Shown: positions 1-24,000 of the stretch, piece after piece
Position numbering within the stretch: position 1 is the first letter of the stretch
Layout: the number at the start of each line of letters is the position of its first letter
DNA from: Pelotomaculum sp. PtaB.Bin104
GTDB taxonomy: Bacteria > Bacillota > Desulfotomaculia > Desulfotomaculales > Pelotomaculaceae
DNA: 24,000 nucleotides
Direction of reading: 5' to 3'
Assembly (NCBI GenBank): GCA_002067205.1
Contig: MVQL01000164.1
Location: 42,046 to 66,045, forward strand
The notes under the pieces: model-generated
Database searches by the model: none
What the model was told of the DNA's origin: nothing
The model's input: only the letters and a program-made list of their open reading frames with translations
Made by a program: the position numbers and the translations under genes

Positions 1-476
1 TGATCTTCGTCATTGCACTTTTCGTAATTTATATTTTCGTCGAAGCTAAATATAACTTGCATATGAGTAACTATATTAGGGGCTGCATGATGGCTTTGGC
101 GTTACTGCATACTTATCCAGGAAAATACTTGGATTTATACTTAACATCAACAATATTTGACAAGGCACTACATGTGTTTGGAACTTATGCTATTGCCCTT
201 TTTGCTTACTCGCTCATGGATCAGGTAATGGGAGTCACCTTCACCCACAGGAGGAATAAATTCGTTTTTATTGCTATATTGGGCATTAGTCTGGGAGCAA
301 TTTTTGAGATTATTGAATTTGTTGCGGATAATACCCTTAACCCAATGATTCATAACCAGCCAAACCTGACTGATACAAACTTAGATATGGTTGCCGATGT
401 TTTTGGTGCTTTAATTGCAGCGCTTCATTCTGCTTTTGGAGGTATACCATTACATTCATCAAGAGGCAAATCATAA
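1..476 (+). CDS. polytopic membrane protein, probably 5'-truncated by the window edge
   Basis: The ORF track gives 57..476. The same frame (codons from nt 3) has no stop back to the window edge and reads ..IFVIALFVIYIFVEAKYNL.., a TM-like helix, before the first ATG at 63. Further hydrophobic helices follow. Family not recognised with confidence. Confidence 0.6.
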   Translation, partial: IFVIALFVIYIFVEAKYNLHMSNYIRGCMMALALLHTYPGKYLDLYLTSTIFDKALHVFGTYAIALFAYSLMDQVMGVTFTHRRNKFVFIAILGISLGAIFEIIEFVADNTLNPMIHNQPNLTDTNLDMVADVFGALIAALHSAFGGIPLHSSRGKS

Positions 477-644
477 ATCAATCCATGCCCATTGCTCTAC
501 TCAAAGTAAGTTAATCAGGCCCAAAATAAATGCCTCCCCTATCTATAATTGCCGCAAGAGGAGGCATCAATTATCGGCGCGTCATAATTAGGACTGTGCC
601 CGCTAAAGGCTATAGCAATTCCTGACACTTGGGATTACCTTTTG

Positions 645-893
645 CTACATTTCAGTTCTCCAAAGGTAAATCTGCGTTAAGGTAAAAACAAACATGGACC
701 ACAGGATTACTCCGTAAAGAGACTCGTTTTTTTGGTAGTGTCTAAGCAAAAAATGTTTTAGTTTTTGAAGATCTCGGGCAACAAAAGTGGAGTCCTCAAT
801 TGCTGTTTTAAAAGCCGGTTGGGATTGGGTATAGGCCAAGATCTCCTCAGTTTGTTGGCGCTCAACTTCCATCGACAGTGCAACACGGGACAT
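645..893 (-). CDS. small hypothetical protein with C-terminal hydrophobic helix
   Basis: ATG at 893 is preceded by GGGGGTG with a 5-nt spacer on the minus strand. 82 aa ending in a TM-like segment (GVILWSMFVFTLTQIYLW). No family recognised. Confidence 0.55.
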   Translation of the reverse strand: MSRVALSMEVERQQTEEILAYTQSQPAFKTAIEDSTFVARDLQKLKHFLLRHYQKNESLYGVILWSMFVFTLTQIYLWRTEM

Positions 894-1121
894 AATGTCA
901 CCCCCTAATGAATTTATGTTTAAGAAATTATTTTTTTGACACTATCTAACTGAATAGTTAGAAAAATCATATGCTTACGCAAAAAAACTAAAAACTAATT
1001 TGTTATGACACAATTTTAATCATTATTCTGAATATTGTCAATAAGTTATTTGTAGTTTCTACCTAAAAAAACTTGCACCAGAGCTTTTTTGCACCAGCTC
1101 TGCTACGCACTAAGCTTCAAT

Positions 1122-2348
1122 TTATTGATTTTCCTTGTTGAGAATTTTTGGCACCCGAGGCGCTCTGAGCCTGTGCGTTGACCGCATGCCAGATCCGAGC
1201 AGCGGTATCACATAGTATTTAAAGGTATCTGTCACGTTGTTGCCTGCCTTGTTAATGAATTCATCCGGCATGTGTCTGGTTTTGTTGGCCACATCCTCCA
1301 GCGGGGTCAGTTTATAGTCAACTGAATAGTAGCCTGTTCGATGAATAGTAATCGAGCCATCCATATTATACCATATAGCGTAATGCGCTGCTTTTTCGCC
1401 GACTTCCCTTGCTTCCCGTTGGTCCACATCGGATACGCAGCCAAAGAAGGACCTCTGCAGATAACCAAAAGTATCCGCGCGCACCCGCTTAACATTTAGC
1501 TTTGTGCTCACTTCCTTGGCCAGCAAATCGCCTAATGTCCCGGTGCCGGAAAGCAGGATGTTGCCGTGCGCGTCCTTTTCCACATCTTTGATCAGCTTTG
1601 TTATCACCGGCTGGCCGTATTTATCCTGAATCCCCTCAGAAACAGCGATGACGCAGCGGCCATGCTTCTCATATACTTCTTTCACATCCTTTAAATATTT
1701 ATCAACACTAAAAGCTCTCTCCGGCAAGTAAATTAGATGCGGTCCGTCATCACAGTACTTCTGCGCAACGGATGAGGCGGCTGTCAAGAACCCCGCATGC
1801 CTGCCCATGAGCACTCCGATATGCACACCCGCCAGCGCCCTGTTGTCAAGGTTAATACCCATAAAGGTCTGTGCCACAAACCTTGCCGCGGAGCCATAGC
1901 CCGGTGTATGGTCATTGTACATTAAGTCATTATCAATGGTTTTGGGTATATGAATCGCTCGAAATTCATAATTTGATTGCTTAGCATATTTATTAACGAT
2001 CCTTAAGGTTTCAGATGAATCGTTGCCGCCGATATAAAAGAAATAACGGACACCATGCGCCTCTAAAACCTTGAAAATTTCCTTGCAGTATTGCTCGTCC
2101 GGCTTTACCCTTGTCGATAAAAGAGCTGACGATGGCGTTTTGGCTACCTGCTCCAGGTTATTGGTTGTTTCCTGTGTTAAATCAATAAAATTTTCATTAA
2201 CAATACCTTCCACACCATTAATTGCCCCATAAACCCTTGATACCTGAGGAAATTTTCTTGACTCAAGCACCACACCAACTAAGGACTGGTTAATTACCGC
2301 TGTCGGGCCACCACCCTGCGCTACCACAACTTTTCCTTCTAATTCCAT
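1122..2348 (-). CDS. pfp: 6-phosphofructokinase, likely pyrophosphate-dependent type
   Basis: PFK family features: GGGPTAVINQS near the N-terminus, IGGNDS, IPKTIDND, MGRHAG. Start moved from the ORF-track 2468 to the ATG at 2348 (MELEGKVVV..), which has GAGGAGGAG directly upstream. The 40 extra upstream codons have no RBS. Asp at the 4th position of GG(N)DS rather than GGDGS is the signature I associate with PPi-PFKs. Confidence 0.9.
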   Translation of the reverse strand: MELEGKVVVAQGGGPTAVINQSLVGVVLESRKFPQVSRVYGAINGVEGIVNENFIDLTQETTNNLEQVAKTPSSALLSTRVKPDEQYCKEIFKVLEAHGVRYFFYIGGNDSSETLRIVNKYAKQSNYEFRAIHIPKTIDNDLMYNDHTPGYGSAARFVAQTFMGINLDNRALAGVHIGVLMGRHAGFLTAASSVAQKYCDDGPHLIYLPERAFSVDKYLKDVKEVYEKHGRCVIAVSEGIQDKYGQPVITKLIKDVEKDAHGNILLSGTGTLGDLLAKEVSTKLNVKRVRADTFGYLQRSFFGCVSDVDQREAREVGEKAAHYAIWYNMDGSITIHRTGYYSVDYKLTPLEDVANKTRHMPDEFINKAGNNVTDTFKYYVIPLLGSGMRSTHRLRAPRVPKILNKENQ

Positions 2349-2892
2349 CCAGCTCCTCCTCTTTCGTTGTAAAATGCAGGATCTAGCTCCAAAAATGATT
2401 AGCAATTTAATAACAAACTTCTGCTGATATTTGCCAACATACAATAATTTTCCTCCCCTAAACATCACCAGCCATTACAAATACTACAAAAAATTGCCAC
2501 AATAATAGCTATTTTTATCATAGTCGACAAATCCCCTGGCACGACCGGCGCAAGTATCATACCGACGGTGAATTTTTGTATATAAGTATATTGACAGGAG
2601 TTGGGAGTTATCTGCATTATAATCAGATGGTGTAAATGGGGTATTTTTGAAGGGCAACAAAAATTATTAATCACTGTCGGAAGCAAAGGGGTTTAACTTG
2701 TGGCTTTCAATTTAGGGAACATTGCTTAAAGAAATTGCGAGAGCTGTTTAAGACATGCATTCCATCTTTAGGCTGTAAGGATTCTCCCAGTGTTCTTGTT
2801 TCAGTATATATCGATATTTAGAAAATGGAACTGTCTCATATAAATTATTTACCGAAAATAAACTTTAACGGCAACTGAAAGGGAGATTTATC

Positions 2893-2991
2893 ATGGCTAA
2901 ACAGAACGGCGGACGGTGCTTTTACTGCTGTATCGCGGTCGTAGCGGCCGCGGCAATACAATGCAATAATTTGCTCTTACAGTTGGTTTGA
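2893..2991 (+). CDS. candidate 32-aa Cys-rich hydrophobic peptide (MAKQNGGRCFYCCIAVVAAAAIQCNNLLLQLV)
   Basis: Hand translation. ATG at 2893 is preceded by AAAGGGAG with a 7-nt spacer; TGA at 2989-2991. Too short for the ORF track. A hairpin that could terminate either strand lies ~80 nt downstream. No homology evidence. Confidence 0.3.
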   Translation: MAKQNGGRCFYCCIAVVAAAAIQCNNLLLQLV

Positions 2992-3068
2992 AGTGGTTTC
3001 CCTGCAAATGCTGCTCGCATAGTAACTGCCTCATACGGCCAGCACTATGAACAGACTCGCCTTCCAGC

Positions 3069-3103
3069 AAAAAAAGCCCCACTCCGTGAGAGCAGGGTTG
3101 GGG
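3069..3103 (-). terminator. intrinsic terminator downstream of the 3134..3322 gene
   Basis: On the minus strand: CCCCAACCC..loop..GGAGTGGGG (interrupted stem, 3077-3103) followed by CTTTTTTTG (A-run 3069-3075 on plus). On the plus strand the same hairpin is followed by TTACTTTTATT, so it may act in both directions. Confidence 0.6.
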
Positions 3104-3133
3104 TTACTTTTATTAAAGATTTTTGTTCTACCA

Positions 3134-3322
3134 TTACTCGTTATTTCTTTGATTTTCCCGCCAAATAATAGTCTGGAGCAAGCGTTTGCGATCCTTTGTG
3201 GCCTTTACCCCTGGTGAGAATTCCCCTGGCTGACCGTATTTGGCATATATTTCATTAAGTTGTCCAGGTGAAAGCTGGTATACATTTGTTTGGTTATTAA
3301 TTATATTGTTTTCATTTTTCAT
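3134..3322 (-). CDS. small hypothetical protein (62 aa)
   Basis: Start placed at MKNENNII.. (ATG 3322) because GGAGG lies 8 nt upstream. The ORF-track start at 3364 has no RBS. A terminator follows the stop. No family recognised. Confidence 0.6.
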   Translation of the reverse strand: MKNENNIINNQTNVYQLSPGQLNEIYAKYGQPGEFSPGVKATKDRKRLLQTIIWRENQRNNE

Positions 3323-3527
3323 AGACTTAACCTCCATATTAATATAATTATTTATATGACACACTTTTCTGATTTATGCGACTAATACATGGCATGGGAA
3401 GAAAAATAATAAATCCGTGTAAAGTAGAAAGAATAATTTAATCGTAGTAAAACTGAATTAAATATTGTTTATATAAACGCTGAAAAATTAATAGACAGAT
3501 AATATCAGGATGAAGGTGTAAACAGTA

Positions 3528-4196
3528 TTGCAACAATCTCACAGTCTAATAGTTCGCCGGCCCAAATCCGCAATATCAGTATACTCAATCAATGCCTTTC
3601 ATTTAAGGAACCCTCTGGTGGTGGCCTGGTGGTCTTTGGTTTATCCTGGATTCGGGCATTTCAGATTGGTGGCAACGTTAAAGGGAGCGTTTTTATTTAT
3701 CGGGGAATTACTGATAAATACGTATTGCCATTTAAATTTGGCTATTATCTACACCTTTACTGGAAATTTTGCCATGGCCAAACAAGTCCTGAATATTCAT
3801 CTGCTGCTACTTTATTGCGGAATACTGGTCTTTGCGATATGGGACAGCTACCGGATCACCTTGGAAATAAACAAAGTTTCAGTCCTGGCCGACCACGCTG
3901 ATGCTCCAATCACACCAACTGCCTTAGGTCCCGCGGCACTGAACGCCCTGGACAAACGCAATCCCTGGGTAGCCGTGGCCTGGTCTGCATTGGGACCGGG
4001 ATTAGGCCATATTTACTGTGCTTCGTTTGTACATGCCTTTTTTTTAATGGTTACAGGTGTAATAATAATTTTTTTTTTCACAGCTCTGCCCGGCCATTTA
4101 TTATACCTTCACCGGTCAATTTATCCAGGCCAAAGCAGTTCTAGACTGGCAGTGGCTGCTCAACCTGCCTTCCTTCTACTGCTTCAGTATCTATGA
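3528..4196 (+). CDS. membrane protein with internal tandem duplication, reading frame disrupted at a T10 tract
   Basis: TTG start at 3528 with GAAGGTG upstream. Residues ~27-115 (NPLVVAWWSLVYPGFGHF...AIIYTFTGNFAMAKQVLN...WDSYRITLEINK) recur from residue ~145 (NPWVAVAWSALGPGLGHI...). After the T10 run (4069-4078) the encoded tail (TALPGHLLYLHRS...) no longer matches the first repeat. Confidence 0.6.
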   Translation: MQQSHSLIVRRPKSAISVYSINAFHLRNPLVVAWWSLVYPGFGHFRLVATLKGAFLFIGELLINTYCHLNLAIIYTFTGNFAMAKQVLNIHLLLLYCGILVFAIWDSYRITLEINKVSVLADHADAPITPTALGPAALNALDKRNPWVAVAWSALGPGLGHIYCASFVHAFFLMVTGVIIIFFFTALPGHLLYLHRSIYPGQSSSRLAVAAQPAFLLLLQYL

Positions 4197-4299
4197 TTCC
4201 TATGTAAAAACTGTGGAGCTCAATAAGCTCTTTGAGCAGGAACAGGCCCAGTTCCTGAGAAACAATTACCAGCAACCCAGGTTTAAAATGCCGTTATAA
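4078..4299 (+). other. +1-frame continuation that completes the second repeat of the 3528 gene
   Basis: Hand translation of the +1 frame from 4078: SQLCPAIYYTFTGQFIQAKAVLDWQWLLNLPSFYCFSIYDSYVKTVELNKLFEQEQAQFLRNNYQQPRFKMPL*. It parallels repeat 1 (AIIYTFTGNFAMAKQVLN...FAIWDSYRITLEINK). The stop at 4297-4299 lies just before the RBS of the next gene. Confidence 0.65.
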
Positions 4300-4317
4300 T
4301 CAGCGGGAGGTAAGCCG

Positions 4318-4782
4318 ATGTACCTGGTAGCGTCTTTTCACTATTGCCTGCATACCGAAATGGCGATCGCCAAAGTGGAACAATTGGGTATTAAGAAAAA
4401 GCATATACTTGCCGTGCCCTTAGAAAAAAGGGGTGAAACCCGCAATATTTTCGATACCATCCACCACGCTGACGGGATCAGCATGTTCGACGGCGGGGCC
4501 ATCCTCGGCAGTGTTGGCATGGTGTTAGGGGTCATTTATGGATTCGTTCTGACTTGGGGCCCGGTAGTATGGGGCCTGATCGGGTTAGCCTGTGGCTTTT
4601 TGGCTGGTTTCCTGCTTGATCATTACTTCAGAAAGCTGAGTCATTCAAAAGAAAGGCGATATGACTCGGATGCGGAGCTGTTTCTCATTGTCCACTGCGA
4701 TGAAAATAAAGCAGAGGAAGTAAAGAAAGCCCTCTGGGACCACCTTGCCCTGGGGGTTGCTGTTTTACCAGACTATAATTAA
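4318..4782 (+). CDS. hypothetical membrane protein (two central TM helices, soluble N- and C-terminal parts)
   Basis: ATG preceded by GGGAGG with a 7-nt spacer. 154 aa with a Gly-rich hydrophobic core (GGAILGSVGMVLGVIYGFVLTWGPVVWGLIGLACGFLAGFLL). Likely co-transcribed with the 3528 gene. Confidence 0.7.
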   Translation: MYLVASFHYCLHTEMAIAKVEQLGIKKKHILAVPLEKRGETRNIFDTIHHADGISMFDGGAILGSVGMVLGVIYGFVLTWGPVVWGLIGLACGFLAGFLLDHYFRKLSHSKERRYDSDAELFLIVHCDENKAEEVKKALWDHLALGVAVLPDYN

Positions 4783-4867
4783 AGTGAACGAGCTGCATTA
4801 GTTAGAAGGATTAGAACTTGTAACCATCGAGAAAGACACCCGCTGTTAGGCGAGTGCCTTTAGTTGG

Positions 4868-6208
4868 TTAGTTGTTATTTTCAGTTTCCTTAACGTTTTG
4901 ATTCGGCGATAGTGCTTCGGTTTGCCCTGTTGCTCTACCGGCGTCAATGAGTCCTACCCCCTGCACATCTGGCTCAAGGTTTTCCAGTGCTGTCGCGGTT
5001 TCTTTCAGCCGTTTTTTTACCTGGTCCGGTGTCAAGGAATTGTCAACCTGCAGCATCTGGGCCACCACACCAGAACATACAGGCGTGGCCATTGATGTGC
5101 CGGATAATGAAAAATACCAGCTACCAACCCGTGCATTTTTATTCTGCTTATCCAGTGTTGAGCCGGGCGAGCGCAGTGAGATAATATTAACACCCGGCGC
5201 CAGTATATCAGGTTTGGCCAGGCCGTCAATGGTTGGGCCCCTGCTGGAGAATTCGGCCACCAGGTCATCACCCGGGGCAGCAGTATTCCTGTCATCAAGG
5301 GCGCCCACGGTAATCACCAGCGGGTCAATGCCAGGAGAGCTGATGGTTTTTGCCCGCGGTCCCTCATTGCCCGCCGCTACACACACGACAATCCCGCTGG
5401 ACCAGGCTTTTTCCACCGCCTGACAGGCCGGGTCATTTTTGTAAGTCTCTGTGGCCGTACTGCCCAGGGACATGTTCAGCACCCTGATCCCCAGGGCATC
5501 TTTGTTGCCGATACACCACTGGATGCCTTCAATAACCGTTGACAGCCGACCCGAGCCCATTTTATCGAGCACCTTTACCCCAACCAAACCTGCTTCGTAG
5601 GCGGGACCAAGGTAACTGAAGCCGGATTGACTGCCGTTGGAGCCCACGTCTCCGGCCACGTGGGTACCGTGGCCGTTATCGTCGTAGGGAATGGTTTTTT
5701 GCTTAACAAAATCTTTGAACCCCACTATCCGCCCGGCCAGATCAGCGTGGTCATAAATCCCTGTGTCCAGAACTGCCACTACAACCCCTTTCCCGGTGAC
5801 ACCCAGGTCCCATAGCGGTGTGGACTTAACCACGGGGGCAGCAACGTCAAGCACTGCCTTAACCTCACGGTCATACCAAATTTTTTTGATTAACTTGTGC
5901 TGGGCCAGCAATTCCAGCTGCCTGGCGCTCACCTTTGTAGCAAATGAGTTAATTATCGGCAACTCCCTTTGCACAGGGCATTTAGCGTAATCTGCCAACT
6001 CTTTGAAAGGGCAATCACCTGCCCGGGTTTCCGCCGCCTGAACAATAACTGGTATTTTGCGCCAGCGCTGGATTAGGGATTTGAATGGCTTTTGCAAAAA
6101 GCAAGGCACATATTTCAGCGGCCGATACCACTTCAGGGCCGCCGTTTTTACCTGCGGGCAGAACTTGCCCACATTGGAGCGAATCCAGCTTACCTCATGG
6201 TATATCAT
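4868..6208 (-). CDS. aprX: subtilisin-family (S8) serine protease, AprX-like, no signal peptide
   Basis: Catalytic triad motifs VAVLDTGI (Asp), HGTHVAG (His) and GTSMATP (Ser). Start moved to MIYHEV.. (ATG 6208) with GGAGGG 7 nt upstream. The N-terminal WYRPLKYVPCFLQKPF and the ~446-aa length resemble my recollection of Bacillus AprX. No hydrophobic signal sequence. Confidence 0.85.
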   Translation of the reverse strand: MIYHEVSWIRSNVGKFCPQVKTAALKWYRPLKYVPCFLQKPFKSLIQRWRKIPVIVQAAETRAGDCPFKELADYAKCPVQRELPIINSFATKVSARQLELLAQHKLIKKIWYDREVKAVLDVAAPVVKSTPLWDLGVTGKGVVVAVLDTGIYDHADLAGRIVGFKDFVKQKTIPYDDNGHGTHVAGDVGSNGSQSGFSYLGPAYEAGLVGVKVLDKMGSGRLSTVIEGIQWCIGNKDALGIRVLNMSLGSTATETYKNDPACQAVEKAWSSGIVVCVAAGNEGPRAKTISSPGIDPLVITVGALDDRNTAAPGDDLVAEFSSRGPTIDGLAKPDILAPGVNIISLRSPGSTLDKQNKNARVGSWYFSLSGTSMATPVCSGVVAQMLQVDNSLTPDQVKKRLKETATALENLEPDVQGVGLIDAGRATGQTEALSPNQNVKETENNN

Positions 6209-6442
6209 AAAATTTCCCTCCAGTTCAAGGTGATCCACGCAATAAAAGGTCTGATATACCATGATATTAATTTGGCTTAAAATGGTTCTTCTGGTTAAAA
6301 CAAAAAAACTTGGAAGGACATCAGCAGAAAGACAGCCGTATAGCCTAAAACTTATTATTTACTTAAAAGGGTTTACATTAATGATTTAACCAATATAATT
6401 AATAGTAAAAAATATTCAGTTAATCAGTTTCTAATTTTAAAC

Positions 6443-6471
6443 GATCATTAGGTTGATTCAAGTCAGGAATT
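6443..6471 (+). promoter_or_regulatory. possible sigma-A-type promoter for the enoyl-CoA hydratase gene
   Basis: TTGATT (6443-6448), 17-nt spacer, TAATGT (6466-6471), ~44 nt upstream of the ATG. An alternative -10, GATAAT, has only a 15-nt spacer. Hexamer match only. Confidence 0.3.
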
Positions 6472-6514
6472 AAGATAATGTACATATATCCAAAAATTTT
6501 TCAGGAGGAGCAAT

Positions 6515-7297
6515 ATGATCAGTGAAGACAGCAAACCCGTGGGGTTAAAAATAATCGACAGCATAGCAATTATAACTATTGATAATCCACCGGTAAACGC
6601 CCTCAGCCTGGAAACACTGAATGGTATAGACCAGGCGCTGGACCAGGTCAGAGCGGAAACTGAGTTCAGGTCCCTGATCATTACCGGGGCCGGTGAAACC
6701 TTTGTAGCCGGATTGGACATCAAAATACTTATTGACCTGGATGAAGTAACCGGGCAAAATTTTTCGCGGCACGGTCAGGAGATCATGCAAAAAATCGCCG
6801 ATCTGCCTTTTCCAACTATCGCTGCCATTAACGGCACGGCGCTTGGCGGGGGCAGCGAGCTGGCCTTAGCCTGCAACATGCGGCTGGCCGATATTAATGC
6901 CCGCCTGGGATTTCCGGAAATTAACCTCGGAGTATTGCCTGGCTTTGGGGGTACACAGCGGTTTTCCCGCATGGTTCCTCTGGGTATTGTCTACGAAATG
7001 ATCTATACCGGGAAAATCATTACTGCTGAGGAAGCCTACCGGATCGGGATGGTCAACCGGGTAGTGCCGAGCGAACAAGTTTTAGAGGAAGCAATGAAGC
7101 TGGCAGAGCTAATCGTCTCCAAAAGGCACGTTGGCATCAGGGCGATTAAACAGGCGATTAACCGCGGCCTGCAGCTCTCCGTTCGTGACGGCATGGTTGT
7201 TGAAGCGGAGTTGCTCGGCAAACTATGTGAAGGCAACGAGGTTAAAGAAGGTGTGAAAGCTTTTTTTGAAAAGCGCCCGCCTGTTTTCAATGATTAA
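6515..7297 (+). CDS. enoyl-CoA hydratase/isomerase (crotonase) family protein
   Basis: AGGAGG RBS 6 nt upstream. Crotonase hallmarks: ITIDNPPVNAL, ITGAGETFVAGLDI, AAINGTALGGGSELALACNMRLA, EINLGVLPGFGGTQR, EGVKAFFEKRPPVF. Confidence 0.9.
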   Translation: MISEDSKPVGLKIIDSIAIITIDNPPVNALSLETLNGIDQALDQVRAETEFRSLIITGAGETFVAGLDIKILIDLDEVTGQNFSRHGQEIMQKIADLPFPTIAAINGTALGGGSELALACNMRLADINARLGFPEINLGVLPGFGGTQRFSRMVPLGIVYEMIYTGKIITAEEAYRIGMVNRVVPSEQVLEEAMKLAELIVSKRHVGIRAIKQAINRGLQLSVRDGMVVEAELLGKLCEGNEVKEGVKAFFEKRPPVFND

Positions 7298-7482
7298 GCT
7301 CCAGCCAACAATTATCTATGGCACAGCCTGCAATTGTGCTGCCTGGATTGGCACTGCCCTTTCCCTGGTGCTATTTTTTAAACCAACCATAAGGCTGTTG
7401 ATTTAGTAATTATGAAAAATTAAAGGCCTGGCAATAATTAACCCGGCCAGCTGAGAATTCTTTTACCGGTGGTAGTATAATT

Positions 7483-7962
7483 ATGAAATTTATCTGCCCG
7501 TTAATTGTTGTCAAGGACGTAGAGCAATCCAAGAATTTTTACGAAAATGTTCTCAAACAAAAGGTCAAGTTTGATTTTGGCGAGAATGTCCTCTTTGAAG
7601 GTGACTTTGCCATTCATTTGGCCAGTCATTATCAAAAACTTTTGGGCTGCGACAGCAAGCAAATTCTTAATAAATCCAATAACTTTGAATTATATTTTGA
7701 AGCAGACAATTTGGAAGAAATTTATACAAAGCTAAAAGGTGAGCACGTTGAATTCATCCATAAGGTCTTAGAGCAACCCTGGGGACAAAAGGTAATTCGT
7801 TTCTATGATTTGGACGCACATATAATTGAAATTGGCGAACCGATGCAAACTGTAGTACTCCGTCTTGCAAATACAGGGCTTTGTGTTAATGAAATATGTA
7901 CAAAGACCTCAATGCCGGCACACTTTGTAGAAAGCATATTAAACGCCGCTAAGCAAACGTAA
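7483..7962 (+). CDS. VOC (glyoxalase/bleomycin-resistance fold) family protein
   Basis: The N-terminus (PLIVVKDVEQSKNFYENVL) and the C-terminal WGQKVIRFYDLDAHIIEIGEP are typical of VOC-fold proteins. GGTGG lies 10 nt upstream of the ATG. Confidence 0.75.
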   Translation: MKFICPLIVVKDVEQSKNFYENVLKQKVKFDFGENVLFEGDFAIHLASHYQKLLGCDSKQILNKSNNFELYFEADNLEEIYTKLKGEHVEFIHKVLEQPWGQKVIRFYDLDAHIIEIGEPMQTVVLRLANTGLCVNEICTKTSMPAHFVESILNAAKQT

Positions 7963-7968
7963 ATGATA

Positions 7969-8544
7969 CTAATTCTTGACAAATACCAGTCCATACTGGC
8001 CTTGCCCGAAATCTATGCTATAGAACTCCTCCATGCCCCGCTTGAGCGCCAGATCCCTGACCTCCTCCGGTGAAAGCCTGTGCTCAATGGGCGGTCCTGG
8101 CGATCCGGCGATTTTCCGCCACTCGATAACGGCCATTCTGCCGCCGGCCCTCAAGATCCGGAGCGCCTCCGAAAAAAACAAATCGTGGTCATCTGTTTCA
8201 TGCAAGACATTGCTCATAATAATGAAGTCAACTGCCCGGTCAGCCAGCTTAAAGTCGTACTCGCCCACCTGAATTGTCCGGATATTGGTCAAGCCGGTTT
8301 CGGCCGCCCTGCCGGCGACTTCTGCCAGCATCTCCGGTAAAATGTCCAGAGCGTATACAATTGCGCTGCTACCCACTATTTTTCCGGCCGGGATTGTAAA
8401 ATACCCGATCCCGCAGCCGATATCGGCAACGTCGGCCCCACTGGCCAGACCGAATTTTTGTAGGGTTTCGTAAGGAGGCATCAGTGACCTTCTCTGCTCA
8501 TTATCCAGCTTATGCTTGCTTTTTGCAGTAAATTTATGCGCCAT
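7969..8544 (-). CDS. class I SAM-dependent methyltransferase
   Basis: SAM-binding motif I VADIGCGIGYFT, then VYALD and FIIMSNVLHE. Start moved to MAHKF.. (ATG 8544), with GGAGG 9 nt upstream. The ORF-track GTG at 8553 abuts the RBS. Convergent with the VOC gene; the stop codons are 6 nt apart. Confidence 0.85.
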   Translation of the reverse strand: MAHKFTAKSKHKLDNEQRRSLMPPYETLQKFGLASGADVADIGCGIGYFTIPAGKIVGSSAIVYALDILPEMLAEVAGRAAETGLTNIRTIQVGEYDFKLADRAVDFIIMSNVLHETDDHDLFFSEALRILRAGGRMAVIEWRKIAGSPGPPIEHRLSPEEVRDLALKRGMEEFYSIDFGQGQYGLVFVKN

Positions 8545-9052
8545 TTTATCCACCCTCCCAAAAGCTCAACAGAGACCTCAGGCTAAGCGTTTCCGGAATA
8601 TAAACAAGCCGTCCAGTTGAATGGGCGGCTTATAGAAAATAACAAGATATTAACAATAATTAATTCCCGCATTGCCGTTTTGCTTATCGTTTTTTAAAAC
8701 CAATTCTCAAAAATCGGCACCCGGCTAATCACATCTGCCTTCCTTTTAATTGAAAAGGCCTGGCATTTGGCAACTAGACCAAGGTTCCCTTGTCATAATT
8801 ATAGGTTTAAAAACTAACAAGGTATACTAACAAAGCAGGAATCTTTATTTCTGAAGCTTTATTGTATTATAGCACCCGGCTTAAGCTTATGCAAGTATCA
8901 CCCTGCCCACAGTGTGTGTTGATCACAAGGTACTTTAGCTCATGTCACAAGAACAAATACAGAGATACACAATCATTGTGGAATCTCAGCCTTGCTAGTA
9001 GCCGGCGCATGAATTCTTATGGTATTTATGTAAAATCTATTCACGTTTCCTG

Positions 9053-10291
9053 TCAGGCAAATGGATTTGAAAAATTGATTTTTGAATCCTCCGCATCTTT
9101 TTTTCTTATCTTCCAGTAAATTGCCCCGGCTAAAACCAGGGGGGCCAGCGTAGTGTAGAACATCAGCTGATAGCCGGCCGCCTCCGCCACATAGCCCCAG
9201 AGAATGGTACCCAAACCGAGTCCCAAATCAAAGGCGATATAGTAAGTGCCTGTGGCCGCGCCGCGTCTTTCGGCGGGGGCATGGCGCAGGGACAAGGCCT
9301 GCAAGGTGGGCACACAAAAGCCAAAGCCAAAGCCGATGATCGCGCCGGCCAGGACAAATCCCAAGATGTTATGGGACAGGCCAACGGATGCCATCCCGAT
9401 CATCATGGTCAGGTGGCCGACAAGCAAAACAGTCCCGGCGCCGCCCCGGTCGGCCCAGCGGCCGGCGAGCGGGCGGAAAATTAACATGGTCACGGAGTTT
9501 GCCGCAAAAAACAAGCCCGTATTGCCGATACCCAATTCAACTCCATATAAGGGTATAAAAGAAAGCACCGCACTATAGGCTGTGGTCAGGAAAAACGTCA
9601 CCACCGATGCGGGCAGGGCGGTTTTCTCCAGCAGGCTGGCACACACTCCTCTAACAGTCCGGACCGGGTCACTGCTGTAAGCGCCGGCGCCCCGAATGGG
9701 CAGACTAAAGGATAAAGCCAGCACGGTCACCAGAGTCACGGCTACAAATAAAGTTTGGTAGCCCGAGATGCCAACTAACCAAAAACCAACCATCGGTGCA
9801 AAAGCCAGCGAAATAGTTGAGGTCAGGCCGAAATAACCCATCCCCTCACCCAGCCGGTCTTTAGGTACGCTGTCCGCGACGATGGTAACCATGGCTGTGC
9901 CGGCCATGGCTGCGGCCAGTCCGTGCAAGGCGCGGACAATCATCATTATCACAACACCGGAGGCCAGCTTGTAGAGTAAAGTGACGGCCAGCACCGCGAC
10001 CAGGCTCAAGAACAGGATCTTTTTCCGGCCATAGTCATCCAGCAAGCAACCGGCGACGGGGCGCATGAGCATAGCGCTGATCGTATAGACACCCATCATA
10101 TAGCCCACGTCCCTTTGTCCGCCTCCGATAGCCAAAAGATATACCGGCAAGGTCGGGATAAGCATCTGCAAGCTAATTAACAAAGCAAAGCTGGAAAAAC
10201 ACAGCAGGATGAAATTTCCGGTCCAAATAGCGCCCGGCTCCCCTATCGCCCTGTCTTCAGCGGGCCGGCTGTTGATGAAGTCTTCTGGCAC
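9053..10291 (-). CDS. MFS transporter
   Basis: 412 aa with about 12 hydrophobic helices and the MFS loop motif (LLDDYGRKKILF, then RWADRGG in the second half). GTG start with GGGAG upstream. Confidence 0.85.
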   Translation of the reverse strand: MPEDFINSRPAEDRAIGEPGAIWTGNFILLCFSSFALLISLQMLIPTLPVYLLAIGGGQRDVGYMMGVYTISAMLMRPVAGCLLDDYGRKKILFLSLVAVLAVTLLYKLASGVVIMMIVRALHGLAAAMAGTAMVTIVADSVPKDRLGEGMGYFGLTSTISLAFAPMVGFWLVGISGYQTLFVAVTLVTVLALSFSLPIRGAGAYSSDPVRTVRGVCASLLEKTALPASVVTFFLTTAYSAVLSFIPLYGVELGIGNTGLFFAANSVTMLIFRPLAGRWADRGGAGTVLLVGHLTMMIGMASVGLSHNILGFVLAGAIIGFGFGFCVPTLQALSLRHAPAERRGAATGTYYIAFDLGLGLGTILWGYVAEAAGYQLMFYTTLAPLVLAGAIYWKIRKKDAEDSKINFSNPFA

Positions 10292-10691
10292 TAATCAAAT
10301 CTCCCATACATATACTATTCGTCGGGACAGCTGGTTCTTGAAATGGCTATCCTTTTGATAAATAAAGCGTTATCATCAGCTGGCACCGGAACAAGTGAAT
10401 AACGGTCTAATTAAATATATTTTTAGAAATTTTGGTGCTGCTTAGGGCATATGTATCTGGCCATCAGCAGGTCAAAAAAATTTTACAGTAAAAGATACAA
10501 TCCAGGAAGTACCTTTATTTCACTTCGCTCAGGTGGGACAAACACCTGGTGGCATTTATCGCGTATTATAATATTATCTGCGGCTTTGACACCGAGTAAA
10601 TGAAAAATAGCTGGATCTAAAAAAAGGAAATACGCAGGAGTATGTTGAAATATTCTTATTATTCAATGTCAGATGAACACGAGGTGCCGCC

Positions 10692-11108
10692 GTGAATGAG
10701 TTCCTGCACTTATTAGCTGGTATATTAAACAATATTCACGACTTGATTATCCGAGTTGCTAAAATCATGGGGTTTCGCCCAACCGACGAGCAACTGCATT
10801 TTTGGGTTATTGGGTGCATCGGCATAGTTATTTTTATTATTGTAGATACCAGCTTTCGGTTTTTGGCCAGGTGGTCTGTATCGGTCATTTCATTTATCAC
10901 TACCTTTATTGCTATGGTGGTTTTTGTGTTTGGCATTGAAATCGAGCAGAAAATAACCGGCAGGGGCAACTTGGAGTTCACTGATATTACCTCCGGCCTC
11001 TGGGGCTTTTTAGCCTTTTTCAGCGTTTATTTTATATTTAGACTAGCAATTTTCCTGATTAAGAAGCTATGGGTAAGCTTAAAAGTCTACCAATGGAAAA
11101 AAATCTAA
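10692..11108 (+). CDS. hypothetical membrane protein (possibly VanZ-like)
   Basis: GTG start with GAGGTG 5 nt upstream. 138 aa, 3-4 TM helices. The IEIEQKITGRGNLEFTDITSGLWG stretch resembles the VanZ-like E-x-x-Q...R...D...G pattern (weak). A strong terminator follows. Confidence 0.6.
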   Translation: MNEFLHLLAGILNNIHDLIIRVAKIMGFRPTDEQLHFWVIGCIGIVIFIIVDTSFRFLARWSVSVISFITTFIAMVVFVFGIEIEQKITGRGNLEFTDITSGLWGFLAFFSVYFIFRLAIFLIKKLWVSLKVYQWKKI

Positions 11109-11133
11109 GACCGGCACCACACATAAAAAAATT

Positions 11134-11158
11134 AAACCCGTCATTGCGACGGGTTTTT
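11134..11158 (+). terminator. intrinsic terminator, potentially bidirectional
   Basis: AAACCCGTC-ATTGC-GACGGGTTT followed by TT on plus and preceded by an A-run. It lies between the convergent 10692 gene and the tryptophanase-family gene. Confidence 0.7.
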
Positions 11159-11247
11159 GATACCTGTTGAAATTATTCATCTAACTAAATGCCGGACCGG
11201 CTGCCTTCGTTGTTATCCGGGGTCAATAAATTAATACTGGGCCAGGC

Positions 11248-12699
11248 TTACAGGCTGTCCCCAAAGTCCTCTCTGAACTTGGCCACCAGTTTGTCCTGCC
11301 AATCTGATACAGGGCTCAATATGCCAAAGAAGAAGCGTAAAATCTTTGGCTCGTCCACAAAAGACAGCCCGCCGATCAGGGAGCGGTTCTCGTACAGCCA
11401 GCCGATGCGGTCAACGGCGTATTTTACCTGGGAAAGAGTGAAGACCCGTCGCGGCAGGGCCAGACGCAAAAGTTCCATATTGGCATAATGTTCATTGCCG
11501 TTTTCGTCTCTTTGTTCAGATAGCGTCCCCCTTTCCATACCCCGGACGCCACTGGCAATATAGAGAGCGGCGCCTAGCGCTCCGGCGGGATACAGAGACT
11601 GGGGAATATGACCGACGAATTCCATGGCGTTGAGGTGACAGCCCAGGCCGCCAGGCGGCGTCACCACCGGAACACCTTTCTTCTTGAGCTCCTCAACCAT
11701 AGAGGCGATGAATTGCGGGCCCTGGTTGATCATGTCTTCGTCCATAGTCTCTTCCAGGCCAACGGTTAGCGCTTCAATTTCACGCACGGACATCCCGCCG
11801 TAGGTGAGGAAGCCTTCATAAAGGGGAACCAGCTCACGCATTTTCAGATACAATTCTTTGCTGTTCAGACACATGCCGCCACCGCGAACACAGCCGAGTT
11901 TCCGGGCGGAAAAATAAACAATATCCGAAAGGTCCGACATGGCCCGGGTGATCTCCCTGACGCTCATATTTTTACACTTTTCTTCCCGCTCTATAATAAA
12001 GTGCAGGTTATCGGCCAAGAGGCTGGCATCCAAAACAATCAAAACCCCGAACTCGTCGCACACTTTGCGGACCTCAGCCATATTTTCCAGCGAGAACGGC
12101 TGCCCGCCAATCAGGTTGGTGCCGGCCTCCAAGCGGACAAAGGCAATTTTATCAGAGCCCTGCTCCTGGAGAAATGCTCTCAGCTTGTCAATATCGATGT
12201 TGCCTTTAAAGGGGCAGTCGCTGGTCACATTCAAGCCTTCGTCAATAACCAGTTCCTCCACACTGCCGCCGCATGCCACAATATGGGCCTTAGTAGTGGT
12301 AAAGTGGTAATTCATGGGAACGACTTTTCCTGGTTCAACAAAAACCTGGGCAAGAATATGCTCACAGGCTCTGCCCTGGTGGGCCGGCAGGAAAAACTCC
12401 TTGCCGAAAATCTCCCTAATTTTACTTTCCAACTTAAAAAAGCTTTCTGACCCGGCATAGCTGTCGTCCGCCTGCATCATTGCCGCTATCTGGTTATCGC
12501 TCATGGCGTTAACCCCGCTATCAGTAAGCATGTCCAGATAGACATCGCGGTTTTTCAGCAAAAACGTATTGTTGCCGGCTCCTGTCATCGCTTCCAGGCG
12601 CTGCTCAATAGGCAGAATATTCAACTTTTGTACAACCCTGACCTTGTGCATCTCCAGCGGTACATTTTCCCCAAAATAAAATTTCACATTTGCCATCAA
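11248..12699 (-). CDS. tryptophanase / tyrosine phenol-lyase family PLP-dependent beta-eliminating lyase
   Basis: Collinear by eye with E. coli TnaA over its whole length: LTDSG..AMS, PAHQGR, NYHFTTT, GGQP(F/V)S, the PLP-lysine region FSARKLGCVRGGG (TnaA has SAKKDAMVPMGG), EGF.TYGG, LLRLALPRR, EPK.LR.F. I cannot tell Trp from Tyr specificity by eye. TTG at 12699 or ATG at 12696; AGGAG lies 7-10 nt upstream. Confidence 0.9.
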   Translation of the reverse strand: MMANVKFYFGENVPLEMHKVRVVQKLNILPIEQRLEAMTGAGNNTFLLKNRDVYLDMLTDSGVNAMSDNQIAAMMQADDSYAGSESFFKLESKIREIFGKEFFLPAHQGRACEHILAQVFVEPGKVVPMNYHFTTTKAHIVACGGSVEELVIDEGLNVTSDCPFKGNIDIDKLRAFLQEQGSDKIAFVRLEAGTNLIGGQPFSLENMAEVRKVCDEFGVLIVLDASLLADNLHFIIEREEKCKNMSVREITRAMSDLSDIVYFSARKLGCVRGGGMCLNSKELYLKMRELVPLYEGFLTYGGMSVREIEALTVGLEETMDEDMINQGPQFIASMVEELKKKGVPVVTPPGGLGCHLNAMEFVGHIPQSLYPAGALGAALYIASGVRGMERGTLSEQRDENGNEHYANMELLRLALPRRVFTLSQVKYAVDRIGWLYENRSLIGGLSFVDEPKILRFFFGILSPVSDWQDKLVAKFREDFGDSL

Positions 12700-12772
12700 C
12701 TGGTCACTCCTATTGGTTATTTTTAATTTTAATTAATTAATAATTAACTATATTAAAGCATCCACTACCTTG

Positions 12773-12801
12773 AAAAATAAAAAAGCGCTCCTACGGAGCG
12801 C
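12773..12801 (-). terminator. intrinsic terminator closing a ~125-nt leader or sRNA upstream of the tryptophanase-family gene
   Basis: On the minus strand: GCGCTCC-GTA-GGAGCGC (12801-12785) followed by TTTTTTATTTTT. It lies ~75 nt upstream of the CDS start. Confidence 0.65.
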
Positions 12802-12904
12802 AGCATAAACAAAGGCCGGTTGCCTTATTCCTACCACTCTACCGTCAGTCCATTTTTCTTAAAGATGCTAAATATGCCTTACCATGCTACATAACTACAT
12901 GAGC

Positions 12905-12934
12905 ATTATATAACGGGATTTTATTTTGTGTAAA
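12905..12934 (-). promoter_or_regulatory. candidate sigma-A promoter driving the leader or sRNA
   Basis: On the minus strand: TTTACA (12934-12929), 18-nt spacer, TATAAT (12910-12905). It sits between two terminator hairpins. Confidence 0.4.
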
Positions 12935-12988
12935 GAAAAAAATAATGTAATATTATTGAAAAAGCTTTATTAAACTTCATAAATAAAC

Positions 12989-13018
12989 AACCGGAGGCGG
13001 GCAAGCCCGCTTCCGGTT
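12989..13018 (-). terminator. strong GC-rich hairpin; likely terminator of the ECF-operon transcript
   Basis: AACCGGAGGCGGG-loop-CCCGCTTCCGGTT, a ~13-bp stem with one G-U pair. Followed by GTTTATTTAT on minus and GTTTGCCTTTT on plus. It is ~170 nt downstream of the stop at 13189. Confidence 0.65.
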
Positions 13019-13188
13019 GTTTGCCTTTTCCTTCAGGCTTAAGTTAGGCTGACTAACCACAACTTTTTATCTAAACCATACATGTGTAAGCCATCTGCTT
13101 GTAGAAAGTATATCGCTTCAAGATGGGGAGAAAAGGTCATTATTTTCTTCGTAATTTTTACTAAAACCTTTTTTGTATTACGTGTAGA

Positions 13189-14097
13189 CTATTTCTTTCT
13201 CTTCTTAATAAATAATTCTACCCCAATCCAGCCCACAATCAGTATTCCGGCAATAATAGTCAAATAATTAGTCCAGAAAAAACCGCTTTGCGGACTAGCA
13301 GAGGCCGCGGATTCTTCTTTTTTTTCTGCAGAAGCAGCTGCCTGGTCAGTATCGGAGCTGCCAACCGCCTGCTGCCCGGCAGCATCGGTGGACTGCTGCT
13401 CTTCTGTATTCCCCGCAGATTCGGTACTGCCGCCTATACTTCCAGCACTGTCACTGGCGCCTGGTTGTACAGTTGCGACGACCGAAGCCTGATCAGCGTT
13501 GCCACCCTCACGGGATGAATCTGCCGGAGCCTGGCTTTCATCATGTGTCACCGGCGCAGGATCCTGCCCGGTAGCTTGCGCGGCTCCCTCGGTTTTAAAA
13601 GTTATGGTGATCTCTTGCCCTGCACTGGTGCCGCCAAGGGTAGATACCCCATTCTTAGCTTTCAGATCTGGAGAAATCTTTAAAGTATAAGACGTCCCCG
13701 GCTTGAGCGGAGCAGCAGGCTGAACAAATATGTGGTGACGGTTACTGAAATCGATGGTATCATCGATCTTGGTTACGGTTAAAGGTACACTCTCATTCCC
13801 CTGATCGAACAGGCTAAAACACTTGCGGTTAATTCCCCAAATCGTACTGTTGACCACGTTTTTATCGAATATCAGCTTAAATTTCGGCTCACCTGCTGGA
13901 ATGTTAACTGCATTCGACACATTCTTCCCGCTGTCCATTAAGCTTATGGATACAAAACTGAGGGGTTTCTGTCCGGGTATGCCTGAAGAGTCCGCATTTT
14001 CCCCACCCTGGGCTAAAGCAACCGGGGTAACCAGCAACATAGACAGGATTACAACGCACCAAAATAAAATGAACTTTAATTTACTGGAAAACGACAA
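13189..14097 (-). CDS. cell-surface protein: signal peptide, Ig-like (SbsA/Big_5-type) domain, acidic low-complexity linker, C-terminal TM anchor
   Basis: TTG start with AAGGGTG 7 nt upstream. Signal peptide KLKFILFWCVVILSMLLVTPVALA/QG. Beta-rich domain ending in PLKPGTSYTLKISPDLKAKNG. About 110 aa of S/A/Q/D/E-rich linker. C-terminal helix IIAGILIVGWIGVELFI followed by KKRKK. Confidence 0.8.
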   Translation of the reverse strand: MSFSSKLKFILFWCVVILSMLLVTPVALAQGGENADSSGIPGQKPLSFVSISLMDSGKNVSNAVNIPAGEPKFKLIFDKNVVNSTIWGINRKCFSLFDQGNESVPLTVTKIDDTIDFSNRHHIFVQPAAPLKPGTSYTLKISPDLKAKNGVSTLGGTSAGQEITITFKTEGAAQATGQDPAPVTHDESQAPADSSREGGNADQASVVATVQPGASDSAGSIGGSTESAGNTEEQQSTDAAGQQAVGSSDTDQAAASAEKKEESAASASPQSGFFWTNYLTIIAGILIVGWIGVELFIKKRKK

Positions 14098-14240
14098 GTA
14101 CCCACACCCTTTCCACTCTTACTAAAACGATAAAATGCAAAGGAATTCCTGCATACCGGTTCATTCGAAAATTATTTATGTTAGTTGTGGGTCATATTTT
14201 AATCAGTCAGTAATAATAGGAATTGATCAGCACATCTCAG

Positions 14241-15056
14241 CTAGATCAGGATAAACGACAGAGTAAAGGCAGACAGTATGAACGCTATCGACAGCCTATC
14301 TGCCAGCCTGTACTGAAGTCTGCTTAGTCTGGTCCTGTTCATACCCCCCGTATAGCATCTACTTTCCATAGCTATGGCAAGGTCGTTGGCCCGCTGCAGC
14401 GAAGCCGCCAATAACGGGATCAAAACCGCAGTAAAGCTTCGTAACCGGGTAATCACCTTGGGTGAGTTAAACTGGGCGCCGCGTGATCGCTGAGCCCTGG
14501 TCAGGGTTTCCGCCTCTTCAATGATAGTCGGGATAAAGCGCAGCGAGGTGCTAATCAGCATGGAAAGCTGGTGCACCGGAATCCTGGCATAGCGCAAGGG
14601 CGAAAGCAAAGACTCGATCCCTGAGGCCAGTCTCAGCGGAGAAGTAGTGGTGGTCAGTAAAATCGAGCTCATATACAGGATCATCAGGCGAAAGACAGTA
14701 GAAAGCCCCAAATTGACCCCTTCTCTGGTTATCTTAAAAACCCCTAGTTGAAATAACAGCTCACCCGTAGTTAGGGTAGCCTGAAAAATAAAGGACAGCA
14801 GTAAAATATACCTGAGCTTGCGCAGGCCGCGCAATATCTTTGCCGCTTTCACTCCTGAGAAATAGAAAGCGGCGGAGAGAATAGTTACATTTAAACAGAT
14901 CACATACCACTGGAAATTAATTAAGACGGAAAAAATAATTAATAGACAGCCGATGATTTTGGTCCTGGGATCGAGCCGGTGAATAATCGAGTTACCGAGG
15001 ACAAATTGTCCCATTTTCAAGCCCTGATCCTGATTTTTTCTCATTTTTCTTCTCAT
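14241..15056 (-). CDS. ecfT: ECF transporter transmembrane (T) component
   Basis: IHRLDPRTKI near the N-terminus and the two Arg-containing coupling helices (SPLRLASGIESLL..., ...AQRSRGA) are typical of EcfT/CbiQ. ATGA overlap with the upstream ATPase gene. An internal start at MGQFVLG is possible. Confidence 0.9.
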   Translation of the reverse strand: MRRKMRKNQDQGLKMGQFVLGNSIIHRLDPRTKIIGCLLIIFSVLINFQWYVICLNVTILSAAFYFSGVKAAKILRGLRKLRYILLLSFIFQATLTTGELLFQLGVFKITREGVNLGLSTVFRLMILYMSSILLTTTTSPLRLASGIESLLSPLRYARIPVHQLSMLISTSLRFIPTIIEEAETLTRAQRSRGAQFNSPKVITRLRSFTAVLIPLLAASLQRANDLAIAMESRCYTGGMNRTRLSRLQYRLADRLSIAFILSAFTLSFILI

Positions 15057-15901
15057 TCCAGCAGCCTCCTGATCTCCCGTTCAGCTTCAGCCAAAGTAAC
15101 AACTCCAGTGTTGACTTTTTGCCCTCGCGCTGCTAGATCATACATCAGTTGCAGGTAGTCGGGCAGCAGAATGTCGGGCAGTTCCCGAAAATCTTTGCGG
15201 GACAAAATTTCTTTCGGGGTCCCGGCAGCCACCAGAGACCCTCCGTCCAAGACCGCCATCCGCCCGGTTAGGTTGATAATATCCCTGATACTATGTGAGA
15301 TCATGATCACCGTTACACCATATTCCTGCTGCAACCTTTGGAGCAACTGCAAAATCATGTCCCGCCCCGCGGGATCGAGTCCGGCTGCCGGTTCGTCCAG
15401 TACCAGGATTTCCGGTCGGATTGCCAGAACCCCGGCGATGGCGACACGCCGGCGCAGTCCACCGCTCAGGCAAATTGGCGGCTGCGCCGCTACTTCGTCA
15501 GGCTCAAGACCGACAAGCCGCAAGGCCTCAATTACCCGCTTTTCGATTTCCTGTTTATCCAAGCCGAGATTTCTGGGGCCATAGGAGACATCTTCAAAGA
15601 CGGTGCTTTCAAAAAGCTGCTGCTCCGGATACTGAAAGACCATGCCCACTTTCTTCCAAAGGGTGCGGGCATATTGCTCGTCCATAGTATCTTTACCGCC
15701 GACCAACACCTGTCCTTCCCCTGGCGTGAGAAGGCCGTTAAATTGCTGCACCAGGGTCGTCTTGCCGGAGCCGTTCGCCCCCACGATGCCAAAAAAATCA
15801 CCTTTCTGTACGGAAAGGTTGATGCCGTTTAGGGCCTTTTTCTCATAGGGGGTACCCGGGTTGTAAGTATAGCTTAGATTTTTCACTTCTATGATTGACA
15901 T
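15053..15901 (-). CDS. ecfA2: ECF transporter ATPase component (second of pair)
   Basis: Walker A GANGSGKTT, signature LSGGLRRRVAIAG, Walker B ILVLDEPAAGLD, H-loop ISHS. The start overlaps the ecfA1 stop by 13 nt. Confidence 0.9.
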   Translation of the reverse strand: MSIIEVKNLSYTYNPGTPYEKKALNGINLSVQKGDFFGIVGANGSGKTTLVQQFNGLLTPGEGQVLVGGKDTMDEQYARTLWKKVGMVFQYPEQQLFESTVFEDVSYGPRNLGLDKQEIEKRVIEALRLVGLEPDEVAAQPPICLSGGLRRRVAIAGVLAIRPEILVLDEPAAGLDPAGRDMILQLLQRLQQEYGVTVIMISHSIRDIINLTGRMAVLDGGSLVAAGTPKEILSRKDFRELPDILLPDYLQLMYDLAARGQKVNTGVVTLAEAEREIRRLLE

Positions 15902-16743
15902 AAGTATTCCACCATTTTTGGCACAGTGATGATATTTCGGTCAATCTGGAAGCCGCTTCTTCTTAAATTTTCCGCAAGTTGCACGATTTCGGGAGGCCTT
16001 AAGCCGGCTGCGGCCAATTGTTCCGATGCTGTAAAAACCTCCGCGGGCGTACCGGTCATGTAAATACCCCCCTGGTGCAGCACTACTATTCGGTCAGCTC
16101 CGACAACATCCTCCATATTATGAGAAATTAATATCACAGTAATGTTGTACTCTTGATTGAGAGCAGTCAAAATTTCACCCAACTCACGCCTGCCCCTAGG
16201 GTCAAGCATGGAGGTCGGCTCATCCAGAACCAGGTGAGACGGGCGCATGGCTAGTGCGCAGGCAATGGCCACTTTTTGTTTCTGGCCGCCGGAAAGCATA
16301 TGTGGCGCGTGCTGGCGCAGTTCCGTCAGCCCGACCGCCTGCAGGGACCATTCGACACGCTCGCTGATTTCCGCGCGGGAAAGCCCCAGGTTCTCAGGCC
16401 CAAAAGCGATATCCTCCTCCACTATGGAGCTGATAATCTGATTGTCGGGATTTTGAAACACCATCCCCACCTGGCGTCTGATCTCGATTAGAGACCTGCT
16501 AGCGGCAGTGTCAAGGCCGTTAACATAGACCTTGCCCGCCGTCGGCTTAATTAGGCCGTTGACCAGCCTGGCCAGGGTTGATTTTCCCGAACCGTTCATT
16601 CCTAAAAGGCCGACAAATTCCCCCTGTCTGACCGTCAAGCTGACGTCGTTGAGGGCAATTTTACTTAAAGGTTGTCCCACATTAAATTCCTTGGTAACAT
16701 TGACCAGCTCAATGCTGCCTTCAAACATAAGGGTTGTGTCCAC
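15889..16743 (-). CDS. ecfA1: ECF transporter ATPase component (first of pair)
   Basis: Walker A GMNGSGKST, Q-loop, signature LSGGQKQKVAIACAL, Walker B HLVLDEPTSMLD, H-loop ISHN. Start uncertain: GTG at 16743 abuts the GGGAG, and the alternative ATG at 16728 gives MFEGSIELVNV. Confidence 0.9.
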   Translation of the reverse strand: MDTTLMFEGSIELVNVTKEFNVGQPLSKIALNDVSLTVRQGEFVGLLGMNGSGKSTLARLVNGLIKPTAGKVYVNGLDTAASRSLIEIRRQVGMVFQNPDNQIISSIVEEDIAFGPENLGLSRAEISERVEWSLQAVGLTELRQHAPHMLSGGQKQKVAIACALAMRPSHLVLDEPTSMLDPRGRRELGEILTALNQEYNITVILISHNMEDVVGADRIVVLHQGGIYMTGTPAEVFTASEQLAAAGLRPPEIVQLAENLRRSGFQIDRNIITVPKMVEYLCQS

Positions 16744-16804
16744 TCCCTGCTTGCTGCAAATAATGTTTAGTATTTGGTGGCCAAACTTCAGCTATAAATC
16801 ATTT

Positions 16805-17398
16805 TCACTCCCAATTGGTCAGCCTTGGCTTGAGCCGCTTAATCAAAATAGCGGCGATAATCCCCCCGGCAGCGCCGAACACAGTATGGGTCAGTGAGGA
16901 AAAACCCAGGCCCAGCGCGATAAACCCCGTCGGGAGCTTAAGCAGTACTGCCAGGGCGAGGTTAACCACCAGCTTGGCCAAACTGGTCAGGGTACCGCAG
17001 ATAGCTCCAACAAACGGGTTCTCGAGACGGTAGTTGAAAAATGGTGCGATCAGGTCAAGCAGCAGACCCGGTATAAAGTACTTAAAAAAAACAAAAACGC
17101 CTTCTTTGCCCAGGCCCAGCAGTACAGCCAGCGCTCCCGATATAATACCCATGATCATGCCGGCCCCAAACTTGGGAATCAGACCTTTGCCCAGGACCAG
17201 GATGCCCATCCAGTAAATGCTCGAATGGCCGGGCACGTGCAAGGGCAACCGGGTTATATCCTTGGTGATGGCTATCAGTGTGCCAAACATGGTCAACCTG
17301 AGGACATCGGCCAGGCCTAGCTTAAAGATGAACCGTTCGGATACCGGTATATGATCATTTTCCCGCTTACCTTTGGTTCCGATTAACTCTTCCTGCAC
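16805..17398 (-). CDS. polytopic membrane protein; candidate substrate-capture (S) component of the adjacent ECF module
   Basis: About 200 aa with ~5-6 Gly-rich TM helices, a size and position (immediately upstream of ecfA1A2T) typical of group-I S components. I do not recognise the S-component family, so the specificity is unknown. Start placed at GTG 17398, with GGAG 8 nt upstream; the ORF-track start at 17407 abuts the RBS. Confidence 0.6.
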   Translation of the reverse strand: MQEELIGTKGKRENDHIPVSERFIFKLGLADVLRLTMFGTLIAITKDITRLPLHVPGHSSIYWMGILVLGKGLIPKFGAGMIMGIISGALAVLLGLGKEGVFVFFKYFIPGLLLDLIAPFFNYRLENPFVGAICGTLTSLAKLVVNLALAVLLKLPTGFIALGLGFSSLTHTVFGAAGGIIAAILIKRLKPRLTNWE

Positions 17399-17521
17399 CT
17401 CATCCACTCCAGTTATGACTTCAATTGTTATAATGTATTGACTTCACTAAGATCATTCACCGGGGAACGCTGCTATTTTCTTTGAATCAAGTGACTGTTA
17501 ACATGTTTACTGTGCATATCA

Positions 17522-17959
17522 TCAGTCGATTATGTTGATTTCACTGACATCCTCCACCAGAAAATGCCGGTAGTCCCTTTTTGTACAGAGGCCAACGGTA
17601 CCGCGATCAGTAAGGCACAGAATATAGTCCTCATTGATTTCATCTCTGTGGGCCTGGAAAGACGATCCGCCGTTTAGACCGATGACTTTCGCATTTTTAA
17701 ATTCACCTATCCCCGCTGCGCCCATCACATACAGGAGGCTAGGTCCCCTAGCCTCCTCGTCGTTAGGGAATTCTTGTTCCATTAAAGCTTTCATCACATC
17801 GGTACCCATAAGGGCAACCAAGTTGTTGTTGTCCAGCATCCGGATTACTGTGCCTGAATGCAAGCTCCGCTCCTTTGATATGTTCTCGAATATAAAAGAA
17901 CCTGCTACCAGCAATAAGATGATCATACCGCTCAATATGATTTTTTTATTCAAAGACAT
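17522..17959 (-). CDS. membrane-anchored protein of unknown function (N-terminal signal-anchor, ~115-aa extracytoplasmic domain)
   Basis: Start placed at MSLNKKIILSGMIILLLVAGSFIF (ATG 17959), with GGGTGA 8 nt upstream. The ORF-track GTG at 17971 has no RBS. No family recognised. Confidence 0.65.
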   Translation of the reverse strand: MSLNKKIILSGMIILLLVAGSFIFENISKERSLHSGTVIRMLDNNNLVALMGTDVMKALMEQEFPNDEEARGPSLLYVMGAAGIGEFKNAKVIGLNGGSSFQAHRDEINEDYILCLTDRGTVGLCTKRDYRHFLVEDVSEINIID

Positions 17960-18025
17960 CGCTTTAATCACCCGATATTTATGAACTATTACTCATAATT
18001 TAATGCCACATAACTCCAGCCAAAA

Positions 18026-18778
18026 TTAATATCCCTTCAACTGTTGCTTGGTGAGTGTCTGCCAGGTTGCACCGCAAGCGTCCCCGGCCACAATTGGAGC
18101 TACCAGCAAAACATACTTACCGTCCATCATAACCGGCTTTACCATATCCCCAAGACGCACAAGTTCATCATCCGCCAGCAAGGCCCCATCCGGGCTCTTA
18201 ACCATGGCAATATTGGTCTGAGACCGAATGCTTCCAACATCGGCTACACCATTTGCGCTTTTTAATTTAAGCTTACCCCTCAAGCGGCCGTCATTACCGC
18301 TTAAACGCAAACCCACCCCGGCCAGTGCACCGATAATCCCCTGACCGGTGCCGCCATGTTCGGAAAGGTGCACACCCAGCTGCTGCGCCAGGCTATACGC
18401 CTCCTGCTTGGTGATCACAACCTCCTTGGCTTTACGGCCAAAAGCAATAAGCAGATCAGGCTGGCTAAGCCGGTCCGGAACCGCGATACACAGGCCTGGA
18501 TCAGACCCAGACGCACTTTCTTTAATTATATACTCGGTAGCATAACTTGTTAAAGAATCTAGGTCAGTATCATTTACTTCTGCGACAAAACACATCGAGC
18601 TGTTATGCGAGGTGTACGGGACATCCGGATGTATCAACAACTGGTGCCGGGTCACACCGTAACTCTTGCCCCAGCCTTGCTCTTCCATAGTCTCTGATAT
18701 TGAGTAAACCAGTTCACCGGTACCCCACGCACTATCAATTCTGTCAGTATCATCAGCACATAATAAAACCCGTATCAA
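18026..18778 (-). CDS. stand-alone TiaS-kinase-domain (TCKD)-like protein (hypothesis); otherwise conserved hypothetical
   Basis: The ORF track gives 18026..18814 (ATG, no RBS). TTG at 18778 has GGGAGG 9 nt upstream and yields (M)IRVLLCADDTDR.. Ordered motifs: DDTD, HPDVPYTSHNSSMCFVAEV, SDPGLCIAV, HGGTGQGIIGALAGVGLRL. From memory these match the TiaS N-terminal domain. No OB-fold or Zn-ribbon region is present. Confidence 0.7.
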   Translation of the reverse strand: MIRVLLCADDTDRIDSAWGTGELVYSISETMEEQGWGKSYGVTRHQLLIHPDVPYTSHNSSMCFVAEVNDTDLDSLTSYATEYIIKESASGSDPGLCIAVPDRLSQPDLLIAFGRKAKEVVITKQEAYSLAQQLGVHLSEHGGTGQGIIGALAGVGLRLSGNDGRLRGKLKLKSANGVADVGSIRSQTNIAMVKSPDGALLADDELVRLGDMVKPVMMDGKYVLLVAPIVAGDACGATWQTLTKQQLKGY

Positions 18779-18845
18779 TTCTTTTAACCTCCCTAGGTCA
18801 TTTTTATTCTGCATAATACAATTTTTGTTGGCTCTTTTTTACCTA

Positions 18846-19097
18846 TTAACTGACTGGAAAACCTTTATAACAACTGAATCCAGAGCGTGCCCACCGCCTG
18901 AATCGACAGTTGTAACAGGTCAACGCATCTTCAAGGAAAGACTCCTCCTCTACATCATCTTGATAAACCGGACAGGCTTTGGCAAGAATCTCAGCGGCAC
19001 TGAGGTCATCCCTAACATTGCTGTCCCCGGTAAAATATTTAGTACCATCCTTTTCCCTAATATATTTTGATAAAACATCTCTGACGGAATTGTCCAT
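18846..19097 (-). CDS. small acidic protein with four Cys (C42, C61-x2-C64, C76); possible metal or Fe-S binding
   Basis: ATG preceded by GGGGGAG with a 7-nt spacer. 83 aa. The stop is 31 nt before the ORF-track start of the TiaS-like gene. No family recognised. Confidence 0.65.
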   Translation of the reverse strand: MDNSVRDVLSKYIREKDGTKYFTGDSNVRDDLSAAEILAKACPVYQDDVEEESFLEDALTCYNCRFRRWARSGFSCYKGFPVS

Positions 19098-19266
19098 AGG
19101 CTATTCTCCCCCGCAATAATAACTTATTTTTTAAAAGAAATTAATTTCACTTTTATACCCTCCTGCGCTCCTGACATCCATAGGCGGAGCATTCAGGTCA
19201 AGATAACCACCTTCAGGAAGACATAAATATTTATCCGTGTTACGGCCTAGCTTTAACCTAATACAG

Positions 19267-21270
19267 TTATATGCTTGTGCTAATTTCCAATATCTCTGAG
19301 ATATCCATTACTTTTATGTTTTTTTCATGTGCATCTACCGGTGTGTCTTTAGCGAAGGCCGTCAGACAATACGGGCAAGCCGTACAGACCACCTCCGCTC
19401 CACTTGCGGCGGCTTCAACAATACGGTTATTAGTGATTTGGTTGTTTGTTTTAACCTTGGTCCAAGCCCGGCCCCCCCCGGCGCCGCAACAAAAAGAACT
19501 GTTTCTGGAGCGGGCCATTTCGATCAGCCGGACGCTGGGAATGGCCGTTAAAACTTCCCTGGGCTCGTTAAAGGTTTCATTGTAGCGGCCAAGATAACAG
19601 GGATCATGGTAGGTGATGGTTTTATCAAGGTTTTTAACAGGCCTTAGTCTCCCCTTTTTCAATAGTTCGGCCAGAAAGACAGAGTGGTGATTGACATTGT
19701 ATGCTGCGCCAAACTGGGGATACTCATTATTCAAGGTATTGAAACAATGCGGACAGGCAGTTATGATTTTTTTGACCCCCTTATTGTTCCAGGCAGATAT
19801 GTTATTCTGAACAATTTTTTGGTAAAGTCGTTCATCCCCCATTCGGCGTGCTGCTTCCCCACAACACCACTGGTCATTTCCCAAAACAGCAAAATCAACT
19901 CCGGCCCTCTTAAGAACCTCGATCATGGCTTTGGTGGTTTTCCTGGCCTGCTCGTCAAATAAACCGGCACAGCCAACAAAATAAAAATATTCTGCGCTTG
20001 GGTGATTATCCAGGGTCGGCACCTCTAATTTCCTGATCCAATCATAAGCGGCATCAGGGTCTAAACCCCAGGGGTTGCCTTGATGTTCTATACCGGTACA
20101 CACCTTCCTCACTTCTTCTGGAACGTTCTGCTGTGCAGATATAATGTAACGGCGCATTTCGAATAGTCTGGCTGTGTGCTCGATAGAAATCGGGCAGATT
20201 TCCACGCATGCCCCGCAGGTGGTACAGTTCCAGATAAACTCGTCTTCAAAAACATCTCCAGTGATGTTTTTCTTTAGTACTTTCCGCTCTGTTTCAGTAG
20301 CTTTTTTGTATCGCGAAGCTTGCGGTAACGCACTGTACTTCATTAGAACAGGCGCCTTTTGGTCTATATGCTTGCGCAGGCGCCCGTTGAACCGCTTTGG
20401 TTTATGCTGTTCACCGCTCTGGTGAGAGGGACAATGTTCATCACAGCGGCCGCATTTGACACAGGCATAGGCGTCAAACAATTGCTTCCAGGTAAAGTCC
20501 TCCAAATTATTGGCTCCAATAGAAACCTCTTCCCCATCCAATTCAATCTTCCTGATCGCTCCTTTTGGCTCGAGCTTATGCCAGTAGGTATTAAAGGGAG
20601 CAAAAACCAGGTGCAGGTGCTTGGAGCGCGGTATGATAAAGAATAAAGCAAACACAGCCAAAAAGTGCGACCAAAAGAAAATGGTGCCCACTCTTTCCAT
20701 GCTGTTTCTATCCATGTTACCTAACCAGCCGGCAATAGCGGCCGCTAAAGGGGCAAACCCGGCCGGGACGTCGTTTTCGCCCAGGGCGATTTGGACCCCG
20801 TGAAACGAAGCCTCAGAAATGATAATGATTAGGATTAACAAAATAATTACGAATGCGATCGGAGTGTTTTTAAGCCACTGTGGCTTAAAAATTGTTCTGC
20901 GCAGAAGTAAACCAACACACGCAACTATGATAAAAATAGCAAATACATCTTTTATCAACAGGTAAACCAGATTATCGCCAATATAGGGAATTCTGGTAGA
21001 AAACAGGCCTTCCGCAACCATGTTCACCATGCCTGCCAGCAGAAACAAAAACCCCCATAGGATAAACCAGTGTAAAACCCCAAAGAGAGGCTTTTGCATT
21101 ATTCTCTTATGGCACAACAACTGGGAGAAAAAATAAATTAGCCGCCTGCCGGGATGGTCTGAACGATCTTCCGGCCTGCCCAGCTTGGTGTAAAGGTAGC
21201 GCCTGTAAACCTCGTAGAAGAAAAACCCTCCGGAAATAATTAATAGGGCAAAAAAAATAATTGCTTCCAT
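19267..21270 (-). CDS. membrane-bound Fe-S oxidoreductase: N-terminal multi-TM (NarI/DsrM-like) domain fused to an HdrD/DsrK-like module with 2x[4Fe-4S] motifs and two CCG domains
   Basis: Start moved to MEAIIFFALL.. (ATG 21270), with GGAGG 8 nt upstream. About 6 TM helices. Ferredoxin motifs CVKCGRCDEHCP and CTTCGACVEICP. Cys-rich CCG-type repeats: VGCAG...WCCGEA...CPHC, then HDPCYLGR...FCCGAGGG...CPYC. Confidence 0.9.
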   Translation of the reverse strand: MEAIIFFALLIISGGFFFYEVYRRYLYTKLGRPEDRSDHPGRRLIYFFSQLLCHKRIMQKPLFGVLHWFILWGFLFLLAGMVNMVAEGLFSTRIPYIGDNLVYLLIKDVFAIFIIVACVGLLLRRTIFKPQWLKNTPIAFVIILLILIIIISEASFHGVQIALGENDVPAGFAPLAAAIAGWLGNMDRNSMERVGTIFFWSHFLAVFALFFIIPRSKHLHLVFAPFNTYWHKLEPKGAIRKIELDGEEVSIGANNLEDFTWKQLFDAYACVKCGRCDEHCPSHQSGEQHKPKRFNGRLRKHIDQKAPVLMKYSALPQASRYKKATETERKVLKKNITGDVFEDEFIWNCTTCGACVEICPISIEHTARLFEMRRYIISAQQNVPEEVRKVCTGIEHQGNPWGLDPDAAYDWIRKLEVPTLDNHPSAEYFYFVGCAGLFDEQARKTTKAMIEVLKRAGVDFAVLGNDQWCCGEAARRMGDERLYQKIVQNNISAWNNKGVKKIITACPHCFNTLNNEYPQFGAAYNVNHHSVFLAELLKKGRLRPVKNLDKTITYHDPCYLGRYNETFNEPREVLTAIPSVRLIEMARSRNSSFCCGAGGGRAWTKVKTNNQITNNRIVEAAASGAEVVCTACPYCLTAFAKDTPVDAHEKNIKVMDISEILEISTSI

Positions 21271-21392
21271 ATTGCCTGCCTCCTGCATATCCAACGAAAA
21301 CACCTGGGGAATATATCCGTTGTTCATCCGGTCACATCAACTCTATCTGAGATCTAGCGTTATTTTCGTAAAAACAAGTCTTAAAATATAAT

Positions 21393-21429
21393 TGCCGGGC
21401 CATCTTTGCGAAAAACAAAGCTGGCCCGG
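21393..21429. other. long near-perfect hairpin upstream of the Fe-S oxidoreductase gene
   Basis: GCCGGGCCA-t-CTTTG-CGAAAAA-CAAAG-c-TGGCCCGGC: 14 bp with one internal mismatch. On the minus strand it is followed by AATTATATTTT, which is only moderately U-rich. It could be a terminator insulating the operon from the AT-rich island, or a protein or RNA structural site. Confidence 0.5.
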
Positions 21430-22434
21430 CATAGCCTTCAAGCCCAGCTCTCCTTTTCGTAATGGAAGGCACACTTGTTTCCCGGTGTACCCTGTCGTCC
21501 AACAACCATAGCGATATGCTTTAGGTAAGTTTGGATCGGAGAGATAATTTGTATCTTATTCGTATTTTTTTCGACTATCATAGAGCAAATTCCTGCAATA
21601 AAATCTTGGAAACTTAAAAATATTACTTTTGTGTAAACTGCATGCCGAAATGTTTGATAATTAAAAACACTATTAACAACTAAAATAACCATTATTTACT
21701 TAGAGGTGATATCCAACATTAGTAGAACCATTTTTAGCAACAAAGGAGGTGTATTGGAAGCCGGTGATGCGGCCGGTAACTGGAGCACCAACGGTCCATG
21801 TAAAACCGTGATCACACCGTTTAAAAAATCATACATGCAATTTTATCAATTCAAATACTGGGAAAGACCCTTGCGTTTTATTGACATTTTGTTCAAATAG
21901 AAAAGCTGAATTACATCTTTGTGCGATCACCTAAATTGATCTAACAGATCGCGATGAATTAGATAGACTTATGCATAATAAGCTCACATTTATATATATA
22001 TGCTCCCATTAAGGTAGACAGTTAATATAAAAAACTGTGTGCCGAAAGGGGAGCATTTTCTATGCCACAAAAGAGTAAAGTACTATTCATAAAAATATAT
22101 AAAACCTATTCATAATTGTTTTTTAATTTATCAACTGCTCTTTTTAACTTATGATGAAATTACGGTTAAGGATAGTTACACTGAATTGGGATATGCCAAA
22201 ATCGAGTTATTGCTCAAAAAGCTCGAAGGTGGAAGGTTGGAAAATAAGGTTGGGCTACTCAGTGAGTTCCTCCATTTCAGAATAATGCGATATTCCTGAG
22301 GTTTGAAACGAATCGTGTCATTCATATGGACTGGTAAAATTCGCAAAAGATTACTTGTAACATAGGTAAACTAGTAAGAAAATCAGACCTCAAAACCTGT
22401 CACCTTTTCGGTGGTTTTTTTTGTCTATTTTGTA

Positions 22435-22462
22435 ACATTTTATGGAATACGAACATAATGTA
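22435..22462 (+). promoter_or_regulatory. weak match to a sigma-K-type (late mother-cell) promoter upstream of the first paralog
   Basis: AC (22435-22436), 17-nt spacer, CATAatgTA (22454-22462), ~40 nt upstream of the start codon. This is a low-information consensus in AT-rich DNA, so chance is a real possibility. Confidence 0.25.
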
Positions 22463-22502
22463 CTTGTGAATTGCTTCTAAATCTTTAAGGAGGATGTCGT
22501 TT

Positions 22503-23009
22503 GTGAAAGAGAAATTTTGTATTGACATTTTAAAATGCATTAAATCTGGAGTAGAGGATATTGAAGCCAAACTGGATGACCCGAAAACCGGGTTGGCAGA
22601 AATCAAGCAGGAGATCAAGGATATCGAAAAAAGACTGGATAAGATGGACGACAAGAAAGACGATAAAAAGGACGAAAATATCATGTGGGTGCTTAAAGGT
22701 AAGAAAAAGAGATTCACTGTCCCCTGTGTTGGTAACGTAACGATAATTACGGAATTTCAATATGTATTTGTAGGACGGCTTGTACCAGATAAAGACGACT
22801 GCTGTGACCACGACGGGCGTAAGGAATTAGATGATTTCATCACCCTAACACTAACAGCTCCCCTTTTAGCTGTATCAGGAAACGGCGAAGCTATATTAGA
22901 ACAACCATATTATGTGGAAGGCGACACAGTGCTCATTAATATCGATCAAATTAATACTATCGGCCCCGCAAATCCTCCTTTCACGGCAATGTCATTAACT
23001 ATAAGCTAG
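22503..23009 (+). CDS. unknown-family protein, paralog 1: charged coiled-coil N-terminal module plus a ~85-aa C-terminal domain shared with the next gene
   Basis: The ORF-track ATG at 22494 lies 1 nt after AAGGAGG. The in-frame GTG at 22503 is 10 nt after it and is preferred. N-terminal part: EDIEAKLDDPKTGLAEIKQEIKDIEKRLDKMDDKKDDKKDE. C-terminal domain: CVGNVTIITEF..GRL...LTLTAPLL...YYVEGDTVLINIDQINTIGPAN. Confidence 0.8.
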   Translation: MKEKFCIDILKCIKSGVEDIEAKLDDPKTGLAEIKQEIKDIEKRLDKMDDKKDDKKDENIMWVLKGKKKRFTVPCVGNVTIITEFQYVFVGRLVPDKDDCCDHDGRKELDDFITLTLTAPLLAVSGNGEAILEQPYYVEGDTVLINIDQINTIGPANPPFTAMSLTIS

Positions 23010-23031
23010 ATAAGCAATGATGTAGCAGTTA

Positions 23032-23105
23032 TTGACGCCAAAGAGGCAAACCGAACACCGTGTTTACAGAAATCAAGAGACCGTCAGTCATTTGGATAAG
23101 GAAGA
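23032..23105 (+). repeat. decayed, untranslatable copy of the paralog-1 N-terminal (coiled-coil) coding segment
   Basis: 23032-23078 (ATTGACGCCAAAGAGGCAAACCGAACACCGTGTTTACAGAAATCAAG) aligns with 22560-22607 (ATTGAAGCCAAACTGGATGACCCGAAAACCGGGTTGGCAGAAATCAAG). About 36 of 48 positions are identical by hand, with one 1-nt indel. TGGATAAG recurs at 23094 versus 22636. The remnant has stops and frame breaks. Confidence 0.6.
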
Positions 23106-23163
23106 TCATCGGGAGATATATCATAATTAGACTAAATAATATATGTGAAGGAGTTAATAAGTT

Positions 23164-23433
23164 ATGTTTGATTTTAATGAAATCTGTGTTGGAAACGTAA
23201 CGGTGCTCATGGCAAATCAGCTAGTATTAACTGGACGTATTTCGAGGCATCCTGTGAAAGTTGATGATGAGGACTTTTTCGTCCTAACACTAACTGCACC
23301 CCTCTTAATAGAACCAGGTAATAAGGGTCCTGCACCAGAACTGCCATTTTATGTAGTAGGGGACACAGTTAAAATTAATGAAGATAATGTTATTAGTATC
23401 GGCCCCGCGAACATAACTAACGGCGGCGTCTAA
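23164..23433 (+). CDS. unknown-family protein, paralog 2 (C-terminal domain only)
   Basis: ATG with GAAGGAG 10 nt upstream. 89 aa. Hand alignment to paralog 1 gives 38 identical of 76 aligned residues (CVGNVT, GR, LTLTAPLL, GDTV.IN, IGPAN) with one 7-residue gap. A hairpin terminator follows. Confidence 0.8.
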   Translation: MFDFNEICVGNVTVLMANQLVLTGRISRHPVKVDDEDFFVLTLTAPLLIEPGNKGPAPELPFYVVGDTVKINEDNVISIGPANITNGGV

Positions 23434-23453
23434 AACTAGTATATTATTTAACA

Positions 23454-23483
23454 AATAACGAGGCTTAAACAAGCCTCGTTATT
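23454..23483 (+). terminator. hairpin terminator after the paralog pair
   Basis: AATAACGAGGCTT-AAAC-AAGCCTCGTTATT, a perfect 13-bp stem starting 21 nt after the stop. The U-tract is weak (GTTGGCT), so termination efficiency is uncertain. Confidence 0.55.
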
Positions 23484-23603
23484 GTTGGCTCTGAAAGAGG
23501 TAAACGAGTAATTAATTTAGGAACTTATTAGAAGAAGCATTTACTTAATATGAGCGGAGTCCCCCAAACCAAAGCACCGTGTAAATTATTATTTTCCATG
23601 ATA

Positions 23604-23647
23604 AAAAGGAAGGTTCAACAAAGCTTGCCCGGCTGAACCTTCCTTTT
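23604..23647 (-). terminator. intrinsic terminator of the SLH-domain gene
   Basis: AAAGGAAGGTTCA (23605-23617) pairs with TGAACCTTCCTTT (23634-23646), a 13-14 bp stem with a 16-nt loop. On the minus strand it runs into TTTTTATCA. It is ~110 nt downstream of the stop at 23756. Confidence 0.65.
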
Positions 23648-23755
23648 GTTGATTCTTTTATTGTGCGACCATTCTATCAGTAATAATTTATTTCAACGCG
23701 TTAACAATTATTGTGTCATCAACATTCTCAAATTTTCCGGCACATCAGATTATTT

Positions 23756-24000
23756 TTACTTCAACGCATTAACAATGACAGTGACTGCCTCCGCCCTGGT
23801 GGCACTGCCCCGGGGCAGGAACGTGTTGTCAGGATACCCCTTCATTAACCCGTTCTTGACCGCAGTGGATATGAACTCTTCGGCCCAATCAGAGATACTG
23901 CCGTTATCCGCAAAATGGGCTTCTCCCGCAGACGGCGAGAGCTTGGCAGCCCTGACGATCATTACCGCCATTTGCTCGCGGGTGATCAAGTAATCCGGCC
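23756..24000 (-). CDS. SLH (S-layer homology) domain protein, C-terminal end only (5' part lies beyond the window)
   Basis: The frame is open to the window edge (..PDYLITREQMAVMIVRA..). SLH pattern: ITREQ.A.M.VRA...F.D...IS.WA...V..AV..GLMKGYPDNTFLPRG.ATRAEA. The ORF-track start at 23989 is only the first alternative start codon inside a longer frame. Confidence 0.85.
   Translation of the reverse strand, partial: PDYLITREQMAVMIVRAAKLSPSAGEAHFADNGSISDWAEEFISTAVKNGLMKGYPDNTFLPRGSATRAEAVTVIVNALK

Follow-up and report, generated by a model that had tools for sequence, protein, structure and literature searches.

A P3-less Moco riboswitch heads an ECF transporter operon in Pelotomaculum sp. PtaB.Bin104 and points to uptake in the tungsten-cofactor regulon

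The window, i.e. the whole 24,000-nucleotide stretch of Pelotomaculum sp. PtaB.Bin104 DNA that was analysed, contained an operon of about 8.6 kb on the minus strand (12984 - 21553), which is headed by a tungsten-cofactor-type (P3-less) Moco riboswitch. The first-pass annotation had described a run of nine same-strand genes in 13189 - 19097, of which it listed eight. The run is real, but only eight ORFs, all on the minus strand, were read in this region; a ninth same-strand gene, coding for a 686-aa HdrD/E-like protein (19267 - 21327), does exist just beyond it. The region first described is thus the distal part of the operon, which starts approximately 2.3 kb further upstream. The short gaps or overlaps reported between the genes were found (every gap is below 175 nt), as was the lack of an internal terminator, no strong stem followed by a T-run occurring in any intergenic gap of the 13189 - 19097 run. 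Similarly, RNA folding of the 170-nt gap between the Hdr-like gene and the next gene revealed no significant structure (z = -0.36), and the Hdr-like gene and the ECF genes presumably share one transcript across this gap. The run ends at an 18-bp GC-rich, bidirectional terminator-like hairpin (12984 - 13023, assigned to neither strand), previously placed at 12989 - 13018, whose minus-strand tail (ATTTATGAAGTTT) is merely moderately T-rich.

The riboswitch aptamer (21434 - 21553; minus strand) matched Rfam family RF01055 with 62.4 bits (E 5e-13; gathering score 36) over the full model (1 - 135) and lies directly upstream of the Hdr-like gene. Its P3 stem is deleted in the alignment, which assigns it to the tungsten-cofactor (Tuco) class; indeed, P3-less RNAs of this riboswitch class correlate with tungsten-cofactor metabolism (Regulski 2008, PMC2408646). 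It was the sole Rfam match at E up to 1 within 12700 - 22400, a search in which TPP, cobalamin and NiCo riboswitches did not appear. The earlier view that no riboswitch was recognisable upstream is therefore wrong; the first-pass annotation could not connect the operon with a substrate, and this RNA points to tungsten-cofactor metabolism. The aptamer is followed by a terminator-like expression platform (21379 - 21431; minus strand), consisting of a strong hairpin and a U-rich tail (stem GCCGGGCCAG...AUGGCCCGGC, then AAUUAUAUUUU). The segment 21375 - 21470 folded at -38.2 kcal/mol (z = -3.94), none of 200 shuffled sequences being as stable, and the platform would act as an OFF-switch.

The first gene after the riboswitch (minus strand) encodes an HdrD/E-like membrane iron-sulfur protein that comprises a NarI-like membrane part, a 4Fe-4S dicluster and two CCG domains (Pfam matches CCG, 134.5 bits; Fer4_8; and Nitrate_red_gam, weak). 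It is followed by the gene for a cytoplasmic 83-aa mini-protein (18846 - 19097; minus strand) with four cysteines, as initially annotated, which had no Pfam or NCBIfam match. The 53 copies in the window and the related loci share the consensus A..C..F..D.E.E...D...SCYNCR.RRW...SF.C. Its conserved partner is a stand-alone TiaS-kinase-domain-like (TCKD-like) protein of about 250 aa (18026 - 18778; minus strand). The ORF of the latter was called first as 18026 - 18814; all 26 aligned homologues begin at its codon 13, a TTG at 18778 preceded by GGGAGG, and the start was corrected to this codon. NCBIfam scores were far under the cut-offs (methanogenesis marker 11, 45.5 bits; TiaS, 28 bits), and the family profile matched the N-terminal kinase domain of TiaS in the PDB (E ~5e-8) with residues 1 - 157 only. 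At least 5997 homologues were retrieved, and the motifs DDTD, TRHQ, PYTSHNSxMCF, GSDPGxC, HGGxGxG and NDGR are invariant; the protein is probably an ATP-using enzyme.

The ECF importer cluster proposed earlier was recovered with all three energy-coupling subunits above curated cut-offs, namely the ATPases EcfA1 (ecfA1; 15889 - 16743; NCBIfam TIGR04520, 355.5 bits, cut-off 315) and EcfA2 (ecfA2; 15053 - 15901; TIGR04521, 338 bits, cut-off 330) and the transmembrane coupling subunit EcfT (ecfT; 14241 - 15056; Pfam PF02361, CbiQ, 130.4 bits), all on the minus strand. The 13-nt overlap between ecfA1 and ecfA2 and the 4-nt ATGA overlap between ecfA2 and ecfT were confirmed, and AQRSRG and AMESRC in EcfT resemble the two coupling-helix motifs. 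The polytopic protein of about 200 aa is indeed the S component, and it can be placed in a family, contrary to what had been stated, as the HMM search suggested at that time returned the YkoE-like Pfam family PF09819 (COG4721; 30.5 bits, cut-off 25.2). Its ORF (16805 - 17407) has 200 codons for amino acids, and translation probably starts at 17398, giving 197 aa (16805 - 17398; minus strand). The AlphaFold model has six helices (pLDDT 83) and an ECF S-component fold; every Foldseek match with a probability of at least 0.85 was an ECF S component, the best being YkoE (5edl; 16% identity), followed by RibU, ThiT, PanT and the S subunits of 4huq and 4hzu. Database names of homologues include 'ECF transporter S component' and 'Core component Dace_2067 of predicted ECF transporter'. 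A CbiM/NikM match was not obtained in the Pfam search, and by sequence and model the S component is of the vitamin type, unlike the CbiM/NikM metal type.

Two exported proteins flank this module. The signal-anchored 145-aa protein described before was found at 17522 - 17959 (minus strand; ORF 17522 - 17971, counted from the ATG at 17959), and its AlphaFold model (pLDDT 81) consists of an N-terminal helix (residues 3 - 31) and an alpha/beta domain (pLDDT ~90). The best five Foldseek matches in the PDB were PruR pterin-binding proteins throughout (E 3.9e-4 to 4e-3, probability 1.0; TM 0.5, 12 - 15% identity), pointing to a predicted extracytoplasmic fold of the degenerate SUOX/PruR-like, pterin-binding-like kind. 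In PruR, the pterin-binding site is equivalent in position to the Moco site of SUOX enzymes (PMC11194511). Searching Pfam and the PDB by sequence with the family gave no matches, and no twin-arginine motif was read in the sequence. The family HMM did match a 156-aa lipoprotein of Petroclostridium (L027; E 1.4e-5; hhalign E 1.6e-4) that carries the molybdopterin-binding domain PF00174 (40.6 bits) and, apart from the lipobox cysteine, no other cysteine; its gene heads an operon with the order riboswitch - FecCD - ABC - binding protein - TiaS-like - mini. The second exported protein (13189 - 14097; minus strand) has a Big_5 (Ig-like) domain (Pfam, 28.7 bits; cut-off 23.6) and a low-complexity linker, and both its N-terminal signal peptide and its C-terminal membrane segment, as annotated before, were read in the sequence. 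That ECF importers need no extracytoplasmic helpers was too strong a premise, since Ni/Co ECF systems carry CbiN, NikN, NikK or NikL. Moreover, the partnership of both exported proteins with the ECF genes is conserved, the order anchored - S - A1 - A2 - T - Big_5 recurring in Pelotomaculum, Sporomusa and also Paenibacillus, the last with an unassigned 409-aa gene before Big_5.

Comparison with 82 related genome loci around the TiaS-like gene (1.29 Mb including the window) revealed that gene order recurs across genera, but that the eight-gene block behaves as a set of modules and not as a fixed unit. Clostridium polyendosporum contains all eight families in a different order, and in one locus (L026) anchored - S - TiaS-like - mini follow one another directly, uninterrupted by an ECF module. 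The mini-gene partners the TiaS-like gene; of the 79 loci with at least 400 nt downstream of the latter, 52 have it on the same strand at a distance of up to 7 kb. The pair was found beside this ECF module, beside a MolBC-A-like FecCD-type ABC importer, or without any transporter next to it. In 35 of the 45 fully flanked loci, an importer is encoded on the strand of the TiaS-like gene and no more than 7 kb away from it (28 FecCD-type and eight ECF-type, one locus having both), and Big_5 homologues occur in 25 of these 45, beside either importer type; many Firmicute operons are headed by large SLH/Big_5 surface proteins. The order riboswitch - Hdr-like - mini was also present in Desulfoscipio geothermicus (L002, L091) and Pelotomaculum isophthalicicum (L090), and in the latter species tandem riboswitch copies head Hdr - mini - anchored - S - A1 - A2 - T - Big_5. 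A model built from Rfam-confirmed copies counted 69 riboswitches in the 1.29 Mb, 68 of them in the related loci and 64 of these on the strand of the TiaS-like gene. A same-strand riboswitch is located at most 10 kb upstream of the TiaS-like gene in 37 of the 82 loci, often some 90 - 110 nt ahead of it or immediately preceding the transporter operon. In two loci (L085, L091), the TiaS-like and mini pair forms a riboswitch-controlled unit of its own, with no adjacent ECF or FecCD importer. Mo/W-cofactor neighbours comprise MoaA, MoaC, MoaD, MoaE, MoeA, MoeB, MogA/MoaB, MOSC, MobB-like, TupABC-like and AOR proteins, the Moa/Moe, TupABC, MOSC and tungsten aldehyde oxidoreductase genes being frequent.

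The operon is very probably an uptake system within the tungsten-cofactor regulon. More specifically, it may be a dedicated ECF importer that feeds tungsten-cofactor synthesis, with a pterin-type cargo favoured (probability of this full reading, cargo included, roughly 0.45); this cargo would be a molybdopterin-like building block, bare or loaded with metal, tungstate (free or complexed) being the main alternative. When the tungsten cofactor is scarce, the riboswitch would permit read-through, as the terminator-like platform and the known behaviour of the class suggest. The HdrD/E-like protein, the first gene product in this lineage, would then be made together with a putative dedicated importer (YkoE-like S component, EcfA1, EcfA2 and EcfT), the anchored SUOX/PruR-like protein, the surface Big_5 protein and the cytoplasmic TiaS-like and 4-Cys mini pair. 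The exported proteins may take up a cofactor-related cargo outside the membrane and hand it over to the S component; by homology, the ECF module would import it at the expense of ATP, after which the kinase-like enzyme and its Cys-rich partner may process it with ATP or feed tungsten-cofactor assembly. A bulky, cofactor-like cargo is suggested by the fold of the anchored protein together with the PruR binding site, by the PF00174 lipoprotein that its family HMM matched, by the vitamin-type S component, by helper genes common to ECF and type II (BtuCD-like) importers, by the SLH/Big_5 proteins heading many Firmicute operons, by one Geobacter locus in which the ECF genes are flanked by TonB and a TonB-dependent receptor, and by a separate TupABC-like tungstate transporter that has its own riboswitch in the same loci. 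Against the pterin reading, the PruR likeness comes from a predicted structure, and the genes for molybdopterin biosynthesis are present in these organisms too, which makes them independent of salvage; the pair alone under a riboswitch may serve cofactor assembly generally rather than an imported cargo. Also counted against this explanation are ten loci with an adjacent S component of the family found here, in which no riboswitch was found (L007, L026, L037, L038, L049, L053, L063, L080, L088 and L089). No published description was found, and the operon may represent a hitherto undescribed way for anaerobic bacteria to obtain tungsten or a building block of the cofactor.

Alternatively, though somewhat unlikely, the system could import tungstate, or thio- or complexed tungsten or molybdenum, and would be the ECF equivalent of the MolBC-A-like FecCD systems, which take its place in most related loci. 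In that case, the anchored and Big_5 proteins would concentrate an oxyanion or metal complex at the membrane, and the TiaS-like and mini proteins would use ATP to activate, store or insert the metal in the cytoplasm; the four conserved cysteines and RRW motif of the mini-protein could hold a metal or oxyanion. The binding protein of the FecCD-type variant is nearest to the uncharacterised binding protein 4ovk and to MolA (3psa/3psh), which it matched at E 4.5e-30, versus 1e-18 or weaker for binders of siderophores, haem and nickel. This favours an oxyanion cargo, since molybdate and tungstate are the ligands of MolA, although it is described as low-affinity (PMC4031551), and known regulons of this riboswitch class include molybdate and tungstate transporters (PMC2408646). 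In Geobacter, an anion-selective porin gene (Porin_O_P) follows the TiaS-like and mini pair under a riboswitch, but the same Geobacter loci already possess the TupABC-like tungstate transporter, and for so small a cargo as an oxyanion one would not expect a TonB-dependent receptor, surface Ig-like proteins or a SUOX/pterin-fold binder to be necessary. In addition, the S component is not of the metal type, and we know of no ECF transporter for an oxyanion.

A division of the transcript into two modules, with Hdr-like, mini and TiaS-like proteins for cofactor maturation or insertion and a merely co-regulated importer from the anchored to the Big_5 protein, is improbable. It would accommodate the differing gene orders, the occurrence of Hdr - mini - TiaS-like alone in Desulfoscipio and of TiaS-like and mini alone in Geobacteraceae, and the ECF blocks of Paenibacillus durus and Pelotomaculum isophthalicicum, which have no TiaS-like gene next to them. 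However, the prevalence of same-strand importers near the TiaS-like gene (35/45) and the contiguity in L026 speak against it, and that the same pair accompanies two unrelated importer types is easier to account for by a functional link than by chance co-regulation. Disfavoured, and very improbable, is an ordinary characterised ECF system, be it a thiamine/hydroxymethylpyrimidine YkoE system, a Ni/Co CbiMNQO/NikMNQO system, or merely the housekeeping EcfAA'T module shared within the cell, beside which an unrelated gene happens to lie. PF09819 membership and the structural proximity to YkoE would fit it, as would one source that names homologues thiamin/HMP permease and the general ECF ATPase equivalogs matched by EcfA1 and EcfA2. 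Yet the family score is only 30.5 bits and the identity to 5edl 16%, the S component had no CbiM/NikM match in Pfam, the Moco/tungsten riboswitch was the one Rfam match at E up to 1, and the context in related genomes is that of Mo/W-cofactor genes, not of thiamine, cobalt or nickel genes. Furthermore, S - A1 - A2 - T - Big_5 is kept as a unit in three Firmicutes genera and, with one extra gene, in Paenibacillus.

An ECF-type transporter operon that codes for conserved exported and cytoplasmic partner proteins and begins with a riboswitch of the tungsten-cofactor class was found in the window (coordinates without a locus label refer to the window). The first-pass annotation had recognized no riboswitch upstream of these genes; Rfam, however, matched the Moco/tungsten riboswitch (RF01055; 21434-21553, minus strand; 62.4 bits versus a gathering score of 36; E 5e-13; model positions 1-135) ahead of a gene coding for an HdrD/E-like protein. 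This was the sole Rfam match at E up to 1 within 12700-22400, and no TPP riboswitch was found there at that threshold. The riboswitch lacks the P3 stem, the P3 columns being deleted in the cmscan alignment; tungsten-cofactor (Tuco) metabolism correlates almost perfectly with P3-lacking representatives (Regulski et al. 2008; PMC2408646). A strong hairpin with a U-rich tail, terminator-like (z = -3.94), lies 3' of the aptamer and may act as a transcriptional OFF switch.

The first gene 3' of the riboswitch (19267-21327, minus strand) encodes the HdrD/E-like protein (686 aa), which possesses two CCG domains, a 4Fe-4S dicluster, and a NarI-like membrane part. It is followed by the minus-strand genes of an 83-aa cytoplasmic 4-Cys protein (further referred to as the mini-protein), a stand-alone TiaS-kinase-domain-like protein (the TiaS-like protein), a 145-aa exported membrane-anchored protein (the anchored protein), a polytopic S component, EcfA1, EcfA2, EcfT, and a Big_5 protein. 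Nine same-strand genes had initially been counted in 13189-19097; the run is indeed consecutive, but the ORF map holds eight genes, eight had actually been listed, and the HdrD/E-like gene, just beyond that range, is the ninth. The gene lengths and junctions agreed with the earlier description, including the 13-nt overlap of ecfA1 and ecfA2 and the ATGA overlap of ecfA2 and ecfT, the other intergenic gaps in the ORF map measuring 31 to 143 nt. Similarly, the strong hairpin reported at the end of the run was retrieved (18 bp; 12984-13023; ~165 nt past the last gene), and the reported lack of a convincing internal terminator held for every intergenic gap of the run in a promoter/terminator scan, of which the number of sites did not exceed that in shuffled sequence. 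As the 170-nt spacer between the HdrD/E-like and mini-protein genes has no significant structure (z = -0.36) and the riboswitch lies upstream of it, the transcription unit would most simply extend from 21553 to ~12984, suggesting operon continuity from the riboswitch through the ECF genes. The TiaS-like protein most likely starts at the TTG codon at 18778, which is preceded by GGGAGG, since the corresponding position is the start in 26 of 26 aligned homologues; for the S component, 17398 is the probable start, which gives 197 instead of 200 aa.

Concerning the transporter itself, the ATPases, EcfT, and the S component identify the module as an ECF importer, import being predicted from the sequences. 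EcfA1 and EcfA2 scored above the cut-offs of the NCBIfam equivalogs TIGR04520 (355.5 bits versus 315) and TIGR04521 (338 bits versus 330), respectively. EcfT matched PF02361 (EcfT/CbiQ family; 130.4 bits) and contains AQRSRG and AMESRC, which resemble the two Arg-containing coupling motifs. The 200-aa protein had earlier been placed in no known S-component family, but an HMM search assigned it to PF09819 (YkoE family) with a score just above the cut-off (30.5 bits versus 25.2). Its AlphaFold model comprises six helices (pLDDT 83), and all Foldseek matches in the PDB with a probability of at least 0.85 (5edl, 3p5n, 4tkr, 5kbw, 5kc0, and 6zg3, together with 4huq_S and 4hzu_S, the S subunits of two solved ECF complexes) are ECF S components, YkoE (5edl) being the best, followed by RibU, ThiT, and PanT. 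Thus, family membership and the S-component-only structural matches make the protein placeable as the S component of a recognized fold family. Its homologues carry database names such as 'ECF transporter S component' and 'Core component Dace_2067 of predicted ECF transporter'; PDB sequence searches with the S component and with the Big_5 protein returned no meaningful match. In Bacillus subtilis YkoEDC, YkoE (PDB 5edl) is the S component (PMC5037267). As in YkoEDC and Group I (dedicated) ECF vitamin transporters in general, the S component, two ATPases, and the T component are encoded together here, and PF09819 membership and the best structural match are shared with YkoE. Unlike YkoEDC, the window has an S component that is only 16% identical and barely exceeds the family cut-off, and its operon contains a tungsten-cofactor riboswitch, two exported helpers, and a cytoplasmic enzyme pair. 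Such helpers are not unprecedented in ECF systems, as the Ni/Co systems CbiMNQO and NikMNQO are dedicated ECF modules that need extra small membrane or extracytoplasmic proteins (CbiN, NikN, NikK, and NikL). Unlike in those systems, the S component is not CbiM/NikM-like (a Pfam scan at E up to 0.1 gave no match to that family), the helper proteins bear no relation to theirs, and the operon is not regulated by a B12 riboswitch or NikR.

The anchored protein belongs to a small family (54 representatives in 1.84 billion). It had no Pfam match, neither the single protein nor a 42-member family profile had a PDB sequence match, and a Pfam scan of the 42 members yielded scattered noise without a match to PF00174. 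Its AlphaFold model (pLDDT 81; domain ~90) gave confident Foldseek matches in the PDB to PruR only (top five matches with E 3.9e-4 to 4e-3, probability 1.0, and TM 0.50), so that the predicted structure points to a small exported protein of SUOX-like fold. PruR, which resides in the periplasm and adopts a degenerate SUOX fold, lacks the Mo-ligand cysteine and binds pterins at the position matching the Moco site (PMC11194511). Furthermore, the first gene of a related operon in Petroclostridium (locus L027; riboswitch, FecCD, ATPase, binding protein, TiaS-like protein, and mini-protein) encodes a 156-aa lipoprotein with the oxidoreductase molybdopterin-binding domain PF00174 (40.6 bits versus a cut-off of 24), of which the lipobox cysteine is the sole cysteine. 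The HMM of the anchored-protein family matched this PF00174-bearing lipoprotein with E 1.4e-5 (hhalign E 1.6e-4; probability 50%). Like PruR, the anchored protein is a small exported single-domain protein, and both it and the Petroclostridium lipoprotein lack the conserved Mo-ligand cysteine. Unlike PruR, it showed no sequence membership in the Pfam and PDB searches, carries a membrane anchor instead of a cleaved signal peptide, is paired with a transporter instead of a DcpA-type signalling protein (the window contains no DcpA-like gene), and comes from Firmicutes, not Proteobacteria. As the anchored protein, which has an N-terminal TM helix and no twin-arginine motif, and the lipoprotein carry Sec-type and not twin-arginine signals, both would be exported unfolded, without cofactor, which would fit a binding role better than an enzymatic one. 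The Big_5 protein, the other exported helper, combines a signal peptide and a C-terminal anchor with an Ig-like domain and a low-complexity linker; in Firmicutes, it accompanies both ECF and FecCD importer types.

On the cytoplasmic side, the TiaS-like family comprises at least 5997 homologues of ~248 aa with strikingly invariant motifs. In the PDB, its profile matched the TiaS kinase domain (TCKD) with E ~5e-8 over residues 1-157 only, including the DDTD motif, which in TiaS binds nucleotide and Mg. The TiaS-like protein is probably an ATP-using enzyme. Although its N-terminal ~157 residues match the kinase domain of TiaS, the archaeal tRNA-Ile2 agmatidine synthetase, it differs from the latter in lacking the ferredoxin-like, OB-fold, and zinc-ribbon tRNA-binding domains (~250 aa versus ~420 aa) and in being bacterial and part of a tungsten-cofactor regulon. 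That it would be TiaS itself was ruled out by the absence of tRNA-binding domains and by a score far under the cut-off of the NCBIfam TiaS equivalog (28 bits versus 600); the score for methanogenesis marker protein 11 was 45.5 bits, with an NCBIfam cut-off of 255.8. The mini-protein, for which no Pfam or NCBIfam match was found, has four conserved cysteines, an acidic stretch, and the motif SCYNCR.RRW, and in related loci its gene pairs with the TiaS-like gene, usually downstream. Together, both proteins may perform an ATP-dependent processing, activation, or loading step tied to tungsten-cofactor assembly. A RiPP-like pair, with the mini-protein as precursor peptide and the TiaS-like protein as activating enzyme, was rejected because conservation of the mini-protein spans the entire C-terminal half, neither an exporter nor a protease occurs alongside it, and it is partnered by importers. 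The TiaS-like family profile also matched PDB 3u02 (E 4.3e-5), a stand-alone protein of 252 aa from Pyrococcus furiosus that was deposited as a 'putative transcription-associated protein TFIIS'. Since P. furiosus depends on tungsten, the link between stand-alone kinase-like proteins and this metal may be a wider one. In three Syntrophomonadaceae loci (L033, 8377-10789; L041, 8453-10765; L043, 6181-8449), three tandem TiaS-like paralogues, 35-54% identical to the query, precede a single mini-protein gene.

To place the operon among its relatives, 80 loci were fetched around TiaS-like homologues (Desulfotomaculaceae, Syntrophomonadaceae, Geobacteraceae, Desulfuromonadaceae, and others), and more were obtained via exact-protein look-ups. 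These loci were mapped by tblastn and HMM, the detection of the short mini-protein by tblastn being incomplete. As they were picked via the TiaS-like gene, the statistics describe the neighbourhood of that gene and not of all S components of the window family. A same-strand importer was present within 7 kb of the TiaS-like gene in 35 of the 45 loci in which each flank measured at least 5 kb; it was of the FecCD type in 28 of these 45 loci and of the ECF type in eight, with both in one. The FecCD variant has the order Big_5, FecCD, ATPase, Peripla_BP_2, TiaS-like protein, and mini-protein, and its binding protein matched MolA (E 4.5e-30), which binds molybdate and tungstate (PMC4031551). FecCD or MolA-like genes were absent from the window. 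Most related loci carry, beside the TiaS-like and mini-protein genes, a set comparable to MolBC-A, the type II molybdate/tungstate importer of Haemophilus influenzae, and both are linked to Mo/W; the window, unlike MolBC-A, has an ECF module instead. MolBC-A is not known to have Big_5, SUOX-like, or TiaS-like partners or a Moco/tungsten riboswitch. An S component of the window family occurred in 16 distinct related loci, 15 of which were fetched around the TiaS-like gene. The order from the anchored protein over S, A1, A2, and T to Big_5 recurs in Pelotomaculum isophthalicicum and Sporomusa ovata, and in Paenibacillus durus with an extra 409-aa gene before Big_5; in Clostridium polyendosporum, all eight families are together in a different order. 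Hence, of the gene block described earlier, the part from the anchored protein to Big_5 is conserved in relatives, but the whole is modular and not fixed. Indeed, an HdrD/E-like, mini-protein, and TiaS-like set stands alone in Desulfoscipio geothermicus, as do TiaS-like and mini-protein genes in one Geobacteraceae locus, and in locus L026 the anchored protein, S component, TiaS-like protein, and mini-protein occur without an adjoining ECF module.

Across many genomes, the system is embedded in Mo/W-cofactor gene neighbourhoods. Copies of RF01055 were retrieved in many related loci at the Rfam gathering threshold, and a covariance model built from 22 Rfam-confirmed copies found 69 copies with E below 1e-3 in 1.29 Mb (the window plus 82 loci). 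Of the 68 copies in loci, 64 were on the strand of the TiaS-like gene, and in 37 of 82 loci a copy on this strand lay no more than 10 kb upstream of the gene. All copies but one had the P3-less length, the model itself having been built from P3-less copies. In Geobacter and Desulfuromonas, the riboswitch typically lies ~90-110 nt ahead of the TiaS-like gene; in Firmicutes, it lies directly ahead of the Big_5 and FecCD operon or of a giant SLH/Big_5 surface protein heading the operon. In P. isophthalicicum, tandem riboswitches are followed by HdrD/E-like protein, mini-protein, anchored protein, S, A1, A2, T, and Big_5, which is the arrangement of the window without the TiaS-like gene. Neither Rfam nor the covariance model found a riboswitch in ten S-component-bearing loci, indicating that riboswitch regulation is frequent but not universal.

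As for the neighbouring genes, two Geobacteraceae loci contain the riboswitch, TiaS-like, and mini-protein set amid genes for MoaA, MOSC, a tungsten aldehyde oxidoreductase (AOR), MoaD, MoeB, MoaE, TupABC-like proteins, and MoeA, with MoaC and MogA/MoaB also present in the locus that extends far enough. In Geobacter (L086, identical to L011; 11254-16635), ECF genes (fused A-A ATPase, CbiQ, and a 187-aa S component) lie between genes for a TonB-dependent receptor and TonB, all downstream of riboswitch, TiaS-like, and mini-protein genes, an unusual coupling of an ECF importer to TonB-dependent outer-membrane uptake; the other Geobacteraceae locus has an anion porin in addition. Similarly, in two loci of the Clostridia type, a MoeA-PBP_like fusion (638 aa) and a 145-aa MOSC protein are encoded directly upstream of the anchored and TiaS-like proteins in L019 (785-3605), and a MOSC protein directly ahead of the anchored protein in L026 (8559-9999), where a sigma-54 activator was seen downstream of the mini-protein gene. 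In the closest relative of the window (83% identity), the riboswitch, mini-protein, and TiaS-like set is followed by SLH/Big_5, Big_5, FecCD, ATPase, and binding protein, with an AOR gene further along. Its second riboswitch operon (L087, identical to L001; 837-8625) encodes a purple-acid-phosphatase-like Metallophos protein, two ABC ATPases, CbiQ, a MobB-like protein with an Fe-S motif, a RIO1/APH-like kinase, a 75-aa protein, an amino-acid-kinase-family protein, and Big_5; no S component was evident in this operon.

Riboswitch regulation and gene neighbourhood both support a link to Mo/W-cofactor metabolism, and we estimate the probability that the uptake is linked to the tungsten cofactor at about 85%. 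Within that general claim, a pterin-type cargo is favoured, albeit tentatively. Several features suggest a pterin- or cofactor-like cargo: the S component is of the vitamin type, SUOX/PruR-like binding proteins are present, ECF and type II ABC importers replace each other, Gram-negative versions have a TonB-dependent receptor and Gram-positive versions surface Ig-like proteins, and the same loci hold separate TupABC-like genes. That tungstate or complexed tungsten would be imported instead is rather unlikely, although MolA, a molybdate/tungstate binder, is the closest characterized relative of the binding protein of the FecCD variant. It is improbable that two modules are joined here by regulation alone. 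Finally, a thiamine, Ni/Co, or housekeeping ECF system is highly improbable. YkoEDC is under TPP-riboswitch control, and a YkoE-type thiamine/HMP system was dismissed because no TPP riboswitch was found in 12700-22400 at E up to 1 and the neighbours in relatives are Mo/W-cofactor genes; a CbiMNQO/NikMNQO-type Ni/Co system was dismissed because the S component had no CbiM/NikM match in the Pfam scan at E up to 0.1.

It is possible, if somewhat doubtful, that the operon and its FecCD counterparts represent the first described bacterial uptake or salvage of a molybdopterin-type cofactor or its tungsten-loaded form. In such a system, the cargo would be captured outside the cell by a SUOX-fold protein and brought in through an ECF or type II ABC importer, the stand-alone TiaS-kinase-like enzyme and its 4-Cys partner would process it in an ATP-dependent way, and the end product would feed back on expression via the tungsten-cofactor riboswitch. 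Cobalamin uptake by BtuB-BtuFCD and ECF-CbrT is under the control of cobalamin riboswitches, and Gram-negative versions involve a TonB-dependent receptor, as is present in L086 here. By analogy, a riboswitch sensing the finished cofactor would control uptake, and one cargo class may be served by either a type II ABC or an ECF importer; unlike in cobalamin uptake, the riboswitch, the S-component family, and the helpers all differ here. No description of the system was found in the open-access literature searched, in which the only match for tungsten and ECF concerned cobalt CbiMNQO. The transporter class is known, and the regulon, the SUOX-like, Big_5, TiaS-like, and mini-protein partners, and the possible cargo are new. 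No routes to the cofactor are known to have been described other than de novo molybdopterin synthesis and tungstate/molybdate transporters (Tup, Wtp, and Mod). In syntrophs, sulfate reducers, and metal reducers, a central role is played by tungsten enzymes such as aldehyde oxidoreductases, formate dehydrogenases, and class II benzoyl-CoA reductase, which also attract biotechnological interest for CO2 and acid reduction. The system, apparently undescribed so far, is frequent within the tungsten-cofactor riboswitch regulon and has two interchangeable importer versions, with the TiaS-like proteins, a large family of putative enzymes, at its core. It makes testable whether bacteria take up environmental pterin cofactors or unusual tungsten species, and which role is played by stand-alone TiaS-kinase-like proteins, relatives of methanogenesis marker 11.

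Several further features were seen in the related loci. Tandem pairs of P3-less riboswitches occur in L090 (2843-3124 and 10313-10832), L068 (1631-1898), and L055 (2235-2547), as well as in L005, L008, L009, L048, and L059, preceding single genes or operons (an Hdr-like gene, giant surface proteins, or an outer-membrane-like protein); tandem Moco RNAs have been noted before in S. wolfei and G. metallireducens (PMC2408646). Copies opposite to the strand of the TiaS-like operon were found in L001 (8777-8894, minus strand), L058 (9172-9495, minus strand), and L009 (2272-2391, minus strand), of which the copy in L001 points into the 3' end of a Big_5 gene and might act in antisense. In many Firmicute loci, giant surface proteins with lengths from 837 aa to more than 1900 aa are encoded by the first gene past the riboswitch (L068, 2003-6082; L029, 2893-5970; L005, 3222-6035; L059, 3484-5997; L035, 1649-5050; L090, 12957-16624); they contain SLH domains, most of them with Big_5 and/or SWM_repeat, and their position directly 3' of the riboswitches indicates that cell-surface proteins belong to the tungsten-cofactor regulon. 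Riboswitches of the c-di-GMP-I class lie near the system in L049 (7827-7901, between the S-component and TiaS-like genes) and L081 (14591-14691, minus strand). The remaining genes of the window are unrelated and encode a phosphofructokinase, a subtilase, an enoyl-CoA hydratase, a glyoxalase, a methyltransferase, an MFS transporter, and a tryptophanase-like protein. A 6S RNA (RF00013; 8660-8844, minus strand; 65.7 bits; full model), likewise unrelated to the operon, was also found. The tryptophanase/tyrosine phenol-lyase-like gene (11248-12699) has its own near-consensus promoter-like site (TTTACA-18-TATAAT; 12905-12934, minus strand), and its leader contains a GC hairpin with a T-run (12785-12801, minus strand) that may be an attenuator.

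Follow-up and report, generated by a model that had tools for sequence, protein, structure and literature searches.

A bacterial homologue of the TiaS kinase domain encoded with a four-cysteine protein and an ECF importer behind a Moco/Tuco riboswitch

The minus strand of a 24,000-nucleotide stretch of DNA from Pelotomaculum sp. PtaB.Bin104 (contig MVQL01000164.1, positions 42,046 to 66,045; referred to here as the window) encodes a 250-residue protein whose first ~160 residues are truly homologous to the kinase (TCKD) domain of TiaS, the archaeal tRNA(Ile2) 2-agmatinylcytidine synthetase, but which is not itself a TiaS. Its gene adjoins one for a small four-cysteine (Cys4) protein, and the pair is co-oriented with genes for an HdrD/GlpC-like iron-sulfur protein, two extracytoplasmic proteins, and an ECF importer; the whole group is headed by a Moco/Tuco riboswitch from which the P3 stem is missing. 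We think it likely that the TCKD-like protein is a tungsten-cofactor-linked, ATP-dependent processing protein that does not act on tRNA; the account that best explains the observations as a whole, ATP-dependent processing of imported tungsten in the cytoplasm, is one to which we give an even chance of being right.

The TCKD-like protein and its relationship to TiaS

Counted from its ATG, the open reading frame (18026-18814, minus strand) specifies 262 residues. The initial annotation had preferred a TTG start giving 250 residues (18026..18778), and this is correct, since a GGGAGG ribosome-binding site can be read 9 nt 5′ of the TTG at 18778, the ATG has no comparable site, and homologues are 247–250 residues long, spanning 95% of the 262-residue frame; all four motifs quoted there are present in the translation. 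An AlphaFold model of the protein (pLDDT 92.9) predicts an N-terminal TiaS-type kinase domain (residues ~1–165) followed by an extra beta-rich domain of about 80 residues at the C-terminus (~170–250).

A phmmer search of PDB sequences matches residues 14–172 of the query with residues 21–174 of TiaS (3au7, 3amt, and 4rvz; E values of 3e-5 to 6e-5), and a profile of the family matches 3u02 at 5e-9 and the A. fulgidus TiaS at 1e-6. Foldseek aligns ~160 columns of the AlphaFold model with TiaS entries (E 1e-10, rmsd 2.1–2.7 Å, 28–29% identity) and finds no other significant match, and this superposition of a predicted structure supports the TCKD assignment. The NCBIfam TiaS model NF040849 is matched at E 7.6e-7, although with 28 bits against a cut-off of 600 and only over residues 59–171, corresponding to model positions 42–154 of 422. 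With Pfam, hmmscan gives no match of the window protein to PF22641 (TiaS_TCKD) at E values up to 10; several close homologues have precomputed PF22641 hits, that in locus L085 being marked as faint. The resemblance to TiaS proposed in the initial annotation is thus borne out by phmmer, NCBIfam, the family profile, and AlphaFold/Foldseek; the stand-alone TCKD homologue is genuine by both sequence profile and fold, and none of the outcomes that the initial annotation named as refuting it was observed.

The N-terminal ~160 residues of TiaS (3AMT, 3AMU, 3AU7, 4RVZ, 5XOB, and 3U02) have the same fold and motifs as the window protein, including DDTD, a threonine at or beside Thr18, a P-Y-x-T/S loop, an xxPG strand, and G-x-I-G-A-L-A. 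The Mg/ATP motif DDTD is intact and aligns with TiaS D8–D11, and T20 aligns with TiaS Thr18 in the profile alignment or with Thr19 in the pairwise phmmer alignment; the T20/G21 position is conserved across the family, with the threonine that aligns with Thr18 present in 94% of members. Both DDTD and G-x-[IV]-G-A-L-A-G, the motifs singled out in the initial annotation (the latter as GxGxIGALAG), are invariant or nearly so in alignments of 24, 91, and 127 homologues. A polar block consisting of RHQ and YTSHNS is invariant in the bacterial family, whereas TiaS has RLIRL and YKTRGNG at these places. C63 and C97 are conserved in 83% and 77% of homologues respectively, which weakens the idea of a catalytic cysteine pair.

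Other differences from TiaS are more extensive. The window protein is bacterial, its C-terminal beta domain is of a different kind, and neither sequence profile nor fold reveals a match to the FLD, OB, or Zn-ribbon domains of TiaS; beyond residue ~160 there is no TiaS match by either approach, and this includes the fused form of the protein described below. In the absence of these matches, and with a score of 28 bits where the model asks for 600, the protein is not a TiaS.

The best-scoring named family in NCBIfam is methanogenesis marker protein 11 (Mmp11, TIGR03280; E 5e-12), with residues 13–169 of the 262-residue frame matching positions 132–282 of 292. The score of 45.5 bits is below the cut-off of 255.8 and the match is not full-length; the N-terminal ~130 residues of Mmp11 are absent from the window protein, and Mmp11 is defined as methanogen-specific. 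From this match, Mmp11 is a further case of a TCKD-like domain that is not part of a tRNA enzyme. No report on methanogenesis marker protein 11, and no published characterisation of the TCKD-like family, was found in the literature that we searched.

The family is large. At 90% identity the scored clusters number over 7,000, which is a lower bound, and 351 representatives at 50% identity match it at E<1e-30. UniRef automatically names members 'tRNA(Ile2) 2-agmatinylcytidine synthetase'.

A four-cysteine partner protein

Directly upstream of the TCKD-like gene is a gene for an 83-residue protein (18846..19097, minus strand) with the motif C..[FY]..D[DV]E[DE]E...C.NC.[FY]RRW..[GS]F.C, for which we found no Pfam match at E values up to 10 and no NCBIfam match. 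Its residues 29–80 align with residues 251–302 of a fusion protein, P0076 (46% identity, E 2e-15), in which the Cys4 module follows the TCKD-like protein. By a frame scan, at least 42 of 73 loci have a Cys4 gene adjoining that of the TCKD-like protein, and all 105 proteins of one alignment (A6) carry the module at the C-terminus of the TCKD-like protein, with the four cysteines invariant. Further fusions involve a GlpA-like FAD/BFD oxidoreductase. Adjacency and fusion together indicate that the TCKD-like protein works with the Cys4 protein.

The separate or fused module, with its single CxxC, is a further point of difference from TiaS. We considered whether it might represent the TiaS zinc ribbon, but neither profile nor fold comparison supports this, no match being detectable; the tail is modelled with moderate confidence (pLDDT 55–78). 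The remark in the initial annotation that no OB-fold or Zn-ribbon is visible holds for the 250-residue protein, in which neither is detectable, but it overlooks the Cys4 mini-protein encoded upstream and fused in many homologues.

The operon and its ECF transporter

The TCKD-like gene is part of a nine-gene operon that runs on the minus strand from 21553 to 12984. Upstream of the Cys4 gene, 19267..21327 encodes a membrane-anchored, HdrD/GlpC-like iron-sulfur protein with two CCG domains, a 4Fe-4S dicluster, and a NarI-like N-terminus (Pfam CCG 1.4e-39, Fer4_8, and a weak Nitrate_red_gam match; NCBIfam GlpC and TfrB below their cut-offs), which is a candidate redox partner. Downstream of the TCKD-like gene, 17522..17971 encodes a 149-residue protein that, judged by eye, is anchored in the membrane at its N-terminus and probably has a domain outside the cytoplasm; it matches no family in Pfam (at E values up to 10) or NCBIfam, it has homologues in the same position in loci L032 (38%) and L025 (24%), and it is a putative accessory of the ECF transporter.

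The four transporter genes follow, all on the minus strand. The substrate-capture (S) component (16805..17407) matches PF09819 weakly, with 30.5 bits against a cut-off of 25.2, and has no homologue in a search of PDB sequences; its putative substrate, a tungsten or molybdenum species, is suggested by the riboswitch and the neighbouring genes only. The ATPases EcfA1 (15889..16743; TIGR04520, 355.5 bits, cut-off 315) and EcfA2 (15053..15901; TIGR04521, 338 bits, cut-off 330) precede a transmembrane T component of the CbiQ family (14241..15056; PF02361, E 9.5e-38, 130 bits). With EcfA1, EcfA2, T, and S encoded together and all past their NCBIfam or Pfam cut-offs, this is a group I (dedicated) ECF transporter, and the setting in an ECF operon described in the initial annotation is sound.

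The product of the last gene (13189..14097) is a secreted Ig-like protein of the Big_5 type (PF13205, 28.7 bits), anchored in the membrane by its C-terminus, and a candidate surface receptor; 32 of 73 loci have a homologue, for the most part encoded at the start of the transporter operon. An intrinsic terminator with an 18-bp stem and a T-rich tail (12984..13023, minus strand) ends the operon, and no strong terminator was seen between the riboswitch and position 12984. There are no tRNA genes in the window.

A P3-less Moco/Tuco riboswitch

At the head of the operon (21434..21553, minus strand) Rfam identifies a Moco/Tuco aptamer (RF01055) with 62.4 bits against a gathering threshold of 36; the match is full-length (positions 1–135), with the P1, P2, and P4 helices present, and alignment to RF01055 shows that the P3 stem (model positions ~60–74) is deleted. 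A model that we built, R1, scores the aptamer at 116 bits. The putative expression platform lies between it and the first gene (21383..21430, minus strand) and consists of a hairpin, GCCGGGCCA...TGGCCCGGC, with a T-rich tail; it was not called by a simple terminator scan. According to a published proposal (PMC2408646), since reaffirmed (PMC11725836), Moco aptamers lacking P3 sense the tungsten cofactor.

The same RNA is found upstream and on the same strand in 27 of the 57 loci with at least 4.5 kb of upstream sequence, so that in roughly half of them no riboswitch is seen. Geobacter-type loci and L001 have it 30–520 nt upstream of the TCKD-like/Cys4 pair itself. In Eubacterium limosum, the Tuco regulon includes tupABC, WOR/AOR, 'fetABC', and focA, with fetABC1 induced by tungsten limitation (PMC11725836). 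The window operon has the same P3-less aptamer as that regulon, and loci related to it carry FecCD-type importers behind the aptamer, as do fetABC1/2; the published descriptions (PMC11725836; PMC2408646) mention no TCKD-like protein, Cys4 partner, or ECF-type importer.

Gene neighbourhoods across the family

We surveyed the neighbourhoods of TCKD-like homologues in 85 sources, with some counts made over 73 loci. The most common neighbours are a MolA-like binding protein, directly upstream of the TCKD-like gene (45/85), and FecCD (42/85); related ECF S components adjoin the gene in 13 sources and TupA is present in 13. Several loci carry TupABC in addition to an ECF or MolA-like importer. The Mo/W storage protein MosB is encoded in 14 sources (E 3e-72 to 2ogx_B), MOT1, MoeA, MOSC, and XdhC in six each, MoaA, MoaC, and MoaE in five each, and AOR in three. 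In L085 the pair sits between AOR-MoaD-MoeB and MoaE-TupABC-MoeA-MoaC-MogA, with four riboswitches. The adjoining binding protein, as exemplified by L081, matches MolA/HI_1472 (3psa/3psh) at E 4.5e-30, as against ~5e-4 for ferrichrome binders. Both the tungsten/molybdenum synteny and the riboswitch are conserved across Bacillota and Desulfobacterota.

The conserved neighbours are therefore transporters rather than translation genes, and the genomic context is one of W/Mo transport where that of TiaS is translation. Co-occurrence with ECF genes holds for part of the family, but type II ABC importers of the MolA-like type are the commonest and TupABC is also found. The initial annotation was right about the stand-alone TCKD homologue and its transporter neighbours, and missed the P3-less riboswitch, the Cys4 gene, the range of interchangeable importers, and the W/Mo theme; the last of these considerably narrows the 'small molecule' that it had proposed as cargo. 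Our own first idea of haem or cobalamin uptake, based on FecCD/Peripla_BP_2, Shr-like, and PF09819 matches, was abandoned, as there is no cobalamin riboswitch, a Moco/Tuco riboswitch was found, and the binding protein matches MolA.

Two known systems offer partial parallels. The binding protein in the 45 sources is homologous to MolA of the Haemophilus influenzae molybdate/tungstate importer MolBC-A (HI1470/71-HI1472), for which we know of no TCKD-like partner; the window lacks an importer of this type and has the ECF module in its place. The molybdenum storage protein MosAB is a precedent for ATP-driven handling of molybdate and tungstate, by polyoxometalate deposition, although its fold, that of the amino-acid kinase family, is unrelated and it forms a storage cage, where the TCKD-like protein is a small enzyme of two domains paired with a Cys4 protein.

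A proposed role in tungsten supply

Because the tRNA-binding parts of TiaS are undetected and the neighbours are transporters, a role on transporter-delivered cargo is the better reading for the TCKD-like protein than one on tRNA, and the absence of those parts from a protein encoded, together with a four-cysteine partner, behind a tungsten-cofactor riboswitch indicates that this role is probably an undescribed, ATP-dependent step in tungsten supply. The operon would be switched on when the tungsten cofactor is scarce, and would bring in tungsten (or molybdenum), as tungstate or in chelated form, with the TCKD-like enzyme acting as a processing step in the cytoplasm.

TiaS autophosphorylates Thr18, for which the domain is named, and to our knowledge only one reaction has been linked with the TCKD fold until now, the formation of agmatidine on archaeal tRNA. 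Because the fold and motifs are common to TiaS and the window protein, ATP-dependent activation of an oxygen is a reasonable working model. By analogy with TiaS, the enzyme would use ATP to phosphorylate an oxygen of the cargo, either a W-oxo/hydroxo group or a ligand hydroxyl; the phosphorylated oxygen would become a leaving group, and the metal would pass to thiol ligands, those of the Cys4 partner and ultimately the dithiolene of the pterin. HdrD-like or GlpA/B-like redox partners may keep the thiol carrier reduced. We regard this specific chemistry of oxygen activation and hand-over as rather unlikely. Against the account as a whole stand the loci with long upstream sequence but no riboswitch, the reading of the related E. 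limosum operons as iron transport by those who described them (PMC11725836), the incomplete conservation of C63 and C97, the failure of PF22641 to match the window protein, the moderate confidence of the Cys4 tail model, and the fact that Moco/Wco biosynthesis as we know it has no recognised gap calling for such an enzyme.

An alternative that we regard as unlikely is that the ECF or type II ABC importer takes up a dephosphorylated pyranopterin, or another precursor related to Moco/Wco, from the anoxic surroundings. The TCKD-like enzyme would re-phosphorylate this compound, and the redox state of the compound's glycerol-phosphate-like side chain would be set by the GlpA/B/C-like partners. In favour of this, a riboswitch that senses a cofactor would also control the salvage of precursors, vitamins and cofactors are the typical cargo of ECF and BtuCD-like importers, and a transporter and a kinase are often found together in salvage operons; in addition, anaerobic glycerol-3-phosphate dehydrogenase has three subunits that the redox partners resemble, and the presence of TupABC beside an ECF or MolA-like importer suggests that the two have different cargoes. 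Two independent models also resemble the pterin pyrophosphokinase HPPK weakly (Foldseek E 2e-3 to 2e-2), but this likeness is of the generic ferredoxin-like fold and is not significant. The closest relative of the binding protein is the oxyanion binder MolA, the metal-handling neighbours MosB, MOT1, and TupA are commoner than pterin enzymes, and we know of no bacterial uptake of Moco precursors, all of which argue against salvage.

The same MolA match and the same three metal-handling genes, which point to W/Mo, also make it quite unlikely that the FecCD/Peripla_BP_2 or ECF importers bring in an iron complex from which the TCKD-like protein and the reductases release iron. Co-regulation would then reflect the iron-rich nature of tungstoenzymes, and several points favour this reading: FecCD/Peripla_BP_2 is the family of the importers, nine loci have TonB-dependent receptors, the release of iron from siderophores typically involves FAD and Fe-S reductases, and in L086, a related Eubacterium sp. 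locus, a TCKD::Cys4 fusion directly follows FecCD-ABC-BP. The FecCD-type fetABC1/2 operons of E. limosum have been read as iron transporters, with higher cellular iron on lactate cited in support (PMC11725836). However, the pair also occurs away from FecCD, behind its own riboswitch in Tup/Moa/Moe/AOR clusters, and in L002, where the order riboswitch-HdrD-like-p83-TCKD-like is as in the window, it is accompanied by the HdrD-like gene only.

It is improbable that the TCKD-like protein is a regulatory switch rather than an enzyme, one that responds to ATP and metal by autophosphorylation of the conserved threonine and gates either the importer or the onward transfer to storage or to cofactor synthesis. 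The conserved counterpart of TiaS Thr18 and the company of several unrelated importer types, as might be expected of a regulator, are consistent with this, but the invariant RHQ and YTSHNS, and a Cys4 partner that is obligatory, have more the look of a substrate site than of a switch, and none of the proteins inspected is fused to a transporter ATPase or a DNA-binding domain. Least probable is a bacterial TiaS-type tRNA or RNA cytidine enzyme split into kinase and zinc-ribbon proteins and placed incidentally in this operon: the catalytic motifs are those of a TCKD, the Cys4 partner could in principle stand for the zinc ribbon, and the UniRef name says as much, but the score against TiaS, the lack of a match beyond residue ~160, the absence of tRNA genes from the window, the synteny and riboswitch shared by two phyla, and the use of TilS for this modification in bacteria (PMC11938285) all stand against it.

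Implications

Returning to tungsten supply, a bolder combination, which we put forward tentatively and think rather unlikely to be right in all its parts, is that the pair performs a previously unrecognised ATP-dependent tungsten step, in which an oxo/hydroxo oxygen of imported tungstate or of a tungsten chelate is phosphorylated, that the ECF transporter is the first of its type for a tungsten species, and that Mmp11 is the archaeal counterpart. Thiol ligand exchange would then deliver tungsten selectively to the pterin cofactor pathway, with the ECF module working together with its two extracytoplasmic helpers.

The database name 'tRNA(Ile2) 2-agmatinylcytidine synthetase' is very probably wrong for these bacterial proteins and should be corrected. 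In its place there is a large bacterial family in which the TCKD ATP site is kept, the tRNA-binding domains are lost, and a four-cysteine partner has been added, and which forms part of the tungsten-cofactor riboswitch regulon. These findings bear on how the 'iron-type' ABC transporters under Tuco-riboswitch control are to be read, and suggest a new class of substrate for ECF importers. The capture of tungsten, its discrimination from molybdenum, and its hand-over to the pterin are poorly understood in syntrophs, metal and sulfate reducers, degraders of aromatic compounds, and gut Eubacteria alike, and the gene pair is a concrete, knock-out-ready candidate for a missing step.

A kinase-domain relative of archaeal TiaS

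The open reading frame at 18026–18814 (reverse strand), lying within the coordinates of the initial annotation, encodes 262 residues counted from its ATG. A TTG codon at 18778, 12 codons downstream, follows GGGAGG at a spacing of 9 nt, no comparable ribosome-binding site is present in the sequence before the ATG, and homologues, which cover 95% of the long reading frame, are 247–250 residues in length; we therefore place the gene at 18026–18778 with a 250-residue product, in agreement with the start first proposed. The four motifs quoted initially are all present in the translation.

The proposed likeness to the N-terminal kinase domain of archaeal TiaS (TCKD) is real, as several independent tests agree. 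In a phmmer search of all PDB chain sequences the TiaS entries 3au7, 3amt, and 4rvz are the sole matches (E 3e-5 to 6e-5), with residues 14–172 aligned to TiaS 21–174, the TCKD; a profile of 26 family members matches TiaS of P. furiosus (3u02, E 5e-9) and A. fulgidus (E 1e-6), at positions 1–160 only; and the NCBIfam models for TiaS (E 7.6e-7) and methanogenesis marker protein 11 (E 5e-12) are matched far under their cut-offs. An AlphaFold2 model from 91 homologues (pLDDT 92.9, pTM 0.89) gives nine significant Foldseek matches in the PDB, every one of them TiaS (E down to 1e-10; rmsd 2.1–2.7 Å over about 160 columns, 28–29% identity), followed by the generic ferredoxin-like proteins S6, PII, and HPPK at E 1e-3 or worse. 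TiaS similarity is thus significant in both profile and structure comparisons, and no different, characterised family was confidently matched. A weak, non-significant resemblance to HPPK, a pterin pyrophosphokinase that likewise leaves AMP, recurs in the models m57c6ea029369 and m65cc05a8a167 (Foldseek E 2e-3 to 2e-2).

In these alignments DDTD lies opposite TiaS D8–D11. Among 127 family representatives at 50% identity, the invariant or nearly invariant residues are D9, D10, T11, D12, T20, and G21; R44, H45, Q46, Y55, T56, S57, H58, N59, and S60; and G95, G147, G150, A151, L152, A153, G161, D163, and G164, so that the predicted conservation of DDTD and GALAG among orthologues holds. The TCKD fold carries intact nucleotide and Mg motifs together with a family-specific invariant polar pocket. 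The family comprises at least 5,997 clusters (90% identity; E up to 1e-3) among 8,000 scored candidates, with 351 representatives at 50% identity having E<1e-30; no paper on it was found in the literature library searched.

The protein is not itself a TiaS. The NCBIfam TiaS model, whose cut-off is 600 bits, gives it 28, and curated cut-offs and domain-architecture tests both exclude it from TiaS and from marker protein 11; TiaS TCKD is the closest relative by fold, whereas the C-terminal half of marker protein 11 is closest by sequence score. Some members carry the automatic UniRef name 'tRNA(Ile2) 2-agmatinylcytidine synthetase'; in NCBI they are hypothetical proteins. Neither profile nor fold matches TiaS past residue ~160, even in a natural fusion to a cysteine module, which upholds the original view that no tRNA-binding part is visible, although that view overlooked a partner encoded upstream.

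A four-cysteine partner

This partner, Cys4, is an 83-residue protein encoded directly upstream of the TCKD-like gene (18846–19097, reverse strand); family searches with it gave no match. Its motif is C-x2-[FY]-x2-D-[DV]-E-[DE]-E ... C-x-N-C-x-[FY]-R-R-W ... C, and the module is joined to the TCKD-like C-terminus in many homologues of 290–316 residues, as in Anaerovorax, Ihubacter, and Eubacterium. All four cysteines are invariant in 105/105 aligned fusions, residues 29–80 of the window protein are 46% identical to residues 251–302 of the fusion protein P0076 (E 2e-15), and a fusion profile matches at least 7,461 clusters (90% identity) with E of 1e-10 or lower. A stand-alone Cys4 gene adjoins the TCKD-like gene in at least 42 of 73 loci, following it in 39 and preceding it in three, among them the window, and in two representatives a GlpA-like FAD oxidoreductase bearing a BFD [2Fe-2S] domain is fused on as well. 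The homologue P0189 has an N-terminal extension of ~200 residues (1–200) with no Pfam match.

A riboswitch-controlled operon

A Moco/Tuco riboswitch (RF01055) is located at 21434–21553 (reverse strand; 62.4 bits against an Rfam gathering score of 36); the P3 stem is absent in the Rfam alignment, and downstream of the aptamer there are a hairpin and a T-rich tail. P3-less aptamers have been proposed as tungsten-cofactor sensors (PMC2408646), a view also applied to Eubacterium limosum RNAs preceding WOR1, tupABC, two FecCD-type 'fetABC' operons, and focA, of which fetABC1 and focA go up under tungsten limitation (PMC11725836). The first gene encodes an HdrD/GlpC-like membrane iron-sulfur protein (19267–21327, reverse strand), followed on the same strand by Cys4, the TCKD-like gene, a 149-residue membrane-anchored protein, an ECF S component, EcfA1, EcfA2, EcfT, and, as gene nine, an anchored Big_5 protein. 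The operon ends at a strong terminator (12984–13023), and no other was found between the riboswitch and 12984.

Elsewhere in the window there is a 6S RNA (SsrS) gene at 8660–8844 (reverse strand; RF00013, 65.7 bits, gathering score 46.4). Two small forward-strand paralogues, at 22494–23009 and 23164–23433, are 47% identical over 83 residues (E 2e-20), share the motifs CVGNVT...LTLTAPLL...PYYVxGDTVxIN...IGPAN, and were placed in no family, and a reading frame at 23756–23989 (reverse strand) resembles by eye an S-layer-homology (SLH) repeat region. The TCKD-like operons of loci L001, L002, L083, and others likewise have SLH/Big_5 surface proteins beside them.

Neighbourhoods in other genomes

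Scanning GTDB species genomes gave 80 loci and context look-ups gave further ones, with 85 sources entering the counts. Our own covariance model, trained on seven riboswitch copies, finds 59 copies in 33 of the 85 sources; of the 57 loci whose upstream sequence extends for 4.5 kb or more, 27 carry a same-strand upstream copy, which in Geobacter-type loci and L001 lies 30–520 nt ahead of the TCKD-like/Cys4 pair. All copies are 117–123 nt long, which fits the P3-less form (the alignment inspected being that of the window copy). Three Syntrophomonas/Syntrophomonadaceae loci (L030, L037, and L038, ~6200–8770) contain three tandem TCKD-like paralogues, 36–48% identical to the window protein, and then one Cys4 gene; S. 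wolfei has a seven-gene operon, including genes of unknown function, behind a triple P3-less riboswitch (PMC2408646), and the two may be one system.

Tungsten and molybdenum are the theme throughout: neighbours include a MolA-like binding protein (45/85), FecCD permease (42/85), MosB (14/85), TupA and ECF S component (13/85 each), EcfT (12/85), MOT1, MoeA, MOSC, and XdhC (6/85 each), MoaA, MoaC, MoaE, and HdrD-like proteins (5/85 each), and AOR (3/85); the kinase-family neighbour, MosB, matches the beta subunit of molybdenum storage protein (E 3e-72). In the Geobacteraceae locus L085, with four riboswitches, the order is MoaA, MOSC, Fe-ADH, AOR, MoaD, MoeB, IclR, TCKD-like, Cys4, porin, MoaE, TupABC, MoeA, MoaC, and MogA/MoaB. 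Clostridium polyendosporum (L032) has the ECF layout of the window with GlpA-like and Pyr_redox_2/DUF1667 genes replacing the HdrD-like gene, and L002 has only the riboswitch, HdrD-like, Cys4, and TCKD-like genes, with unrelated genes after. The importer type varies among loci, and the constant unit is the TCKD-like protein plus Cys4, often with a redox partner.

Individual loci have further features. In L001 (3078–4650), an APH/RIO-like kinase gene and a MobB-like gene lie between the ECF module and MosB. L086 (Eubacterium sp., 1080–11142) encodes, in order, Radical_SAM, Big_5, GlpA-like DAO+BFD, and Pyr_redox_2+DUF1667 proteins, then FecCD, ABC, binding protein, a TCKD::Cys4 fusion, and two short chromate-transporter-family genes, with no riboswitch in the 9 kb upstream at the Rfam gathering score; it may be the counterpart of an E. 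limosum 'fetABC' operon, read as an iron transporter (PMC11725836). In L087 (Ihubacter, 758–17385), a riboswitch of P3-less length precedes four large Big_2/LRR surface proteins, a TCKD::Cys4 fusion, FecCD-ABC-binding protein, and MoxR, DUF58, and transglutaminase genes, a surface apparatus unusually elaborate for a trace-metal system.

Proposed role

Partnered by Cys4, under riboswitch control, and surrounded by tungsten/molybdenum genes, the protein probably has an ATP-dependent role linked to the tungsten cofactor and not to tRNA. One scheme is that low tungsten cofactor would switch on the operon, the importer would take in a tungsten species, and the enzyme would use ATP to activate an oxygen of the cargo, modelled on TiaS, whose target is the cytidine C2 oxygen; the metal would then be handed to thiol ligands and onward to the pterin pathway, with HdrD-like or GlpA/B-like proteins passing electrons to or from the thiol carrier. 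The specific oxygen-activation and thiol hand-over chemistry, drawn by analogy, is speculative and rather unlikely to be correct as drawn.

Among rival readings, a kinase that salvages a pterin precursor is weakly supported by the vitamin-type importers, the GlpABC-like partners, and the HPPK-like fold hints, the last notable in a pterin-cofactor setting though not significant. Iron-chelate processing is a rival in line with how the E. limosum transporters have been interpreted in the literature (PMC11725836). The binding protein encoded beside the TCKD-like gene in other genomes scores E 4.6e-31 against 4ovk and E 4.5e-30 against HI_1472/MolA, a binder of molybdate and tungstate, and only E ~5e-4 against ferrichrome binders. 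An autophosphorylating regulatory switch is a further rival; the conserved Thr20 lies opposite TiaS Thr18 or Thr19, depending on the alignment, and Thr18 is the autophosphorylated residue that gave the TCKD its name. As for the last rival, a genuine RNA-modifying enzyme, no tRNA gene was found in the window, and bacteria make the equivalent tRNA modification with TilS (PMC11938285).

We favour the tungsten-cofactor role. The original observation is confirmed, and its interpretation, an ATP-dependent step on a small molecule handled by the transporter, is partly supported and now much sharper. The family is embedded in the tungsten-cofactor regulon and would represent a functionally new use of a fold otherwise tied to one tRNA enzyme.

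Follow-up and report, generated by a model that had tools for sequence, protein, structure and literature searches.

A tandem pair of small acidic proteins with a predicted Sm-like fold and a sigma-K-type promoter motif in Pelotomaculum: possible components of the spore surface

Ena1A and Ena1B (DUF3992) are small tandem paralogues made in sporulation; their subunits are joined through cysteines in the N-terminal tails, which gives highly stable fibres on the spore surface. The mnx operon, which encodes a spore Mn(II) oxidase, was reported to have a sigma-K-like promoter. Two small paralogues encoded side by side in Bacillus sp. PL-12, MnxE and MnxF, form MnxE3F3, an alternating hexamer of two small proteins without known homologues in an exosporium enzyme (PMC5622069). 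The gene pair described here resembles MnxE and MnxF in consisting of two small, adjacently encoded paralogues, and Ena1A and Ena1B in that its flexible N-terminal tail carries a conserved Cys. Its domain is predicted to form a bent five-strand barrel like that of the Sm, LSm and Hfq proteins, which comprises about 70-80 residues and provides the top structural matches of both paralogues. In contrast to Ena1A and Ena1B, the present family has no DUF3992 match in Pfam, and its predicted barrel is Sm-like where Ena is a jellyroll; fibres are described for Ena.

The pair lies in a stretch of 24,000 nucleotides from a Pelotomaculum contig, hereafter the window. The initial annotation had placed two small same-strand ORFs here, and both were confirmed on the + strand at the same coordinates. 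The features of the locus are the following.

22399..22415, + strand: terminator-like hairpin with a T8 run, from a consensus scan (weak 6-bp stem, pattern match only)
22435..22462, + strand: predicted sigma-K-type promoter, with -35 AC at 22435-22436, a 17-nt spacer and -10 CATAATGTA at 22454-22462
22487..22493, + strand: Shine-Dalgarno sequence AAGGAGG of gene 1, by sequence, 0 nt from ATG 22494 and 9 nt from GTG 22503
22494..23009, + strand: gene 1, 171 aa from ATG 22494 or, more likely, 168 aa from GTG 22503; it encodes, in this order, a hairpin module, a linker and an Sm-like domain (AlphaFold and reading of the ORF)
22506..22652, + strand: predicted N-terminal helical hairpin of gene 1 (AlphaFold pLDDT 80-91; the two helices cover residues 2-24 and 31-50, counted in the 168-aa form)
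22653..22733, + strand: Lys/Asp-rich linker of gene 1 (KMDDKKDDKKDE...), pLDDT 46-54, of varying length among orthologues
22734..22967, + strand: predicted Sm-like beta-barrel domain of gene 1 (AlphaFold; top Foldseek matches Sm/LSm)
23147..23153, + strand: Shine-Dalgarno sequence GAAGGAG of gene 2, by sequence
23164..23433, + strand: gene 2, 89 aa, nearly all bare Sm-like domain
23448..23488, + strand: strong hairpin (ViennaRNA, 18 paired positions, -20.8 kcal/mol)

Judged by its sequence context, GTG 22503 is probably the true start of gene 1 in preference to ATG 22494, because the ATG abuts the Shine-Dalgarno sequence while the GTG sits 9 nt 3' of it, because the public gene call (168 aa) starts there, and because the P. 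propionicicum orthologue has an ATG start at the matching place and spacing. An antisense ORF (22400-22717, - strand) mirrors the Lys/Asp-rich stretch of gene 1 and was set aside. The two genes are separated by a spacer of 154 nt and have a GC content of 0.40-0.41. They indeed lie in an AT-rich island next to a gene for an SLH surface protein, as had been noticed from the letters of the sequence: GC is 0.36 in 21554-23755 against a mean of 0.50 for 14 large ORFs of the window, and the ORF at 23756->24000 (- strand) has an SLH domain (Pfam, E 6.5e-15).

The paralogy of the two proteins is clear. BLASTP finds 39 of 83 residues identical (47%, E 2e-20) over a common domain of about 85 aa, compared with 38 of 76 by the earlier hand count, and the conserved blocks then quoted (CVGNVT, GR, LTLTAP LL, YYV.GDTV.IN and IGPAN) were all found. 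The near-identical nucleotide patches that had been taken to fit recent duplication or gene conversion do exist, but they are short, the longest exact run being 12 nt (CCTAACACTAAC); overall nucleotide identity is 62% over 240 aligned nt. A recent duplication is contradicted by the orthologues: gene 2 of the window is 55-58% identical to gene 2 of other lineages and 43% identical to gene 1 of the window, and gene 1 is likewise nearer to the gene 1 orthologues of other lineages than to its neighbour in the identity matrix. Since the orthologues of gene 1 and those of gene 2 form separate groups across the lineages, the duplication predates the lineage splits and is old. Of gene conversion a weak trace is left: at 23 of the identical residues the two genes share the codon, where 16±3 would be expected (z 2.4), and such an excess is also seen in the pair of the closest relative (L004).

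The family to which both proteins belong is rare, with about 40 clusters at 50% identity among 1.8 billion representatives, and every source labels its members "hypothetical". Homologues, whose absence had initially been considered, thus do exist elsewhere. Word-indexed searches with the single proteins gave 4 and 1 relatives, and the family was revealed by an exhaustive profile search. A scan of metagenome contigs with a narrower profile yielded a single locus, and genomes were scanned with a short pattern, which makes the distribution given here a lower bound. Two subfamilies are apparent. In the Pelotomaculum-type subfamily the tandem pair is found in six of six lineages; the second subfamily is Cys-rich, with Cys kept at three positions, consists of single genes and includes Negativicutes. 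The only named genome with the pair is that of Pelotomaculum propionicicum, which forms spores (PMC6776889) and is the one host for which this trait was checked. The other carriers are Bacillota MAGs and Anaerosinus massiliensis, and most members are found on metagenome contigs.

The members have in common a conserved Cys in the N-terminal tail and the signature C-x-G-x-V-T ... G-[RQ] ... F-[IV]-x-L-x-L ... G-D-x-[IV]-x-I-N ... I-G-P; their N-termini, read from the sequences, are hydrophilic and have no hydrophobic leader. The orthologues are 45-78% identical and have kept both the reading frame and the pair arrangement, which indicates purifying selection. The family was rightly called unrecognised: the domain has no match in Pfam, NCBIfam, PHROG, PADLOC or the PDB sequences, and the curated libraries scanned offer no confident assignment to a characterised family. 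The Pfam scan covered 44 members and left the domain without a match in all of them, a profile search of the PDB sequences gave chance matches only (E>=0.2), and the curated coat and small spore-protein families of Pfam and NCBIfam, including Coat_F, gave no profile match.

The initial impression of a small beta-barrel is supported by the AlphaFold models of both proteins (pLDDT 79.4 with pTM 0.68, and 77.5), which fold the domain core of about 85 aa into a strongly bent, Sm-like barrel with five strands. The top 50 Foldseek matches of both models in the PDB are all Sm/LSm chains, with TM scores that lie at 0.45-0.59 by query and reach 0.74 by target and with weak E values of 1e-3 to 4e-2, and a BFVD fold search gave generic small barrels only. 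A conserved loop of 24 residues between strands 3 and 4 (TAPLL..PGN.GPA.E.PFYV.GD) has no counterpart in Sm proteins, from which the family also differs by the Cys in its N-terminal tail.

Gene 1 carries, in addition, an N-terminal module whose helices, unlike those of Sm proteins, form a separate hairpin, joined to the barrel through a disordered linker. The high charge of this N-terminus is real, but the term heptad-like, which had been applied to it, is better replaced by a helix-turn-helix hairpin, with its turn at DDPKTG, followed by a disordered Lys/Asp linker, as modelled by AlphaFold. Coiled-coil families match it weakly at most, for example FlaC_arch with E 0.004, below its cut-off. 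The hairpin motif, D.P..GL.EIK.EI..IE..LD, has a single copy in the window, the one in gene 1, while about 95 larger proteins, uncharacterised and probably fibrous, carry it in 2-8 copies.

A putative promoter, AC-N17-CATAATGTA, is situated 32-40 nt 5' of the start of gene 1. It matches the sigma-K consensus exactly (-35 AC, a spacer of 16-17 nt and -10 CATAnnnTA, from PMC3789822, scored as a sequence match only), and a scan of both strands of the window finds just one other full match. The -10 motif CATAnnnTA is present at -26 to -53 of the start in six of nine independent lineages, among them remote single-gene relatives such as Anaerosinus massiliensis, versus 2 of 102 control ORFs; two further lineages have one-mismatch forms. 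The -35 AC separates sigma-K from sigma-E promoters (PMC3789822), although this element comprises only two bases and the P. propionicicum lineage carries GC there, not AC.

Gene 2 has no promoter motif of its own in any lineage checked. Its transcription together with gene 1 is therefore probable, given that the 154-nt spacer holds neither a promoter motif nor a strong hairpin. Upstream, the terminator-like hairpin at 22399..22415, a pattern match only, would close preceding transcription and thus make the pair a transcription unit of its own; downstream, the strong hairpin at 23448..23488, predicted from the sequence, is likely to be the end of the two-gene transcript, and it was missed by the consensus terminator scan because it has no clean T-run. 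Rfam recognised in the 940-nt gap 5' of the pair a Moco riboswitch alone, which belongs to the opposite gene.

The genomic context gives little help, as the neighbours are not conserved. In favour of a spore role, the pair adjoins a DUF3231/Coat_F-like gene in P. propionicicum, and a Spo0E-like gene and a gene of the CBO0543 family are found at other loci. A Gly/Pro/Phe-rich ORF that adjoins the pair in P. propionicicum is one of the two motif-bearing control ORFs. A role as RiPP precursors was considered on account of a radical-SAM gene 2.5 kb away in one locus (L014) and was rejected, this gene being found neither in the window nor in the other lineages.

The impression of spore-coat-type proteins, voiced initially, gains from the conserved sigma-K-type promoter motif and from the presence of the pair in a spore-former. 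We consider it an even chance that the locus is a bicistronic operon of the mother cell, expressed late in sporulation, for acidic, oligomerising proteins of the spore coat or exosporium. Since the promoter type is one that is used late in spore formation, building blocks of the spore surface are probable products. According to the sequence signals, sigma-K RNA polymerase would transcribe both genes as one small operon in the mother cell during late sporulation, with a transcription start expected about 7 nt 3' of CATATAGTA. By analogy with the Sm/LSm/Hfq rings and MnxE3F3, the two anciently diverged paralogues, which have no signal peptide, would then most probably co-assemble into small, probably mixed oligomers; the occurrence of distinct paralogues together is indeed reminiscent of the hetero-heptameric LSm rings. 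These oligomers would be built into the outer layers of the spore, coat or exosporium. Cross-linking of subunits or metal binding is a possible role of the conserved N-terminal Cys and of the further conserved Cys in single-gene members, and the hairpin of gene 1, on its flexible Lys/Asp tether, could plausibly dock the oligomer onto the larger hairpin-repeat proteins. With the sigma-K-dependent coat and exosporium proteins of the CotY, CotZ, ExsY and CdeC types the family has in common small, stand-alone, low-GC genes, a mother-cell-type promoter motif, the lack of a signal peptide and, in one subfamily, richness in Cys; however, it has no sequence relationship to the curated coat families, Coat_F included, and its spore location is putative.

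A bolder form of this proposal, which we regard as doubtful, is that mixed rings of gene 1 and gene 2 products with the Sm fold, stabilised by Cys cross-links, tile or nucleate part of the coat or exosporium in anaerobic Firmicutes as a hitherto unrecognised class of spore-surface building block, and that the hairpin of gene 1 plugs these rings into fibres of multi-hairpin-repeat proteins. If this were true, the Sm ring, classically an RNA-binding scaffold, would be a structural element of the endospore envelope, and two uncharacterised protein families would be joined in one assembly system.

The likeness to MnxE and MnxF also raises a different, though unlikely, role, in which the pair serves a larger enzyme as accessory subunits for metal binding or redox chemistry, a mixed hexamer delivering metal or electrons as MnxE and MnxF do for the multicopper oxidase MnxG. 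MnxE and MnxF, too, are a tandem pair of small paralogues, for which no homologues were known (PMC5622069), and the MnxE/F chain 9bxa_B is among the top fold matches, at rank 8 of the Foldseek search. Furthermore, gene 1 has a Cys/His/Asp-rich loop between strands (CCDHD), relatives have His-rich inserts and linkers, and the three conserved Cys of the single-gene subfamily would suit metal binding. Yet the TM score to 9bxa_B is just 0.45, a profile search against the PDB sequences lists no Mnx chain at E<=10, and a multicopper oxidase is encoded at none of the loci examined, the window included, nor does any other conserved enzyme partner adjoin the pair in the lineages inspected (0 of ~10). 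The hosts differ as well, being anaerobic Desulfotomaculia or Negativicutes and not a marine Bacillus.

In two lineages the pair is close to genes for surface proteins of a vegetative type (SLH; Big_5/Fn3), and the proteins might thus belong to the vegetative cell envelope or S-layer and work with neighbouring SLH, Big_5 or Fn3 proteins. In the window, the pair adjoins the SLH gene and lies downstream of the remnant of an Fn3-repeat gene (21700-21816), and in a metagenome locus (L013) it is found between two Big_5-like genes and beside an Fn3-repeat gene. This linkage is, however, confined to two related lineages that share ECF-Big_5 synteny by descent, and the neighbours in other lineages are unrelated to it. 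Moreover, the sequences of both proteins lack a signal peptide, a transmembrane segment and an SLH domain, and the promoter motif belongs to the sporulation type and not to sigma-70, all of which makes an envelope role improbable.

That the two proteins are RNA-binding chaperones of the Hfq/LSm kind, possibly specific to sporulation, is suggested by their modelled fold, all top 50 matches being Sm/LSm, but it appears very unlikely. There is no detectable sequence similarity to Sm, LSm or Hfq, whose Pfam models match neither the two proteins at E<=10 nor any of 44 members at E<=1. With a median pI of 4.5, and a value above 7 in just 2 of 67 members, the family is strongly acidic, which speaks against RNA binding. 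A loop-5 Arg-Gly is typical of the Sm2 motif in Sm proteins, and the present family has I-N-x-D/N in its place, while the gene 2 model is devoid of the canonical N-terminal helix before strand 1. Finally, it is scarcely credible that the pair is carried by a phage or mobile element, as a lysis or structural accessory for example, or that it is a set of decaying ORFs in a low-GC island: the low local GC, an integrase fragment and an IS element near one distant homologue, a toxin-antitoxin pair near another, and weak matches of the hairpin motif to functionally unassigned PHROG families and to coiled-coil families such as XhlA and P10 would agree with it, but a phage origin was dropped because two different profiles found 0 relatives in 2.9 million viral contigs, and the domain has no PHROG or PADLOC match, the ORFs are intact with good ribosome-binding sites, and the orthologues, with frame and pair kept at 45-78% identity, are evidence of chromosomal conservation across the clade.

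In anaerobic, non-model Firmicutes, among them the syntrophic Pelotomaculum and the Negativicutes, the spore coat has hardly been mapped, and homology to proteins of Bacillus or Clostridioides fails to reveal most of its components. What is new here is a compact family without a Pfam or NCBIfam model, with a clear signature and a predicted Sm-like fold, together with a directly testable promoter signal and a second uncharacterised module, the hairpin repeat. Should the spore reading fail, the family would still clearly merit a domain-of-unknown-function entry of its own. If it is confirmed, it would place Sm-type rings, alongside MnxE/F, in a use beyond RNA biology, and it would provide markers of late mother-cell gene expression in these groups.

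The tandem pair belongs to a real, conserved family of small proteins that was previously undescribed; its fold type is known and its regulatory signal can be tested. Nothing so far makes it a system of a categorically new kind. In the window, the pair is laid out as follows:

22435-22462, upstream of gene 1: putative sigma-K-type promoter, AC-N17-CATAATGTA, an exact consensus match
22487-22493 (+): Shine-Dalgarno sequence of gene 1, AAGGAGG, abutted by ATG 22494
22494-23009 (+): gene 1 ORF, 171 aa from ATG 22494
22575-22607 (+): gene 1 N-terminal motif D.P..GL.EIK.EI..IE..LD, the repeat unit of larger proteins
23164-23433 (+): gene 2 ORF, 89 aa

The short protein aligns over its entire length with the C-terminal half of the longer protein (BLASTP, 39/83 identities, 47%, E 2e-20), and every residue block that the initial annotation had quoted for a shared paralogous domain is present. 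Since ATG 22494 touches the Shine-Dalgarno sequence, while GTG 22503 lies 9 nt 3' of it, is the start in the public gene call (168 aa) and has as its counterpart the ATG of the Pelotomaculum propionicicum orthologue with equal spacing, GTG 22503 is, judging from the sequence, most likely the true start of gene 1. A 105-aa antisense ORF that overlaps gene 1 (22400-22717, minus strand) has a high content of Ser, Leu and Phe; it mirrors the Lys/Asp/Glu-rich coding strand and is almost certainly spurious. The AT-rich island and SLH neighbour described earlier are indeed there: GC is 0.40-0.41 in both genes and 0.36 in the region 21554-23755 versus a large-ORF mean of 0.50, and an SLH-domain gene directly follows on the opposite strand.

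The domain was rightly held to be unassignable, as it has no match in Pfam-A (models to 2025), NCBIfam 20.0, PHROGs or PADLOC, nor, by profile search, among all PDB sequences; the gene 1 N-terminus gives only weak, sub-threshold coiled-coil matches in the same libraries. Scanning 44 members against Pfam was equally empty, and members, wherever named by a source, are always called "hypothetical protein". Word-indexed searches found five relatives only among 5.8 billion proteins. When 1.84 billion cluster representatives were searched exhaustively with an HMM, 134 proteins were returned at E<=1e-3, in two classes. The first, about 37 small proteins of 89-186 aa matching the shared domain plus one 557-aa fusion, was followed up by a profile search returning 72 proteins. 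It divides into a close subfamily (CxGxVT..TGR...F..LTLTAP.L..PG..G....QPFYV.GD....IGP) and a Cys-rich one (DCVGAVT..FQGQI...EFI.LEL.CD....GD.VRINV..I.A.GPS.GC), the latter including Anaerosinus massiliensis and Bacillota MAGs. The metagenomic fusion protein, P0039, joins the Sm-like domain to a long C-terminal region with HEFQH, a putative HExxH protease with a weak match to DUF2268 (predicted Zn protease). The second class, about 95 larger proteins (~90-1300 aa), matches gene 1 over its first ~40 residues only; the motif D.P.FGL.EIK.EI..IE.KLD occurs in them 2-8 times, followed by an unrelated C-terminal domain, and curated libraries recognise generic coiled coils only. Among these larger proteins (P0009, P0010, P0012, P0015, P0016, P0023 and others, with examples from Tepidanaerobacteraceae and Thermovorax), a common C-terminal domain (…TTGPV..DN..NS.V..V.N…) recognised by no library is seen. 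They appear to be a further unnamed family, perhaps of fibrous proteins.

The gene 2 model (AlphaFold2, 67-sequence alignment) has five to six strands, with a mean pLDDT of 79.4 and a pTM of 0.68. Nearly all of its top 50 Foldseek PDB matches are Sm/LSm chains (E ~1e-2; TM 0.45-0.59 by query, up to 0.74 by target), rank 8 being chain B of the Mnx manganese oxidase complex of Bacillus sp. PL-12. A viral structure library gave generic small barrels only. Gene 1 (pLDDT 77.5), whose model likewise matches Sm/LSm chains best (E from 1.4e-3), is predicted to have three parts:

residues 2-24 and 31-50: helical hairpin, pLDDT 80-91
between hairpin and barrel: Lys/Asp linker, disordered in the model
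residues 78-155: predicted barrel, the same as in gene 2

Both models thus agree with the earlier impression of a small beta-barrel.

Two tandem copies occur in every close-subfamily lineage with readable flanking DNA (the window; loci L004/L005; L001/L007/L014, including P. propionicicum C1; L002/L003; L006; L013). Only in the window/L004 and P. propionicicum lineages does gene 1 carry a long N-terminal extension, which is missing from the gene 1 proteins of L002 and L013. Between the window and the P. propionicicum lineage, the gene 2 proteins show 55-58% identity and the gene 1 proteins 45-50%; by contrast, the two window proteins are 43% identical to each other, and window gene 1 shares 33-38% with gene 2 of that lineage. 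The duplication is therefore older than these lineage splits, so that the initial annotation, though its description was largely right, dated the duplication too recently. Compared as DNA, the two window genes have 62% identity, and the longest run common to both is 12 nt. Identical residues share the same codon more often than expected (23 versus 16±3, z 2.4), as they also do in the sister L004 pair, whereas orthologues of comparable divergence show no such excess. The tandem copies may therefore have exchanged short stretches by gene conversion now and then, as also proposed earlier, but only to a minor extent. In L002 the excess is stronger (z 3.1); the paralogues at 1215-1838 have 72-78% amino-acid identity and a long identical stretch, FIRLTLTAPVLFIPATGGPAVEQPFY, which points to more recent conversion than in the window.

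The consensus used for sigma-K (-35 AC, -10 CATAnnnTA) is distinguished from that of sigma-E by its -35 element, AC versus ATA, in Clostridioides difficile as in Bacillus subtilis (PMC3789822). Only two full matches exist on both strands of the 24-kb window, one of them the gene 1 site. The -10 motif lies 26-53 nt ahead of the start codon, be it that of gene 1 or of an unpaired gene, in six of nine independent lineages, including those of L011 (Anaerosinus), L019 and L022, and with one mismatch in two more; at the same position it precedes only 2/102 control ORFs (>=100 aa, same loci), one being a Gly/Pro/Phe-rich ORF beside the P. propionicicum pair. No lineage has an own -10 motif upstream of gene 2, and the 154-nt spacer holds no strong hairpin; a hairpin of -20.8 kcal/mol lies 3' of gene 2 and a terminator-like site upstream of the promoter. 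The simplest reading would be a two-gene, sigma-K-type transcription unit.

Neighbours differ among loci, a pattern typical of stand-alone genes. P. propionicicum is a spore-former (PMC6776889), and beside its pair lie two genes that are possibly a small coat-type cluster:

L007 5311-5745 (+): Gly/Pro/Phe-rich repeat ORF (GPGFGPGF…), CATAnnnTA upstream
L007 6061-7107 (-): two-domain DUF3231/Coat_F-like gene

Together with a CBO0543-family membrane protein gene flanking the pair in L014 and a Spo0E-like gene nearby in L019, this hints at a sporulation setting. Elsewhere in the window, a Moco (molybdenum/tungsten cofactor) riboswitch (21434-21553, minus strand; 62 bits, E 5e-13) directly precedes a 686-aa HdrD/DsrK-like membrane protein (19267-21327, minus strand) with 4Fe-4S and two CCG domains, which suggests Moco-dependent control of this redox protein, and a full-length 6S (SsrS) RNA gene is found at 8660-8844 (minus strand; 65.7 bits).

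The mechanism proposed is that two acidic Sm-fold paralogues, expressed late in the mother cell, would join in oligomers, small rings or otherwise, and become part of the coat or exosporium. The hairpin of gene 1, on its flexible tether, would serve as a docking element akin to the repeat units of the larger proteins, and the conserved Cys may serve cross-linking or metal binding. This sporulation and spore-envelope reading as a whole has, in our judgement, an even chance of being correct, ring and heteromer formation being its least secure steps. The best parallel is MnxE3F3, which belongs to an exosporium enzyme and in which two small paralogues that are encoded side by side and had no known homologues alternate in a hexamer (PMC5622069). 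Since no multicopper oxidase is encoded at the loci studied here and the family has no sequence similarity to Mnx, the parallel is one of analogy and not membership; that the proteins are metal-binding accessory subunits of an enzyme seems unlikely.

A role in the vegetative envelope, rather improbable in our view, would fit the linkage to surface-protein genes, namely the SLH gene and an Fn3 remnant in the window and Big_5-like and Fn3 genes in L013. Yet the synteny of these two lineages is inherited from a common ancestor, and neither protein has an export signal. The remnant lies in an otherwise empty 940-nt gap of 33% GC upstream of the pair and matches the Fn3-repeat protein beside the L013 pair (tblastn E 2e-6):

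21700-21816 (+): short remnant of an Fn3-repeat surface-protein gene (…AGDAAGNWSTNGP…)

In L013, a metagenome contig from a relative, the pair directly follows an ECF-transporter/Big_5-like block (26-4839), the window orthologues of which (13189-16743; Big_5 protein 43% identity) lie ~8 kb from the pair, pointing to local rearrangement.

That the proteins are RNA chaperones appears quite improbable. Despite the predicted fold, the family differs from Sm proteins in that LSM and Hfq profiles do not recognise its members, the gene 2 model is without the canonical N-terminal helix, a 24-residue loop is conserved between strands 3 and 4, acidity is strong (median pI 4.5; 2/67 members above 7) and a Cys is conserved in the N-terminal tail, with Cys at two more positions in the Cys-rich subfamily. 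Mobile-element cargo or decaying ORFs are very improbable, and no relative was found among 2.9 million viral contigs.

The family merits consideration as a new domain family and as a subject for spore-coat studies in anaerobic Firmicutes.
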